NCBI GenBank assembly: GCA_016933575.1
Contig: JAFGAR010000081.1
Span: forward strand, 192,001-256,000
Direction of reading: 5' to 3'
Origin: Candidatus Thorarchaeota archaeon
Lineage (GTDB): Archaea; Asgardarchaeota; Thorarchaeia; Thorarchaeales; Thorarchaeaceae
Length of the DNA stretch: 64,000 bases
Shown here one piece after another: positions 1 to 64,000 of this stretch (the first letter of the stretch is position 1; each line of letters opens with the position of its first letter). Below the pieces are notes generated by a model. The model was given only the letters and a program-made list of their open reading frames with translations, was not told the DNA's origin and did not search any database. A program made the position numbers and the translations under genes.

Positions 1-244
1 CAACGACTGCTTGTAGTACTTGTTTTCTCAGTTCTTGTTTTCCTTTGGTGACAGAGACATTCACCAAGTCTCCAATTCCAGCCTTTCCGATTTTTCTTAA
101 TTTACCTTTATATCCAAAGACTGTGATGAGCTGGAGTTCTTTTGCACCTGAGTTATCTGCACACATTAGTGTGGCGCCAACAGGCAACCCACGAGCAATC
201 CGGGGTATGAACCTTCTCATGCCTCTTCCGACTTTTCTTGACAT
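1..244 (-). CDS. rpl14: 50S ribosomal protein uL14 (runs off window start)
   Basis: Manual translation from ATG 244: MSRKVGRGMRRFIPRIARGLPVGATLMCADNSGAKELQLI...GIGDLVNVSVTKG. Follows rps17. Confidence 0.95.
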   Translation of the reverse strand, partial: MSRKVGRGMRRFIPRIARGLPVGATLMCADNSGAKELQLITVFGYKGKLRKIGKAGIGDLVNVSVTKGKQELRKQVLQAVV

Positions 245-247
245 TGA

Positions 248-613
248 TTACTCCTCCTGGGTTTCCTCTGTTTTTACCACAGAAATCACAACATTGGAAA
301 CATTCTTACTCAGCGGTCTACATTCAACAACCTTGACAATGTCTCCAACTTTGATATCTAGACATGGTGGGTGATGGGCAAGTTTCTTTGATCTTCGACG
401 TTCGTACCTCGAGTATTTCTTGACCAGGCTAAGAAAGTCCTGCTGGAATGAAAGTGTATTATGCATCATTGTGCTGGTCACGGTTCCCTCCATCACTCTA
501 CCCCTTACTGGAAGGTCGCCATGGAATGGACAATGCATGTCATCGCATGACTTCTCTGGAGGCTCCACATTTGGAATGCCAATATTTCGAACTTTTGTCT
601 TCGTCTTAGCCAT
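248..613 (-). CDS. rps17: 30S ribosomal protein uS17
   Basis: CDDMHCPFHG, RYERRRSK and ECRPLSK motifs; operon context. Confidence 0.97.
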   Translation of the reverse strand: MAKTKTKVRNIGIPNVEPPEKSCDDMHCPFHGDLPVRGRVMEGTVTSTMMHNTLSFQQDFLSLVKKYSRYERRRSKKLAHHPPCLDIKVGDIVKVVECRPLSKNVSNVVISVVKTEETQEE

Positions 614-615
614 TG

Positions 616-900
616 TTACCAGCTCCTATTGAAACGTTTTTTCATTCTGTCTTCTGGTCTTCCTCTCAGTACATTGCCTTCAATACGGACCATTGTACCT
701 CCCGGAAGGGTCACATCAAATACACAGATTTTCTTGGGAACCATGACTTCTCCCAAGTCTGTTCGTAAGTGAATCATCTCTTTTGATTCGCCAAGGATAG
801 TACCCTGCTTACATACAAGATTTGGATCGCTTGACTCAACGATATGTGTTGACAAGCCAGTGAGTTCATGTCTTACTATATTCTCTGGAGTGATTTTCAT
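616..900 (-). CDS. rnp1: RNase P protein component 1 (Rpp29/Pop4)
   Basis: ITPENIVRHELTGL...GRPEDRMKK; canonical position between rpl29 and rps17. Confidence 0.93.
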   Translation of the reverse strand: MKITPENIVRHELTGLSTHIVESSDPNLVCKQGTILGESKEMIHLRTDLGEVMVPKKICVFDVTLPGGTMVRIEGNVLRGRPEDRMKKRFNRSW

Positions 901-1109
901 TTAGATCCCTCCAGTTCTTCTTCATGCTGAATGGTTAGAATACGAGCTATTGCTCGTCTCACATTTCGAATCCTGTATGGGTTTTCTGTACCTCCACCTG
1001 TCGCCGCCTCGATTCGGATACTGGATTTCTCATCATATAGCTCTTCCAGTTTCTTCTGGCGTTCAGTAGGTGTAAGTGCACGGATATCTTTTGGAGTGAG
1101 ATTCGCCAT
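897..1109 (-). CDS. rpl29: 50S ribosomal protein uL29
   Basis: ENPYRIRNVRRAIARILT motif. Confidence 0.95.
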   Translation of the reverse strand: MANLTPKDIRALTPTERQKKLEELYDEKSSIRIEAATGGGTENPYRIRNVRRAIARILTIQHEEELEGSK

Positions 1110-2023
1110 TATTCATCTACCTCCTCATCGAGTGAATCTAGCTCCTCAAGGTCCTCTATGATCTTCTCATCTACTTTCTTGCTAGATTCGACTTCTGGCT
1201 CCTTTTTAGTTTCAACAGGAGCTTCTGATTCCTCCTCCGGAGGTTCAATAGCATCATCAGGAGTAGTAACATCTTCCACGAGCTCTAGACCATCAAGTTC
1301 TTCCAATTCTCGTAGTTCATCGATGTCTGTAATTCCTTCAAGTGATTCCTCCATGACCTCTTCTTCCTCAGGTGTGACCTCCTCGTCTGGTTTTTTGACG
1401 AGTTCAATCTCCTCAGGCTTCTTTGGTTTCGGAGGTTTAATATTAACAACACCAGGCAATTTTGCATCTGGTCTCATAATTCTGACTTTGATTCCGATGA
1501 CTCCTGGTTTCAGGACTGCTCTGTCATCTGCTTCATCAACAAATATGTCCGCAGGTTCTCCAGTTTTGGCAATTGTTCCTTGCTTAAATTTCTGGTAACG
1601 TGCTCGTCTGCTGGAGAGTTTTCCCTTCACAATGATTTCGCACCCAATAGCTCCAGCTCGCATGACTCTTCTTAGAATCCAATATGCCATTCTTCTGAAT
1701 CTAACGCCTCTCTCTAGTTGTCTTGCAAGTCTTGAGGCCATTACTGATGCATCCAACCATGGATTCTCAATCTCACTGACCTCTACCTGTACATTCTCTA
1801 TACCAAACTCATTCTCTAGAATATAGGTCAGTTCTCGAATCTTAGATCCACGTCGACCAATTACAACTCCTGGCCTTGAGGCCTGAATGACCACTTCAGT
1901 TTTCATTGGCATCTTTCTTATCTCAACGCCTCCATATCCGGCAGCGTTGAGTTCTGTTGCCAGGAACTCGTCAATAGCAAGCTTTCGTGAGTTCTGATCT
2001 ATGAAATACTTTACAGCCGACAT
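1109..2023 (-). CDS. rps3: 30S ribosomal protein uS3 with long acidic C-terminal tail
   Basis: KH domain RPGVVIGRRG; GCEIIVKGKL; GVIGIKVRI. Confidence 0.97.
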   Translation of the reverse strand: MSAVKYFIDQNSRKLAIDEFLATELNAAGYGGVEIRKMPMKTEVVIQASRPGVVIGRRGSKIRELTYILENEFGIENVQVEVSEIENPWLDASVMASRLARQLERGVRFRRMAYWILRRVMRAGAIGCEIIVKGKLSSRRARYQKFKQGTIAKTGEPADIFVDEADDRAVLKPGVIGIKVRIMRPDAKLPGVVNIKPPKPKKPEEIELVKKPDEEVTPEEEEVMEESLEGITDIDELRELEELDGLELVEDVTTPDDAIEPPEEESEAPVETKKEPEVESSKKVDEKIIEDLEELDSLDEEVDE

Positions 2024-2487
2024 TATGCCACCTCTTCCAATACAATTTCCACATGTGAAGTCTGTTCAAAGTAGGGTGAACTTCGTCCAAAAGCCCTCTC
2101 GATGTATTTCTTGTAGACTCTGCCTCGATGAGTCACTGAATGAACAATTCGAAGGCGGTCAATGTCCAATCCTTTATTGTCAGCATTGGCCTCCGCGTTT
2201 TTCAAGACCTTCAAAATAATACTTGAGGCTTTCACCGGATGACCACCAGCTACCCATTTCTTCATACCTGGGTGGTGACCACGTTTCTTATAGTGGCGCT
2301 TGTAGGGAATCCATGCCTTTTCTTCGATAACAGCTTCAAGTAACTCTATTGCCTTATCGAGCATCATTCCCCGGATTTCGGTACAGACTTCTCTACACTG
2401 CTTTGGAGAAACCCGCATGTTTCTGCCGCTAGCAATGGCTGTTCTATCTGGGTCAATGCCTATGATTGAATATCCATATGATGGCAT
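2023..2487 (-). CDS. rpl22: 50S ribosomal protein uL22
   Basis: VSPKQCREVC, LKNAEANA and RAFGRSSP motifs. Confidence 0.97.
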   Translation of the reverse strand: MPSYGYSIIGIDPDRTAIASGRNMRVSPKQCREVCTEIRGMMLDKAIELLEAVIEEKAWIPYKRHYKKRGHHPGMKKWVAGGHPVKASSIILKVLKNAEANADNKGLDIDRLRIVHSVTHRGRVYKKYIERAFGRSSPYFEQTSHVEIVLEEVA

Positions 2488-2730
2488 ATTGCCTCACTTC
2501 CACTGTGGGACTTTTCTAAGCTCACATAATTTTGCAAGCCTGCAAGTCAATGTTGCATAATACATCCACTCCAGACCCTACTGGCACACGTCTACAGGCT
2601 GTTCTCGCGAGCAGAACTAAGATGCCTGTACTGCTTCCTTTGAGTCTGAAACAGCTGCTTATCTAATAGCAACAGTCCGCTCTCGGAAATATTTCGCATT
2701 TAAACATTGTCACATGTCCGAGAACGAGAC

Positions 2731-3156
2731 TCACGGATTATCTCCAAACTCTGCGGTGACACGTTTGAGAATAGGAGTTCTTATTGATCTCTTGACTAGC
2801 TCTACTCCCGAATCCGTCAGAGTTCCTTTGATATAATGCACACCTGCAGACTGAATATACACAAATCCCTTTTTCTTCAGATTCTGTAGGCTTCCAAGGA
2901 CGATCTGAGTCAGTTCCTCCTCAGTAACTTCTAGGCCGCCTCCAGGTATCTGTAAGGTCTCACTCATTCTCAGAATATTTCGCATTGAACTAAGTTGTCT
3001 ACGATGGCTATCATATGGATTGGAATACATCCACAATAAAACAATCAAATCTACAACATCTAACCCAATGTCTGGATTCATCTCCAAGGCTTTCTTTGCA
3101 ACAAGTTCGACAATGGGCATTATTACCACGACATTACTGATTTGAAACCTATTCAA
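2731..3156 (-). CDS. hypothetical protein, probable winged-helix (real start may be the internal ATG, MPIVEL)
   Basis: SLQNLKKKGFV...LTDSG resembles a wHTH wing. Confidence 0.6.
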   Translation of the reverse strand: MNRFQISNVVVIMPIVELVAKKALEMNPDIGLDVVDLIVLLWMYSNPYDSHRRQLSSMRNILRMSETLQIPGGGLEVTEEELTQIVLGSLQNLKKKGFVYIQSAGVHYIKGTLTDSGVELVKRSIRTPILKRVTAEFGDNP

Positions 3157-3169
3157 TGAATCGAAGTGC

Positions 3170-3883
3170 TCATACCAATTTCACTAATCTGACACTTGGT
3201 TGAAATATATCGCCACCGTGTATAAGTCGCTCGAGAGAACTATCAACCGAGGCCTCTGATATGCCTAGTTTGCCAAAATGGTGAACAATCTCGTTGATTT
3301 CAAGTACGCCTCCTCTATTTTTCAACAATGCTATAATTTCTGACGAGATATCTCTCTTCGCTGATTCGCTCGATGACTCGTCCTCTTCAATATCAACAAG
3401 TTGCACAGCCCATGGTCTTGGAAAGATGAGCACACCACTATTTGATAGCCCTTCAAGTGTTTTCTCCACCCACTCCCACTTCAGACCATCACTTTCGCAG
3501 AGTTCCTCTAATTTGTCTAGTGAGCAGAGCTTCCCCTGTGCTTCTCTTCCAAGGATGGTCATCAACCTCTTCCTTTTACCCAGCATGGGTGTGTCTTCCT
3601 CTTCACTCTCAATGTCCTCTACCTTGACGGTCTCTTTTGGCATCAATGCACGTACTCTCTCATGGGACCGTTCTACTGCCTCCTTGAACTCATCTCCTCC
3701 CCTTGCAGCATTGAACTCCTTAACAGCGGCTGCCGCTTGTTCCGGGCTATCAAATAATGCACGATTGGCTTTGGTGATATCAATGATAGTGCCGCAATAA
3801 CTACATCTCCTATGTCTTTGACCTACTGGAGCATTTGTGAAGTTCCTACACTTTGGGCACATGAACACGAAGAACTGTTTCAA
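3170..3883 (-). CDS. Zn-ribbon (DUF1922-like) protein with two C-terminal winged-helix-like domains
   Basis: CPKC...CSYC at the N-terminus; C-terminal LERLIHGGDIFQPS resembles an MCM-type wHTH. Confidence 0.65.
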   Translation of the reverse strand: MKQFFVFMCPKCRNFTNAPVGQRHRRCSYCGTIIDITKANRALFDSPEQAAAAVKEFNAARGGDEFKEAVERSHERVRALMPKETVKVEDIESEEEDTPMLGKRKRLMTILGREAQGKLCSLDKLEELCESDGLKWEWVEKTLEGLSNSGVLIFPRPWAVQLVDIEEDESSSESAKRDISSEIIALLKNRGGVLEINEIVHHFGKLGISEASVDSSLERLIHGGDIFQPSVRLVKLV

Positions 3884-3998
3884 AAAATAACACCTACTTC
3901 AATACACTATCTAACGTTGTGGTATTAAAGGTCCCTCTCTCTGGTCAAATGAATATTGTTATATCTCGCACACTCGCGAAACCTCATGGGATTCAGAA

Positions 3999-4223
3999 AT
4001 GACCAAGACCGCCAAGCAAATTCACATCGATGCCAGACTCTGCAAAGGTTGTCACATATGCATCACTGTGTGTCCACATGGTGTCCTTAGGAAGGCTGAG
4101 GTGGTTGATAATCGTGGCTTCTTTCTTCCTGAAGTAGCTGATATCGAAGCCTGTCGTGTTTGCCGACTCTGTGAATTGGAATGTCCCGATTTTGCGATTT
4201 GCGTCGAAGAAATAACAGACTAA
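3999..4223 (+). CDS. 2x[4Fe-4S] ferredoxin (2-oxoacid oxidoreductase delta-subunit-like)
   Basis: Two CxxCxxCxxxCP motifs. Confidence 0.92.
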   Translation: MTKTAKQIHIDARLCKGCHICITVCPHGVLRKAEVVDNRGFFLPEVADIEACRVCRLCELECPDFAICVEEITD

Positions 4224-4315
4224 TCCTTTTGAAACACTCGGTTTCTACGAGCACTAATAATACATGGAATGATATATGTTTAGACACTGACTTGAAGAGT
4301 CTGCAGTCCAAGTAG

Positions 4316-4894
4316 GTGTATGAATTGGAGAATACAGATATCCAGCTCTTGCTGAATATTCGAACAAAACTCAATGAAGAGATTGATCGATTGAAGGATA
4401 TGATTGCTCGTTTAGAGGAGCATATAGAGACACTAGATGAACAGATTGCAAAAGGTAGTTTTGCCACTGCAGATGTTGCAATGACGAAAGGGATTGTGAG
4501 AGAACCTACAACTCCAAGTGAACCTCTCTTTGGGAGCGAGGAGTCTCAGAGTATTGTAATCACCAATAAGGCAGGCAATCTCGAATTGGGAACTATCGAG
4601 ATTATTGAACAGACAATCAGAGTGATTCCAGCTGAACACGCCATTTATGACATCACTCGTGGAGCCTTTGCCAGATTCTTCATGGAGCGAATTCTAGGCA
4701 AATTCCAACAAGATGACCGTCATCGAGTTGAGAATGGAGAAATCGAATGGGATGATGCCTTTGACTTCGAGGTACACGCTGAGGACAATATACTCGAAGA
4801 GATGGTCATCAGAAACTTCGGTGATGATGCTCGACTGAAGGAAATTCAAAATACCCTTCAATGGGCTCTAGAAAAGACATATAGTGCAAGATGA
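4316..4894 (+). CDS. hypothetical protein with N-terminal coiled coil
   Basis: 192 aa ORF with heptad pattern. Confidence 0.7.
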   Translation: MYELENTDIQLLLNIRTKLNEEIDRLKDMIARLEEHIETLDEQIAKGSFATADVAMTKGIVREPTTPSEPLFGSEESQSIVITNKAGNLELGTIEIIEQTIRVIPAEHAIYDITRGAFARFFMERILGKFQQDDRHRVENGEIEWDDAFDFEVHAEDNILEEMVIRNFGDDARLKEIQNTLQWALEKTYSAR

Positions 4895-5005
4895 TTCCAT
4901 GATGGCGCCCTTGAGAACTCACCCTAACTTCCTTTGCAAAAGAATATAACTTACATCTCTCTATTTTTGGAAGTAGAAAGTAGAGAGTTCCTTGGAGTGG
5001 CATAG

Positions 5006-5620
5006 ATGGCTTCCCACAATATTGACAACGATCTTGCAGTTAATCCTCAAGTCATTGTGGAAACCGTTCGTAATGCACATGAGTTCTTTTCTGAACACAG
5101 AATCGATGAACGTTATGAGAAAATGGCCCTAGACCTCGTGCGGAGATATGTTTCACAGGAAGGAAACCCTCGTGAGGAGGATCCCTTCTTTGCTGCCTCC
5201 CTCTATATGGTTACTAGACACCCTTGGAGTCATCCCAATCCCCTTACAAAGACTGAGTTTGCTAACAAGCTGAATATGAAGGAGTCTAGCTTGGAATGGT
5301 ACACAGATACAATAGGCATGAAACTTGGATTTTCAATCTTTCATGATTCCTCTCAACTACCCTTCTTTTTAGACCCGCAAGGAACCATTGCTAGTGTCGT
5401 TGATTCCATTGTAATATCAAATGTTGGCGAAGAGGTAGTCAGTAGTATTGTAAGTCGAAATGTTCTCTCACCTGACCAACTTGCAGAAAAAATCGTAGAT
5501 CAACTATGCAGTGTTGTCAAGATTATCCCTGCCGTATTTGAACAGGAACTCTATAGTTTGGTTCGTAAGAAAATCGAGGTGGAGAGTAAACGGCTCTCCG
5601 ACCAATTGATGCGGCGTTAA
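5006..5620 (+). CDS. hypothetical protein with a single TFIIB/cyclin-like repeat
   Basis: FFAASLYMVTR...PLTKTEFANKLNMKESSL parallels the TFB repeat AATLYAACR...PRPLDEVA. Confidence 0.55.
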   Translation: MASHNIDNDLAVNPQVIVETVRNAHEFFSEHRIDERYEKMALDLVRRYVSQEGNPREEDPFFAASLYMVTRHPWSHPNPLTKTEFANKLNMKESSLEWYTDTIGMKLGFSIFHDSSQLPFFLDPQGTIASVVDSIVISNVGEEVVSSIVSRNVLSPDQLAEKIVDQLCSVVKIIPAVFEQELYSLVRKKIEVESKRLSDQLMRR

Positions 5621-5625
5621 GTTGT

Positions 5626-5931
5626 CTATGAATTCTCTGGTTGCAGTGTCACTTCTTCAACAAGTCTCTTTCCTGCAACAACTTGATCAATCGAGTGGAT
5701 CACAGCTCCTGCCTGCTCAAGAATATCCTTGATGCTATCATAGCTAAGATCGTCTCCTTCAAGAGTGATTGTGATACTCTCAGTATTCTGGTCCACTTCT
5801 TTCAGGGTGATGTTGAGTCCACTTACCCGATCATCTCGGGTCATCATTAAAGCAAGGTCCGTCAAACGTGGACTGTGCGGTTTCAAAACGTCTAGTACTA
5901 TTCTTCGTATGCCTTGAGGCAATAATCGCAT
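5626..5931 (-). CDS. DUF211 family protein
   Basis: IRRIVLDVLKPH...GAVIHSIDQVVAG signature. Confidence 0.9.
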   Translation of the reverse strand: MRLLPQGIRRIVLDVLKPHSPRLTDLALMMTRDDRVSGLNITLKEVDQNTESITITLEGDDLSYDSIKDILEQAGAVIHSIDQVVAGKRLVEEVTLQPENS

Positions 5932-6158
5932 TCCCCATAATTGACCATTTGGCCTTATTTTCTACAGATGTTGCCACTGGAATTTGCTTGTTAAACCTTA
6001 CGACAACGGAACAAATACGTTTTTCCATTATTTTTATCGTCGCCCTGTATTCTGGCGCCAATAAGTGTGACAAGAGTGGGAAGCTCCCCAAGGCTTATAT
6101 CAACATCCAGATGAATTCTATGTTGTACCCTTCTTAGGGGTACGCCGGGAAAATATAG

Positions 6159-6491
6159 GTGGACGCTTGCTTGACATTGAAACAGGAGAGACTTACTAGA
6201 CAAACCAAGGACATTCCTTCAACGAAGGACTTGCCTAATATCCGATCCATCAAATACGAGTCAGGCTTGACCATCGATATTGATGTTGCAGATTTCAAAG
6301 GTCATCCTTTATGGAACATTCTCATAGAAACAGCTCGTAATAATCCTCTCTTTCCTGGAAGATCTGGTTATGCTCATAACCATATCATCCCGGAGAATCC
6401 TAAGATAACCCCGAAAGAGCTAGCCAGCAAACTGTCAATCACTGTGGGTGAGGCATTGGCAATTCTAGAGGGTTATGAAAAAACTGGTTAA
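6159..6491 (+). CDS. hypothetical protein with C-terminal HTH-like segment
   Basis: ITPKELASKLSITVGEALAIL. Confidence 0.55.
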   Translation: MDACLTLKQERLTRQTKDIPSTKDLPNIRSIKYESGLTIDIDVADFKGHPLWNILIETARNNPLFPGRSGYAHNHIIPENPKITPKELASKLSITVGEALAILEGYEKTG

Positions 6492-6550
6492 ACTTGCCAC
6501 AAGTCTTCATTTTTAAGCTATATCTCTCTAGGGTATAATGGATTGATATC

Positions 6551-7630
6551 ATGAGTGAATCGACCGGATTCAGAGATGCTAGATATGCTCACGCGCTCAA
6601 GAGAGAGATAGAGACTCTCAGCAATGAAAAGAAGATACGGATTGTTCATGTATGTGGCACACATGAAGACACCATTAGTCAACATGGAATTCGTTCATTA
6701 CTTCCAGAGAGCATGAGTCTAGTTGCTGGGCCTGGATGTCCTGTCTGTGTCTGTGCAGCTGAAGATGTAGATATGGCAATCGAGCTAGCTCGTCAAGGTC
6801 ATATTGTAACATCTTTCGGTGACATGATTCGTGTGCCAGCAACAGATACATCCTTGGCAAAGGAACGAACAAAGGGTGCTGATGTTCGTATTGTCTATGG
6901 GGCAAATGATGCAGTAGAGATAGCAAAGAAGAATCCCGACAAAGAAGTTGTCTTTGTAGGAGCTGGCTTTGAGACTACTGCTCCTACAATCGCTATTGAG
7001 CTATTACGAAAACCGCCTTCTAACTTCTCGATTCTCACATCACTGAAAGTCATTCCCCCCGCAATGGAGCTGCTTGTGAAGATTGAAGGATTTGCAGTCG
7101 ATGGATTCATCACTCCCGGTCATGTAGCGACCATAATAGGAACTGAAGCATTCAAGCCCTTTGCAGAGAAACATGGAGTGCCTTGTGTGACTGCTGGATT
7201 TGAGCCGTTAGATGTCCTTGAGGCAATTCGTATGATATTGATTCAGATTGCTGAAGGTCGAGCCACCTCTGAGAACGAATATACACGAGTTGTGCGCCTG
7301 GAGGGTAACCTTGCGGCACAGAAAGCACTAGAACAAGCCTTTAGGATTGGTGATGTACCATGGAGGGGTCTTGGGATCATTGAAAGCTCAGGGTACTTCA
7401 TTAGAGATGAGTTTTCTGAGCATGATGCTCGCAAGAGATTTGATTTTCCAGAAATAGAATCTATTGACATTCTTCCTGGATGTAGGTGTCACGAAGTAAT
7501 TCTGGGAATGGTCGATCCTGTTGAATGTCCACTTTTTGGAAAACGGTGCACACCCGAAGACCCCTATGGTCCCTGTATGGTAGGCCATGAAGGAACCTGT
7601 CGAATTCGTCACGAGTTTCAAGGAATCTGA
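6551..7630 (+). CDS. hypD: [NiFe]-hydrogenase maturation protein HypD
   Basis: VCGTH, GPGCPVCV, GFETT, PGHV and GPCMVGHEGTC motifs. Confidence 0.97.
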   Translation: MSESTGFRDARYAHALKREIETLSNEKKIRIVHVCGTHEDTISQHGIRSLLPESMSLVAGPGCPVCVCAAEDVDMAIELARQGHIVTSFGDMIRVPATDTSLAKERTKGADVRIVYGANDAVEIAKKNPDKEVVFVGAGFETTAPTIAIELLRKPPSNFSILTSLKVIPPAMELLVKIEGFAVDGFITPGHVATIIGTEAFKPFAEKHGVPCVTAGFEPLDVLEAIRMILIQIAEGRATSENEYTRVVRLEGNLAAQKALEQAFRIGDVPWRGLGIIESSGYFIRDEFSEHDARKRFDFPEIESIDILPGCRCHEVILGMVDPVECPLFGKRCTPEDPYGPCMVGHEGTCRIRHEFQGI

Positions 7631-7638
7631 AAAAGGTA

Positions 7639-8292
7639 TCAGTGAGTTCTATGTCTCTTTTCAGCCATCTTCAGGTCTCTCTGCGTGTTAAGGTTCGTAA
7701 AGGTCTCTAACTCTGAGTCAAACTGCTTCAAGGTCTCTGTAGAAATATACAACACATGTTGTATCTGTTTCAATAGATCACTCATTCGATACTGACCACT
7801 CTCTATAATCTCGAGTCCCTTTGAGTAGGCATGCTCAGCCAAGTAGACTGAGTGTATTGGTTCAATATACCCTGATGGCCAGATTGGTACTACTGCTCCA
7901 TGCCCTGGAGACAATCGTATGAGTACCTTGAGTAATTCTGGTTGTGTGAATGGTGCATCCACTGGCAATAGAAGTGTGTACTGTGTTGAGGTATATTCAA
8001 ATGCCGTTAGTGCTCCGTTCAGAGCTGATTTTATACTGCCATCTGGGTCAGTAACAACTCGTACATTCTTGACCAGTGGTTTGATTTTGGTAGCTTGTTC
8101 TTCCTCTGAAACCACTATGAGGAGTTCTGGTGAGATCGTACGAGCTATTTCTAACATGTGGGCAATTAGTGGTTTCTGATGAAATGTAGTTGTGAACTTA
8201 TCTGCTCCAAATCGTTTCGAGGCGCCTCCTGCCAAGATTGCAACAGTCACATCTTGCATCTTTTCTAAGACCTCGATATGATTTGAAGACAC
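7639..8292 (-). CDS. mobA: molybdenum cofactor guanylyltransferase
   Basis: ILAGGASKRFGADK, PVDAP, EPIHSVY and FTNLNT motifs. Confidence 0.9.
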   Translation of the reverse strand: MSSNHIEVLEKMQDVTVAILAGGASKRFGADKFTTTFHQKPLIAHMLEIARTISPELLIVVSEEEQATKIKPLVKNVRVVTDPDGSIKSALNGALTAFEYTSTQYTLLLPVDAPFTQPELLKVLIRLSPGHGAVVPIWPSGYIEPIHSVYLAEHAYSKGLEIIESGQYRMSDLLKQIQHVLYISTETLKQFDSELETFTNLNTQRDLKMAEKRHRTH

Positions 8293-8300
8293 CCACCTTA

Positions 8301-10271
8301 TCAGCTCTCTTCTCGAGGGGTAAGATACTCAGTAATCATTGCAGCAATCTGTCCGTCTGTGTAATGTTGTGACGATATTGCACCACTGGCGCAGGTCGAT
8401 GTGCAGGTCCCACATCCCTTGCATAGAGCTGGATTAACCTCTGCAAATCCTCTCTCATTTAGCGCAATCGCATTGAATGGACAGACTGAGATACAGACTT
8501 GACATCCTGCGCACTTATCCTCGTCCACGATAGAGTAGTAAGGTTCCACGTTGATCTTCCCTTTGCCCATTAGAGCCATTGCTCCAGCAGCTGCAGCCTT
8601 TGCTTGAGCTACAGTGTCTGGAATGTCTTTGGGTCCCTGTGCCATTCCTGCTACAAATATACCATCGTTGAACGAGTCTACCGGACGGAGTTTGGGATGT
8701 GCCTCAAGTAAGAAACCATCAGCTGAAACACTAAGATTGAGTATGTGTGCAATCTGTTTTGCAGACTCCGGTGCCACGACACCTGTAGATAATACGACGA
8801 GGTCAACATCCTTCAGCTCGATGGGTTTTCCAAGTAGTGTGTCCTCACCTCTCACAGTGAGGGACATCGTCTTGTCGTTCTGAAATACTTCACCCACTCT
8901 ACCTCTGATGAAAGTTACACCCGCTGCGGCTGTACTCTCATAGAACTCCTCGTAACCCTTTCCAAAGGTCCTGAGGTCGATATAGAAGATGTACACATCA
9001 ATACCCAACTTATCACGAATCATTCTAGCTTGTTTGATGGCAGTCATGCAACATACACGAGAGCAGTATTTGTTCGTCAGTTCATCACGGCTTCCTACAC
9101 ATTGTACGTAGACCATCTTCTTTGGTTCTTTGAGGTCTGAGGGTCTCACCATATGACCCTGTGTAGGTCCTGCAGAACTTAGCATTCGCTCGACTTCACC
9201 GATATTGACAACATTTGGAAACTCACCATATCCGTATTCTGGCTTTTTCGTAGCATCAAACAAATCGAATCCTGTAGCAACAATAATGGTACCTACTTCA
9301 ATCTCGATTATCTTCTCATGATCATCGTAATTGATTGCCTCAGCATCGCATTTGTCCTTGCACTTTCCACATCTAACTGCATCTACACCAAGACAATTCT
9401 CCATATCGAGGAGATAGGCTGATGGGACTGCTTGCGCAAATGGGATATAGATTGCTTTTCTGTAGGAGAGTTGGGCTTCAAACTCTGCGGGGACATCCAC
9501 TGGGCAGACACTACTGCAGTCTCCACATGATGTGCACTTTGCAACGTCTACATACCTCGGATGCTGTCGAATCTTCACCTTGAAATTACCAACATAGCCA
9601 TCAACCTCATCCACCTCAGCAAAGGTCAATAGTTCGATATTGGGATGAGCCCCGATCTCTGCCATTCTAGGAGTCAGAATACATGAACTGCAATCAAGAG
9701 TGGGGAATGTCTTATCCCAACGTGCCATCTTTCCACCAATGCTTGGTTCTTTCTCGACCATATAGACCTTGAAGCCAGCATTGGCAAGATCAAGGGCTGC
9801 AGAGATACCCGCAATTCCTGCTCCTACAATCAGGGTGGACTTCTTGATTGAGACCTCTGGTTCTTCTAATGGTTCTAAGAGTCTTGCTCGTGCTACAGCC
9901 ATGCGAATCAGGTCAATGGCTTTCTCAGTTGCTGCGGCAGGATCATCTGAATGAATCCAGGAATCATGTTCTCTGATGTTAGCAATCTCCAAGAGAAATG
10001 GATTGAGTCCAACCTCACGCATCACTTGTCTGAAGGTAGGCTCATGCATTCTTGGAGAGCATGCGGCAACAACGACGCCATCTAATCTACTATTCTTAAT
10101 GTGGTCCTTCACTATCTGCTGACCCGGTTTTGAACAGACATATTTGTAGTCATCAATAACTTCGACATTAGGAAGCTTAGCAATGGCTTCCTTGACTTTC
10201 TCAATATCAACAACACCAGCTATGTTACTTCCACAGTGGCAGATGAAGACACCAATCTTTCTATCAGACAT
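8301..10271 (-). CDS. hdrA: heterodisulfide reductase subunit A (Cys form)
   Basis: CHCGSNI, ACSPRMHE, GAGIAG, KTFPTLDCSSCIL, CVGSR and CSRVCC motifs plus ferredoxin domains. Confidence 0.96.
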   Translation of the reverse strand: MSDRKIGVFICHCGSNIAGVVDIEKVKEAIAKLPNVEVIDDYKYVCSKPGQQIVKDHIKNSRLDGVVVAACSPRMHEPTFRQVMREVGLNPFLLEIANIREHDSWIHSDDPAAATEKAIDLIRMAVARARLLEPLEEPEVSIKKSTLIVGAGIAGISAALDLANAGFKVYMVEKEPSIGGKMARWDKTFPTLDCSSCILTPRMAEIGAHPNIELLTFAEVDEVDGYVGNFKVKIRQHPRYVDVAKCTSCGDCSSVCPVDVPAEFEAQLSYRKAIYIPFAQAVPSAYLLDMENCLGVDAVRCGKCKDKCDAEAINYDDHEKIIEIEVGTIIVATGFDLFDATKKPEYGYGEFPNVVNIGEVERMLSSAGPTQGHMVRPSDLKEPKKMVYVQCVGSRDELTNKYCSRVCCMTAIKQARMIRDKLGIDVYIFYIDLRTFGKGYEEFYESTAAAGVTFIRGRVGEVFQNDKTMSLTVRGEDTLLGKPIELKDVDLVVLSTGVVAPESAKQIAHILNLSVSADGFLLEAHPKLRPVDSFNDGIFVAGMAQGPKDIPDTVAQAKAAAAGAMALMGKGKINVEPYYSIVDEDKCAGCQVCISVCPFNAIALNERGFAEVNPALCKGCGTCTSTCASGAISSQHYTDGQIAAMITEYLTPREES

Positions 10272-10456
10272 CTAAGGTTCCTCGGATTCAAGCATAGTGA
10301 TATCAATGCGAATGGATACAGGCGCCGTTGAATGTAGGCAATAAAGTGTTTCGGGAGCTGGCATAGCTCTTTAAGAACATTCTCTGAGGTGAGAATTCCT
10401 ACCAAAAGCGTAAAAAGCGCATTTCACGGCACACTCAGCTACCCGGAGGCTATACT

Positions 10457-11230
10457 TTGCCTGGAAAGGTCTGGAACTATATAATCGATAAGCTAACAAA
10501 AGAAGGCGCCCTTCATTTCTCTTTACTGGACCCTGACCCTCTTTCCACAACCATCGAGGAAGTGGTTGAGCTGGCTGAGCTAGCAGAGAAGGCAGGGAGT
10601 GACGCAATAATGATAGGTGGAAGCACAGTCTTTGGTGTGATTGATGATGCAGTTGCAAAGATCACAGAAGCAGTAGATATTCCAACCATTCTCTTTCCCG
10701 GTAATATCACGGGGGTTTCAGAGCATGCTGATGCAATGTTCTTCATGACCCTACTGAATAGCACCAATCCCTATTGGATTATTGGTGCTCAGGCTCTTGC
10801 TGCTCCAAAGATCAAACTTGTTGGCATAGAGACTATTCCAATGGCGTATCTTATGGTGGCTCCTGGAAAGACAGCTGCATGGGTCGGAGATGCAAAGCCC
10901 TTTCTCCGTGACAAACCCAAGATACCTGCAATGTATGCTATTGCTGCAGAGTTACTTGGCATGAAACTCGTGTATCTTGAAGCAGGAAGTGGTGCTGAAG
11001 GCGGTGGAGTTCCTCCTGAGATGATTTCTGCTGTTTCCAAGTTCATTGACATACCTGTTATCACCGGTGGCGGTTTCAATGATGCAGAATCTGTTGTCCG
11101 AGCAGTTGATGCTGGAGCTTCCATTGTTGTCCAAGGAACCTACCTCGAGAAAAATGTCAAAAAAGATAAGGGCGAGGGACTCGCGAAGATTATAAAATCG
11201 TTGAAAGAAGCAGGCGCCAAGAGAGTTTAA
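10457..11230 (+). CDS. geranylgeranylglyceryl phosphate synthase (PcrB family)
   Basis: LLDPD, IGGS, LFPG, YLEAGSGA and GGG motifs. Confidence 0.93.
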   Translation: MPGKVWNYIIDKLTKEGALHFSLLDPDPLSTTIEEVVELAELAEKAGSDAIMIGGSTVFGVIDDAVAKITEAVDIPTILFPGNITGVSEHADAMFFMTLLNSTNPYWIIGAQALAAPKIKLVGIETIPMAYLMVAPGKTAAWVGDAKPFLRDKPKIPAMYAIAAELLGMKLVYLEAGSGAEGGGVPPEMISAVSKFIDIPVITGGGFNDAESVVRAVDAGASIVVQGTYLEKNVKKDKGEGLAKIIKSLKEAGAKRV

Positions 11231-11280
11231 ATACTTGGCACCCCTCTTTCATCCAGTTTCAATGGGAGGTTAAAACACCT

Positions 11281-11676
11281 TTGTCTTCCAAGACCGATAT
11301 GTTGAAAGAACTTTTATTAGATTTGAGTAGAGCCTCCCAAGGAAATGTGGAAGCTAGCGTTATCATCTCAAAGTCCCAGGGACTTCCAATCTATTCTCTT
11401 TATCCTGATGGTGTTGATGACAAACGAATTCCCGATGAGGACGTCATAGCAGGGAGATCCACTCAGATACAAGAAGCCACACGAAAAGTCTTCAAGCAGT
11501 TAAAACGTGGCCCTCTAATCCGAATGCTTATTGAAGGCGAAACTGGATATGTCATAATCTGTGATGCAGGGGATGATGCAATCCTTGTTGTTCTTACAAA
11601 TAAGCGTGCAAATATTGGATATATGTTCTTCTCGATGTCTAGAACTGCTCGTCGTATTCAACAAGTGTTGTCATAA
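11281..11676 (+). CDS. roadblock/LC7 domain protein
   Basis: SVIISKSQGLPI...MLIEGETGYVIICDAGDDAILVVLT...NIGY pattern. Confidence 0.88.
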   Translation: MSSKTDMLKELLLDLSRASQGNVEASVIISKSQGLPIYSLYPDGVDDKRIPDEDVIAGRSTQIQEATRKVFKQLKRGPLIRMLIEGETGYVIICDAGDDAILVVLTNKRANIGYMFFSMSRTARRIQQVLS

Positions 11677-11731
11677 TCCTACGTCCCATCGTCACTTTTA
11701 TCTATCCACTAAATGAGGACCAATAAGACTG

Positions 11732-12673
11732 GTGATTATAGTGTCCAAAGAAAAGCAGAATGAAAACAATAGTGATACAGCATCCGAAGATGTGTGGGAG
11801 AAATGGCGTCGAGCAGGAGTAGTCGCCCGTGAAGCTCTTGCATTGGCACGACCGATGATTGAACCTGGTGTGAAAGTAATTGATATCATCGATACTGTAG
11901 AGAACTATATTCGTGAGAATTCCTCGGGAACCTCATTTCCATGCAATGTATCGCTGAACAACATTGCAGCACACTATACCTCTCCCCTTAATGATGAAAC
12001 AGTGATTGAGGCGGGCGATCTTGTGACTGTTGACTGTGGCTCGCATGTTGACGGATGTATCGCTGACACTGCATTCACCATAGCTTTGAATCCTGACCAT
12101 GAAGCTCTTGTCAAGGCATCTGTAGATGCTACAAACGTAGCTATCAAGATGATGAGACCTGGTGCGAAACTCAATACTATTGGCGCCCTCATTGAAGACA
12201 CTATCACTAGTGCAGGATTCAGGCCTATCAAACAATTGACTGGACACCAACTCAAGGAGTATGAGCTACACGCAGAAAAACAGGTTCCATGTGTATCTGG
12301 TAAATCAGAGGTTCTTGTAGAAGAGGGCGAGGTCTATGCTGTTGAGACCTTTGCTAGTACTGGTTCAGGGAATATCACTGACCTACCAAATCCAACTATC
12401 TATCAACTTCTTCCAATGCGCGTACCTTTGCGATTCAGCGGCTCCAAGCAGTTTGCAGGAATTGCTAGGAAGGAGTATCGTGAATTTCCATTTGCAGAGC
12501 GATGGCTTGCACAGCGTATGAAGCATGCCACCCTAAAGATGGCTATCAGAGAGCTCCAACAGAATGGGGCACTCTTTGGTCACAAGATTCTTGCAGAGGA
12601 GAAGGGTGAGTTTGTGTCTCAACATGAGCATACAATAATCATCACAAAGGATGGTTATGAACAGACGACATGA
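11732..12673 (+). CDS. map: methionine aminopeptidase type II
   Basis: FPCNVS, AAHYT, DCGSHVDG, DTAFT, LTGH, AVETF and QHEHT motifs. Confidence 0.95.
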   Translation: MIIVSKEKQNENNSDTASEDVWEKWRRAGVVAREALALARPMIEPGVKVIDIIDTVENYIRENSSGTSFPCNVSLNNIAAHYTSPLNDETVIEAGDLVTVDCGSHVDGCIADTAFTIALNPDHEALVKASVDATNVAIKMMRPGAKLNTIGALIEDTITSAGFRPIKQLTGHQLKEYELHAEKQVPCVSGKSEVLVEEGEVYAVETFASTGSGNITDLPNPTIYQLLPMRVPLRFSGSKQFAGIARKEYREFPFAERWLAQRMKHATLKMAIRELQQNGALFGHKILAEEKGEFVSQHEHTIIITKDGYEQTT

Positions 12674-12852
12674 GGTGCAGTATTTCGACACCCCCGACGA
12701 TTCTCCGGTTCTTTCTTCGGTCAACACAGAAGTGTTAAAAGTCTATAATCTAAGTTATTCTATTGTGGGTCCCGGGAAACTGTCATCGGTGCTTTGACTT
12801 CTCTATGAATACTGGCGGTTACTAACCGGTTCCAACACTTGGAGGAGAGAGA

Positions 12853-13830
12853 TTGGACCGCATCCGTAGTACTGATGATAAGAAGGGAGCTGCCGAATCT
12901 TCCATTGAACTAATTTGTTGCCCAGAGTGTAAGTCTACTACCGTAGTTGAGGATACCACTCGAGGTGAACGAGTGTGCGGCGGTTGTGGTCTTGTACTAT
13001 CCGACCATCGTATTGATACCGGAGCCGAATGGCGTGCATTCAGTACTGAAGAGAGTGACTCTCGAAGTAGAGTTGGAGCACCACTTCGCTATACCGTGCA
13101 TGATAAGGGACTCTCAACAGTTATTGACTGGAGAGATCGGGACACCTCTGGGAAGAAGTTGAGTCCGACACGAAGGTCGGAGATCTATCGATTGCGTAAA
13201 TGGCAGATACGGTCTAGAGTACATTCGAGCATGGATCGTAATCTTGCACAGGCTATGTCCGAACTCGAACGATTGTCCTCACAGCTTGGAATCCCTGAAC
13301 CAATTCGTGAGCTTGCAGCACTTCTCTACAGAAAATCTATCATCAAGAAACTAGTCCGTGGACGAAGTATTGAAGCTATGGTGGCAGCAACGCTCTATGC
13401 TGCATGCAGGATACGGGAAAAACCCCGTCCTCTTGACGAGGTTGCTGATGCTTCGCGTATCGATAGAAAGAAATTGGGACAGTGTTATCGACTTCTTCTA
13501 AGAAATCTAGCAATCAAGATCCCACTCTCTAATCCAGTCGCTTACATCTCCCGTTTTGCATCACAACTCGAACTCTCGAGCCCTGTGCAGCTCCGGACCG
13601 TTGAGATTTTGCAAAGAAGTCGCGATATTGGTCTCACAATAGGTCGTGACCCGCTTGGTCTTGCAGCGGCAGCAATTTACGTCGCCTCTATCATGTTAGA
13701 TGAACGCCGGACACAACGAGAGATTGCTGAGGTCGCAAGGGTCACTGAAGTCACAGTACGCAATCGCTACAAAGAGATCGTAAAGAAGCTCAGTATTGAT
13801 TCCATGGGTCTTGAACCTATAGAACACTGA
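12853..13830 (+). CDS. tfb: transcription initiation factor IIB (paralog 1, TTG start)
   Basis: Zn ribbon CPEC/CGGC, EWRAF, two cyclin repeats, TEVTVRNRYKE; SD GGAGG at 12841. Confidence 0.97.
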   Translation: MDRIRSTDDKKGAAESSIELICCPECKSTTVVEDTTRGERVCGGCGLVLSDHRIDTGAEWRAFSTEESDSRSRVGAPLRYTVHDKGLSTVIDWRDRDTSGKKLSPTRRSEIYRLRKWQIRSRVHSSMDRNLAQAMSELERLSSQLGIPEPIRELAALLYRKSIIKKLVRGRSIEAMVAATLYAACRIREKPRPLDEVADASRIDRKKLGQCYRLLLRNLAIKIPLSNPVAYISRFASQLELSSPVQLRTVEILQRSRDIGLTIGRDPLGLAAAAIYVASIMLDERRTQREIAEVARVTEVTVRNRYKEIVKKLSIDSMGLEPIEH

Positions 13831-13886
13831 TCTCTCGCTCACTCTACCTGCAATAGTACTAACATGTGTTGAGGATTGGTTATATG

Positions 13887-14099
13887 CTACCTTCTTCCAG
13901 TCTGTTGGAATGACCAATCGACCTGAACCATTTGTTCTGGGAATCCAAGCTTTGACAAGACGTCTCCAATGACCCCTCTATGATCTCCTTGCAGTTCAAT
14001 ATGGCCATGTTTTGCGGCTCCTCCGCAAGCAAGCTTGGCTTTCAGTTTTGTAGCCAAATCACCAAGGTCAATATTCTTGTCAAAACCTTCAAGAATTAT
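13887..14099 (-). pseudogene. start-less 3' fragment (70 codons + TAG) of aIF1/SUI1
   Basis: Manual translation IILEGFDKNIDLGDLATKLKAKLACGGAAKHGHIELQGDHRGVIGDVLSKLGFPEQMVQVDWSFQQTGRR*. 58/70 aa identical to the C-terminus of 16905..17249. Confidence 0.93.
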
Positions 14100-14102
14100 G
14101 TT

Positions 14103-15227
14103 TTAGTTTCTAAAGAGTCCTAATGACATTTGGATGTGTTTTTTCATTTCTTCTGACATGCATATTACTTCAGATTGATACTTCTTGAATTCATCACGGG
14201 ATGAGAAATCCAATGTGTGTACAGTAAAACCTGATTTTTTAAAAGCATCAAAGATGGTCTGTACATTCTGTTTTGAGTAATTATTAACAATCTTTCTATC
14301 CAAATTCTTAAGGATTTCATAGCCGTATGCTGTGTAAAGAAACGTATCCCACTGGGGTCTGTTTCTAAGAACAGGTAACTTGATTCGCTCCATCTCTTCT
14401 TGTCTTATCTCTAGAATTAATTTACTCAGTCTTGCACATTCTGCATTCTCAAGGAAATTGTCATTAATGACTATTCCCACAGTAGACCTTCCAGTTTCCA
14501 CTTGGTCACACATTGTTTCAATAACAACAGGTTCGAGAGTTCTCTTTACATTTTCAATACTTGTGTCTGGAGGTATCTCAAGAATAAGTTCCAGCAAATC
14601 CTTTTCTAATAACCCATATTGTCCAAGACTCAATCCGTTTAAGACACTAGTTTGAGCAGTGATATGTGATGTTCTTCCTTTCACAACCTCTAGCTGGGTA
14701 TGAATAGGTTCCCAAGCCTGTATATTCTCTAATGGCTTATATTTTATCTTGTAAGGTGACCCTCTTGTGAATCCCCAGAAGTCATTTGTGTCAAGCCAAG
14801 TACTCACATCACTTCCTATTTGAAAATAAACTGGGTCATCCTCTGATACGTGTTGGAGTGATTCAAAGAGTGGTGTGATATCCCAAGGCATACTCAGAAG
14901 TCCACAAACTGTCACATCAATACTTCTAACATTCTTGAGTCTGGCCAAGGGGCATAGACTCATCTCTGTTAAGTATTGAAATCCATTTAGTTTTAATGAC
15001 CTAAAATTAGTGAAGTCGGCGAGTCCGGAGAGGTCAATAGAAACGTATTTCGGTTCATTATAGCCCTGCATACTAGCTCCATACAGTTCGATATAGTCCT
15101 TTTGATATCCTCGTAAAATTTCCTCTACTTCCGACTGGTGAATCTCTTCTTGTTCGGTTTTAAATTTCAGATATGCCTTTGAACTCATTACGTTGATTTT
15201 TACTGCATCAGTCAATTTAAGACTCAC
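14103..15227 (-). CDS. LRR-like protein
   Basis: IDLSGLADFTNFRSLKL / LCPLARLKNVRSIDV repeats; visibly AT-rich DNA. Confidence 0.65.
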   Translation of the reverse strand: MSLKLTDAVKINVMSSKAYLKFKTEQEEIHQSEVEEILRGYQKDYIELYGASMQGYNEPKYVSIDLSGLADFTNFRSLKLNGFQYLTEMSLCPLARLKNVRSIDVTVCGLLSMPWDITPLFESLQHVSEDDPVYFQIGSDVSTWLDTNDFWGFTRGSPYKIKYKPLENIQAWEPIHTQLEVVKGRTSHITAQTSVLNGLSLGQYGLLEKDLLELILEIPPDTSIENVKRTLEPVVIETMCDQVETGRSTVGIVINDNFLENAECARLSKLILEIRQEEMERIKLPVLRNRPQWDTFLYTAYGYEILKNLDRKIVNNYSKQNVQTIFDAFKKSGFTVHTLDFSSRDEFKKYQSEVICMSEEMKKHIQMSLGLFRN

Positions 15228-15277
15228 TGTGATTGTTGATTTATCATCTCCTTGATGAATATTCGAGTGAAGCTAGA

Positions 15278-16051
15278 TTAATCATGCAGACTTCCAAAGG
15301 CGTACTGGTCACGAGATGCTGCGAAGTTAATTGCCAGTAATGGTTCATCTGTTGAGCTTGTGCTGAACACATTGGGCTTATCGAGGCCGCTATCAGTGAG
15401 CGACCATCCCACCATCTCAGTATAGCCGAAGTTGACATCATGGGGAACTGAGAGCTTCCCATTCATGCCCTCAGGGAGGTCTACGAACACATTGAGGATT
15501 GTAAAGAAGGAGAGTTCTACATTCAGACCTGTATCCGTGAAGTTCACGTTCTCTGTGAAGATGATGTTGCAGATGCCTTCATTGGTACTGATTTTGACGT
15601 CCTGACCTGCAAGCTCTGCCCCATTGTCATAAATTAGTGTAACATTCAGATTACGACCATCAATGAAGACCTGATAGTAGGTGGCAGTTCCAAGGATCAC
15701 ATCAATAGATGCTATCTTGTAATCACCCATTCCATCAAGGACTAGATGGTAAGCATCTGGATCGTATGATGGCTCGTAGAGAGAGTAGTGATGATGCATT
15801 CCGGGTTCATACTGAACCACATCTATGGAATAGAGAAGATTGGGATTGTCCACAAAGGTGATGGTGACGTTTGTCGATGGTGCGCGGAGGGCTCTTAGGA
15901 ATAACACAGCATGTTTGGTACTTCCAGCAGGATAGGCGCACTCGTAGTGGAAATGAGTCTGAACCAAGGGGATACCTACGAACACCACCAGACCCACCAC
16001 TACAATGACTCCCACACTGATTGAGACCATTTTTCTTCGTTCCATTCTCAC
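15278..16051 (-). CDS. membrane-anchored or exported beta-rich hypothetical protein
   Basis: Basic N-terminus and one TM helix (ISVGVIVVVGLVVFVGIPLV), then a beta-strand-rich body. Confidence 0.75.
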   Translation of the reverse strand: MRMERRKMVSISVGVIVVVGLVVFVGIPLVQTHFHYECAYPAGSTKHAVLFLRALRAPSTNVTITFVDNPNLLYSIDVVQYEPGMHHHYSLYEPSYDPDAYHLVLDGMGDYKIASIDVILGTATYYQVFIDGRNLNVTLIYDNGAELAGQDVKISTNEGICNIIFTENVNFTDTGLNVELSFFTILNVFVDLPEGMNGKLSVPHDVNFGYTEMVGWSLTDSGLDKPNVFSTSSTDEPLLAINFAASRDQYAFGSLHD

Positions 16052-16083
16052 TCACCTCTCACTTCTCGTGTTCGAATTTATGT

Positions 16084-16791
16084 TCATCGCATATTCCCCA
16101 GCATGACAGGGATACGCATAACGAGCATAGCCATGTTCAGACTTAATGCAATTGAGGGAAGTATCAGTCTAGCCTTACTTGCTTGTATCCTTGTTGAACC
16201 GTCTTCCAAGGTGACAAGCGAGATTCCTCTCCTCCCCATTGCCCGAAGCAGTCCACTGGTGATGATGGAGAGCGTCATGGCAGTGAAGAAGACCTCTCCG
16301 CCGCCTATTGGTTGTGCGCTCTTATCATACCGGAGAACATTATCGAAGGCCATCTCAAAGATGACCTCGCCAACCAGTTCAAAATACTCTTTGACTCCAC
16401 GATAGAGTAACGAGCCCAGCTCTCGGGCTGAACTCATCTGAGAGATCTTCTTCAGGGTACTACTGAAGCCGAGGTCAAGCAGGTCATCTATCGTTGTCCC
16501 GAATCGACTGAGAACACTGCTTCCAGTACGTCGTAGCCCTGCACCTAACGCTCCAAGGTCTGCAAAGTTCTCTGCAAGGACTCCACCGAACCTGTTCCCT
16601 GCCCACCTAGCAAATCTTCCAAGACCCTTCGCTGCGGCCCCAATGCCAAAGGAGATACCGTTTGATAATGCTTCGGTCAGGATGAGGTTCCATCCTTGGT
16701 CAGAAGTGATACCCCAGATACTGAAGTTACCGATGTAGTTCCTGTCAACTCCAAGAGCCTGCATGGCACCAAGCAGGATGTGGTCGAACAT
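16084..16791 (-). CDS. hypothetical Gly/Ala-rich amphipathic protein, possibly the C-terminal remnant of a larger protein
   Basis: 235 aa ORF with GISFGIGAAAKGLG and hydrophobic C-terminal segments. Confidence 0.6.
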   Translation of the reverse strand: MFDHILLGAMQALGVDRNYIGNFSIWGITSDQGWNLILTEALSNGISFGIGAAAKGLGRFARWAGNRFGGVLAENFADLGALGAGLRRTGSSVLSRFGTTIDDLLDLGFSSTLKKISQMSSARELGSLLYRGVKEYFELVGEVIFEMAFDNVLRYDKSAQPIGGGEVFFTAMTLSIITSGLLRAMGRRGISLVTLEDGSTRIQASKARLILPSIALSLNMAMLVMRIPVMLGNMR

Positions 16792-16904
16792 GGGCCACGA
16801 TTTTTGTCCACCCCTCCTAGTCCCCCGACCTCCACCCCCACCACTCCCCTTTTTCCTTTTTTGTTTCTAAGCATGTATAATTGAAACACGTTCTCGAATT
16901 GATT

Positions 16905-17249
16905 CTATCTTCTTCCAGTCTGCTGGAATGACCAATCTATGTTGATTGCTTCTTTTGGAAATCCGAGTTTTTCCAGAACTTCTCCTATATTTGCCCTATG
17001 GTCTCCCTGCAGCTCGATATGACCGTGTTTTGCAGCTCCTCCACAGGCAAGCTTGGCTTTCAACTTCGTGGCAAGGTCGTTTAGATCGATATTTTTATCG
17101 AAGCCTTCTAAGATCAAAGTCAAACGACCCCATTTACGGCGCTCGACAGTCACATTAATTCTTGCCTCTTCCTGAGCGATTGTTTCGCACACACAGAGAT
17201 CCTGAGGCAAACCACAATTCGGGCAGATTCCGCCTTCGTCGTTACTCAC
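16905..17249 (-). CDS. sui1: translation initiation factor aIF1 (SUI1), GTG start
   Basis: CPNCGLPQDLCVCE, LKAKLACGG and IELQGDHR motifs. Confidence 0.96.
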   Translation of the reverse strand: MSNDEGGICPNCGLPQDLCVCETIAQEEARINVTVERRKWGRLTLILEGFDKNIDLNDLATKLKAKLACGGAAKHGHIELQGDHRANIGEVLEKLGFPKEAINIDWSFQQTGRR

Positions 17250-17395
17250 GCATTTATGTACTCCTGAGATTTAGTTATAGCAATATGCTAAGGGAAGAGA
17301 GCCCTCTCGTACATATAAGTTATGCTTTACCCTATCAAAATAAAAAAGATGCGTAAAAGAGCAAGAATTAAGCGGAAAAACAGACCCAAGAAACT

Positions 17396-18988
17396 ATGAT
17401 GTCCGACTCTGTACTCATCATCGATGCATTAAGCGCTGGGTCTGGGAAACGAACCAGTTCTAGGGATTCTATCGGTTGTGGACCCAGAAGCGTAGCAGGG
17501 ATTTTTGAGAAGCATGGATTTGACTGCAGAATCTATAGGGCTGAAGAGATTCTTGAGAAAAAGAGTATAATGAGAAAGTTCGATCACATTGCTATCAGCT
17601 CTATGACCATGGACATGCCAGCTACTAGGAAGATCATGAACCTGTGGCGGAGCGGGGCTCGACATTCTGGTAGAGCTATTATTGGAGGTCCTATCGCTTC
17701 AGATTCTCGGGTGATTATAAAATTAGGTGCAGATCTCCTCGTTATTGGTGAAGGTGAGGCTACACTCGAGGAGTTGATTGAGCGGGACTATTTCCATGAG
17801 AAGATCGAGTTGTTGGACGTTCTTGGAATTGCTTTTGCAATCAATGGAAGAGTAGCATATACAAGGCCTCGTGAATTCATATCATCAGAATCTCTCTCAT
17901 CTGATTTTCTACCATCCACCACACGAATACTTGACTACAAGGCGTATCAAGCAAGTAAGGTCTATGTGGAGGTAACTCGGGGTTGCTCCAATTTTAGAAG
18001 GACTCGACTTCCCCTGTTAAATGGAAGTCAATGTTCTGAATGTGGAAATTGCGATGCTGACGAACCCGAAACACGTTTAGATTGCCCAGAAGATATTCCG
18101 CCTGGTTGTGGATTCTGTAGCGTTCCCGGAACGTGGGGCCCTCCAAGAAGCAGGTCTGCAGTGAGTATTGTGAGAGAGATCAAAGAACTTCTGGACTTAG
18201 GGGTCCATAAAATTGTCCTCGAGTCTCCTGGTTTCCTAGACTACTTCCGTGGATCCGAACCCCTCACAGATCCCTGTCATCCACCAGCTAATCTGTCTGC
18301 TATCAAGGATTTACTAGGGCAGATCAATAATCTGCCTCAAGTGATTGATGGAACTGCTCACATTACCATTGAGAACATGAAAGCGTGCCTGTTTACTGAT
18401 GAGGTTGCACAGATGTTAGTTGAGTCAATGATGTCGAGTTCTCCAAATATTGGTCTTGAGACCGGTTCTGAAAAGCACATGCATCAGATCGGTAAATGTG
18501 GAAATCCGCAGGATGTCCTTTCTGCTGTGAAAATTGCGAGTAAGTATGGAATGAAACCCTTTGTGTATTTCATCTATGGTCTCCCTGGAGAGGATGAAGA
18601 CAGTGTGAACGATTCTATTACCATGATGCGGCAAATCAGTGAGGCTGGAGCTGAGAGAATAATTCTGTATGGCTTTAGATCCTTGCCTGGGTCTGCCTTT
18701 GAGAACTACCCCTCCTCCTCAACCAGTAATCCACTTGGGGCTATACTCAGGAGGGAAGCTGATAGAATCAATCGAGTGAAGAAGGATGACTACATCGGAA
18801 AGATTGTTCGTGGTATTGCAGCTGAACAATCCTGGGTCAATAGAGGATACACCATGGTCTATCCCTTGGAAGAAGGTCCCCTCATGACAGTGCCTGGCGG
18901 CTTTTCTGCAGGAACACTCCTGAACATTCGAATAACCAAGGTTCTTAGTAGCGGCCTCCTTGAGGGAGTGGCCCTTCAATCATCCTAA
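17396..18988 (+). CDS. radical SAM protein with B12-binding-like N-terminus and TRAM-like C-terminus
   Basis: EVTRGC...PPGCGFC (motif split by a Cys-rich insert), GLETGS, YGLPGE. Confidence 0.85.
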   Translation: MMSDSVLIIDALSAGSGKRTSSRDSIGCGPRSVAGIFEKHGFDCRIYRAEEILEKKSIMRKFDHIAISSMTMDMPATRKIMNLWRSGARHSGRAIIGGPIASDSRVIIKLGADLLVIGEGEATLEELIERDYFHEKIELLDVLGIAFAINGRVAYTRPREFISSESLSSDFLPSTTRILDYKAYQASKVYVEVTRGCSNFRRTRLPLLNGSQCSECGNCDADEPETRLDCPEDIPPGCGFCSVPGTWGPPRSRSAVSIVREIKELLDLGVHKIVLESPGFLDYFRGSEPLTDPCHPPANLSAIKDLLGQINNLPQVIDGTAHITIENMKACLFTDEVAQMLVESMMSSSPNIGLETGSEKHMHQIGKCGNPQDVLSAVKIASKYGMKPFVYFIYGLPGEDEDSVNDSITMMRQISEAGAERIILYGFRSLPGSAFENYPSSSTSNPLGAILRREADRINRVKKDDYIGKIVRGIAAEQSWVNRGYTMVYPLEEGPLMTVPGGFSAGTLLNIRITKVLSSGLLEGVALQSS

Positions 18989-19046
18989 CAGCTCTAGGCA
19001 AAGCTTCATATTATCATATCTTTGAGAAACTGAGTGGTGGTTCACC

Positions 19047-19190
19047 GTGGTATACACCTGTCATAATTGTCATAGAGAAGTAACCCCTGATGGTCTGAAG
19101 ACCCTCCCAGGAGTCAAATGTCCGTACTGCGGTGGTAGAATTCTCTACAAGGTTCGTCCGCCAGTTGTCAAAAGGGTCAAGGGTGCTTGA
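19047..19190 (+). CDS. rpoP: RNA polymerase subunit Rpo12 (RpoP)
   Basis: Manual translation MVYTCHNCHREVTPDGLKTLPGVKCPYCGGRILYKVRPPVVKRVKGA*; SD GGTGG upstream. Confidence 0.95.
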   Translation: MVYTCHNCHREVTPDGLKTLPGVKCPYCGGRILYKVRPPVVKRVKGA

Positions 19191-19208
19191 TTCGACTCCT
19201 TTTCTAAT

Positions 19209-19310
19209 CTATATTAGTCCCAGAAGTAACATTGTTGTGATTACTGTAGAGGCAATCAGCAGTACCAAGAAACAGACCGAATACACCTTTCTTCTAGTTT
19301 CGCGTTTCAT
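19209..19310 (-). CDS. 33-aa single-TM (tail-anchored-like) peptide
   Basis: MKRETRRKVYSVCFLVLLIASTVITTMLLLGLI*. ATG lies 2 nt after the ATPase stop, with SD GGAGG. Confidence 0.7.
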   Translation of the reverse strand: MKRETRRKVYSVCFLVLLIASTVITTMLLLGLI

Positions 19311-19312
19311 TT

Positions 19313-20284
19313 TCAGTCCTCCGTGTGATTGTTTCCAATGAGAATTTCGCCAAGTCTAGTGAGCCCTTCAATACCTCTAATCTCACCATCAAACAGAGGT
19401 ACTTCTGTAAGGTCTAAGTCTGAGTAGAGGTCCCTGATATCATTAAGGTTTGCCTGTTGCATCTCGTATCGCTTTGTACAGAACTGACAGGTAGGATTTG
19501 GTGGTACAAGTTGATTGACAACCATATTATTGGCTGGAATGTGCCACGTATTCAGACTGGCTAAAAGTCGTTGAGTTTCAAAGACTGCCATTGCTTCCGG
19601 AATCATGACCACAACGAACTGTGTTGTGTCCGGATCTGAGAGTTCAATTCTTGCCTGTCGAATCTTATCCTTTGTCTGTTGGATCATCTTCCAAGAATCG
19701 TCTTCTTGCTCTTGCCCCCCACCAAACAGTCCTCTTAGACCTCCAAGCATCGAACTCAACCTCTGGCGAAGTGTTAGCATTTTTCCCAGCCAGCTATCAA
19801 GAAGATCTGGCAACTCCAGAAGTTTCAAAGTATGTCCTGTCGGAGCAGTATCGAAGATGACCCTGTCATAGGACGAGTCTTCTATAAACTCCAAGATCTT
19901 GCCAAATGCCATAGCCTCATCTGATCCCGGTGGTGACATTCCTGTCATATCCCCCATCAGATTCGCAGCCATCTGAGCTTCGGGACCAGCCATACCATCG
20001 CCTACTATGTTCTGAAATTCCTGCATACCCTTCTCAGCATTGATCTCCATTCCCCAAAGATTATCAAAACCCTTGATAGGAATAACTTCTCCGCCTGAGA
20101 GATCTTGGTCAAAACTATCACTCAGACTATGAGCTGGGTCAGTAGATAGAACGAGTGTTCGAAAACCATGTCTTGCAGATAGTACTGCCATAGCCCCTGC
20201 ACAACTTGTCTTTCCGACACCACCCTTGCCTCCAGAGAGGATGAACTTGAGAGAGTCCTTGTATACAACATCGCGGAGAGTCAT
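19313..20284 (-). CDS. ArsA/GET3 (TRC40)-family ATPase, Get3-like
   Basis: GGKGGVGKT, STDPAHSLSD, DTAPTGHTL, Met-rich insert and C-terminal CQFC; single ATPase domain. Confidence 0.92.
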   Translation of the reverse strand: MTLRDVVYKDSLKFILSGGKGGVGKTSCAGAMAVLSARHGFRTLVLSTDPAHSLSDSFDQDLSGGEVIPIKGFDNLWGMEINAEKGMQEFQNIVGDGMAGPEAQMAANLMGDMTGMSPPGSDEAMAFGKILEFIEDSSYDRVIFDTAPTGHTLKLLELPDLLDSWLGKMLTLRQRLSSMLGGLRGLFGGGQEQEDDSWKMIQQTKDKIRQARIELSDPDTTQFVVVMIPEAMAVFETQRLLASLNTWHIPANNMVVNQLVPPNPTCQFCTKRYEMQQANLNDIRDLYSDLDLTEVPLFDGEIRGIEGLTRLGEILIGNNHTED

Positions 20285-20449
20285 GAATCGACCTCAATGT
20301 GGTCAAAAAACCGAATTCCACATTAATCCTTCCATAGGTTAAAGAGGTCACAAGGAGCTCATAGAGTGAATGCACGCATCCAAAGACAGCTGACAAAACT
20401 TATTGAGTACTCTTTGGCACCCAATTTACTGTATATAGAGGGAAGAGGA

Positions 20450-21175
20450 ATGTCGTTTCCACAAGTCCGAACAACAGCTATCGAGTTCCCATCTACATTA
20501 TTGGCACTCTTAGGACTTGAGATACCTGATGGTCTGTATCCTGCAAATGATGAACTGACCAAGAAGTTCAATCCCAAAGCAGTGGTTCTAGTTGTGATAG
20601 ATAACTTTGGTCTCTTTGAGGCTGTAGTCTATAAACCGGAGGCTTTGATTAAGAATATGGAAGCCTTAGCACTCATAGAAACCGATGATCCCTATGCAGT
20701 TCCTCTGATGAAGACCATATTTGCAGGGTCCCGTGACGGGTTTCACTTGATTAACTATGTAAAGAATTCTGGAAAGGTCACAAAGGTCATCTGTAGAGAG
20801 CAAGACATTGCCACTTTTGGGTTTGATCCTTCATATACTGTTAGTCCGCGCGATGACATGGCTACGTATATCGAATCAACTAAACATATCTTCAAGAGTG
20901 AATTACTATATCTTCACTTCTTGGACTTTGAGAGTCTTTACGCTCAATATGGGCACAGGACACCACCGAAGACCCTTCTTGAGAAGATTGTTAGACGTAC
21001 AGATAATTGGATTAAGGTACTACTACGTCAGGCACGTGATGATACTCTCTTTGTAGTAATAGGCAATCATGGGCGCCATCCTGTACCCTTAAACTATGAG
21101 GGGAAGCTGGCTGAATGGCGAAATGCCAATGCTCCTATTGCAATCATATTCCAGAAGCGAAAGTCGTCTACCTAG
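20450..21175 (+). CDS. alkaline phosphatase superfamily-like protein, degenerate
   Basis: VVLVVIDNFG...LYLHFLDFE...VIGNHG topology; ATG 20450 with SD. Confidence 0.6.
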   Translation: MSFPQVRTTAIEFPSTLLALLGLEIPDGLYPANDELTKKFNPKAVVLVVIDNFGLFEAVVYKPEALIKNMEALALIETDDPYAVPLMKTIFAGSRDGFHLINYVKNSGKVTKVICREQDIATFGFDPSYTVSPRDDMATYIESTKHIFKSELLYLHFLDFESLYAQYGHRTPPKTLLEKIVRRTDNWIKVLLRQARDDTLFVVIGNHGRHPVPLNYEGKLAEWRNANAPIAIIFQKRKSST

Positions 21176-21981
21176 ACCAAAGGTAGGAGTGTTGGCAATC
21201 CAAATACTATTGCTATCATGGCTAGGACAAGACAGAGCTTCCAGAAGCTGATTTTTCGAGCCAGGCGTAGCAGGAACTCCATGGAAAGAAGACCAACAAC
21301 GAATACTATCAGCTCTATGAGTATCAGGTCTATGATATCTATGCTAGCTGGAATAGTATTGCCTGTAACTATCTCTACTGCAAGAATACCTAAGACTGCT
21401 GGAACACTCATCAAGAAGCTGAATCTAAGGGCGGTTTCTTTGTCAATTCTCTGCATGAGAAGAGCTGAAACAGTCACGCCTGATCGGCTCAGTCCTGGTA
21501 ACACAGAGCTCCCTTGAACAAGTCCAGTCACTAAGGCTTCCCGGTTGGTAGGTTCCCTTATCTCTGATGGTGTTGAATTCTCTTCAGTCTTTTGACGCGT
21601 TGGCAAGTAGAGCATAATCGCTGTGATCAGTAGAAGTACACCAACAAGGATGTTCAACATCTCTCCTTGGAAAGCAGCTATACTGTCCTTCAAAAAGACA
21701 TACAGAGGAATCGCAGTGATCGCTGTTGCTACTGTGGCAATAAGTAATAATCTTGTCAACTGTCTATCTTTGAGCGAAATGATGTTGAGGATGATCCTCG
21801 GGTACCGAACAATAACTGCTAGGGCAGTGCCCAAATGGAGCCAAACAACTAGGGAAACAATCTCACTTGCAGGGACTGACGTAAAATTATAGATAAAGAA
21901 CACAACCTGTCCTTCACTACTGATTGGCAACCATTCAACAAGTCCTTGCAAGAGAGCCACAATTATCTGCCAGAGCTCCAT
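21172..21981 (-). CDS. uppP: undecaprenyl/polyprenyl-diphosphate phosphatase (BacA family)
   Basis: QGLVEWLPISSEG, HLGT, PGLSRSG and FSFLMSVP motifs. Confidence 0.93.
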   Translation of the reverse strand: MELWQIIVALLQGLVEWLPISSEGQVVFFIYNFTSVPASEIVSLVVWLHLGTALAVIVRYPRIILNIISLKDRQLTRLLLIATVATAITAIPLYVFLKDSIAAFQGEMLNILVGVLLLITAIMLYLPTRQKTEENSTPSEIREPTNREALVTGLVQGSSVLPGLSRSGVTVSALLMQRIDKETALRFSFLMSVPAVLGILAVEIVTGNTIPASIDIIDLILIELIVFVVGLLSMEFLLRLARKISFWKLCLVLAMIAIVFGLPTLLPLV

Positions 21982-22057
21982 TTCTCATCAAATCCTACCC
22001 ATTCGCGATATGCAGAAGAATTAAAAAGATAGTCCAACCGACTCCAGCTTAACGTGG

Positions 22058-22729
22058 GTGCCTTCAATGGTGTTAGATAATGAACGATTCCTAAGTTCCG
22101 AACTTGCAAACATTAGTCAGATGCTGGAAGAGCATTTTCGAGCAGCTTTGTCGGCAAGTAAAATTGTGCACGTTGCAGTAACCGATTGGTTGAATGGCAA
22201 AAAAGCAATCGACCCGGAAGAGCTGCAAAAGGTCACTGCTCTTGAAGAGAAGGGTGATGAACTAAAACACACTATACTCAATGAACTGGCAAAAGCGAGT
22301 ACATTGATGCAGCGCGAGGACCTTCTCCGACTTGTACATTATAACGATAAACTTACAGATGGCGCTGAATGGTGTATTTACCACTTGTCAGCCATCATAG
22401 GTTTCTGGACTCCTGATGGTGAGATAAAGGATAAGATTGCTAAGATGAGTGATTTGGTGCTGGAGGAGATTACCCAGCAACGAGAAGCTGTGCGATTCCT
22501 TTCTATCAATATGCAAGAGTCTATGAAGCGTGCTGATGAAATCTGTAAGATTGAGAAACAGATAGATGTTCTTCAGAGAGAGATTGTGACATTGCTCTAT
22601 CCAGCCCAAATCCCTCTTGCTGTGCTATTGAGATTCCGTGATTTTATCAATATGATGGAGGACATAGCTAACTTCGGTGAGGATGCAGCCATCACAATCA
22701 GGGCACTCTCACTCACTCTGAATATGTGA
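22058..22729 (+). CDS. DUF47 / PhoU-like protein
   Basis: LEEKGDELK...REDL and IEKQID...EDIAN..ED repeats. Confidence 0.85.
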   Translation: MPSMVLDNERFLSSELANISQMLEEHFRAALSASKIVHVAVTDWLNGKKAIDPEELQKVTALEEKGDELKHTILNELAKASTLMQREDLLRLVHYNDKLTDGAEWCIYHLSAIIGFWTPDGEIKDKIAKMSDLVLEEITQQREAVRFLSINMQESMKRADEICKIEKQIDVLQREIVTLLYPAQIPLAVLLRFRDFINMMEDIANFGEDAAITIRALSLTLNM

Positions 22730-22747
22730 TTTAGCTGGTGTCATTGA

Positions 22748-23314
22748 TTGACTGAAGATAATCATGGGGTCGCAGTTGCCAAACTTATCGGTGATCGGGC
22801 AATAGTCTGGAATCCCGATGATGGGATGCGGCTCTATGATCAAGGGTATTATGGACAACCTGTGGGCATAAGGAAACCCAAGTCACCAGTCTTTGATAAG
22901 CCTCTTGAGCTCTCGTTAGTAGAATGTGCTTACCTGACGCGGGAAAATATAGTACAGGTTGTCGACTCAACTGATAATCATATTCTTACCCTTGATGAGC
23001 TTCTTTCAATGGGATTGAAGATATCTGATGATTTCAAAGACAGATTCTTAGTCTATGCACAGCTGCGAGAGCGTGGTTACATTGTACGTCCCGGATTGAA
23101 ATTTGGTACTGATTTTGCAGTATATGAGAAAGGACCTGGTATAGATCATGCACCTTTTCTTGTTCATGTGATTGCCCAGAAGACTGGTGTGGTTCCTCTG
23201 GATATTGTTCGTGCTGGAAGACTCGCAACCAGCGTAAAGAAGCGATTCATCATTGCCACGGTGAAGGAGAATGGGGAGATAGCTCATTATTCATTCATCT
23301 GGCACCGACCATAA
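22748..23314 (+). CDS. endA: tRNA-intron endonuclease
   Basis: LSLVE, RPGLKFGTDFAVY, HA, RLATSVKK; single-unit length. Confidence 0.95.
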   Translation: MTEDNHGVAVAKLIGDRAIVWNPDDGMRLYDQGYYGQPVGIRKPKSPVFDKPLELSLVECAYLTRENIVQVVDSTDNHILTLDELLSMGLKISDDFKDRFLVYAQLRERGYIVRPGLKFGTDFAVYEKGPGIDHAPFLVHVIAQKTGVVPLDIVRAGRLATSVKKRFIIATVKENGEIAHYSFIWHRP

Positions 23315-23397
23315 TACCAGGATTATCCATGAGCAAAACAATTAAGTTGGCAATCGCGAAGATGATAGTAACATCTAGCCCCTGAGGATGAATCCTG

Positions 23398-23715
23398 ATG
23401 GCTAATAAAGCTGAGAACGCGAAGGCTTTTGGTTTGCTGTTGGCCGAAGCCTGGGAGAACACTCCCTCATTCATATGCAGCAACGAGGACTACATATATT
23501 GTTTGTATCCTGCCGATGAGACGAAGGTCAAGTGGGTGGAAGCATCACTCACCTTTCCAGATGGATCTTTGGATAAGAAAGATATTGATCCTGTCAAGGC
23601 GATAGCACTATTGGTAGAGGAACTTAAGGTACTCCCCAATTATGGTGCAGATACCATAGTGACTACGAAAGCCCAACTGGATGAAGTTGCGGGTCGCCTT
23701 GGTAGCCTGACATAG
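23398..23715 (+). CDS. hypothetical protein
   Basis: 105 aa ORF with SD and protein-like composition. Confidence 0.75.
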   Translation: MANKAENAKAFGLLLAEAWENTPSFICSNEDYIYCLYPADETKVKWVEASLTFPDGSLDKKDIDPVKAIALLVEELKVLPNYGADTIVTTKAQLDEVAGRLGSLT

Positions 23716-23773
23716 TGCGATGGTCTATGGTCCTTTGTTTGGGACCAAATCATGTCACGGACGGAGCGGGATT

Positions 23774-24583
23774 ATGCCGGAAGTACTAGTTGTATGTCCT
23801 TCGTGTGGAAAAGAAGTTCCTGAAGGGAAATTCTGTAATATCTGTGGGGAGCTCCTTCCTCCATTACAAGATGATATTGGTTCTAGGTCAGAGGATGTCA
23901 CTTCTACTCAGAACCATGATATGATTTCTACAGAAGATAAAGCCCCACTAGAGCCCCTTTCACTACCACATTTCGATGTGGTCATAGAGGATATGCCTTA
24001 TGAAGCCGCAGTCATTCTACTATCAAGTTCGGAGCTTGTTGAAATCGACAAAGAACTAGACCGGATAATAGAGCAGACAAAAGCAACGCGCCAAGCACTT
24101 CAGCTGCAACAGGCTGATAGGACCGTTCTCACAGCACGCGCAGAAACACTACGACAGCAGTTTGAAAAGACTCGAGAGCGTCGTCGCGAACTAATCTCAG
24201 TTAAAGATAGGCTCGTTCTTGAGAAGATTCTTGAGGCTCTTGACAAACAAGAAGCACGACTATCCAAACTGGATGAAATTGCTGGTACGCTGGATAAGGA
24301 GGTCTATCAGGAGCAACGAGTAGAAATTCTTCACGCGATCAAAGATCTCCGAATGAACCTCAAAGAGGCAACAAAATCTGGCACAAAGTGGTCTAAGGGC
24401 ATTAAGACCACTCTGAAGAAGCTTGGTAAAGAATTGAATCGACTTGATGCTAAATTCAAGATTGGTGATGTTTCAAGAGAAAAATATGAGGAGTCAACAT
24501 CAAGATTAGAACGAAGCGTTCGAATTGTCGAAGGTGGTCTGAAGCGACTAGATGAATCACTCAGTATAGCTAGGAAGAGATAA
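23774..24583 (+). CDS. Zn-ribbon + CdvA-like coiled-coil protein
   Basis: CPSC/CNIC, long coiled coil, and GTLDKEVY / GDVSREKYEE motifs. Confidence 0.6.
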   Translation: MPEVLVVCPSCGKEVPEGKFCNICGELLPPLQDDIGSRSEDVTSTQNHDMISTEDKAPLEPLSLPHFDVVIEDMPYEAAVILLSSSELVEIDKELDRIIEQTKATRQALQLQQADRTVLTARAETLRQQFEKTRERRRELISVKDRLVLEKILEALDKQEARLSKLDEIAGTLDKEVYQEQRVEILHAIKDLRMNLKEATKSGTKWSKGIKTTLKKLGKELNRLDAKFKIGDVSREKYEESTSRLERSVRIVEGGLKRLDESLSIARKR

Positions 24584-24595
24584 GAAAATAGAAGC

Positions 24596-24916
24596 ATGAT
24601 CTTGGAGCGTAAAAATATGGCAACAGGATATGTTGAATGTACTGCATTGTGCAAGAGTTTCAAGTGTGACAAACAACCTCCAGCTCTGAAGATTATCCAG
24701 AAGAGCGGTAAGAAAACAATCTGGTGTACCTGGATTGATGAGGAATGTGACGGTCCATGGTGTAAATTTTCAAAATGCATGGAACGACGTATGACTGATG
24801 ATGGACGATGTAAGCCTCCAATCAAAAAGGTCGAACCAGCAGTCCGTCAAGCCGATGACTTCGAATACCCTGATGCTATTCCAAAGGATATAGCTAAAAA
24901 ACTCGGTAAGCGTTGA
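24596..24916 (+). CDS. small Cys-rich protein
   Basis: Eight Cys, including WCTWIDEECDGPWCKFSKC. Confidence 0.75.
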   Translation: MILERKNMATGYVECTALCKSFKCDKQPPALKIIQKSGKKTIWCTWIDEECDGPWCKFSKCMERRMTDDGRCKPPIKKVEPAVRQADDFEYPDAIPKDIAKKLGKR

Positions 24917-25001
24917 GACCTAGTGCCTAGACTTTTGTATAGGCCCCGCAATGTCTATAAGTAATACGAAGTCACTCGCACTCACACAAAGGTGAAATCA
25001 A

Positions 25002-25127
25002 GTGTTTGAGGAAATCCGTCCAGAGATGAGAGCTCTCATCTATTTCATGGTTGGAATATCGTTCTTAGGCATTGGCATCCTGTTAGGTCAGGCTGCTTTC
25101 GCTATCGGTTTTTTGACTTGGCCATAG
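25002..25127 (+). CDS. 41-aa membrane peptide
   Basis: MFEEIRPEMRALIYFMVGISFLGIGILLGQAAFAIGFLTWP*; SD GGTGA at 24991 and TATA-like CTATAAG near 24955. Confidence 0.7.
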   Translation: MFEEIRPEMRALIYFMVGISFLGIGILLGQAAFAIGFLTWP

Positions 25128-25161
25128 AAGCGCAGCGCCTGTAAGTCAGGGTGATTGCCTT

Positions 25162-26154
25162 TTGACACGAATTGATGATATTCTCGAACTATTGACCAAT
25201 TTTGACGGCATTTCTCGTAAGTTTGTGTTACCATCAATTATAGACAAATTACGACTCAGTTCCTATAAGGGTGACACGCCCCATAGTTTGGGGGAAGACT
25301 CAGCTGCAATAGGTACAAACTCTGATGACTTTGTCCTTCTCACTACTGATGCAATTGTTGAAGATCTCTGTCTCGGTCACCCGCGAGCGGCTGGATTCAA
25401 TGCAGTTCTTGCTAATGCAATGGATATCTATGCTGCGGGAGGTACTCCTACATCCTTTGCTGTTGCTCTTTCCTATGCAGATCCGAAGATAGGAGAGGCT
25501 ATTCTGGATGGATTAATTACAGGTTCTCATACATTCAAGATACCTATTGTCAGAGGCCATACAAATCCTCGTTCATCCTCTACATATGTTGTTGGATCTG
25601 CGACAGGAACTGTGCAGAAGAACAGTCTTCTTACAGCCGGTGGGGCCGAAGATGGTGACATATTGGTCATGCTCTTTGATAGGACCGGACAACGAGGGGC
25701 ACATTATCATCTTGGATGGGATTCCGTAACGGATAGATCCTCTGAGAATGTTGTGAAACGATTGAGTGTTATGAATGAGATTGCTGGTAGACAATTAGTT
25801 ACTGCTTCAAAGGATGTATCTGTTGCAGGTATCGTTGGTACAGCAGCTATGATGTTGGAATATTCAGGAAAGGGGGGAACACTCGAACTGAATGCGATAG
25901 ACAAAGCCAGGCCAAAAGATATCCCTCTTGAGGACTGGTTACGTATGTATATCTCTCTCGGGTTCCTAGTTGCTACTCCTCTAAGCCATATCAATAACCT
26001 GAAGAAGATTGCACAGGCACATGAGCTCTCTGCGTGTCGAATTGGTGTGGTCGATGATACCCGAGAGGTGAAGCTCTCACTTGATGGAGAGGTCCGTGTC
26101 ATGTTTGATTTTACTAAGGGTCCTGTGTTGACTCCAAAGACTGGACATGTCTGA
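25162..26154 (+). CDS. AIR synthase-related (PurM/ThiL-like) protein
   Basis: GEDSAAI, TTD, ANAMDIYAAGGTP, RGHT and KDVSVAG motifs. Confidence 0.85.
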   Translation: MTRIDDILELLTNFDGISRKFVLPSIIDKLRLSSYKGDTPHSLGEDSAAIGTNSDDFVLLTTDAIVEDLCLGHPRAAGFNAVLANAMDIYAAGGTPTSFAVALSYADPKIGEAILDGLITGSHTFKIPIVRGHTNPRSSSTYVVGSATGTVQKNSLLTAGGAEDGDILVMLFDRTGQRGAHYHLGWDSVTDRSSENVVKRLSVMNEIAGRQLVTASKDVSVAGIVGTAAMMLEYSGKGGTLELNAIDKARPKDIPLEDWLRMYISLGFLVATPLSHINNLKKIAQAHELSACRIGVVDDTREVKLSLDGEVRVMFDFTKGPVLTPKTGHV

Positions 26155-26204
26155 TAGATAGCTGCGTTATAGTTATAATGTCCAAACATAGCTAGACTAG
26201 TGAA

Positions 26205-26429
26205 GTGTCCCAAGTGTCGACAATCAAGGAGTGCAGCATTCTTGGCTGCAGAAAAACATCAAAGAGGTCTTTCGCCACAGTGCGAATCATGGAGAGTATC
26301 ACCAACTCTAGTCTAAAAGTAAAGGACGCTCGAGCAAGGAAGATCTACCTGTGTGCAGATCACTGGAAGATTGTAAAGAAAGCCTTCAAGAAGGATACAA
26401 AGGGTGAGCGGCTTCGCTGGGGCCATTAG
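26205..26429 (+). CDS. small basic Zn-binding protein
   Basis: CSILGC...YLCADH; Lys/Arg-rich. Confidence 0.75.
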   Translation: MSQVSTIKECSILGCRKTSKRSFATVRIMESITNSSLKVKDARARKIYLCADHWKIVKKAFKKDTKGERLRWGH

Positions 26430-26446
26430 TTTAGCATGGTATTGGA

Positions 26447-26842
26447 ATGAGAGGCATTCCAATCAAGAGAAGGGGTGTTCCTATGTCCAAACAGGGCAAT
26501 AAACCTGGTGACCTAAAACCAAACTTCAAACTCTGGTTTGAGAGCGATGATGAGTATATCTTCGGTCCCGGAGCCTGTGCAATTCTCAAGTCAATACATG
26601 AGGAAGGCACAATCACCAAGGGAGCTGAAAAACTTGGAATGTCTTACCGTTATGCATGGGGAGTAATTCGGAGGATCGAAAAGAAACTTGATACACATCT
26701 CATCGAGACATACAAGGGTGGACAGACTGGCGGGGGCGGTGCTCGAGTTACCGAATTTGGTCTACACTTGATCGAGACGTATACTAATCTAAACGATACA
26801 CTTGAGCGTGCAGTTCAACGGTCTGGTCATATTACTCTATGA
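26447..26842 (+). CDS. ModE-family transcriptional regulator (wHTH only)
   Basis: GTITKGAEKLGMSYRYAW...GGQTGGGARVT; no molybdate-binding domain. Confidence 0.9.
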   Translation: MRGIPIKRRGVPMSKQGNKPGDLKPNFKLWFESDDEYIFGPGACAILKSIHEEGTITKGAEKLGMSYRYAWGVIRRIEKKLDTHLIETYKGGQTGGGGARVTEFGLHLIETYTNLNDTLERAVQRSGHITL

Positions 26843-27898
26843 GAATCGTATAACAATTGCATCATTCGGACAGTGGCTCTTGCATTCAAGGCACATGATA
26901 CAGTCAGGGCTATGCATGTGCTGATATGGAAATCTTCGAATTCTAATGTTCATTGGACAGACAACCTCACAGACATTACATGTATCTGGGGTACAACGTG
27001 CTGGGTTTCTTCCAATTCCTATCAATGCCTCACGAGAGAATACACTATAGAGCCATCCTGCTGGACAGATCCATCTACAAAACCATCTGGGTATCCAGAA
27101 AGACACGATGAATACGAATATCACGAAGGCTAGTTGAAGGAGTACAAAGCCCCATTGGGTGATATACCAAAGGGTTGCCAGGCTTGTTGGCCACAATCCT
27201 GTTGTCTGGTCTGGAAATATCTCAAAGAGAATAGTTGCAGGATTGAATGGTGCAAATGCATCATTTGCAAAGGCTCCCAAGGTTGCCTCGAGGGCTGCTT
27301 CCGTGCCAGTTGCCTTAGCAAATCCATACCAGACAGCTAGTCCAACGACAATCACAAAGATGTAGATTTTGATTTTGCGTAGGTCCTGTTCAGTATTTGG
27401 GGCTGGTCTGACTTTCGTGCGCTTTGGTAAGGTGACAAAGTCCTGGATGGTTCCGATTGGACATATCCATCCACAGGGTGCCCGTCCAACGAAAATCAAG
27501 ATAATAATCATAGCACCGATGGTGAAGAAAGGAAATGCTCCTGAAGTGAATGTCCGTTGCATTACATCGAACGAACCTGCTATTACACCAAATGGTGCCT
27601 CCAAAGGAGCAATGATTGGTAAGGTTGGCAGGAGATCCCTAAATCCTGTCCAGAACGCTGTGATATAATCTGCACCGAACCATGCGGTGAAAATGTAGGC
27701 ATTGATACCTATGAAGAAGAAAATCTGGACTACTCGACGAAGCATTCTCAAATTGAATATGAAGCCAAGAGGATTGCTTCTGACCTTCTTTACTTTCTCT
27801 TTGTCCTTCTCTTTGACTGGTTCTTCAACCAATTCTTCTGGCTCAAGAAGTTCTTCTTCCTCGCCAGTGTCTTCTAGCCTCTCGGCATCTTCTGCCAT
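26837..27898 (-). CDS. membrane polyferredoxin (NapH/MauN family)
   Basis: GRAPCGWICPIG, RWFCRWICPAG and two C-terminal 4Fe-4S motifs. Confidence 0.88.
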   Translation of the reverse strand: MAEDAERLEDTGEEEELLEPEELVEEPVKEKDKEKVKKVRSNPLGFIFNLRMLRRVVQIFFFIGINAYIFTAWFGADYITAFWTGFRDLLPTLPIIAPLEAPFGVIAGSFDVMQRTFTSGAFPFFTIGAMIIILIFVGRAPCGWICPIGTIQDFVTLPKRTKVRPAPNTEQDLRKIKIYIFVIVVGLAVWYGFAKATGTEAALEATLGAFANDAFAPFNPATILFEIFPDQTTGLWPTSLATLWYITQWGFVLLQLAFVIFVFIVSFWIPRWFCRWICPAGWLYSVFSREALIGIGRNPARCTPDTCNVCEVVCPMNIRIRRFPYQHMHSPDCIMCLECKSHCPNDAIVIRFS

Positions 27899-28009
27899 GA
27901 ATTCATTCCTCGCCTGGAGCGCTGATGACGGCGAAAACTTGCGCCTGATTAAAAACGTTATGCTGGATTGAAAGAGCTTGGTTTGCATACAAATAATTGT
28001 CTATGCGGG

Positions 28010-28429
28010 TCAAATGAGGCTGTAAGTGATATAAATCACGTTTGATTCCAATGTAAAGGTCATGTTGTAATTTCCGGATTCAGTTGGTGGGCTAATTACG
28101 ATTGGATGTAAGAACGTTTCAGACCAGATTGCATTACTTGCTGGAGGGTCCACTCCTAGATTCAGAGTTATGATTAGAGTGTAATCACTATCCGTCGTTA
28201 TACTGATTCCTGCAGGTAGATAGACCTGGATTGACCGGCTATCATACTCTCCCACGTCAACTTGTCGTGTAGCATTGAATATCTGTTGTGCAGCGAGCTC
28301 TCCTTCTTGCAGGTGTTGGGTCGTTGCCATTGTGTCAATTGCGTAGAGTAGCACCGGAACCCCAATAATCACTGCTGTTGAGAGTCCCACAGCAATCAGC
28401 ATCATTTTTTCCAGAGACCGTGATACCAT
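28010..28429 (-). CDS. pilin-like protein (class III signal peptide-like N-terminus)
   Basis: SRSLEKMMLIAVGL hydrophobic N-terminus followed by a small beta-rich domain. Confidence 0.5.
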   Translation of the reverse strand: MVSRSLEKMMLIAVGLSTAVIIGVPVLLYAIDTMATTQHLQEGELAAQQIFNATRQVDVGEYDSRSIQVYLPAGISITTDSDYTLIITLNLGVDPPASNAIWSETFLHPIVISPPTESGNYNMTFTLESNVIYITYSLI

Positions 28430-28516
28430 ATTTTTCTATCCGACACTCTCCCACATAAACTACTCTGAAACTAAAACAGCAGCGAGCAAGATTTTATCTT
28501 TGGTTCTACCAGTTGT

Positions 28517-29926
28517 GTGAGTGGCGATATTATGGATGCTCTAGTTCCAATTCATATTGGTCTCATGGGTCATATCGACCATGGTAAGACCGCTCTAGCT
28601 AGAGCATTGAGTGAAAGGGTCTCTACAGCTGGACTCGATAAACATCCACAGGCAATTCAGCGTGGTATCACAATAGACCTCGGATTCACGATGTTCATAC
28701 TCGACAAGTACCTTGTGACCCTTGTTGATTCACCAGGTCATGCAGATCTAATACAGAGTGTCGTTGCAGGGGCGAATATCATTGATTCCGCTATCCTTGT
28801 TGTGGCCGCTGATGAAGGACCAAAGATACAGACTGGTGAACATCTCATAGTTCTTCGATCTATGGGTATCACATCAATTGTCGTGGTCATTAGTAAGATA
28901 GATCTTGTCACAGAAAAACAGGTGCAAGATGTAGAGAACAGAATGCGATCAATAGTTCGTGATGTGGGCATTCAGACAGTCGAATACGTACATCTCTCCG
29001 CCAATGAAAAGAAGGGTATCGATGAACTTCGGGATGCGATTCTCCGGATTATCACTCCTAGAGAACGAGTCACGAAAGGAACCTTACTAATGCCAATTGA
29101 CCATGCGTTTCCCGTAAAAGGTCATGGTACTGTTGTCACAGGAACTATCCTTAGAGGGCATTTGAGCATCAATGATCAAGTGGAGCTTGTTCCTTCTGGC
29201 GCAAGAGGAAGGGTACGTTCAATTCAGACATTCAGCGAAAATAGAGCACTTGTGCAAGCAGGTGACCGTGTTGGTATTAATGTCCCTGAATTCATCCCTT
29301 CTGAAATAACACGTGGCGACTACATATGTGCTCCTGGGACCATATCATCCTCTGACAAGGTCATTGTTCAAATCCGAATCAATCCTCTCTATAGAGGTCG
29401 TATCACAAAGAGAATGACAGTGAATGCAGCGATTGGGATGCCAATATCAACTGCACAGATTTTCCCTTTCATCGAACAGGACTCGTTGAGAGTCATCGTG
29501 GATGCTGTCGATACTGAGGACTTCAAAGCAGCCTTGGTCCTTCAACGCCCAGTGGCTATAGATAAAGATGCAAAGATCCTGCTTCTCCGTACTGATCTGC
29601 CACCAACACAGATGAGAGTCATTGGCTCAGGATCCATAATTGAAATTCCACATGACGTTACACTCAACAAGAAGAAACTGAGAATCGGTAGAGTACAACG
29701 GATACGCGATGAAGATGTTCTTGTTGAGGGTCTTGCCTCTACAAAAAAAGTGGCTGAGGCTCTGATAAATGCAAGAGTCCAATCATCTGGAGGAGCGGAG
29801 GGTATTGTTAAGAGTCCATTCGGAACACGAGGAGTTGTGTCTGTGATATTTAGCACTCCCGTTCGAGAGTCTGAAGATATCTACTATGAACGGTTTATCG
29901 AGGAGGAATACAGATTTGGACAATGA
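28517..29926 (+). CDS. selB: selenocysteine-specific elongation factor (start may be ATG 28532)
   Basis: GHIDHGKT, RGITIDLGF, DSPGH, DHAFPVKGHGTV, and domain IV GIVKSPFGTRG. Confidence 0.96.
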   Translation: MSGDIMDALVPIHIGLMGHIDHGKTALARALSERVSTAGLDKHPQAIQRGITIDLGFTMFILDKYLVTLVDSPGHADLIQSVVAGANIIDSAILVVAADEGPKIQTGEHLIVLRSMGITSIVVVISKIDLVTEKQVQDVENRMRSIVRDVGIQTVEYVHLSANEKKGIDELRDAILRIITPRERVTKGTLLMPIDHAFPVKGHGTVVTGTILRGHLSINDQVELVPSGARGRVRSIQTFSENRALVQAGDRVGINVPEFIPSEITRGDYICAPGTISSSDKVIVQIRINPLYRGRITKRMTVNAAIGMPISTAQIFPFIEQDSLRVIVDAVDTEDFKAALVLQRPVAIDKDAKILLLRTDLPPTQMRVIGSGSIIEIPHDVTLNKKKLRIGRVQRIRDEDVLVEGLASTKKVAEALINARVQSSGGAEGIVKSPFGTRGVVSVIFSTPVRESEDIYYERFIEEEYRFGQ

Positions 29927-31238
29927 TGAGATTGAACGAGTTCTGGACAGAATCATCCCTGAGAGTATGACTCGTCGTGGTCATACAGCAATTGACGCCT
30001 TCACTGCTCCTATTAGGGACGTTCTAAATCGGAGAATCTTTCCGGATGTCGCCTTGACAGACGACCAACTGAGATTGATGATCCAGATTCTCTCATCAAT
30101 GGACACTGACAAAGATCCAAAGGCTGCAAGAGTTGGTGAAAGAGAGGCCCGTATTGCCTCTCCATTCATTGGTAGTCTATCTGCGGGATTCAATCATGGT
30201 ATTGGAAGAAGTGGTCAACTCACAGCACCTCAACCAAAGGCTGTAGGTGCGTCTCTTATGCAACAAGTAGCAAACAATGTTGCACTTGATGCTATTCGAA
30301 AGTTAGGCCTTAGTAATACTCAAGCTGGTCTGGTCACTCCCCTGTCAACTGGAATGACAATTGCCTTAGTATTAAGTGCGCTCCGTAGGGAATTGGGTAT
30401 CAAGACAGTTCTCTATCCTCGAATTGATCATATCTCTCCTCAGCGAGGAATATCTCTGACAGGTCTGATCGAACTCCCTGTCTTGACAACAATACGTGGC
30501 GATGCTGTCAATACAGATCTGAGTGATCTTGAGAAAAAAATATCCAAGAATGAGTCCTGTGCAGTCCTCTCAACAACAACTTTCTTTCCTCCTCGAGAAG
30601 CAGATCCAGTGAAGGATATAGCAAAACTCTGCTCTGCTAATGACATTCCATTCATAATTAACAATGCGTATGGTGTTCAATCAGAAGCAACTATGAGTCT
30701 GATCCGATCTGCAATAGACGCAGGTCGTGTGGATGCCGTAATCCAAAGTAGTGACAAGAACTTCATGGCGCCTGTTGGGGGATCTATTGTTGTGTCTCCC
30801 AATCAGGAGACAATCAATTGGATAGCTGACTCATATGCAGGTCGTGCGACAGCGGCACCGGTTGTGCAGACACTCGCAGCACTATTGGCTCTTGGTTTAG
30901 AACGGTACAAAGAACTACAAGGTCAACAAATTATCAATCATGCCTTCTTAAAAGAAAAGATGCAGGATATTGCCAATAAGCTTGGACAACGAGTGCTTGA
31001 AGTTGAAAATCATATTGCTGTAGCCATTACGATGGATGGTCTGAATGTCCGTGATATTGGCGCAAGACTGTATAATGCTAGGGTCACAGGACCTCGAGCA
31101 GTTGAGAAGGGAGCCTTTGGTTCGTCTGTTGACGACTACCCCCATAGCTATTTTGTCATGAATGCTGCAATTGGAGCAAGTCATGGTGATGTAGAAACAG
31201 CGACAACGAAGTTCTATAAGGAAGCAATCAATAGATAA
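29916..31238 (+). CDS. spcS: O-phosphoseryl-tRNA(Sec) selenium transferase SepSecS (probable TTG start overlapping the selB stop)
   Basis: GEREARI, HGIGRSG, QPKAVG, NNAYG and QSSDKNF (PLP Lys) motifs. Confidence 0.96.
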   Translation: MDNDEIERVLDRIIPESMTRRGHTAIDAFTAPIRDVLNRRIFPDVALTDDQLRLMIQILSSMDTDKDPKAARVGEREARIASPFIGSLSAGFNHGIGRSGQLTAPQPKAVGASLMQQVANNVALDAIRKLGLSNTQAGLVTPLSTGMTIALVLSALRRELGIKTVLYPRIDHISPQRGISLTGLIELPVLTTIRGDAVNTDLSDLEKKISKNESCAVLSTTTFFPPREADPVKDIAKLCSANDIPFIINNAYGVQSEATMSLIRSAIDAGRVDAVIQSSDKNFMAPVGGSIVVSPNQETINWIADSYAGRATAAPVVQTLAALLALGLERYKELQGQQIINHAFLKEKMQDIANKLGQRVLEVENHIAVAITMDGLNVRDIGARLYNARVTGPRAVEKGAFGSSVDDYPHSYFVMNAAIGASHGDVETATTKFYKEAINR

Positions 31239-31264
31239 CAAGTCCTTGAGGGAGGGCTAGACAC

Positions 31265-31918
31265 GTGGATAAAACAGATGAAATGGTTGAGGTCTCTCAA
31301 ATCCAGAAATACCTGTCTGAAGATTCTGCTACGGTCTTCAGAATCACTTGGTATGAGATCGCATCTAAACCCAATGTTCTTCTTGAGGAATATAATGAGG
31401 CTGAGAGTCAGGTATTCCAAGGTACTGCTCGATTCTCCTTGCAAATTGGCGGTGAGAAGGCCTTTGCTAGTGTCTTAGTAGATGGTAGCCAGTCCTCTAC
31501 TGAGATACGAGCTCAAGGAAAGGATGAGGTTGCTCTCAAAATCTATCTGGACGCACTAATGGAATCATTAAAGGACGCTCTTGGAAAATATGAATCTCTT
31601 CCAGAAGAGGACCGGGCGAAGGTGAAGAGGGCACTGGTCGCGAAGACCTGTTGGGATAGAATGGTCAGAAAGATACTGAACAAAGAATCACTAGGTGCAG
31701 TCTACTACCAAGTTGCTCATGGTCGAGAGATGTTCATCAAGGCTACTGAGGGTGAGAGTGGTGCGCACCCTGTTGCTCTCACAACATCTGCCTGGCTCTC
31801 TCGAATAGAGTCTCTTCCTCATGAAGAACCTATTCCCGGCAATATTGCCACAGAGCTTGCAAAGAAGAGTGTTGAATGGAAACGTGGAACCCAGGAAGTC
31901 ATAGGCCGTTACATTTAG
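31265..31918 (+). CDS. hypothetical protein inside the Sec cluster
   Basis: 217 aa ORF with SD GGAGG, lying between spcS and tRNA-Sec. Confidence 0.8.
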   Translation: MDKTDEMVEVSQIQKYLSEDSATVFRITWYEIASKPNVLLEEYNEAESQVFQGTARFSLQIGGEKAFASVLVDGSQSSTEIRAQGKDEVALKIYLDALMESLKDALGKYESLPEEDRAKVKRALVAKTCWDRMVRKILNKESLGAVYYQVAHGREMFIKATEGESGAHPVALTTSAWLSRIESLPHEEPIPGNIATELAKKSVEWKRGTQEVIGRYI

Positions 31919-31962
31919 ATTCGTTTTCATTTTGGTCTGAGTACTGCATTGGGTCTAATTTT

Positions 31963-32053
31963 GGCCTCCTACAGAAACGGTGGTCCGGTTCCGCGGGCTT
32001 CAAACCCGTGATCGTGCAAGCGATGAGAGTTCGATTCTCTTAGGAGGCCGCCA
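31963..32053 (+). tRNA. selC: tRNA-Sec (UCA), 9/4 fold, CCA encoded
   Basis: Acceptor GGCCTCCTA/TAGGAGGCC (9 bp), G discriminator and CCA. D-arm GAAACGG-TGGT-CCGGTTC. Anticodon loop CT-TCA-AA. Long variable arm ATCGT-GCAA-GCGAT. T-arm AGAG-TTCGATT-CTCT. Confidence 0.97.
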
Positions 32054-32803
32054 TCATAATAACTTCGAGAGATCTGCCCAGAGTATTTTCCGAATTCCTC
32101 TTACAGGTATCCTGCTCTCACTTGCTCTTCCAAGAATACTGCGGCGGATAATTGATACTTCCCTATTCCCTCTTAGTTCAGGATATTTCTCTAAAAACTC
32201 TGATACTATCAATCGTGTTTCCACGTCCAGCCTCTCGTACTCAGTGCTAGTCACCAATCTTGGTCTAGGTCTTGTGGCAGGTTCTAATTCCTCAAGCACC
32301 CCTAAGAAATCATCCACAGCATGACCGAGTTCGTCTTTCTCCATATCCACTTCCAAGTCTGAATTATCCCAGAGATAACGCCTCCCAGGGTTGTCAAATC
32401 TCTCTGAGATATCCTCAATGACACTATCCGGAATCGGTGTGTTAGGTCTCTCTCTGTTCCATCGTAGAGAGGTGGTTACCGGTGTAGTTACATGAATAAT
32501 TACGAATCCACACCTGTTCTCTACAGCAATCTCAAACAACTCGTGTCTCATACTTGTGTAATAGTTCGTATCATCATGAATTACATTCTTACCTTCTATA
32601 ATCAGTTGTCTGACCCTTGCTAATGCTCTCTCTCTGACAATTCCTTCCTTCTCGGGTTTCCAATCAGTATAATACGAGCTATCACGCCACTCATCGGTTC
32701 TCACAATCTCTACGTTGAACTCCAAAGCCCGTTGGATGGCATCAGCAAGGGTTGATTTTCCAGAAGATGGTAGTCCACAGAGAGCCAAGATGAACTGGGT
32801 CAT
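32054..32803 (-). CDS. pstK: O-phosphoseryl-tRNA(Sec) kinase
   Basis: GLPSSGKST, DDTNYYTSMR and WD motifs; adjacent to tRNA-Sec. Confidence 0.93.
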   Translation of the reverse strand: MTQFILALCGLPSSGKSTLADAIQRALEFNVEIVRTDEWRDSSYYTDWKPEKEGIVRERALARVRQLIIEGKNVIHDDTNYYTSMRHELFEIAVENRCGFVIIHVTTPVTTSLRWNRERPNTPIPDSVIEDISERFDNPGRRYLWDNSDLEVDMEKDELGHAVDDFLGVLEELEPATRPRPRLVTSTEYERLDVETRLIVSEFLEKYPELRGNREVSIIRRSILGRASESRIPVRGIRKILWADLSKLL

Positions 32804-32885
32804 GATAATGTGAAAGAAGGATTTGCAACAAATGAATTTAGTGGATAGAAAAAGAGAGATGAGTGATTGGGAAAATACCCAACCA

Positions 32886-33830
32886 CTATGGTTTGATTGT
32901 AATCTTTAGGCTGTTTGCTAGGTCCTTGTAACGATTGCGCACTGTGACTTCTGTTACATTTGATGCTTCAGCAATCTCTCTTTGTGTGCGTCTATCATCC
33001 TCAATGATCCCTGCAATATAGAGGGCCGCTGCAGCAAGACCGCCTGGGTCTTTTCCTGCTGTGATACCTCTGTCTCTAGCCTCATTGATGATATTCATTG
33101 CAGTCTGTACAGTCTTTCCATCAAGATTGAGATCTGCTGAAATTCTTGGCATGAGGTCGTTTGCTGATGGTATTGGTACTTTTACATCGACATTTCGTAG
33201 GATGAGTCGTACACACTGACCAAGTTCCTTCCTGTTAACCCTCGCCTCAGTAACGATCTCATCGAGTTGTCTAGGAATCTTGTGTATTCTGCAGGAGAGA
33301 TAGATGGTTGCAGCTACCATTCCCTCAATACTTCTGCCTCGGACAAGACGTCTGCTGAGAGCCTTTCGATAGATGAGTGCGGCTGTCTCCTTGGTCTCAT
33401 GAGGAACTCCTAGCTGTGATGTGAGTCTGTCCATCTCTGACATAGCAATGCTAAGGTTCCTGTGCTGAGAGCTATGAACAAGAGTTCTAATCTGCCACTT
33501 TCTCATTCGGTAAATAGCGGCTCTACTATTGGCTGCGATTGCACGTCCATTTGCATCTCTGTCGCTCCAGCCTATAGTTGTTGCAAGGCCCTTGTCAGCC
33601 ATAGTCAAGGTCATTGGAGAACCTGTTCTAGCCCTTGCATTACGTTCTTCAGCAGTAAATGCTCGCCATTCAGGACCTGAGTCCATAACACGTTCGCTCA
33701 TCACGCATCCACATGAGGTACAAATATTCTCACCGCGAGTGAGGTCCTCATAGAATTCGCTGCCGCCACATACTGAACAGATAATCATCCCTTTCCGTCT
33801 ATCAGCTGCAGCTCGTACTGGTCTTGCCAT
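32886..33830 (-). CDS. tfb: transcription initiation factor IIB (paralog 2)
   Basis: CSVC/CTSC, GPEWRAF, TEVTVRNRYKD; SD GGTGA before ATG 33830. Confidence 0.97.
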   Translation of the reverse strand: MARPVRAAADRRKGMIICSVCGGSEFYEDLTRGENICTSCGCVMSERVMDSGPEWRAFTAEERNARARTGSPMTLTMADKGLATTIGWSDRDANGRAIAANSRAAIYRMRKWQIRTLVHSSQHRNLSIAMSEMDRLTSQLGVPHETKETAALIYRKALSRRLVRGRSIEGMVAATIYLSCRIHKIPRQLDEIVTEARVNRKELGQCVRLILRNVDVKVPIPSANDLMPRISADLNLDGKTVQTAMNIINEARDRGITAGKDPGGLAAAALYIAGIIEDDRRTQREIAEASNVTEVTVRNRYKDLANSLKITIKP

Positions 33831-33935
33831 TTGTGTCACCTATCGTGTCCTTCTTGGAAGATAGCCGCGGATGTACTGTACAGTCACATATAAAATCGCA
33901 GCCCAAGGAGGATTCTTCCCCAAGCGCCGCTTGAA

Positions 33936-33975
33936 GTATATATAAGTCTAAGCATGAAAGAGCTATTGTACAATA
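33936..33975 (-). promoter_or_regulatory. tfb2 TATA box with upstream 12-bp palindrome
   Basis: TTATATAT on the minus strand near 33938-33945; TATTGTACAATA at 33964-33975. Confidence 0.6.
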
Positions 33976-34029
33976 CATCTCATATTTCAAAGAAAACATA
34001 TTATCCTCAATAGTATGTATGTACTTTTT

Positions 34030-34365
34030 TCACTGTATGACTATTCTTCCTGACACATTGGATGAATCTTCAACAAGTCCATCGAGAATCATCCTCCTCA
34101 GATGTGAGTTGAAGTACTCTTCTAACTCCTTTTCTGATCTAAGAGTGATTCTCAGCTTAGTTGTCGCAATTGAGTTGATTACCTCAACCTTTGCATCTTG
34201 TCCTGACTCTCTGAGTCTCTCAACCTCTCTAAGAGCCATGCGTACCTCTTCCCATCCAATCATGTAATTCTCATTCAGATCCTTCATCTCTTGAAACACA
34301 GTTGCACTCCCACTATATTCTTTGAATCTAGATTCTCCGGTTTCAATATAATCTCCTACAAACAT
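34030..34365 (-). CDS. hypothetical protein (start uncertain)
   Basis: Protein-like C-terminal part of the 139 aa ORF; the ORF's 5' part overlaps an RNA hairpin. Confidence 0.55.
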   Translation of the reverse strand: MFVGDYIETGESRFKEYSGSATVFQEMKDLNENYMIGWEEVRMALREVERLRESGQDAKVEVINSIATTKLRITLRSEKELEEYFNSHLRRMILDGLVEDSSNVSGRIVIQ

Positions 34366-34393
34366 AGAAGTGATTTGATGAAAAATAAGGGGC

Positions 34394-34473
34394 GAGGTGA
34401 ACGTCCGACAGCGAAAGGAAGTCCAGCTGTGTGGGGGCAGCCGGATCAAGGAGATGTTCGGACGTTCGACCTC
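34394..34473 (-). ncRNA. long hairpin RNA element with large pyrimidine-rich internal loop
   Basis: GAGGT/ACCTC plus a perfect 10-bp GAACGTCCGA/TCGGACGTTC stem; apical TCCGGCTG/CAGCTGGA (G-U pair favours the minus strand). Confidence 0.55.
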
Positions 34474-34489
34474 AGGAATAGTGATGTTT

Positions 34490-35062
34490 CTATTCCAGAC
34501 AAGCCCACTGTTTTACGGTGGCTTCTGGAATTATGTGGATATTTTCATAATACTCATGACCATCATCTAAGACGGTTTTAGAGAGGGCTATCTTGAGTAG
34601 ACCATTGTCCTTACCAAGCATGTATCCCGCTATGTATTGTAGGGGAACTTGTGCCTTCTCTGCCTCTTCTTTGGTCATTGCACAGCATTCAACACCAGGA
34701 CTTTCAAAGATGACCTCGATTGTCTTATGGTCCTCACATGCAGGTTGTCTCTCAAGCTGCTTTGTTCTCTCCTTTATACTATCGTCACCACTCAGGGACT
34801 CAACCCTGCTGTGGTCGTAGTGAAAGGGATCTCCTGTGAGTCGATGAATAGCTGAAGTCATGTAAATGGTCTTTTCTGAGAATTCTGCTACTTTGTCGCT
34901 GCCACTGTCTACAAATCGTTTCTCATTGCTCTCTCCCACGAGATAACGAATCTTGTAGTGCTTAGCATCGACTTTCTTCTTATCGTCACCCTCCTTAACG
35001 GTGACCATTGTGTTTTCCCACATCTCTACAGGTGTGAAAGGATTTTTTGTTGCTTCTGTCAT
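34490..35062 (-). CDS. hypothetical protein with CC and CxxH motifs
   Basis: 190 aa ORF; SD GGTGA. Confidence 0.8.
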   Translation of the reverse strand: MTEATKNPFTPVEMWENTMVTVKEGDDKKKVDAKHYKIRYLVGESNEKRFVDSGSDKVAEFSEKTIYMTSAIHRLTGDPFHYDHSRVESLSGDDSIKERTKQLERQPACEDHKTIEVIFESPGVECCAMTKEEAEKAQVPLQYIAGYMLGKDNGLLKIALSKTVLDDGHEYYENIHIIPEATVKQWACLE

Positions 35063-35090
35063 TTATTGTTCACCTGAAAAGGAACATTAA

Positions 35091-35127
35091 TTAACTATTG
35101 TTATTTACACAATAGTTAACTTATAAG
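35091..35127. promoter_or_regulatory. operator-like inverted repeat next to a bidirectional TATA-like box
   Basis: TTAACTATTGT-N7-ACAATAGTTAA (35091-35119), then CTTATAAG (35120-35127), between divergent genes. Confidence 0.7.
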
Positions 35128-35177
35128 GATTCTGTCTTAGGCTTATGACTGGTCTATGATGTTATGAGGAATATCTA

Positions 35178-35756
35178 ATGATTGAATACCTAGTGATTGT
35201 TCTGGCATCGACTATCTTTGGACTCCAACATAGTGGCGTGTCATCATTGAGAGTAAAGAGTAGGATTATCGATAGATGGGGGAAGACCGGATATGGTAAG
35301 ATCTTCAACGCAACAAGCGTATTGACCCTTCTTATCGCATTTCTATCAATGAACTTCTGGAACTGGCTCTATTTCATTACAGAACCAAGTCTAGTGCAAC
35401 CCCTCCTCTTTATTCTTGGCATCTTATTGGGCATCTTCGGTGTAATCGTTGCCATGAAGGCTTCTCAAGTGATCTCTGTTAGCACTGTAGCAGATATGCG
35501 TACTGATAGAAAGCCGGAGCTCATAACAGGAGGAATTTACGCTAGGGTACGACACCCACTCTATCTTGCAACAATTATGGTCTTTGGTGCAATGGCTTTG
35601 ATTTATCCCTTCTTAGTAGTCATAGTCTTTGCACTCTCAATGATCTTCTACACAATGATTGGTGCGTACTTTGAGGAACGGAAACTTATGATCCAATATG
35701 GGACTGAATATGAAAAATACAAGAAACATGCTGGATTCATCGTTCCAAAACTATGA
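35178..35756 (+). CDS. isoprenylcysteine carboxyl methyltransferase / PEMT family membrane protein
   Basis: LITGGIYARVRHPLY...EERKL...YG.EY..Y signature. Confidence 0.88.
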   Translation: MIEYLVIVLASTIFGLQHSGVSSLRVKSRIIDRWGKTGYGKIFNATSVLTLLIAFLSMNFWNWLYFITEPSLVQPLLFILGILLGIFGVIVAMKASQVISVSTVADMRTDRKPELITGGIYARVRHPLYLATIMVFGAMALIYPFLVVIVFALSMIFYTMIGAYFEERKLMIQYGTEYEKYKKHAGFIVPKL

Positions 35757-35772
35757 TTGGTCTATGCGAGAT

Positions 35773-36219
35773 TTACTCCAGCATTTTTTGAATCTTAGAC
35801 AAGTGTCTTGAGTGTTTCACGGCCTTGTCTGAGACTTCATAGACCTGTCCCTTTTCAACGACATAGTGATGTGTCGTAATCTCAGGTGCGAAATGTCGTT
35901 TGATATCTTCGATGCTGTAGTGTAATTGAACACAGTGGGGGCTTCCATCAACAGTAAGTACAGTGACTTCTTTGATGCCCGAGTATTTCACAATGGAACC
36001 AATCTTGAATCCAGCCTGATTAGCATGGGTCTCTTCTAGACAGACATGCAGTACAGCTTGACCTCCATCTCGTTCTGAGAATTCCTTGATGATGTCTGGA
36101 TATCGGTCCATGCAACTGCCAATGAGTAGCAGTCTTCCCTTACTCCGAAGTCTCTGATCTCCAACATTGATTCTCATGAGATGATTCGGTTCACAGCCCT
36201 CTTCATTCACAATTACCAT
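35773..36219 (-). CDS. putative Fe-S/metal-binding protein
   Basis: IGSC, VCLE and TVDGSPHC motifs. Confidence 0.7.
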   Translation of the reverse strand: MVIVNEEGCEPNHLMRINVGDQRLRSKGRLLLIGSCMDRYPDIIKEFSERDGGQAVLHVCLEETHANQAGFKIGSIVKYSGIKEVTVLTVDGSPHCVQLHYSIEDIKRHFAPEITTHHYVVEKGQVYEVSDKAVKHSRHLSKIQKMLE

Positions 36220-37154
36220 TTCCTACGTTTTGGTACTGGTTCCTCCTCTTGAGTCTCAATTCGAGATCTATTGTCTCCAAGAGGTGGTGCCACTCGAGCA
36301 ATAATATCCCCCTCAAAAACATAGTTCATTCTGCTTAGAGACACAATGACACCATCAAATGGTGTTACGATTTCTATCTTATCTTGTATCGTGCCTATGA
36401 TACCACCACTCTGAATATTTTCACCTAGATTGACCTGTGGTATGAAGAAACCCTCTGTGTCAATATTGATGTGTTGCATTCTTCCTGATAGGGTAACTGA
36501 TGTTTCTATTCGCTCCCCTGAGATCATGTCCTTGAGCCGCATGAAGTTCAAGATTGCCTCTCGTACTTCTACTGCCGCCTGCGAGTCCACCTGGTCAATA
36601 TCACCCCTCATCTCAATTGAAACGACAGGAATACCCTCGTGGGCAGCCTCAGTGAGCAGAGAACCCCGCTGCCCCGAACATTGAACTGCATTTGGCAGGG
36701 CTATCTGCGAAGCCAGATTTCTCACATGAATATACTCTCGATGCATCGCTACAATATGGCTGATACAATTCTGCCAGCCTGTTCTCAAGTGTATGATATA
36801 GTCTGCCTGTGATGCTCTTCTCCAGATCTCCCATGCAGTGCGTTCTGTCACTGTTCCATGCTCATCTCCCGGAAAGACAGAATCCAAGTCTTTGGAGTCT
36901 AGGGGTGATACTTTTGCTCCAAGTCGAAAAGCTAGCGGATTGGCTACTGGCAAGATAGTCACCGAACCGTAAATCCTGTCCAAACCCTCAAGATGCTTCA
37001 ATATGAGATAACTTGCATAGACATCAGTAGCTGACCCACCATCCATGGCTGCGATGATTAAGAGGTTAGGTCTCTCTTCCCCAAATGAGTAAAAACCAAG
37101 GGTTGTTCCAGTCTTGGGATCGATGTCCACTGCATCAACTATGGATTTCACCAT
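36213..37154 (-). CDS. succinylglutamate desuccinylase/aspartoacylase (M14) family protein, Zn ligands degenerate
   Basis: PVANPLAF, FPGDEHG.TER and a C-terminal barrel-sandwich domain. Confidence 0.8.
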   Translation of the reverse strand: MVKSIVDAVDIDPKTGTTLGFYSFGEERPNLLIIAAMDGGSATDVYASYLILKHLEGLDRIYGSVTILPVANPLAFRLGAKVSPLDSKDLDSVFPGDEHGTVTERTAWEIWRRASQADYIIHLRTGWQNCISHIVAMHREYIHVRNLASQIALPNAVQCSGQRGSLLTEAAHEGIPVVSIEMRGDIDQVDSQAAVEVREAILNFMRLKDMISGERIETSVTLSGRMQHINIDTEGFFIPQVNLGENIQSGGIIGTIQDKIEIVTPFDGVIVSLSRMNYVFEGDIIARVAPPLGDNRSRIETQEEEPVPKRRKW

Positions 37155-37245
37155 GACAAGACCTTCTATCGACTGATGAGCTATTTGGGTTCTGTGATAA
37201 TATGAAGCGGTGTATGACCTTCAATCGAGTTCCTTTCTATTGTGC

Positions 37246-37944
37246 CTAACAGTTGAAGAGGAACACATCTGTTTTGAAGTTCTTTTCTTTGAACGAGTCA
37301 TGTCTGCTGAGTGCAAATCTACTATTGAGCTGTCTATGAGACCTCTGAAAGATATCTTGATGTCCGCACATCTCAGGATTCCCAATCCATGCTAAGGGAA
37401 TTCCCGATACAGCGATTTCAATGCCAGTCATGGATAGATATGGTTCCCAACTCAGCACGATGAATGAAGGATTGTATTTCCTTATTGCTTCTAGAGCATC
37501 AAGTGTCTCTATCCACTTTGGATAGGCAATACTATACCTACCATCTTTTGCATCCGTTGCAATGACTCTTGTATGGACCTGTGTCTGGAGAAACTCCGTG
37601 AATCTTCCATCACCACTCATCACTTCGAGGATGGTGCCCTCTTTCTCTTTTCTCAGTACATGGTTGATAACAGACACAAGTTCATCAATGAACTCCTTGC
37701 TATATATCTGGAAGAACCAGCGTCCCGCGCAATTAGACCCATTACAATATGATTTGACATCTCCATTTTCTTCGAGCTTCTCGAGGAACGTAAGAACGTC
37801 GCTATAGGGAAGCAAGGTCTCATGGATGTCTGCATATTCATTGTCGGGACACATAGGCACCAAGACCACAATCCAAGGTTGAGAACGAAATATCCCGTTC
37901 AAAATGGTTTCGAACTGAGCTAAAAATGCTCTTGGTATAGCCAA
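37246..37944 (-). CDS. SAM-dependent methyltransferase-like protein (start uncertain)
   Basis: ILEVMSGDG, IATD and VLSW motifs. Confidence 0.65.
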   Translation of the reverse strand: MAIPRAFLAQFETILNGIFRSQPWIVVLVPMCPDNEYADIHETLLPYSDVLTFLEKLEENGDVKSYCNGSNCAGRWFFQIYSKEFIDELVSVINHVLRKEKEGTILEVMSGDGRFTEFLQTQVHTRVIATDAKDGRYSIAYPKWIETLDALEAIRKYNPSFIVLSWEPYLSMTGIEIAVSGIPLAWIGNPEMCGHQDIFQRSHRQLNSRFALSRHDSFKEKNFKTDVFLFNC

Positions 37945-38114
37945 TTCCAGCTAACCATAGCTCTAATAAGCAACCTTAGCCATTCCACACGAAGAGAGTG
38001 AAGCAGGATGGATTGCGTTCTCGATAACTGATGTACCCTCCTTTTGCGAGTCCTTTATAGCGGATACCATCTTGAACTCTTCTAATCCTTCAGTATCAAC
38101 AGAGGTTACTGTAC

Positions 38115-41018
38115 ATGAGTGAATTTGCTAAGATTGAGAAGAAATGGCAGAAGCGTTGGGCAAAGGACAAGATCTTCGAAGCTGATCCAGATCCCAAGCG
38201 GAAGAAGTTCTTCTTGACTGTGCCCTATCCTTATGTTAACGGAGCATTGCATATTGGTCATGGTCGGACATACACCATTGGCGACCTGATAGCTCGATAC
38301 AAACGTATGCAGGGTTTCAATGTTCTATTTCCAATGGCTTCGCATATGACAGGAACCCCAGTCCAAGGTATGGTAGACCGCGTTCTAGCTGGTGACCCTG
38401 ACGCAATAGAGATGTACAAACGCGATTTGCGTCTCTACTTCGATACTGAGGAAAAGGCTGATGCGCAGTTAGCCAAATTCAAGGATGCTGCTACGACTGC
38501 CGCATTTTTTGCCAAGGTAATCTCACAAGATTTTGATGCTCTAGGATATAGTATTGATTGGCGTCGAAGATTTACCACCGGAGATGCTACCTATAACAAG
38601 TTCATAGAATGGCAATATCACAAATTTATGAAAAAAGGATACGTGAAACAAGGTGACTACCCACTCCTATACTGCCCGAAGGATGCAAATCCTGTTGGCG
38701 AAGATGATCTATTGGAGGGTGGTTCTGCAAAGATCAAGGAGTTCACTGCAATCAAATGGCCCTTCAAGGATGGTTACCTAGTAGCTGCTACATTGCGTCC
38801 GGAGACCATCTTTGGAGTGACCAACATGTGGATCAATCCCAAAGCGAAGTACGTCTTGGCATTGGTAGATGGTGAGAAATGGATTATCTCTAAGGCGGCT
38901 GTTGAGAAACTCAAATTGCAGGCCAAGAACGTCGAAGTGTTGGAAACATTTCCTGGGTCTAAGATTATTGGAGAGAACTTCCGAGCAATTCATGATGACC
39001 ACGAGATTCCAATCCTACCTGCAGCCTTCGTAAACCCACACAATGCTACTGGAGTAGTGTACTCTGTTCCTGGACATGCTCCCTTCGACTATATTGCTCT
39101 GAGAGACCTATGGGAGGATCCATCCGGTCTTGAGCAGTATGGAATCTCAGCTGAGGATGTACGGAATATCAAGATTATTGGCATGATTGATATGAAAGGC
39201 TACAGCGAATACCCTGCTAAAGATGCTGTAGAGCGTAGAGGTATCAAATCTCAGAGTGAGGGTGAGAAACTGGAGGCCGCGACTCAAGAGATCTACAAGG
39301 CTGAATTTTATGATGGTGTCATGAAAGACAACTGTGCCCAGTTCTCGGGTCGAATGATCAAAGATGTCAAAGATGATGTTGTGTCCTGGATGAAATCGAT
39401 TAATCGGTCAGATGTCATCTATGAGCCAGATCAACGACCAGTTATCTGTAGATGTGGGACAGAGGTTGAGGTCGGAGTTTTTGCAGGGCAGTGGTTCTTG
39501 GACTACCAGAGTCCTGGGTGGAAAGAATCCGCTTGGAACGCCCTGAATGAAATGAAGATAGTTCCTGACATCTTTCGGAATCTCTTCGAGGCAACTTTTG
39601 AATGGTTGGGACAACGTCCCTGCGCTCGGAAAAGAGGTATTGGAACACGATTACCCTTTGACCCTGATTGGATAATCGAGTCTCTATCAGACTCAACTAT
39701 CTACATGGCATTCTATACTATTGCACATTACATCCGAATGAATAAACTGAAGCCAGAACAATTGAATTTGGACTTCTTTGACTATGTATTCCTAGGAAAA
39801 GGAATCCCTGCAAAGGTGACACAGACCACAGGTATTGATAGCGCTCTATTGAAGATCATGCGTGAAGAGTTCATGTACTGGTATCCAAACGATCAACGTC
39901 ATACTGCGCCTTCACACATATCGAATCACCTGAGCTTTGCCATCTTCCATCATGTTTCGATCTTCCCTGAGAAATACTGGATACAGATGATAAGTATCAG
40001 TGAACATATGAATATGGAAGGGAAGAAGATGAGTAAGAGCAAGGGAAATGTCATTCCTTTGGTGGAGATTCCCGATAAGTATGGTGCAGACATCTTTCGT
40101 ATCTATGTGATTTCAGCAGCAGAACCAGGAACCGTTATGGACTGGAGAGAGAAAGATGTGCCAGCCATGAGAAACCGAGTGCGTCAATTCATCGATATCG
40201 TCTCCAAATATAGCAAATATCCTCCTCAGGTTCCTGCAAAGAAAGACAGACCCACTATGGTCACACAATGGATCTTGTCTAGGGTCAATTCTCTGGTTGC
40301 TGAATGTACTGACATGATTGAGAACTTCAAGCTCAGAGATTATGCAATCCATGCCTCATTAGAGATGGTCCGTGTAGTGAATCATTACCTGAACAGAACG
40401 GGCGTTCCCACGGATGAGCGTAATAGTACAATGGCCTACATCTGTGACATATGGGTTAGAATGATTGCTCCACTAACGCCTCATATCTGCGAAGAACTAT
40501 GGTCGAAGATGGGACATGATACATATGTCTCTCTCAGCACATGGCCAAGACCTGACAAAAAACTGATTGACAGAAACGCTGAGATGGCGCATGAAGTTGT
40601 AGAATCTACAATCAAGGACATACGTGAGATTCGTAAATTGCTCAAAGGCAAGAAGGCGACCAAAGCTCATGTCTATGTTGCCCCTGAGTGGATGTTCAAG
40701 GCAATGAATAGCATTCGAGAGGCGAAGGTCCCAACTATTGTTGGTGATATCATGAAGCATCTCATGTCCAATGAGGACTTCAGAAAACATGGTAAAGATG
40801 TCAAGAACATAGTCGACCGTATCGCAAAAGAAAATGGTCTTTGGGACCACTCAGCTAGTTCCAGGACTGAGATGGCAGCCCTGATCGACTCAGCGAGCCA
40901 CATTGGCTCAGAATTGAAACTAGAGGTGGTTGTTCATAGTTCTGAGAATCCCACGTACGATCCCCAGAACAAAGCACGATTTGCTTTGCCTGGACGTGTT
41001 TCACTCTTCTTAGAATAA
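38115..41018 (+). CDS. leuS: leucyl-tRNA synthetase (archaeal/eukaryal type)
   Basis: PYVNGALHIGH, ATLRPET, ESLSDSTIY and KMSKSKGN motifs. Confidence 0.97.
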   Translation: MSEFAKIEKKWQKRWAKDKIFEADPDPKRKKFFLTVPYPYVNGALHIGHGRTYTIGDLIARYKRMQGFNVLFPMASHMTGTPVQGMVDRVLAGDPDAIEMYKRDLRLYFDTEEKADAQLAKFKDAATTAAFFAKVISQDFDALGYSIDWRRRFTTGDATYNKFIEWQYHKFMKKGYVKQGDYPLLYCPKDANPVGEDDLLEGGSAKIKEFTAIKWPFKDGYLVAATLRPETIFGVTNMWINPKAKYVLALVDGEKWIISKAAVEKLKLQAKNVEVLETFPGSKIIGENFRAIHDDHEIPILPAAFVNPHNATGVVYSVPGHAPFDYIALRDLWEDPSGLEQYGISAEDVRNIKIIGMIDMKGYSEYPAKDAVERRGIKSQSEGEKLEAATQEIYKAEFYDGVMKDNCAQFSGRMIKDVKDDVVSWMKSINRSDVIYEPDQRPVICRCGTEVEVGVFAGQWFLDYQSPGWKESAWNALNEMKIVPDIFRNLFEATFEWLGQRPCARKRGIGTRLPFDPDWIIESLSDSTIYMAFYTIAHYIRMNKLKPEQLNLDFFDYVFLGKGIPAKVTQTTGIDSALLKIMREEFMYWYPNDQRHTAPSHISNHLSFAIFHHVSIFPEKYWIQMISISEHMNMEGKKMSKSKGNVIPLVEIPDKYGADIFRIYVISAAEPGTVMDWREKDVPAMRNRVRQFIDIVSKYSKYPPQVPAKKDRPTMVTQWILSRVNSLVAECTDMIENFKLRDYAIHASLEMVRVVNHYLNRTGVPTDERNSTMAYICDIWVRMIAPLTPHICEELWSKMGHDTYVSLSTWPRPDKKLIDRNAEMAHEVVESTIKDIREIRKLLKGKKATKAHVYVAPEWMFKAMNSIREAKVPTIVGDIMKHLMSNEDFRKHGKDVKNIVDRIAKENGLWDHSASSRTEMAALIDSASHIGSELKLEVVVHSSENPTYDPQNKARFALPGRVSLFLE

Positions 41019-41020
41019 TC

Positions 41021-41056
41021 GGGAGGTCTTCCTCCCTTCCTGTTTCTATTCAGGAA
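41021..41056 (+). terminator. tandem hairpins after leuS
   Basis: GGGAGG-TCTT-CCTCCC, then TTCCTG-N8-CAGGAA. Confidence 0.45.
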
Positions 41057-41197
41057 AAAAGTGCTATCACTGTAGACTATAGATATGCTAAATATTGCTG
41101 ACCTATTACGCAAAAAGAAACTAATATACGCTATTGATTTATATTAGGTTCAAGACGGTCTGATACTTAGATTTGATACGCAAGACCAAATCCCATA

Positions 41198-42502
41198 TTG
41201 GTGAGAAAGATGCAAGACCTACACCTCGTGTTAGACTATGTCATGGCAGTTGCTTTTATTACGTTCTATGGCACAGTCACATGGAGTCTCTTTAGATACT
41301 CCACGCGTAAGATGTATAGGTATTGGGCTTTGGGTTGGGTAGTTTACACTATTGGAGCATTTGTAGGTGTCATTATATCGTCAGATATTCTAGTTATTAC
41401 CGACGTTTTTCCACTTGCTGCAATGTATTGTGGCGGAACTCTAATTGTAGATGGAAGTCTAGGAAAACAATTTACGAGAAAAAGAAGTATAATGTACATT
41501 CTCGGCGTAGCTATACTTCATAGCCTATTGATCATAGGACTCTTTTTCTCATGGCCATTCTATCTTGTTTTCATTCCGCTAGGTCTACAACTGATCAATG
41601 TATGTTTCCGATCTGCAAAGACAGTATACGAAATTGAGGAGCCAGTTGGACAGCCAAAATATTGGTTAATGATCGGCCTGGCCACATGGGGCATTTCATG
41701 GATACTCTTTCCCATTGTCGCAATAATTCCTGAGTTCTATCTTGTGTTCATGGTCATCCAAGCTGTTGGTGTACTTGTATCAGGCGCATCCATGTTGACG
41801 CTGTTTATGAGAACCGTGACATTGGATCTTGAAAGACAACACAGAGTTACTCAAATCATATCTGGACTTGTTCAACATGATATACGAAATTACATTCAAG
41901 TTGCAAAACTCTCTCTGGAACTCATTGATAATCTAGGGATCTCGAATGACCATTGGATAGATGTTGCCTCAGATGCTTTAGATGGCGCAAAGGACTTTGT
42001 TGAAGAGATGCGTAGGATGACCTATATGCTTGCTCGTGAAAAGATCAGATCAGAACCAGTTGTCCTACTAGATGTAATTCAATCTGTAGGGAGTAGGGTG
42101 GTATCCGAGTATTCTCTGAACCCCGATCAAATTAGAGTTCAGGTATCAGAGGACACTAAAGTCCTTACCTGTCCCCTAGCCAAGGAACTCCTTTGGAATA
42201 TTTTTGATAATGCTTTCAAACACAAGAGCGATATCCTGATTGTTAATCAGAGATTCAGAGATAATTCGAGTGTAGATATAGAGATAATCGATCACGGCGG
42301 AGGACTACCAGATGATATGAAGAACTATCTGAATGATCCAATCTCTTTTTCAGAACAGACTGCACCCGGATTGGGTCTCGGAGTCCTACTTATTCAGGGA
42401 TTATCAGCCATGTGTGGAGCTCGAATCCATGTCGAGGATGCAATTGAAGGTTCAATGGTCATTGGAACCAGATATTCATTGACTTTTCGCATAGCCAAGT
42501 AA
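41198..42502 (+). CDS. multi-TM sensor histidine kinase
   Basis: About 7 TM helices, H-box HDIRN, NIFDNA, DHGGG, GLGLG. Confidence 0.88.
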   Translation: MVRKMQDLHLVLDYVMAVAFITFYGTVTWSLFRYSTRKMYRYWALGWVVYTIGAFVGVIISSDILVITDVFPLAAMYCGGTLIVDGSLGKQFTRKRSIMYILGVAILHSLLIIGLFFSWPFYLVFIPLGLQLINVCFRSAKTVYEIEEPVGQPKYWLMIGLATWGISWILFPIVAIIPEFYLVFMVIQAVGVLVSGASMLTLFMRTVTLDLERQHRVTQIISGLVQHDIRNYIQVAKLSLELIDNLGISNDHWIDVASDALDGAKDFVEEMRRMTYMLAREKIRSEPVVLLDVIQSVGSRVVSEYSLNPDQIRVQVSEDTKVLTCPLAKELLWNIFDNAFKHKSDILIVNQRFRDNSSVDIEIIDHGGGLPDDMKNYLNDPISFSEQTAPGLGLGVLLIQGLSAMCGARIHVEDAIEGSMVIGTRYSLTFRIAK

Positions 42503-43819
42503 TCACTTGATTATTGGATCCGGCAATTTTAGGCTCTCATGTGCCTTCTTCTCAAAGATCTGTTTGGCAGCATCCATTAGACTCTTCTCAATACCCGCAA
42601 TATTGTTGTTTGTGGCAACGACCATGTTGACCTTGGTGATGATGCCTCTCTCATCGGTCCAGTAATGATGGAGCAAAGTACCTCTTGGAGCTTCAACACA
42701 ACCGACGCCATCGCCCTTCTTTGGTTGCACATCCGAGAGCTTCACATCAGTACTCACAATGTCTGGATCCTTCAGGAGTCCTTCAATCTCTTCCACAGCC
42801 TGAACAATCTCGATAACACGTGCCCAGTGATAGGCAAAGGTCGCATGAATGGGTCGACCCAATGCATCTCGCATCTCTTGAAGTGCTTCTTGAGCGATAG
42901 GTGTAGCCATCTTATCTGCAACATTGACTCTGGCTAGTGAGTTTGCTCGCCAGATTCCGTCTGGGTATCCTACAGGCAAGTAATAGATATGAGTTGCATA
43001 GCTATGATTGGACACATACTCTCCATAGTACTTACGATAGTCCTTCGGTTTGAAGTCCTCAACAATCTTGCCATCAGGATCCATCACTCTTAGGTTTCCA
43101 TCATAGATCTCTAGGTTCCCTTTGTTGTGCATCCCCAGATAGTATGTCGGAGTGACTGCCAGTTTTGTAATCGGGTCCCAGTAGTCTTCAACCACCTTCT
43201 TTGCAAGGGCAACAGTTTCCATTGTCTGTTCCTTTGCTTTTTCTACACGTTTGAGGAAGAGATCACGCTTTTCTTCAGAGAACGGGTTCAACATTCCTCC
43301 TGGTGTCGAGGTCACTGGATGGATTGCTTTTCCTCCCACTGCAGCAGCCAGATCCTGACCGAACTGCATTACTTCTAGGGCCATCTTACCAACATCTGGT
43401 AGTGCTTTGATGATAGCCACCACGTTGCGGAGAGCAGGGTCTCCAAGGGGTCCAGCGAGAAAGTCCGGAGCTGCTAGGGCAAAGAAATGTAATGCATGAC
43501 TGCTAAACTGCTTCGCATTGATCAGAAGTCTTCTGAGCTTCACAGCTGCTGGCGGCGGAGTCACATTCCACGCTGCTTCCACTGCCTTTGTTGCAGCTAG
43601 ATGGTGTGGTTCTGGGCAGATACCACAGATGCGGGGCGCGATTCGCGGAGCCTCTTCAGCAAAGCGTCCCTCTAGGAACTTCTCGAAGAATCGTGTAGAG
43701 GAAACATTGAACTGAACATCTTTTACCTTACCCGTCTTGGTGAGTTTGATTGTGAGTTCTCCATGCCCCTCAAGTCTTGTCACGGGGGCGATTCTAATGG
43801 TCTTCTCATCATTACTCAT
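42503..43819 (-). CDS. vhuA: group 3c [NiFe]-hydrogenase large subunit lacking the C-terminal DPCxxC motif (VhuA type)
   Basis: TRLEGHG, RICGICPEPH and EAPRGTL motifs; ends ...LPDPIIK*. Confidence 0.9.
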   Translation of the reverse strand: MSNDEKTIRIAPVTRLEGHGELTIKLTKTGKVKDVQFNVSSTRFFEKFLEGRFAEEAPRIAPRICGICPEPHHLAATKAVEAAWNVTPPPAAVKLRRLLINAKQFSSHALHFFALAAPDFLAGPLGDPALRNVVAIIKALPDVGKMALEVMQFGQDLAAAVGGKAIHPVTSTPGGMLNPFSEEKRDLFLKRVEKAKEQTMETVALAKKVVEDYWDPITKLAVTPTYYLGMHNKGNLEIYDGNLRVMDPDGKIVEDFKPKDYRKYYGEYVSNHSYATHIYYLPVGYPDGIWRANSLARVNVADKMATPIAQEALQEMRDALGRPIHATFAYHWARVIEIVQAVEEIEGLLKDPDIVSTDVKLSDVQPKKGDGVGCVEAPRGTLLHHYWTDERGIITKVNMVVATNNNIAGIEKSLMDAAKQIFEKKAHESLKLPDPIIK

Positions 43820-44730
43820 TTCTTCTTCTCACTCCTCTGTTTCTGCCGAATCTTCGAGAGGTATGAAGCCGCATAATCTGTGAAATAGAAGGATCCTAAC
43901 GGGTCTGGGAATGACTTCTCAAGTTGTTCAGGCGTCATGTCAGCAATGGCACCTAGTGCTGAGATGATCTTTGCACCGTGGTCTGCAATACCCGGTGGGG
44001 GTCCAAAGCATCCCTTGCATGGAGTATTCACTGTGGGGCACTGCGCTCCACAGAGCCCAATTGTCGCAAATCCAAGGCAGAGGTATCCCTGGTCAAGAAG
44101 GCAGAGATTGGGATCGATATGACCCTCGTGCGCTCTATGGAATTGCTTGATGTTCTTCTCTTTTCGCTCCTTAGGACACTGGTCACAGACCGTCTTATTG
44201 GGCAGGTCATAGGGTTTTCCTGTAATGAGAGCAGTGAGCGCTTCAGCTGTGTTATCAGGAGTTGGCGGACATCCGGGGAGAATGACTTCGAAAGGTACAA
44301 TGGATGGATTTGGAACGATTTGCTCAGTGAATCCTGGAAGGTTTTCCGTAGGAATTCGAGAGTCAGTGATCGTATCCGCCAAGAGGAACTTTCTCTCAAG
44401 CAGATCCTCAAGGTCCCATTGGTTTCCAAGACCCTGTACTCCACCATAGGCTGAGCATGAGCCCCAGGCCACAAGCACCTTGCTCTTCTCTCTCATCACC
44501 TTGAGGAGATGTTCATCTTCCTTTGTCCGACAGCTCCCTTCAACAAAACCAAAGTGAATGGAGTCCTTTGGCATGCTTTCTAGGTCTGCAAGTTTGTAGT
44601 CTACCACTGCTGGCCAATAGACAATCTCCAGCTGCGGCAGTACATCAAGAAGCCTGAGATGTAAGTCGACAAGGGACTGGTCGCACCCCCAGCAGGAACT
44701 GAGCTGTGCTAGTGCTATTCGCTTGACCAT
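43816..44730 (-). CDS. mvhG: F420-non-reducing hydrogenase small subunit
   Basis: CWGC, GSCS, PGCPP, CLLDQGYLCLG and CKGCFGP motifs. Confidence 0.93.
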   Translation of the reverse strand: MVKRIALAQLSSCWGCDQSLVDLHLRLLDVLPQLEIVYWPAVVDYKLADLESMPKDSIHFGFVEGSCRTKEDEHLLKVMREKSKVLVAWGSCSAYGGVQGLGNQWDLEDLLERKFLLADTITDSRIPTENLPGFTEQIVPNPSIVPFEVILPGCPPTPDNTAEALTALITGKPYDLPNKTVCDQCPKERKEKNIKQFHRAHEGHIDPNLCLLDQGYLCLGFATIGLCGAQCPTVNTPCKGCFGPPPGIADHGAKIISALGAIADMTPEQLEKSFPDPLGSFYFTDYAASYLSKIRQKQRSEKKK

Positions 44731-44732
44731 GA

Positions 44733-45206
44733 TCAGGCACCTCTTGTCACGGGATTTGGACCAAGTTTCTTTACTCTCTCTACCATCTTGGTGATTCCTC
44801 GGGCGAAGACATCACCCTCTGCTGCAGAGGCCCACTGTAGGTGGACTCTCTCTGGCTCAAAACCCGCCTCAGCAAGAAGACTCTTCAATAGCACAAACCT
44901 CGAGCGTAATTTCAGGTTTCCGGATGTATAGTGGCAATCTCCCGGATGACATCCTGAGATGAGCACTCCGTCGGCTCCCTGGTAGAGGGCTTTTAGAATG
45001 AAGGAGATATCGATTCTTCCCGTGCAATTTACTCTAATAATGCGCACATTCGGAGGCATCTGCATTCGGCTTGTCCCTGCGAGGTCTGCCCCGGCATACG
45101 AGCACCAGTTACAGCAGAACGCCACAATCCTGGGTTCAAAGCCTTTCTTTTTGCTCTTAGACTTGGTCTTTGCAGGAGCTGTTGATTTCGGAGTTATTGT
45201 GGTCAA
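44733..45206 (-). CDS. mvhD: hydrogenase iron-sulfur subunit MvhD (Cys form; probable TTG start at 45206)
   Basis: FCCNWCSYAGAD, CTGR, GCHPGDCHY and SAAEG motifs; SD GGAGGT. Confidence 0.94.
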   Translation of the reverse strand: MTTITPKSTAPAKTKSKSKKKGFEPRIVAFCCNWCSYAGADLAGTSRMQMPPNVRIIRVNCTGRIDISFILKALYQGADGVLISGCHPGDCHYTSGNLKLRSRFVLLKSLLAEAGFEPERVHLQWASAAEGDVFARGITKMVERVKKLGPNPVTRGA

Positions 45207-45388
45207 ACATGGACCTCCGTTGAATGACTCGGCCTCATACTCCACCGCTATTAAGCTTCCTGCTTCGGGTTCAGAGAAAATCTTCATTACAGAGGAATGG
45301 CATTCCTTGCAGCAATAAGTGAATATTCGCCCTTAGGGAACATTTATGAAACACTTAGTATTGCAAGAAGTCCATAACCATAGGTGGG

Positions 45389-45631
45389 TTGTCAGTGATC
45401 ATCGCATTCATTATGGCAAAAGTCGAGTCGACAAAGTCACGAAGCATTCTTGAAGAGATACGACATCTGGAAGAAGTTGAGGAAGCATACCTCATCTACG
45501 GAGCTTATGACCTTCTCATCAAGTGTGTGTTCAAGACACCAGAGGCTTTGAGTTCCTTCGTTGTTAATGAACTCCGCAAGGTGGATGGTATCAAGGACAC
45601 AATAACGAACGTGTGCGCATCCTGCGACTAG
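45389..45631 (+). CDS. stand-alone Lrp/AsnC ligand-binding domain protein
   Basis: VEEAYLIYGAYDLLIK...LRKVDGIKDTIT. Confidence 0.88.
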   Translation: MSVIIAFIMAKVESTKSRSILEEIRHLEEVEEAYLIYGAYDLLIKCVFKTPEALSSFVVNELRKVDGIKDTITNVCASCD

Positions 45632-45642
45632 AGGGTCGAACA

Positions 45643-45960
45643 ATGAGTGAAGTCTACAGCCGTAGAATCTACACCTTTACACCACGCTTCGGATATCAGC
45701 TCAATATGCAAGCAGCTGAGATCCGTGCTGCCGTGTTGAATATAGGGCATGAAGTTCTCGGGAATGAATTCGATGCTGAGATTCTCAGTGAGGACGATAA
45801 CACAATTGAGGTCCGATGTTCTGCTGCGACTGGTCAGCTGGTCTACTCCATGGATACGCGATTGATGGTAAAGATAATCAATTTCTGCGAGACTCATAAC
45901 CTTGACTTCTCTGTAGCAGACCTAGAGGTCAAGACTCCAGATATGGATGAGTGGCAATAG
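45643..45960 (+). CDS. hypothetical protein
   Basis: ATG 45643 after SD GAGGG; protein-like ORF. Confidence 0.7.
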   Translation: MSEVYSRRIYTFTPRFGYQLNMQAAEIRAAVLNIGHEVLGNEFDAEILSEDDNTIEVRCSAATGQLVYSMDTRLMVKIINFCETHNLDFSVADLEVKTPDMDEWQ

Positions 45961-45986
45961 TTACCGTTCATTGTAAGGTATACAAT

Positions 45987-46149
45987 CTTGGACACCAGAG
46001 TGAAGTGCTCCCAGAAACGGCACTGGGTGGACTCTGTGAGGTCAGAGCTGTGTTGTTTCGACCTCACGCTTGAGTCACCGGACTGGACTAGAAAAGGTCC
46101 ACTATGATCTCTCAAAGACTCATCTACGAGATGTCCAACATTGTCCAAG
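45987..46149 (+). ncRNA. candidate multi-helix structured RNA
   Basis: Closing stem CTTGGACA/TGTCCAAG with at least four internal helices (detailed in findings). Confidence 0.5.
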
Positions 46150-46172
46150 GTTTCAGCAGCTGTTGACAACCC

Positions 46173-48035
46173 TCAGATGTCATCCAGGTCAAGTCGTTCC
46201 AGTGTTTTCTTTAGTGGGAGCCCTGTCGTAAGGTCCCAGCCCCTCACTCTATAGTACTCATCTAACATCTGGTCAAGTTCAACCACTTCTCCAGCAGATG
46301 GTCCAACTGGAGCTTTCTCTTTGGTCAGTCGGTCTGGAAGACAGTCATCTTTCCTGGTCACACCAAGTCGTGCATTGAACAATCGATTGAGATTCACGAT
46401 ACGTTCTCCAATGGTTTGAAGGTCCTCTCGTGTGAGGTCTAATCCATTGTGGACCCTTAGTGCTAATGCAATATCATCATAGTAGAACTCTGGTGGGATT
46501 TGTGTGCCATACTTGCAGAGCCCCACACTCTCGACCATGACCATGAAGTCTTCACATTCTTTTACCATGATGCCCTTATACTTTGGATTCAATCGATCCG
46601 CCATCTCTGGAAGGTATTCCTCACCAAAACGTTTCTTGATGTCTTCATCAAAACCTGCCTCATCAAGGACTGGAAATGCATAGAGGTGATCTGCACCTCT
46701 GGCTGCAGTCACTGCCGCTAGTCCCATGGACTTCTGAGCTCTAGGTTCTTGACCAGCAATCTCCTGTTTCTTCACAGTCATGACAAACTTGTCAGTACTT
46801 CGACCAATCCTCTCAGCTGCACGTTCACTTCCCTCTGCGAGGACATCGCCAAAACCCTCACGAAGTGCAATCATCTCTGTCAATCGCACAATGGTCTCTG
46901 CATTACCCCAGCTGAGGTCAATTCCTCCAGTGTCCTCTGCTGTCAGGAGACCCTCGTCCCATGCCTCCATTGCCCATGAGATCGTACCTCCTAGTGAGAT
47001 GGTATCCATCCCATACTGATTGGCAAGATGATGCCCATATAGCACAGACTCAAGATTGTCGTTTCCACACCGTGATCCCATGGATGATTGGGTCTCGAAC
47101 TCTGGGGCTCCTCCTTCAAAGGCAAAGGGGCCACTTCGAACTGCAGTATATCTGCCGCACCTCTGTAGGCAGGACCAGTCGGCTCTTGCTTTTACAAGGT
47201 ACTTCTCGTTGATCGCGTCACCACTTATCTTATCGTACCCATCAAAGACACCCTGTCTCATATTATAGCTGGGAAGGCGACCAATGTGTTGCATCAGTTC
47301 GACAAGACTTGTTGTACCATACTTAACACGACCCGGCGTGAAGGGATTGGCGAGCATTCTCCTGTAGAATTCATCCATCTGTTTCAGGTAGTTCTTTGGG
47401 TCCGCGACATCAATCTTACCGCTTCCCCTTACAGCTATGGCTTTCAGTCTCTTGGAACCCATGACTGCTCCAAGTCCAGACCGGGCGGAGGCACGGTCTC
47501 GGTCATTCATCACCGCGGCAAATCGCACTAGATTTTCGCCAGCCTGACCAATTGAGAGTGTTCGGTATCTTCTATTATGGTCCTTTCGGAGAATGTCGTC
47601 TGTTTCAAAGACGTCTTTTCCCCAAAGATGAGTAGCATCAAGTAGTTCAACGTTTGCGTCTTGAATGTGCAGATAGACAGGATCCTTAGAGGCTCCAGTG
47701 AACATGATTGCGTCATACCCTGCAAGCTTCAGTTCTGGTCCGAAGAAACCTGCAGCATGGCTCTCACCCCAGACTTCAGTGAGTGGGGAGAGTGCGGCAA
47801 CTACATGTCTTGATGACTGCGGGAACATGGAAGCAGTGAGAAGACCAGTAGCAATTCCCAGCACATTGTTCTTTCCAAGTGGATCAGTCCCTGCAGGAAT
47901 CATATCATATAGGACCTTCGAGAGAAAACCAGCCCCTAGAAGATACTTATTGACAAGGTCCTCATCCAGAGGTCTCTTCTCGATATTTCCCTTTGTCATA
48001 TCTACCCAGATGATTTCTCCTCCGACCCCGAACAT
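46173..48035 (-). CDS. tungsten aldehyde:ferredoxin oxidoreductase family enzyme (copy 1)
   Basis: SPLT, GPELK, RSGLGAVMGSKRLKA, PEFET, GMDTIS and YYRVRGWD motifs. Confidence 0.95.
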   Translation of the reverse strand: MFGVGGEIIWVDMTKGNIEKRPLDEDLVNKYLLGAGFLSKVLYDMIPAGTDPLGKNNVLGIATGLLTASMFPQSSRHVVAALSPLTEVWGESHAAGFFGPELKLAGYDAIMFTGASKDPVYLHIQDANVELLDATHLWGKDVFETDDILRKDHNRRYRTLSIGQAGENLVRFAAVMNDRDRASARSGLGAVMGSKRLKAIAVRGSGKIDVADPKNYLKQMDEFYRRMLANPFTPGRVKYGTTSLVELMQHIGRLPSYNMRQGVFDGYDKISGDAINEKYLVKARADWSCLQRCGRYTAVRSGPFAFEGGAPEFETQSSMGSRCGNDNLESVLYGHHLANQYGMDTISLGGTISWAMEAWDEGLLTAEDTGGIDLSWGNAETIVRLTEMIALREGFGDVLAEGSERAAERIGRSTDKFVMTVKKQEIAGQEPRAQKSMGLAAVTAARGADHLYAFPVLDEAGFDEDIKKRFGEEYLPEMADRLNPKYKGIMVKECEDFMVMVESVGLCKYGTQIPPEFYYDDIALALRVHNGLDLTREDLQTIGERIVNLNRLFNARLGVTRKDDCLPDRLTKEKAPVGPSAGEVVELDQMLDEYYRVRGWDLTTGLPLKKTLERLDLDDI

Positions 48036-48523
48036 TAGGCCTCCTCCTTGTTGTAGAGCTCTGCCTTATGTCGTTCGTATAGGCTCTTCATCCTTCCGTC
48101 CTTGTCCCTCTTCGTTAAGTCTTCTTCACTAGTCATGAACAAGGCATCTGCGGGACAGCGGTCTACACATTGTCCGCACTGAATGCATTTTATCGCCTTA
48201 CCCGTGTCTGGGTTGATATGTATTGCATAGTACGGGCATGCAATGACACAATCACCTGTTCCCTTGCATTTGGCATTGTTCACGATGACAGTTCCCTTCG
48301 AAGTACGACTCAGAGCACCCTCTGGACATGCCGTGATACATGGTGCATCCTCGCAGTTGCGGCAGAATAACGGATAATCAAGCGCAGGTTCGATACGGAG
48401 CACTCTCACTCGCGACCGCTCAGGACCAATCACTTTGAAGTAATACATACTGCATACATTGACACACACCATACAGCCCGAGCAAATATCCGGGTCTCCA
48501 AAGACGAATTTCAATTCTGCCAA
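48035..48523 (-). CDS. 4x[4Fe-4S] electron-transfer subunit of AOR-family enzyme
   Basis: DmsB-like Cys motifs. Confidence 0.9.
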   Translation of the reverse strand: MAELKFVFGDPDICSGCMVCVNVCSMYYFKVIGPERSRVRVLRIEPALDYPLFCRNCEDAPCITACPEGALSRTSKGTVIVNNAKCKGTGDCVIACPYYAIHINPDTGKAIKCIQCGQCVDRCPADALFMTSEEDLTKRDKDGRMKSLYERHKAELYNKEEA

Positions 48524-48526
48524 TTG

Positions 48527-49936
48527 TTACTCTCCTGCTGGTCTTTCCCCACTTCCCATTGCCTGAAATCTACCATGTCCCGGTCTTGTCAGTATCTTTC
48601 CCTCTCCAAAGACCTGGACTCCTCTCACGAAGGTCATCTCTGGACTGCCTCTCATGGTCATACCCTCATATAGAGTCCATCCACACTTCGAAAACATCAT
48701 GTCCGCGGTCAATTTCTCCTCTCTATTGGGATCGAAGATCACAAAATCCGCGTCTGAGCCAACCCTGATGACACCCTTCTTTGGATAGAGCCCAAAGATA
48801 CGGGCTGGATTCCGCGAACTGACCCTGAGAAGCCTTGAGTATGATAATCTTCCCTTGTTTATTCCTTCTGAGAGCAACACTCTGAGTATCATCTGAGTCC
48901 CATCCACACCAGACCATGCTTCTCGAATATCCTCAAGACCTGCCTCTTTCTTTTCAATCGGACATGGTGCATGGTCACTGACTGTAATATCGATCATCCC
49001 CCGAAGGAGTGCTGACCAGAGGGCAGCTTTATCCTCTCTGGTTCTGAGTGGAGGGTTCATCTTGCTCATTGGTCCCAACCTGTTCATATCATCTCTATAG
49101 AACATAAGGTGATGCGGACAGACCTCTGTGGTCACCATTATCCCTCGAAGTTTACCCCGCTCAATCTCATTGACTCCTTCCCGAGTGGTGACATGGGCAA
49201 TATGGAGGTGTCCTCCTGTGTGGGAGGCAATGGAGATGTTCTGTCTTATTGCTAGAAATTCTGCAAGGTTCGGTCGGCTAAGTGAGTGGCTGACAGGTGC
49301 GTCCCATTCTCCTTCCATATCCTTTTTGAACTCATCAAGTACACCTTGGTCTTCAGAGTGTATCGTAAGATGCCCGCCTACTTCAGACACCTCACTCAAT
49401 GCCCGTGTCAATACCCCTGGATTAGTCTGATAGGGTTCACACGAGAATGCCTTGAATGCTCCAATCCCTCGCTCTACAAGAGTTGGAATGACCTTGTAAT
49501 TATTCTCATTAATCATGCCTCCATAGAAGGAGAAATCGACCACTGAGTCTTCCTCACCCTGTCTGATCTTCTCTGTCACTATCTCTTCTGAATCTACTTG
49601 GTTTGTCAAGGGCATATCGATGAAAGTTGTCACACCACCTCCCGCGGCCGCCCGTGATCCTGATTTGAAGCTCTCATGCGACAGCATGGTAGGATCGTTG
49701 ATGTGTGCATGACCATCGATTAATCCCGGCATCAATATCTTCTGACCCGCATCAATAATGACATCAGCATCAGGTAGATGCTCATCAGAGGCGATGACTG
49801 AAAATACTCCATCTGAGACTCCAATACCTCCTCTGACCAGTCCTGATTCCAAGAGAAGGCGTGCATTATGCACAACAAGGTCGATACTTCTTCGTTCTGT
49901 TTGCTTCCTATGCTTTGATGTGAGTGAACTACTCAT
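48527..49936 (-). CDS. cyclic amidohydrolase (allantoinase/dihydropyrimidinase/dihydroorotase family)
   Basis: DGHAH, GGVTT, FK, HSE, EVCPHHL, KMNPPLR and SDHAP motifs. Confidence 0.9.
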   Translation of the reverse strand: MSSSLTSKHRKQTERRSIDLVVHNARLLLESGLVRGGIGVSDGVFSVIASDEHLPDADVIIDAGQKILMPGLIDGHAHINDPTMLSHESFKSGSRAAAGGGVTTFIDMPLTNQVDSEEIVTEKIRQGEEDSVVDFSFYGGMINENNYKVIPTLVERGIGAFKAFSCEPYQTNPGVLTRALSEVSEVGGHLTIHSEDQGVLDEFKKDMEGEWDAPVSHSLSRPNLAEFLAIRQNISIASHTGGHLHIAHVTTREGVNEIERGKLRGIMVTTEVCPHHLMFYRDDMNRLGPMSKMNPPLRTREDKAALWSALLRGMIDITVSDHAPCPIEKKEAGLEDIREAWSGVDGTQMILRVLLSEGINKGRLSYSRLLRVSSRNPARIFGLYPKKGVIRVGSDADFVIFDPNREEKLTADMMFSKCGWTLYEGMTMRGSPEMTFVRGVQVFGEGKILTRPGHGRFQAMGSGERPAGE

Positions 49937-50219
49937 GCGAACCCCCTCCAACTGGTGGAAACAAGGCCACTGCATCATTATCAGTCAATTCTGTATCGTA
50001 GCCATTCAGAAGTTCAATCCGTTTTCCGTTGATCATACAGGAGTAGAACTGCTTCAGTCTACCAGTCTTGTCATCGAATACAGTGTTGGTGAATCTTGGC
50101 CCAAAGGATACCTTCAACGCTTCAAGAAGATCTTTGATGGTACTAGCTTCCATCTCCTTACTCTTCATACCAGTGATCTCCCGAACAGTTGCGAAGAATT
50201 TCACAGTGACCCGAGCCAA
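49929..50219 (-). CDS. MoaD/SAMP ubiquitin-like sulfur carrier with C-terminal extension
   Basis: VKFFATVRE...ING...VALFPPVGG-GSHE*. Confidence 0.9.
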   Translation of the reverse strand: MARVTVKFFATVREITGMKSKEMEASTIKDLLEALKVSFGPRFTNTVFDDKTGRLKQFYSCMINGKRIELLNGYDTELTDNDAVALFPPVGGGSHE

Positions 50220-50347
50220 GGTCTCACACTCAATCCGATGAAATGGTTTCAATCGATTAAAACAATTGCCTTCTGTTCTGTTTTGACGCTGGCATAGAAG
50301 TTAAAGGGAAAATGAGCCTCACGCACATCGGTTAACCGCATTCGGTC

Positions 50348-51253
50348 GTGACATATTGCATGGAGCTTGTAGTTGTTGGTCATCTGAGTAGGGACTTGCT
50401 AATCACACCTACAACTACAAAGGAGGCATTGGGCGGAGGAACCGCATACGCAATGATAGCACCCTCAATTGGTGTTTCAAGTGGAATTGTCACAAAAGTA
50501 GGAGATGACTTCGAAACAAATTATCACAAAACACTGGAATCTTCTGGTCTTAATCTCACGGGGCTCATTGCTGATGGTAAACGAACGACCCGCTTTGTTA
50601 ACAAATATGATCCTGTGGGGAACAGAACGCAATTTGTCGAGGCAATCGCTCCACAAATATTACCTGAAGATTTCTCACAGCAACACTTGGAGTCTAAGAT
50701 CATCCACTTCTCTCCACTCACCGCTCATGATATTCATCCTACATGTATAGAGCAGGCACATAATACTGGGGCTTTAACATCGATTGATGTTCAGGGCTAT
50801 CTTCGAGCAATTGACAAGGGTGGACAGGTTATCGCACAAGAATGGTCCCACCATGATAACATTCTGAAGATGGTTGATGTTGTAAAATTTCACCAAGACG
50901 AACTGCAAATGACTCTCAGAGCTGAGTCCGAACCCTCTGCAGTGAAGGCGATACTTGATTTGGGTCCCAAGATTATACTAGTGACTCGTGACTTGAGAGG
51001 TTCCACAATATACACACGGGAAGGATACGTGGACATACCCCTAATTCCAGCCAATGTGCAAGTTGATACGACTGGATGTGGGGATACCTATACCATTGGC
51101 TTCTTGGTTGATTACCTTCATTCTGGTGATGTGAGACATGCAGGATTCTTTGCAGCAACCTGCTCATCATTCAATGTCGAAACCCTTGGTCCCTATGGGA
51201 TGCCATCACGAGGGGATGTCGATTCTCGAATGAAGAGGTACTTCACAACCTAG
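50348..51253 (+). CDS. PfkB/ribokinase family kinase
   Basis: LGGGTAY and DTTGCGDTY motifs. Confidence 0.92.
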   Translation: MTYCMELVVVGHLSRDLLITPTTTKEALGGGTAYAMIAPSIGVSSGIVTKVGDDFETNYHKTLESSGLNLTGLIADGKRTTRFVNKYDPVGNRTQFVEAIAPQILPEDFSQQHLESKIIHFSPLTAHDIHPTCIEQAHNTGALTSIDVQGYLRAIDKGGQVIAQEWSHHDNILKMVDVVKFHQDELQMTLRAESEPSAVKAILDLGPKIILVTRDLRGSTIYTREGYVDIPLIPANVQVDTTGCGDTYTIGFLVDYLHSGDVRHAGFFAATCSSFNVETLGPYGMPSRGDVDSRMKRYFTT

Positions 51254-51303
51254 ACAGAAGCCTTTTACAGCAAATTATTAGCTCTCAATTCTAGGCGAAA
51301 ACA

Positions 51304-52488
51304 ATGCTCGAAGATCTTGACCAGCTTATGGAGAAATATGGAATAGATGGTCTACTAGTCAATGGCAGTGCCTTTGAGAATCAAGACATCTATTGGCTAA
51401 CAGGATTCCGTTCATCAGATGAAATCATCTATCTCAAGAACCGGGGTGATGAGCCCTTGGTTGCTTCATCATTCCTCGCACTTGAGCGGGTCAAGAAAGA
51501 GAGCCTCATTACCCAAACCCATGATCTTACTGAGGTCCATCTACAGATCCTACGCGAGAAGAAGAAAGTCCGCGATAACCAGGATCGAATATATGGAGAT
51601 CTTCTGAAGAAGCAGTTCTCTGGAAAAGTCCTCGGTGTTCCCGACATATTTCCAGCAAGTATTCTTGTCATGCTTCAGAAGATGGGGTACACAATCAAGG
51701 TTGTTCGAGACCTAGTGATGGAAGCCAGGGCGACCAAGTCTCCACGAGAGATCAAGACTCTGAAGAAGGCTGGCGATGCCACGACCGCTGCAATTGCTCA
51801 AATCGTTGAGATGGTGAAAGAAAGTACAATTGGTCCCAATAAGATACTGATGCATAGAGGCGAGCCGCTCACAGTGAGGAAGGTCAAACTTGCTCTGGAG
51901 CACTTCCTACTCGATAAAGGAGCTGAATCTGCTGATGATGCTATTGTTGCTGTAGGAAAGAAGGCCTTTGACTGGCATTATCTTGGCGTGAGTGGTGACA
52001 AGTTCAAGAGTGAGACTCCCATCATTATGGATGTCTTCCCCCGTCTCAAACAGGAACGCTACATTGCTGATGTGACCCGTACAATAGTGAAAGGTTCTGT
52101 ACCAAAGCGTGTACGCGAGATGTTTGATGCGGTACATAGCGCAGCTGAGGCAACCGTTGATGCTCTTAGGGACAATGTAGTGATTGAGGACGTAAACCTT
52201 GCCTGCTTTAATACCCTCAAGAAACACGGGTTTGATTCAAAGGGACTCAATCCTGATGCCAAGGATGGAATGACACACGGACTGGGTCATGGAATTGGTC
52301 TTGATGTTCACGAACTCCCAAGTACCTACAGCTGTGAGGAGAGGTATGTTGAGGGAAATGTCATGGCCATAGAGCCTGGTGTATACCTAGCATCCATCGG
52401 TGGTGTTCGTATCGAGAATGACTACGTGGTGACAAAGGGAAAAGCAAAACGGCTGACCACAGGTCTCGATGATATTATCTATGTCTAG
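51304..52488 (+). CDS. M24 family (Xaa-Pro) peptidase/hydrolase
   Basis: D..ADVTRT, HGLGHGIGLDVHE, EPGVY and GVRIE motifs. Confidence 0.92.
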   Translation: MLEDLDQLMEKYGIDGLLVNGSAFENQDIYWLTGFRSSDEIIYLKNRGDEPLVASSFLALERVKKESLITQTHDLTEVHLQILREKKKVRDNQDRIYGDLLKKQFSGKVLGVPDIFPASILVMLQKMGYTIKVVRDLVMEARATKSPREIKTLKKAGDATTAAIAQIVEMVKESTIGPNKILMHRGEPLTVRKVKLALEHFLLDKGAESADDAIVAVGKKAFDWHYLGVSGDKFKSETPIIMDVFPRLKQERYIADVTRTIVKGSVPKRVREMFDAVHSAAEATVDALRDNVVIEDVNLACFNTLKKHGFDSKGLNPDAKDGMTHGLGHGIGLDVHELPSTYSCEERYVEGNVMAIEPGVYLASIGGVRIENDYVVTKGKAKRLTTGLDDIIYV

Positions 52489-53576
52489 TAACTGAGAGCA
52501 TAATATGGACATACTGAAACACACATCCCACAGGCTTCACACCTGTTTGCATCAATGGCAAAGAAGTTCTCAGCCTTATTCACCCTGATTGCTCCATAGA
52601 CACAAGACTTCTCACATAGTCCACATCGTGTGCATCTCTCAAGGTCGACTGTCGGTGGTGGATCCAGAGAGACCCCCTCTTTCAGATTTGGAAGGGCAAT
52701 TCCGCGTATCTCTTCCAAGGAAGTATATCCGTGATTATCCAGCCAGTCTTCTACCTCACCTGCAATCTTTCCGTAGACTGTATCTCCCTCAAGAATTGCC
52801 GCTGTACACACCTGCACTGCGGACGCTCCCACCATGAAGAACTCTATGGCATCCTCACCAGTCATGACTCCACCTACACCAATGACTGGAATCTTCACCA
52901 CTTTGGCAATATCAGCTACACATCGTATCGCAATAGGTTTGAGGGCAGAACCACTCATCCACCCGTACCCACCATCGCTTCCCAATAATGGTCTCCCGGT
53001 CTCGATATCTATGCGAAGGCATGGACCAAAGGTATTGATTGCGGCTATGGCATCCACATGAGGTTCCAGGGCTTTGGCGACCTCCGCAACATCCACCTTG
53101 GGGCTTAGTTTTGCTATGATGGGGATGTTCACTGCCTCTCTGAGAGCCTTGGCTATTTCGACATGACCACCGACATAGTGCGTACTGAACTCTATTGCTT
53201 TGACTCCTGCTTTCTCTAGCTTTGGTGCAATCTGGCGTACATCCTCAGGTGTGTATCCAACACTGGCAATCAAGGGGAGATTTGCACTGAGCGCTATCGG
53301 GTATTCTCTCTCCAACCAGGTTTCAAGGGGAAGCTCACTCCAGAGTTCTGCATTGAGTATTCCCCTCCTCGAACCAACTCGACCCTCCTTGAGTGCTGCC
53401 ATGTTTGGTTTTGGGACATCGGCAGGAGATACACTCACAGTCTTTGCCACGAGCCCTCCCACACCCCCCGCTGCGGCATTCAGGAGGGTCATTCCATCTC
53501 TTGATGTAGGGCCTGCGGCTGTGAGAACTGGATTTCTGAACTTAAGTCCGAGAAGATCAACACTGATGTCTGCCAT
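52485..53576 (-). CDS. dihydroorotate/dihydropyrimidine dehydrogenase (PreA)-like FMN protein with C-terminal 2x[4Fe-4S]
   Basis: NPVLTAAGP, AKT, AKLSP, INT, GWMSG, GVGG, VQVCT and a ferredoxin tail. Confidence 0.88.
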   Translation of the reverse strand: MADISVDLLGLKFRNPVLTAAGPTSRDGMTLLNAAAGGVGGLVAKTVSVSPADVPKPNMAALKEGRVGSRRGILNAELWSELPLETWLEREYPIALSANLPLIASVGYTPEDVRQIAPKLEKAGVKAIEFSTHYVGGHVEIAKALREAVNIPIIAKLSPKVDVAEVAKALEPHVDAIAAINTFGPCLRIDIETGRPLLGSDGGYGWMSGSALKPIAIRCVADIAKVVKIPVIGVGGVMTGEDAIEFFMVGASAVQVCTAAILEGDTVYGKIAGEVEDWLDNHGYTSLEEIRGIALPNLKEGVSLDPPPTVDLERCTRCGLCEKSCVYGAIRVNKAENFFAIDANRCEACGMCVSVCPYYALSY

Positions 53577-53620
53577 AATGTTACCTTATGGAACCTCCAA
53601 CATAAACCATTCGTAGAAGA

Positions 53621-55495
53621 TTACCCAGACATACGAATAATCTCTGCAGGAGTAATGTCTTCCACATCAATTCCTTCTTTTTGCAGTTTGATGATGGCTA
53701 ATTCGTATGCTTTGAGTACGTCTGCTTTTGTGATGTAACCAATCATGACATCAGGATGCATAGGATCGACTATGACAGCATGTCCTTCATCACGTCTCAT
53801 CATGGCCTGTACGACCCCATCCATTGTGCAGTCCGGGGCTAGATGTAAGAAGTCTGGATTCATGAGGTCACGAACTCTAGTTTCATTGGGATTTTCATTG
53901 TGAAACAGGTCTTCAGCTATTAGGATGCCAACTATCTTGTTGCTTTCAACAACTGGGAATTTAGTATGATGCGTCTTATCGATGATCTTGAAGACCTCGG
54001 TGGTGGTCATCTCCGGAGTGAGAATAGTAGGTTCCTTTGTCATTATGTCTTTCACAACAAGTGATTTCAGAGCACCAATATGTGTGCCCCTTCTGATGTG
54101 CACTCCACGTCGAGCCAGTTTCATGGTGTAGATACTCTCTGGTTCGATGAGTGATGAGACAAGAAAGGCTGAGGATACTGCGACCATTAGAGGGAGAATC
54201 AAGAGATAGTCTCCGGTCATCTCCATAATTATGATGATGCAAGTAATCGGAGCTCTACCAGAACCTCCGAAGAGGGCTGCCATACCAACCAATGCAAATA
54301 CCATGGCACTAGTGGGAGGAACAATCGTAGGTGCAAAGAAAGCAAAAATCCAGCCTAAGGCACCACCTAGACCTGCGCCAATGAATAGTGTTGGTGCGAA
54401 TACACCTCCTGAGCCTCCCGATCCAAGTGTTGTACTTGTTGTTAGTACCTTGAAGACACTGAAGATGGCAAGAGTTCCAAGGAGAGCTAATCCTCCAGCT
54501 GTTACATTTGGAATGAGGAATAGCGCATCAATGAAGGCGTATTCTACTCCCATGACTGCAGGGAAATATGGTTGATCGCCAAATGCTCCTGAATATGAAA
54601 ATGCTTGCTCGAAGTAGATTATAGATATGCCTAAGATTCCAGTACAGGCTCCACCAATAGCGGGCAAGAGGTACTTTGAGACTCGAATTCGTTCAAATAA
54701 TCCCTCAATGAAATAGAATCCTCTCATCCAGATCACACTCACAATCCCTAGAAAGATTCCGAGGATTAGGAAAAAGACTAGTTCTGCAGGATTGCTCATG
54801 AAGAAGGCTGGTGCATTGAATGAAAGACTAAGAGAATGACCAAGAATTAGCTGTATGGATATCCCTGCAACTGCAGTAGCTACAACACAAGATAAAATGA
54901 CAGGAAGAACTGAGAAACCAAGGATACCACCTGCGACAATCTCGATTCCGAAGAGCGCTCCTCCCAGAGGCGCATTGAAGGTAGCTGCAATACCAGACGA
55001 GAGTCCACAAAGGAGTAGGGTCTTAGTATCATTCTTTCCCATGTTCAACTTATTGGCAATGCCCGACCCTACGCCAGCCCCAATCTGTGCAATTGGTCCC
55101 TCTCGCCCACATGACCCTCCTGAGCCTATTGTAATAGCTGAGGCTAAGCTCTTGAGGGCTGGAACACGTAGACGCATCTTGCCTCCACGAATGACATATG
55201 ATTCCATGACCTCTGGAACACCATGGCCCTTTGCCTCAGGTGCATAACGTACGACAATGAATGCAGTCAATAGACCTCCAATTGTTGGCACAATGATCCA
55301 CCCAATCACTCCAAGGAATTGAGGAATGACAACAAAGACCAGGCTGATACCCATGATGAGGAATCTGAAGAGTACAGCAACTAGACCAGAAACTGCTCCA
55401 ACGAGAGCTCCAAGAGAATAGAGGTAGACTTGTCGAGACATGTCTTGATTTGAAATCATCTGCGAGATTCGCCTTCTGTATACTAGTATAACCAA
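53621..55495 (-). CDS. ClC-family chloride channel/antiporter with CBS pair
   Basis: GHGVPE, GREGP, FNAP and GGVFAP motifs; C-terminal CBS domains. Confidence 0.95.
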   Translation of the reverse strand: MVILVYRRRISQMISNQDMSRQVYLYSLGALVGAVSGLVAVLFRFLIMGISLVFVVIPQFLGVIGWIIVPTIGGLLTAFIVVRYAPEAKGHGVPEVMESYVIRGGKMRLRVPALKSLASAITIGSGGSCGREGPIAQIGAGVGSGIANKLNMGKNDTKTLLLCGLSSGIAATFNAPLGGALFGIEIVAGGILGFSVLPVILSCVVATAVAGISIQLILGHSLSLSFNAPAFFMSNPAELVFFLILGIFLGIVSVIWMRGFYFIEGLFERIRVSKYLLPAIGGACTGILGISIIYFEQAFSYSGAFGDQPYFPAVMGVEYAFIDALFLIPNVTAGGLALLGTLAIFSVFKVLTTSTTLGSGGSGGVFAPTLFIGAGLGGALGWIFAFFAPTIVPPTSAMVFALVGMAALFGGSGRAPITCIIIIMEMTGDYLLILPLMVAVSSAFLVSSLIEPESIYTMKLARRGVHIRRGTHIGALKSLVVKDIMTKEPTILTPEMTTTEVFKIIDKTHHTKFPVVESNKIVGILIAEDLFHNENPNETRVRDLMNPDFLHLAPDCTMDGVVQAMMRRDEGHAVIVDPMHPDVMIGYITKADVLKAYELAIIKLQKEGIDVEDITPAEIIRMSG

Positions 55496-55562
55496 TAGCC
55501 TGTATTTGGCGGCCTAAGTGATGTTTTATTAAAGTTGACCCTGTGGGAACTGGTTTTTTAAT

Positions 55563-57491
55563 CTACCTTGTCAATCCTTTGGGCTTGAGTTCATCTACAA
55601 CAAAGTCTAAACCGAGTTCATGTAGCTTGGTTTCTTTGGGGAATCCGGTTTCCTTGTCACATCCCCGATACTCATAGTATTCATCAAGCATCTCATCAAG
55701 ATCTGGAAGACCGCCCTTTGCAGGTCCTGTGGGCATTGGTTCTTTCAAGAGTCTAGGTGGAAGTGTTTCCTCTTTTCTGGTCACTCCTAATCTGTGGTTG
55801 AATGCACGTCTGAGATGACTAATTCTCTCTGCTGTCTGGCGTACGTATTTTTGATTACCCCACTCCTCCATCCCTGTTAAGGATGGAATGACATTCACAA
55901 AGGTATCAAAGTAGAACACTGGAGGCCACATGGTTGCATATTTGCAGATAACTGCTGAGTCAACGAGGGCATAGAGGTCTTCCATATCCCACACAACCTG
56001 ACCCTTATACTTCGGTGACATGATGTCAAGTATTTCATCTGCCTTCTCTTTTCCAAAACGTTCAATGACAATATCTGGATATCCGAGCTCTTCGAGACTT
56101 GAGAGGCTCCGGAGGTGATCTGCTCCTCGTACATTAGTTGCATAAGTCAGGCCAATACTCTGGTGCGCCCGTGGGTCCTGTCCAGAGGCCTCGAGACCCT
56201 TCACATGCACTGCATATCTCCAGGCATCTCCACCTATCTGTTCTGCTGCCTTTCTAACACCATTTGCCAGGATCTTACCAATCCCTTTACGCTTTGCAAT
56301 CAGCTCAACTAGCTGGACCTGAGCCTCTTGATTGCCCCATGTGAGTTCAATTCCATCAGTGTCTTTCTTTGTCAAGATACCTTTCTCATAGAGTTCCATT
56401 GCGAATCCAATGGTCTTTCCACAAGAGATGGTGTCAAGTCCGAGAAGGTCACACCGCTTCCCAAGGTGAAAGATAGACTCGATGTCATTGTTCAGGCAGT
56501 TCGAACCGAAGGCCATAAGCGTCTCATACTCCGGTCCTCCAATGGGATCTGTCGGATAGTCACCATCATTGACTCGGATGATGTATTTACAACCAACTGC
56601 ACACCCATGACATGCTTCCTGTGCAATCCTGTATTTCTCAGCAATGATCTCCGGACCGATATCATCTGCAAACTCGTAGAATCCTGTCCAGTGGTTCTTT
56701 GTTGGTAGTCTTCCTATCTCATTGATGACTGCAACAAGGTCTGTAGTCCCATACTTACGGAGTGATGCCAAGGAGTCCTTCCAGAGTGGGTCACTGAGTT
56801 TCTCCATCTCACGAGCATTAGCCTCAAGATATTTGTCCATGTCGTAAGCTTCGATACCAAGCGAGCCCGAGGCTGCCAGACCCTTTACATTCTTTGAACC
56901 CAAAACAGCTCCGAGACCAGCTCTTCCTGCAGCACGATAGAAATCAACGATGACCGAGCTATAGGGTACGCCATTCTCACCTGCAGGTCCAATAACTGCA
57001 GTCTCTATTGTTGGGTCTTTAAGTCCCTCTCGAATCATCTGGGTTGTGATGTTTGTTTCCTGGCCCCAGAGATGTGATGCATCCTTGAGTTCAGCCTTTC
57101 CATCGTTCATGAAGAGATAGACAGGTCTCTTTGAACGACCATTGAAGATTACGAAGTCAAATCCTGCGTACTTCATCTCTGGTCCAAAGAAACCACCAAC
57201 GTGACTCTCAGCCCATACACCTGTTAGAGGACCTCTTGCTGCAAACATCATTCTCCCTGAAGGAGAGAACATGGAACCAGTGAGGGGTCCTGTTCCAACT
57301 ATAAGTACATTATCTGGTGAGAGTGGGTCAGTCTTTGGTCCGGTCCGCTCCCAGAGAATCTTGGATGCTACACCACTACCTCCCAGGTATAGTCTAGCCC
57401 ACTCTTTCTCCATCTCCTTTTTGTGAACGATACCTTTGGTGAGATCAACCTCGAGGTAATGGCCTGCATAACCCTTGTATGGAAATGTCAT
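55563..57491 (-). CDS. tungsten aldehyde:ferredoxin oxidoreductase family enzyme (copy 2)
   Basis: GPLTG, GRAGLGAVLGSK, CHGCAVGC, GPEYET and GLDTIS motifs. Confidence 0.95.
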   Translation of the reverse strand: MTFPYKGYAGHYLEVDLTKGIVHKKEMEKEWARLYLGGSGVASKILWERTGPKTDPLSPDNVLIVGTGPLTGSMFSPSGRMMFAARGPLTGVWAESHVGGFFGPEMKYAGFDFVIFNGRSKRPVYLFMNDGKAELKDASHLWGQETNITTQMIREGLKDPTIETAVIGPAGENGVPYSSVIVDFYRAAGRAGLGAVLGSKNVKGLAASGSLGIEAYDMDKYLEANAREMEKLSDPLWKDSLASLRKYGTTDLVAVINEIGRLPTKNHWTGFYEFADDIGPEIIAEKYRIAQEACHGCAVGCKYIIRVNDGDYPTDPIGGPEYETLMAFGSNCLNNDIESIFHLGKRCDLLGLDTISCGKTIGFAMELYEKGILTKKDTDGIELTWGNQEAQVQLVELIAKRKGIGKILANGVRKAAEQIGGDAWRYAVHVKGLEASGQDPRAHQSIGLTYATNVRGADHLRSLSSLEELGYPDIVIERFGKEKADEILDIMSPKYKGQVVWDMEDLYALVDSAVICKYATMWPPVFYFDTFVNVIPSLTGMEEWGNQKYVRQTAERISHLRRAFNHRLGVTRKEETLPPRLLKEPMPTGPAKGGLPDLDEMLDEYYEYRGCDKETGFPKETKLHELGLDFVVDELKPKGLTR

Positions 57492-57979
57492 TCTTGCCCC
57501 TCCTCAATCTGAATTCTTAGTGTTCTAAAGGCTGGAGTGACTCCTCTTCTTCGCTGTTGAAGACCTGATGGTTCTCGCTTTACTAGAGTGATAGCTCCAT
57601 ACTCACATGCCTTCGCGCATGCAGGGTCTCCTGAGCATAGGTCACACTTCACTGCCTTCTTTGTCACTGGATCGATAGCAATGCCGCCATATACACATGC
57701 AGTCACACAGTTCATGCAACCAATACAGAGCGCACTATCTACATAGAGAATACCATATTCGTTCTCAATAATTGCTCCATTGGGACATGCTTCTTGGCAC
57801 AGCGGGTCTTCGCATTGGAGACATACCATTGGTAACAACATATTCCTCACCTCGTCCTTCAGAATCTGTATCCTTGACCGCTTAGGATTGAAGGACTGGG
57901 AGTGCACCACGGAACAGGCAAGTTCACAATTACGACACCCGGTACAACGATTGATGTCGATGGTAAGTATCTCGCTCAT
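57488..57979 (-). CDS. 4x[4Fe-4S] electron-transfer subunit of AOR-family enzyme
   Basis: CTGCRNCELAC, CLQCEDPLC, CIGCMNC and KCDLC motifs. Confidence 0.92.
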   Translation of the reverse strand: MSEILTIDINRCTGCRNCELACSVVHSQSFNPKRSRIQILKDEVRNMLLPMVCLQCEDPLCQEACPNGAIIENEYGILYVDSALCIGCMNCVTACVYGGIAIDPVTKKAVKCDLCSGDPACAKACEYGAITLVKREPSGLQQRRRGVTPAFRTLRIQIEEGQE

Positions 57980-58162
57980 GAGACAATCACTCCAGTGATT
58001 TAATCGGCTTCTTCCTTCTCTTTATCATGCCTTTAAGGTGTTCCTCTTGGACGCCATACATCCTACAAACATATTAGTGGAGCAGATTTTGATTTCCTAT
58101 CTCAGCATATTGTGTTCACTATGCCCTGAACTCGTAAAAGTAATAGCTGTAGATGTGGGACT

Positions 58163-59965
58163 ATGAGACCGTCATATCAACGAGAGCCGTCCCCAGAGAG
58201 GCTACAATTTAGACAAGTCGCAGATGAAATGCTCATACCAGTAGTTGAGTTCGATCTAGATTTTATTATGCAATATGCCAATCCTGCTGCCATCGAGATG
58301 CTGCAACTGAATGTGCATCGATTCAATGCAGGTATTCATGCTGATGATCTAGTACTTGCTGAACAACAGGCTCTTATCCATGAAGGTCTGAATCTTTTAC
58401 GTGCCGGGTCTGTTCCCACGTCAATCTCCCTTCGTCTCATCAAGGGGACTGGTGTAGCTATTCCTTCTCAAGTCTATGCTGATGCTATCACCAATGGGTC
58501 TGATGTGGCTGGATTTGTTGTCTATGCTGTTGACTTGACTCGGAGAGAGGCTGCAGAAGCAAAGATACTCTCTCGTAAAGAAGTCTTAGAGTTCATGGTT
58601 GACTATTACAGCTTTAGCGGCATTATCATCGTGGATAACAAGTATACCTTTGAGTATGTTAATGACAAGATGTGCGACATCCTTGGAAGGATGCGTAGTG
58701 AGGTCCTTGGGCATGACTTTCGTGAATTCCTCCATCACGATAGTGTTGATCTGGTGGCTGACCGCTATCGAAGGCGGCAGATGGGCGAAGAGGTTCCATC
58801 TGAGTATGAACTCAAGATTGTTCGGAAGGATGGAGAAATTCGTGATATTCGAATGAATGTGGGTGCAATTCAGGGAAAGGATGGAAAGACCCGGACGGTT
58901 GCTCAACTCCTCGATATCACTGATGAGAATCGCCGTGCTCATGCGCTTGAAGAATCTGAACATAGATACCGTTCTCTCATCGAGACCATGGATTCTGGCC
59001 TAAGTGTTGATAATGGCGATGGTAGGATGGTGCTGGTCAATAATGCTCTTTGTAGAATGTTGGGCTATGATTCTCCTCCAGAACTCATTGGTCATCGTAT
59101 AACCGAGATTCTTCACGGGTGGACTGAAAACCATGTCCATGAGAAGGTCGAGGCACGAAAGGCTGGAAAGATCGAGCATTACGAGGCGCAACTTATCCAC
59201 AAGACTGGCGGCGTGGTCCCGGTTGTGGTCACTGCCACACCAGTATTAGATAAGAATGGGCAATATATGGGATCCATGGGAGTCTTTACAGATATCTCTG
59301 AGCTCAAGAAGACAGAAGCAGAGGTACACTTTCTCTTGGACCTCCTTCTTCACGATATTGGCAATCAATTGCAATTGATCATCGCAGGTGGAGACTTCTT
59401 AGAAAAAGACATACCGTCTGAACAGATACTCCGATCAAAACGCTACATAATGGACGGAGCCTTAAGATGTCTTGAACTGATCCAAAAGGTGCGACGTGCT
59501 GAGGAGTCGAAGTCTGAACCTTTATCTCCTACTCATCTGTGCACCGTAGCCGAGGCGGAAGCAGAGCTTCTATTCAAACAAAGGGGTGTCCGTGCAGACC
59601 TCTGTGGGTTGGAGCAAGATGTCGTTGTCTATGCAGATCAGGCATTGAGCCAATTGATCTGGAACCTTCTTGAGAATGCAGTGATTCATAATAATAAGGA
59701 AGACAAAGACAAGAACATCGAGGTATCTGGACGGTCCGAGGATGACCAATTCATACTTACAATCGCTGATAATGGTCCCGGTATTCCAAATGGCAAGAAG
59801 AACGAGCTCTTTGACCCTACTAGACGATACGGCGGGGTCGGCCTGCATCTGGTCCGTCGTCTTGCTGAGAAGTATAGTGGAAGCTCACCTATTGTTCGAG
59901 ACCGTGTGACTGACCATCCCGAAGAGGGTCTGGCCATCGATATACGCTTCCGCGTAGTCAAGTGA
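58163..59965 (+). CDS. cytoplasmic 3xPAS sensor histidine kinase
   Basis: Three PAS repeats, H-box HDIGN, NLLENA, DNGPG, GGVGL. Confidence 0.92.
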   Translation: MRPSYQREPSPERLQFRQVADEMLIPVVEFDLDFIMQYANPAAIEMLQLNVHRFNAGIHADDLVLAEQQALIHEGLNLLRAGSVPTSISLRLIKGTGVAIPSQVYADAITNGSDVAGFVVYAVDLTRREAAEAKILSRKEVLEFMVDYYSFSGIIIVDNKYTFEYVNDKMCDILGRMRSEVLGHDFREFLHHDSVDLVADRYRRRQMGEEVPSEYELKIVRKDGEIRDIRMNVGAIQGKDGKTRTVAQLLDITDENRRAHALEESEHRYRSLIETMDSGLSVDNGDGRMVLVNNALCRMLGYDSPPELIGHRITEILHGWTENHVHEKVEARKAGKIEHYEAQLIHKTGGVVPVVVTATPVLDKNGQYMGSMGVFTDISELKKTEAEVHFLLDLLLHDIGNQLQLIIAGGDFLEKDIPSEQILRSKRYIMDGALRCLELIQKVRRAEESKSEPLSPTHLCTVAEAEAELLFKQRGVRADLCGLEQDVVVYADQALSQLIWNLLENAVIHNNKEDKDKNIEVSGRSEDDQFILTIADNGPGIPNGKKNELFDPTRRYGGVGLHLVRRLAEKYSGSSPIVRDRVTDHPEEGLAIDIRFRVVK

Positions 59966-60035
59966 ATTTTGAGTGACCGCAAGCATTATGTCATATCGTT
60001 GTAAGAGGTGACTCCGTATTGGAGGAACATCGAAT

Positions 60036-61430
60036 ATGTGCCCAGACTCTATATTGATCAAGAACGGGTATATCCTGACCCTGAATCCACAACGTCACAT
60101 CATTCAGGATGGTGCGATCCATATTGAGGGAAACAAGATTGTTGATATTGGAAAGACTGAGAGTCTAAAGAGACATAAGGCAGAGACCATCATTGATGCA
60201 ACGAATAAGATAGTCATGCCTGGTCTTATTGACACCCACATGCACCTTGCACAGGCATTGATTCGTGGGTGTGCTGATGATGTATCCCTTGTTGACTGGT
60301 TGAAGAAGTATGTCTGGGTACTTCAGGGCAACTTCACCAAGGAGGATGGTAAGGTCTCTGCAGAACTCTGTATGGCTGAGATGATCCGAACAGGGACTAC
60401 ATCATTCATTGAATGCATGATTCATACACGCTATGGCTTTGACGGGATTGCCAAGAGTCTTGAGAGGGTTGGAATGCGAGGTGCCTTGTCTAAGATAGTG
60501 ATGGACTCCACCGGATACGCTGATAGCTCTGAGATTATGTATCCCGGGATGGTCGAGGATGCCGAGGCATGTCTTGCAGAGGTTGAACAGATGTATCCTC
60601 GTTGGCATGGCAAGGCGAATGGACGGATACAGGTATGGTATGGTCTCCGGTCTCTTGGTGGTGTCACTCCTGAGTTATTCCGAGAGGTTGCTCATCTGAC
60701 CCGAGAGAAGAAGACCAAGATGACCATGCATCTAGGCGAGGTGGTTGATGACGTCCGCTTTGTCAAAGATAACTATGGTACAAATCTTACCGGATTCGCA
60801 AGACAGAACAATCTACTTGGTCCTGAGATGATCTTCGCACACGGTATTCATTTTGAGGATGCCGAATTGAAGATCCTTGCAGAAACCCGATCGAACATCT
60901 GCCATTGTCCGGCAAGCAATACAAAACTTGCCTCTGGATTTGCGAAGATACCTCAGATGCTAGAGCTCGGAGTCCCTGTGTCCCTCGGGTGTGATGGTGG
61001 TCCCAGTAACAATACCTATGATATGATTCGCGAGATGCGACTTGCAGCTCTCATCCACAAACCCATCGCGAAGGACCCTCTTGTCGTGAGTGCTGAGGAT
61101 GTCATCGAAATGGCTACTCTGGGGGGTGCAGTTGCCATGGGGACTGATGATAAGGTTGGGTCTCTCGAAGTCGGGAAACTTGCAGACATCATCCTGATAG
61201 ACATGCATGAGTTAGGACTGACCCCTGCGGTGAATCCTGTGTCCAGTCTTGTATATAGCGGGAGTGGTCAGAGCGTCGACACTGTGATTGTTGATGGGAA
61301 GGCGCTCATGAGTGACAAGCAGTTGCTGACTCTTGATGTCGAGAGTATCATGACTAAAGCTCGGTCGCATATAGTTGATCTTCTAGAACGCTCAGAGGTG
61401 GACATCCATCCGAAGTGGCCTGTTCTCTAG
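60036..61430 (+). CDS. amidohydrolase (MTA/SAH/purine deaminase, SsnA-like family)
   Basis: DTHMH, GTT, HLGE, AHGIH, HCPASN and GCDG motifs. Confidence 0.92.
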   Translation: MCPDSILIKNGYILTLNPQRHIIQDGAIHIEGNKIVDIGKTESLKRHKAETIIDATNKIVMPGLIDTHMHLAQALIRGCADDVSLVDWLKKYVWVLQGNFTKEDGKVSAELCMAEMIRTGTTSFIECMIHTRYGFDGIAKSLERVGMRGALSKIVMDSTGYADSSEIMYPGMVEDAEACLAEVEQMYPRWHGKANGRIQVWYGLRSLGGVTPELFREVAHLTREKKTKMTMHLGEVVDDVRFVKDNYGTNLTGFARQNNLLGPEMIFAHGIHFEDAELKILAETRSNICHCPASNTKLASGFAKIPQMLELGVPVSLGCDGGPSNNTYDMIREMRLAALIHKPIAKDPLVVSAEDVIEMATLGGAVAMGTDDKVGSLEVGKLADIILIDMHELGLTPAVNPVSSLVYSGSGQSVDTVIVDGKALMSDKQLLTLDVESIMTKARSHIVDLLERSEVDIHPKWPVL

Positions 61431-61434
61431 TACT

Positions 61435-62637
61435 CTATGAGATGATGGCCTCTCGTTCGAACAATTTTGCACCGATGAGCAGGAACACTATGGTAAAGCC
61501 CATCATGTAGGCGACATTGATAGAGAGCCCTATTAGAGTCCCAGTCCCTGCGAGTACTGCATTCAGGAAGAGAATCGCATGACTGAATGGTATAGCAAGG
61601 ATGAACCATCCTAAGACCCCGCCATATTGCAGAATACTTCCCGTGAAACCGAGTATTCCTATGACGAAGGTTGGGATGAGCATGACCATGCTGTTCACTG
61701 ACTCTGCAGTTGCTCTGTCCTTTGCAAGGCATGATATCACCACTCCTATCCCGATCGCACACAGAAGTACCAGGAACTGACAGAACATGATGAGCGGAAT
61801 TGTGTTCGCGTTCACTGTATAGGTGTTGATGTTTACCTGTTGATATTCGGGGGGAAGTCCTGCAACTCTCAGAATGATTGAGTAGTTGTAGGTGAGAATT
61901 CCTACTGCGGTGAACACAGAATAGATTGCCGTGAGAGCCACGCCTGCAACAAGCTTTGAACCAAGTATCTTGATTCGACTCATTGGAACTACCAGTAATG
62001 CCTCAAGTGTCTTTGACTCTCGCTCCCCTGCAAAAGACTTGCTAATGTATGGTGCAGGCGCGAGAACCGAGGTCAACATGACCAGGAAGATGGCCAACTG
62101 ATGTCCGTAATTTGCTTCTGGGGCTATTGTATACCAGTTCACACTGAGGTCTCGCACGACGATAACCTCGTTGATGACAATCTTTGAGAAGGCGTCTAAT
62201 CGTGCTGCCGCAGCAGTTGCCCTGAAATTACCAGTATTCACCCAGATCACCATGGTGGTTTCGTTATTGAGCAGTAGATCTTGCGTAAAGTTCTCAGGTA
62301 TCCACACCCACACCGAGACCGTCTTTTCTATGACCATCCTCTCTCCTTCAGCCCGTGATACATTGACAAGGGGGTCAATCAGGAGTATTGTTTTGTTCTT
62401 CACAATCTCCTCGTACAATGTTCTGGCCCATTCACCATCATCCTCAACAGTAATGTAGACCATCTCTGATTCTTCTGATGTTTGGGCAACAATGAAGGAT
62501 AGAAATGCTCCTTGGAACACCCACGCAAACATCGGACTGATGATGAAACCAAGGATGAGCCAACGCGAGCGGAAGACCTCCCTGACCTCTTTCCGTATCA
62601 TCCAGAGTGTCTTGACATCTAATGCTGGCCGTTTCAT
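61435..62637 (-). CDS. ABC-2 type exporter permease
   Basis: KEVRE and GERESKTLEALLVVP motifs; 6 TM helices. Confidence 0.9.
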   Translation of the reverse strand: MKRPALDVKTLWMIRKEVREVFRSRWLILGFIISPMFAWVFQGAFLSFIVAQTSEESEMVYITVEDDGEWARTLYEEIVKNKTILLIDPLVNVSRAEGERMVIEKTVSVWVWIPENFTQDLLLNNETTMVIWVNTGNFRATAAAARLDAFSKIVINEVIVVRDLSVNWYTIAPEANYGHQLAIFLVMLTSVLAPAPYISKSFAGERESKTLEALLVVPMSRIKILGSKLVAGVALTAIYSVFTAVGILTYNYSIILRVAGLPPEYQQVNINTYTVNANTIPLIMFCQFLVLLCAIGIGVVISCLAKDRATAESVNSMVMLIPTFVIGILGFTGSILQYGGVLGWFILAIPFSHAILFLNAVLAGTGTLIGLSINVAYMMGFTIVFLLIGAKLFEREAIIS

Positions 62638-63416
62638 AGTGCACCCTCTCCATACACTCCTTCACCTGTCACGAGACCGGTGAATACTTCCTCAAGATTA
62701 GCAGCCTTGAATTTCTCTTCCAATTGACTTGGTTTTCCTACAGCAATTAGCTTCCCCTCGTTGAGGATTCCCACCCTATCACAGAGCTCTTTCACCTCAT
62801 TGAGGTCGTGTGTTGTGAGGATTATTGTCCGCTGCTCCTCAGCGCTCAGTTTCTTCAGAAGATTCCGAACCACTCGTGCTCCCAGTGTGTCTATTGCAGT
62901 GGTTGGTTCATCAAGGAACAGAATCTCTGGCTCAATGACCAAGGCTCGTGCAACAAGCACCTTGCGTTTCATACCACCACTAAAACCCTTTACCTGATAG
63001 TCCTCTTTGTCTTTCAATCCTACTATCTGAAGCAGTCTATCAGCTCTCTTTTCCAGATCCTCTTCTGGGATTCCGTAGAGCCCTCCATAATAGACCAGGT
63101 TCTCTCGTGCCGTGAGTCTATCGTAGATCCCTGCCTCTTGAGGCAGGAGCCCTACTCGTTCTCGAATGTAGTCGATGTCTTCAGTGACATCTTTTCCCAG
63201 AACGAATGCCCTTCCCTCAGTAGGGGTAAGCAAGCCTACCAGGATACGAATGAGAGTTGTCTTCCCGGCACCATTGGTTCCAAGGAGTCCAAAGACCTCT
63301 CCTCTGTGAATCTCTAGGTCGACGTTATCGAGAGCTCGCACTTCTCTCTTTTTGCCCTTCTCAAAGATCTTTGTGAGTCCTTCAGTTCTGATGACAATAT
63401 CTCCTTCTATTACCAT
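62634..63416 (-). CDS. ABC exporter ATP-binding protein
   Basis: GTNGAGKTT, FSGGMKRK and LDEPT motifs. Confidence 0.95.
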   Translation of the reverse strand: MVIEGDIVIRTEGLTKIFEKGKKREVRALDNVDLEIHRGEVFGLLGTNGAGKTTLIRILVGLLTPTEGRAFVLGKDVTEDIDYIRERVGLLPQEAGIYDRLTARENLVYYGGLYGIPEEDLEKRADRLLQIVGLKDKEDYQVKGFSGGMKRKVLVARALVIEPEILFLDEPTTAIDTLGARVVRNLLKKLSAEEQRTIILTTHDLNEVKELCDRVGILNEGKLIAVGKPSQLEEKFKAANLEEVFTGLVTGEGVYGEGAL

Positions 63417-63441
63417 GTCTTCTTGCTCCTTCTGGGCGGAA

Positions 63442-63999
63442 TTATTTTACATGCTCAACCTTTGGAAATGGTGGTTCGCCTTTCAGGTCAAGGAGATACT
63501 CGTAGGCTCTAGCGGTCTCCTCATCCCCACCCTCGATAAACAGAGTTACTGAACCCTCAGCTCCATTTACACCGCCTGCGGCAATTGGAATTGCTTCCAC
63601 TTCAAAGAGTGCCTCTAAAGCCTCAATCTCTGTGAAGGTGATACCTTGCGTCACTGCCATAATGCCTACTGGAGTACCAATCGCATAGTCCCAGTCATCC
63701 TTGCCAAATTGACCGCAGAACTCATCATATGATGCAGGAATGCACTTCTCAAGACCAACAGCCATGATGATTTTGATATTCTTCGCACAGGCTGCTCCAA
63801 TGAAGGCTCCGACAGTACCCCCGGTGGGACTTGCAAGCAATACGAGTGGCGTGTAGTTCTCATCTATAGCATTTGCATTCTTGATGATGACATCATCCGG
63901 ACCAAGCTTGTCCAAGATGTCCACGACCTTGGTGTTCTCCACATACTGGCCCTTATGGAAGATGGCATCTGTATACCTCTTTGTCCCATCTGTGATTGC
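63442..63999 (-). CDS. hypothetical protein (frame open to the window end; 5' part outside)
   Basis: IKNANAID...GGTVG...VGLEK...AAGGVNGAEG; no in-frame stop up to 63999. Confidence 0.75.
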   Translation of the reverse strand, partial: AITDGTKRYTDAIFHKGQYVENTKVVDILDKLGPDDVIIKNANAIDENYTPLVLLASPTGGTVGAFIGAACAKNIKIIMAVGLEKCIPASYDEFCGQFGKDDWDYAIGTPVGIMAVTQGITFTEIEALEALFEVEAIPIAAGGVNGAEGSVTLFIEGGDEETARAYEYLLDLKGEPPFPKVEHVK

Positions 64000-64000
64000 T

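Follow-up and report, generated by a model that had tools for sequence, protein, structure and literature searches.

A 3,018-bp segment is inserted in the aIF1 (SUI1) gene of a Candidatus Thorarchaeota archaeon at codon 44/45, where a divergent 3′ end completes the gene and the native 3′ end is displaced next to tfb as a start-less copy. This arrangement was probably generated by circular accessory DNA that carried its own aIF1 codons 45–114 and integrated once at codon 44/45. An insertion at the same aIF1 codon recurs in two Asgard classes.

A duplicated SUI1 3′ end flanks the insertion

The window, i.e. the whole 64,000-nt stretch analysed, derives from a metagenome bin (3.47-Mb assembly, 85.5% complete, 6.9% contamination), and its features are listed in Table 1. 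The intact SUI1 gene was aligned at full length with 21 same-genus orthologs. The start-less copy (within 13887–14102) is also recognized by Pfam SUI1 (E = 1.4e-11) and was recovered by tblastn in the genome search (E = 3.5e-37); these two are the only SUI1 copies in the whole assembly. Both lie on the minus strand, with 2.8 kb between the stop of the intact gene (16905) and the first homologous codon of the start-less copy (14099). The original prediction, made from the sequence alone, had described a start-less copy of the last 70 SUI1 codons downstream in the same orientation, and its coordinates were reproduced. Hereafter, the 3′ end within the intact gene is called R1 and the start-less copy R2.

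Table 1. Features of the aIF1 locus; coordinates are relative to the window
Feature	Coordinates	Strand	Basis or remarks
Source contig (Candidatus Thorarchaeota archaeon, GCA_016933575.1, JAFGAR010000081.1)	192,001–256,000 of the contig	forward	64,000-nt window
tfb, TFIIB homolog; convergent neighbour, native downstream flank	12853..13830	+	Pfam TFIIB, Zn_Ribbon_TF
R2, displaced native 3′ end; codons 45–114 and stop, start-less	13887..14099	-	genus-typical, short branch
Whole inserted segment, 3,018 bp	14100..17117	.	comparison with the empty site of relatives
orfC, 374 aa; cargo	14103..15227	-	large family-specific paralog family
orfB, 257 aa; cargo	15278..16051	-	putative membrane-anchored "toast-rack"/DUF4097/LiaF-like protein
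orfA, 235 aa; cargo	16084..16791	-	free-standing C-terminal module of giant Thorarchaeota proteins
Spacer, 113 nt, G-rich, from R1 stop to orfA	16792..16904	-	read from sequence
R1, putative incoming 3′ end completing the gene; codons 45–114 and stop	16905..17117	-	outlier, long branch
Intact aIF1/SUI1	16905..17249	-	114 codons, GTG start; Pfam SUI1, E = 1.2e-16
aIF1 codons 1–44, host-type 5′ part	17118..17249	-	base identity to genus
B12-binding radical-SAM (rSAM) gene; divergent neighbour, native upstream flank	17396..18988	+	Pfam Radical_SAM, B12-binding

On its distal side, R2 is followed by the native intergenic region and then by tfb, in the same order as in the relatives, where the tfb orthologs directly downstream of SUI1 are 84–91% identical at the protein level. 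The rSAM gene is syntenic across all relatives compared. On its proximal side, R2 directly follows the TAA stop of orfC in the same frame. An in-frame junction is expected at one third of random joins, and chance, which had already been suggested for this frame relationship, is most simply the explanation. R2 itself is presumably a young pseudogene.

Relatives carry the empty site

An empty tfb–SUI1 site, expected from the original prediction, was found in relatives. The rSAM–SUI1 unit meets tfb directly, with a gap of 30–130 nt, at 20 same-genus loci; in other genera of the family, the same empty site is present at 18 of 20 loci, and it also occurs on 36 Thorarchaeota metagenome contigs. Among 86 family genomes, an internal second SUI1 copy exists in this genome only. 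Within the source sample, neither an excised form nor an empty-site variant was observed. The SUI1–tfb interval is also irregular in three other relatives, which contain a duplicated tfb 3′ fragment (L110), a truncated tfb (G351), and foreign pieces (G020), respectively.

R2 is the native 3′ end and R1 the outlier

R1 and R2 are identical at 58 of 70 residues (82.9%) and at 72–74% of the bases over 212 nt, with a longest identical run of 16 nt. Inspection of the sequence and the alignment revealed no stop and no frameshift within the R2 reading frame; dN between the two copies is 0.125, and dS is saturated. These counts agree with those first reported, as does the claim, raised with them, that both copies were under selection until recently; both R1 and R2 have evolved as coding sequence. 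The combination of dN = 0.125 with saturated dS also argues that R1 is not a decayed in-situ duplicate.

When the 5′ and 3′ parts are compared separately, codons 1–44 and R2 are host-like, whereas R1 is a long-branch outlier. Codons 1–44 share 77–86% of their bases with the genus (genus mean 84.8%), and R2 shares 70.5–81.9%, against a mean of 76.9% for pairs within the genus, and retains the consensus residues. The base identity of R1 to the genus is 65.7–75.7%, an outlier to all relatives, and unique residues (T45L and G82A) occupy positions that are otherwise invariant. Furthermore, the branches of R1 (0.36/0.66/0.96) are three to five times longer than those of R2 (0.08/0.16/0.23). From these comparisons R2, beside tfb, looks native and R1, within the gene, looks foreign, so that the intact aIF1 gene appears to be chimeric, with its 5′ part from the host and its 3′ part from the incoming DNA. 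The central proposal of the original prediction, in which incoming DNA restores the gene and the resident 3′ end is displaced beside tfb, is borne out by this contrast.

The intact gene is aberrant from codon 45 on, and the switch at codon 44/45 lies no more than 3 nt from where R2 begins at its 5′ end. Such a position, at the very edge of R2, argues against ordinary homologous recombination. Only 2–5 identical bases are found at this crossover, and the longest identical stretches are located in other parts of the repeat. R1 is a mosaic with respect to R2: codons 45–63 and 81–104 are about 61% identical, codons 64–80 are 86% identical, and the last 33 nt match at 31 positions, hypervariable codons included. 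To account for the similar patches, a further step has to be assumed, for example short-patch gene conversion at a later time.

The cargo is accessory and contains no detectable recombinase

The homologs of orfA form the C-terminal 235 residues of proteins from 459 to more than 9000 residues long, and its matches in the genome search lie within open frames of 583–9987 aa. No Pfam, PHROG, or PADLOC family was found for orfA. Compared with these long proteins, orfA appears 5′-truncated, and the spacer in front of it is a probable breakpoint within a once-longer orfA gene; the 3-kb islet therefore seems to derive from a larger element by deletion. The orfB product matches LiaF/Toast_rack/DUF4097 clusters structurally (TM 0.66–0.70, Atlas). 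The orfA–orfB pair is conserved at six other Thorarchaeota loci, with orfB regularly located after orfA-type modules; neither gene gave a match to a toxin or immunity family. The orfC product, weakly suggestive of an LRR-like protein, is matched at 21–33% identity in 62 of the 85 other family genomes. The GC content is 36–39% in orfC, 52–53% in orfA, and approximately 45% in the flanks, which points to a foreign composition of the insert.

Pfam, PHROGs, and PADLOC searches of the three ORFs detected no integrase or other recombinase, consistent with the integrase-free insert noted at the outset. Neither Cas1 nor any other Pfam family was found in the cargo of the 3-kb insert, nor were terminal inverted repeats. 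In the source genome (85%-complete), a single Phage_integrase match (PF00589) is located on another contig (C189), and resolvase (PF00239) has no match. In addition, no free, viral, or plasmid record with a SUI1 piece was found, and no excision or circle joint was present among the assembled contigs of one DNA run.

The same codon is occupied in other Asgard archaea

In another Thorarchaeote (L058–L060), orthologs of orfA, orfB, and orfC (56, 41, and 58% identity, respectively) lie beside a SUI1 fragment that starts at codon 45/46; in L058/L059, the orfA-type sequence is the C-terminus of a 459-aa protein. At a further locus (L057), a SUI1 fragment stands beside tfb with a different cargo and starts about 5 codons later than the other fragments.

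In the Loki-type genome G196, a 12,435-nt insertion, which spans two contigs joined by a 55-nt overlap within one ABC ATPase gene, separates an intact SUI1 from a start-less copy that begins at the codon homologous to the Thorarchaeota boundary. Its relatives G193 and G194 possess the empty site, with the order PHP–SUI1–MBL–VTT. The displaced copy in G196 keeps the states of the relatives, with about 4 derived positions versus about 10 in the in-gene copy; the latter is derived from the sixth base of the repeat, which places the switch within the first 5 nt. The two repeats are 89–95% identical, and CTTAT is common to both junctions. Both the DNA sequence and the cargo of this insertion are unrelated to those of the Thorarchaeota insert.

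The original prediction had suggested a comparison of related genomes for other cargo at the same site, which was found in L057, L059, and G196, and for larger versions bearing an integrase. Longer versions are present in L059 and, with 12.4 kb, in G196; no integrase was found in them. No recombinase apart from an IS transposase was found in 8.8 kb of the L059 version, and none in the complete G196 insertion.

Proposed mechanism and alternative origins

In the preferred reading, circular accessory DNA carrying its own aIF1 codons 45–114 would have met the chromosome, and a single Campbell-type recombination would have taken place at aIF1 codon 44/45. The incoming R1 would thereby complete the essential aIF1 gene, and the resident R2 would be pushed 3 kb downstream, beside tfb, as a start-less relic. 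The crossover would mark the 5′ limit of the shared sequence, in the manner of site-specific integration by an integrase whose attP restores its target, the geometry of e14/phage 21 and icd. The recombinase may have been lost from the insert or may act in trans.

The same geometry could also spread by homologous recombination alone. Either a looped-out circle, containing the SUI1 3′ copy and the cargo, re-inserts by a single crossover in about 210 nt of homology, or a ready-made SUI1–cargo–fragment island is acquired from a related donor through a double crossover that involves the rSAM/SUI1 5′ and tfb flanks. No recombinase was found in any of the three versions, the patches of high R1/R2 similarity resemble conversion or crossover tracts, and the G196 repeats are similar enough for homologous recombination; the strong conservation of the flanks in the family makes the import feasible. 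However, a crossover is expected somewhere inside the repeat and not twice at its very edge, and in both complete cases the intact gene matches the incoming type as early as the first informative base (codon 45 here, the sixth base in G196). The repeats of the source locus are, moreover, only 72% identical with a longest shared run of 16 nt, and import through the flanks accounts for the spread but not for the origin of the duplicated geometry. This origin is therefore considered unlikely.

A one-off illegitimate or homology-facilitated illegitimate event, in which linear foreign DNA, anchored in SUI1 by homology at one end, was attached through microhomology at the other and left the partial duplication by chance, would suit a junction with 2–5 shared nucleotides and no long identical core, a 3-kb insert with no recombinase found, and the untidy SUI1–tfb rearrangements of some relatives. 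It would leave the recurrence of the codon 45/46 boundary in the source locus, in L059, and in G196, of another class and with unrelated cargo, to coincidence. Furthermore, such an event would involve a homologous crossover and an illegitimate joint that arise independently, yet the two coincide within 3 nt, and the joint is perfectly in register and leaves the essential gene uninterrupted. Such an event is accordingly quite improbable.

More doubtful still is a partial tandem duplication that arose in situ at the SUI1 3′ end, with later insertion of the cargo between the copies and divergence in place. R1 and R2 are weak sisters in trees built on 207 and 162 columns (support 87/78 and 92/64) and have two unusual features, ILEGF and QQTGRR, in common, but the grouping vanishes when only the divergent segments are used. 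Despite the saturated dS, R2 remains free of stops and frameshifts with almost no unusual residues, and the expressed copy is the fast-evolving one, whereas a pseudogene is expected to evolve faster. None of about 75 related loci has a duplicated SUI1 3′ end without cargo; complete tandem SUI1 paralogs, the arrangement that would have pointed to simple duplication and decay, were absent from the relatives compared.

A chimeric assembly of two organisms or strains joined at SUI1 is hardly credible: the source is a partly contaminated metagenome bin, contigs of the independently assembled Logan set break within both SUI1 copies, and those of four relatives (G016, G019, G011, and G352) are broken at SUI1, yet neither decisive junction has sequence common to its two sides, which makes a k-mer join impossible, and the same geometry occurs in other samples (G196 and L059). 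The source sequencing run contains 96% of the 31-mers of the region. The 5′SUI1/R1 junction is reproduced by one Logan contig (17047 to beyond 18000) and the orfC/R2 junction by another (14015–15867), each with 0 mismatches, which secures the junctions first placed near 14100 and 17115; the contigs examined cover these two junctions and not R1/orfA (~16905). Repeat-collapse misassembly is not expected, because R1 and R2 share no run longer than 16 nt.

Comparison with known integration systems

The replacement of the end of an essential gene by integration is known from a few bacterial cases, such as icd. By analogy, e14 and phage 21 in the icd gene of E. coli appear to be the closest precedent for integration at aIF1. 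According to PMC13626634, which cites Hill et al. 1989, e14 is flanked by icd and the C-terminal pseudogene icdC; the insertion likewise lies inside the 3′ part of an essential-type protein gene, the incoming 3′ copy completes the gene, and the resident 3′ end becomes a start-less distal pseudogene. There, the copy of the icd 3′ end on the incoming DNA differs mainly at synonymous sites and in a few residues. In contrast, the aIF1 repeats are far more diverged (72%, with saturated dS) and longer (70 codons). Both e14 and phage 21 carry an integrase gene of their own and are excised when the SOS response is induced, whereas no recombinase is seen in the aIF1 insert. The host, an Asgard archaeon, and the target are also different, and the cargo consists of accessory genes for giant-protein and membrane-protein products, not of phage genes. 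Overall, an empty site, an in-gene copy derived from the element with a native distal copy, and a crossover at the 5′ edge are shared with gene-restoring elements, but no tyrosine or serine integrase beside an att site was found.

In archaea, 14 of 68 thaumarchaeal integrated elements lie in the 3′-distal parts of protein genes, and casposons integrate in the 3′ end of the gene for the translation factor aEF-2 (PMC6563490). These elements resemble the aIF1 insertions as archaeal mobile DNA at the 3′ end of a protein gene, verified through a comparison of occupied with empty sites in relatives, but their att or target duplications measure 8–25 bp (about 15 bp in casposons) and they possess an integrase or casposase (PMC6563490). 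The aIF1 insertions are instead bounded by a coding duplication of 213–245 bp that starts mid-gene, with no integrase, Cas1, or terminal inverted repeats found. A casposon was rejected, given the lack of Cas1 and a flanking repeat that is 213 nt of direct coding sequence and not a short duplication. Within the same host phylum, PMC8813620 and PMC11529989 describe the Heimdallarchaeal HeimV1 at tRNA-Gly and Atabeyarchaeia elements at an 11-bp AT-rich motif. Both are likewise accessory DNA at a defined site, found by comparison with genomes that lack them, but they target a tRNA gene or an intergenic motif and encode tyrosine integrases; a text search of the two papers found no initiation-factor gene named as a target. 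No report of gene-end-replacing integration for aIF1, or in Asgard archaea, was found in the literature searched, in agreement with the initial statement that aIF1 was not a known integration target.

The orfA–orfB pair, in which a small membrane protein comes after a C-terminal module known from giant proteins, has a modular look reminiscent of polymorphic toxin loci (Rhs, CDI). There, a new 3′ end arrives with a partner gene and the old 3′ end becomes a start-less orphan downstream; it is the toxin gene that is displaced, in a process that probably relies on homology within this gene. Here, however, the displaced module belongs to a housekeeping translation factor, aIF1, and the searches of orfA and orfB gave no toxin or immunity family, so that a polymorphic-toxin orphan array was rejected.

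Implications for Asgard mobile DNA and aIF1

Asgard archaeal mobile DNA is barely charted. The use of the same codon in two classes, the lack of a recombinase in 12.4 kb, and the giant-protein and membrane-protein cargo may indicate a conserved form of accessory-gene mobility in the closest prokaryotic relatives of eukaryotes. A bolder version is tentative: integrase-less Asgard islands might use aIF1 codon 45 as a dedicated attachment point and carry a portable aIF1 C-terminal cassette, and their movement might depend on a recombination activity that belongs to none of the known tyrosine, serine, DDE, and Cas1 families and is host-encoded or hidden within unannotated giant ORFs. If so, each arrival or loss of an island would swap the C-terminal two thirds of the start-codon proofreading factor, and start-codon stringency could shift between strains.

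Such islands can be recognized by start-less pieces of SUI1 and by contigs that break at this gene. In addition, aIF1 is used as a phylogenetic marker, and the possibility that the 3′ two thirds of the gene are foreign matters for aIF1 phylogenies. Strains with and without the island would constitute a natural experiment on start-codon fidelity, of particular interest since aIF1 has a weak start codon of its own in these organisms; between aIF1 with and without the island, 12 of the 70 C-terminal residues differ.

Organization of the SUI1 locus

The window's contig is 265 kb long and belongs to a Thorarchaeota (Asgard) bin of 3.47 Mb from a sediment metagenome, with a completeness of 85.5% and a contamination of 6.9%. 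The assembly contains two SUI1 copies only: the aIF1 gene, whose 3′ part (codons 45–114 and the stop, 16905-17117) is termed R1, and the copy R2. As the original prediction stated, R2 is a start-less copy of the 3′ part in the same orientation downstream of the intact gene; R1 and R2 are identical at 58 of 70 residues and 72–74% of bases, and neither contains a stop or a frameshift. Three cargo ORFs, orfA to orfC, lie between them.

Features of the SUI1 insertion in the window and of the G196 insertion
Feature	Position	Strand	Remark
Intact aIF1/SUI1	16905-17249	-	114 codons
G-rich spacer, 113 nt	between intact SUI1 and orfA	-	
orfA	16084-16791	-	
orfB	15278-16051	-	
orfC	14103-15227	-	
R2, start-less SUI1 codons 45-114 + stop	13887-14099	-	directly after orfC TAA
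tfb (TFIIB homolog)	12853-13830		convergent with SUI1
G196 insertion	L179 (G196:C91) 1-11000; L180 (G196:C144) 6800-8785		

A radical-SAM gene, SUI1 and a convergent tfb, with 30–130 nt between the two stops, are present in 20 same-genus genomes, namely those whose contigs extend far enough. The same arrangement occurs in 18 of 20 loci from 15 other genera of the family, as well as in 36 Thorarchaeota contigs from JGI metagenomes. In G389, a rearranged locus, SUI1 is not followed by tfb. Relative to the empty sites, the window carries 3,018 extra bases (14100-17117), and this segment is an insertion. A second internal SUI1 match exists in one of 86 family genomes, the window's genome alone. 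The empty tfb–SUI1 site anticipated by the original prediction is therefore found in the same-genus, other-genus and JGI sets, and the two complete tandem paralogs that it named as the contrary outcome occur in no relative.

Origin of the two 3′ ends

R2 is 70.5–81.9% identical to 21 genus orthologs (genus pairwise mean 76.9%), contains consensus residues throughout and forms a short branch. Moreover, the intergenic sequence and the tfb end located 3′ of R2 are as in relatives. R1 is an outlier, with 65.7–75.7% identity to the genus orthologs and changes at otherwise invariant positions that are unique among ~75 sequences (T45L, G82A, and PKEAINID for PEEMVQVD). Codons 1–44 of the intact gene are genus-typical. 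In three trees, drawn for both 3′ parts as had been proposed, the R1 branch is three to five times as long as that of R2. The dN between R1 and R2 is 0.125 and dS is saturated; hence, both were evolving as coding sequence for almost the whole time since they separated, in agreement with the claim that both copies were under selection until recently.

A duplication in situ predicts a decaying fragment beside a conserved expressed copy. The opposite is seen, which argues that the expressed 3′ end came from elsewhere. By these comparisons, R1 is a 3′ end of outside origin and R2 the resident 3′ end, displaced beside tfb, as first proposed for an incoming allele that restores the gene. The displacement is recent enough that no decay is visible in R2. 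Among 5.8 billion proteins, the best match to R1 is 81% identical over 70 residues, and the unusual KEAINID stretch is found in none. Of the 70 C-terminal residues, 12 differ between the chimeric aIF1 and the native type; two of the 12 are at positions conserved in all relatives, and these changes might affect start-codon stringency.

Junction and mosaic structure of R1

The intact SUI1 gene has host-typical sequence up to and including codon 44 (ACT); aberrant sequence sets in at codon 45, which reads TTG in place of ACN, while the homology of R2 starts at codon 45/46. Thus, no more than 3 nt separate the intact gene's switch point from the 5′ edge of R2. A single reciprocal crossover placed at the margin of the homology carried by the element would produce such a coincidence, which is expected neither from a homologous crossover within the repeat nor from two independent joints. 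At the window junction, any remaining identical core measures at most ~5 nt.

R1 is itself a mosaic. Codons 45–63 and 81–104 are ~61% identical to R2 and ~64% to every relative, whereas codons 64–80 are 86% identical to R2, and the final 33 nt agree at 31 positions, including three hypervariable codons common to no relative. We assume that these high-similarity patches are short gene-conversion tracts. Within codons 46–63, just 2 of 17 same-residue codons are identical between R1 and R2, below 99% of between-genus pairs. A selected "recoding" beside the junction was considered and set aside, because the choice of segment followed inspection of the data and the G196 repeats have diverged by just 10%; the sparse shared synonymous codons are treated as old divergence rather than as demonstrated selection.

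Cargo and search for a recombinase

The orfA product is the counterpart of the C-terminal 235 residues of far larger Thorarchaeota proteins (open frames of 459–9987 codons) and is truncated in the window at its 5′ side. The membrane-anchored orfB, regularly found next after orfA-type modules, has a predicted toast-rack/DUF4097/LiaF-like fold. Meanwhile, orfC is a member of a large, family-specific set of paralogs in which LRR signals are weak. The composition of the insert is foreign, with a GC content of 36–39% over orfC and 52–53% over orfA against ~45% in the flanks.

Pfam, PHROGs and PADLOC assign no significant family to the three cargo ORFs, and the Atlas search on orfA and orfC yields leads only. 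The same three collections match no recombinase family in the cargo ORFs or the rest of the insert, in line with the integrase-free insert described originally. The assembled genome contains one tyrosine-recombinase match, probably XerA, located on another contig (C189), and no serine recombinase. No SUI1-like piece is found in IMG/VR viral contigs, INPHARED phages or PLSDB plasmids, and two metatranscriptome runs of the same study place no contigs on the region.

In addition, the orfA-type and orfB-type pair (window 15278-16791) is also present in at least six further Thorarchaeota loci (L048-L052, L056), with a decayed copy in G001; its layout resembles effector-tip and partner modules.

Occupied sites in other Asgard genomes

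Three JGI loci, L058-L060, contain orthologs of orfA, orfB and orfC (56, 41 and 58% identity) beside a 3′ piece of SUI1 that, as in the window, is homologous from codon 45/46 onward. Their orfA ortholog is the end of a 459-aa protein, and the upstream DNA contains an ABC transporter and an IS copy. No integrase is found in this version within 8.8 kb, and all four contigs of the L059 element end at the same IS copy. The truncated orfA of the window and the larger L059 version suggest that the 3-kb islet is a deletion derivative.

The same-genus locus L092, from the same sample series, contains an intact SUI1 followed by the three small genes that also follow the L059 fragment, and is probably the corresponding empty site. 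An element-borne block of the SUI1 3′ part and the three small genes was rejected, since L092 as a related species' empty site is the simpler reading. In L057, an NCBI Thorarchaeota bin, a SUI1 fragment from ~codon 50 adjoins tfb, with different DNA upstream, where the contig ends. A 16-nt hairpin motif near the L057 and L058 fragments is absent from the window, even at 3 mismatches. Three short SUI1 gene calls were also discarded as displaced fragments: P0057 proves to be a full-length gene whose start is non-canonical, P0058 is interrupted by the end of its contig, and P0059 lies in a ribosomal operon of another archaeon.

The clearest second case is G196, a Loki-type genome from a different family of the phylum. 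The end of its contig C144 and the start of C91 lie within one ABC ATPase gene and overlap by exactly 55 nt. The joined order is intact SUI1, ABC-2 permease, ABC ATPase, a 113-aa ORF, a 2884-aa ORF with no known (Pfam) domain, a 126-aa Zn-ribbon ORF and a start-less SUI1 copy, with 12,435 nt from repeat start to repeat start. The first residue of the start-less copy corresponds by homology to Thorarchaeota codon 45; against the in-gene 3′ part, the identity of this copy is 89% within the coding sequence and 95% across the 59 nt beyond the stop. Its congeners G193 and G194 exhibit the empty site PHP-SUI1-MBL-VTT. As in the window, it is the displaced copy that retains the states of the relatives, and most derived changes are in the in-gene copy, from the 6th base of the repeat onward. 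No recombinase is found in this complete insertion. Among ten Loki-type genomes with second SUI1 matches, eight have full-length second copies on other contigs, and the fragment geometry is confined to G196. In G189 (L181 1450-1830, G189:C390), a nearly full-length, frameshifted second SUI1 lies on a different contig from the intact gene.

Comparison of the window, L058-L060, L057 and G196 indicates that insertion into SUI1 has occurred more than once. Of the other site versions originally envisaged, those with different cargo (L057, G196) and of larger size (L059, G196) exist, but no integrase-bearing one was recovered.

Mechanism and relation to known systems

We consider the insertion probably to result from Campbell-type integration at codon 44/45 by a gene-restoring element. 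Such an element would integrate at this point of SUI1 and restore the gene with its own 3′ end, and its recombinase would later have been lost or have acted in trans.

Integrase-free homologous recombination, in which looped-out circles are re-inserted or a ready-made island is imported via its flanks, is an unlikely origin: it may well account for spread between relatives, but fits poorly with a crossover at the very edge in two independent cases. A one-off illegitimate event is less likely again. Duplication in situ, whose expected asymmetry is reversed by a fast expressed R1 and a conserved fragment R2, is very improbable.

An assembly chimera is hardly credible, as Logan contigs from a run with 96% of the region's 31-mers reproduce the 5′ SUI1/R1 and orfC/R2 junctions with no mismatch; a k-mer chimera is likewise unlikely, since no sequence is common to the two sides of the junctions and no 31-mer to R1 and R2. 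This check read 56% of the run's contigs, covered those two of the insert's three junctions, and tests the assembler rather than the sample, the run being probably the same data as the bin. No empty-site joint is present among the contigs read.

The geometry matches that known from E. coli, where prophage DNA (e14, phage 21) completes icd and the C-terminal pseudogene icdC is found at the opposite end (PMC13626634). Archaeal elements in the 3′-distal parts of protein genes, including casposons in aEF-2, are documented (PMC6563490), and described Asgard elements target tRNA genes or a short AT-rich motif (PMC8813620, PMC11529989). The present case differs from these systems in its target, aIF1, which is entered within the gene at codon 45, in the length and high divergence of the replaced segment, and in the use of this codon in two Asgard classes; in addition, no recombinase is recognisable, even in the complete G196 copy. 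Because an integrase is among the defining features of the integrase-bearing family and is absent from the window insert, the element may be said to work like that family, not to be a member of it.

Rearrangements of the SUI1–tfb interval in relatives

There are signs that the SUI1–tfb interval is unstable in relatives. In G019, two contigs (C145/C151; L032 1-80, L034 9250-9370) have the last 72 nt of SUI1 in common and split exactly at the stop. The branch without tfb starts TAACTCC, as does a contig end just after the SUI1 stop in another species (G011:C167, L035); these branches may represent another polymorphic insertion directly after SUI1. In G020:C387 (L036 2440-2490), where the SUI1–tfb gap is unusually long (~400 nt), a 49-nt piece lies 28 nt past the SUI1 stop; this piece matches the 3′ end of L059's second orfA-type gene at 88% identity and looks like a relic of earlier cargo.

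In L110 (6343-6679, Ga0114923_10000357), a duplicated tfb 3′ fragment (~46-116 nt) followed by ~220 nt of unrelated DNA is located between SUI1 and tfb; the convergent tfb may thus be subject to the same kind of 3′-end displacement. The locus is also rearranged in the genus of G351, where, on contig C47 (L091 8518-8750), tfb is truncated to an ~80-nt 3′ remnant after SUI1, with a TPR-protein gene next to it.

In L187 (9830-10170) and L188, the SUI1 gene is called as 55 aa only, since the full-length frame lacks an ATG, GTG or TTG start. In the same-genus G015, 90% complete, the sole SUI1 gene (C183, L022/L094 3792-4130) contains an in-frame TAG at codon 100, which could be a sequencing error, a pseudogene mutation or a site of read-through. 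On another G015 contig (C106, L093 1280-1500), the end of a truncated small-GTPase-like ORF (P-loop GPSLGGKTT) resembles the last dozen bases of SUI1; the next genes are homologs of the three small ones located after the L059 SUI1 fragment.
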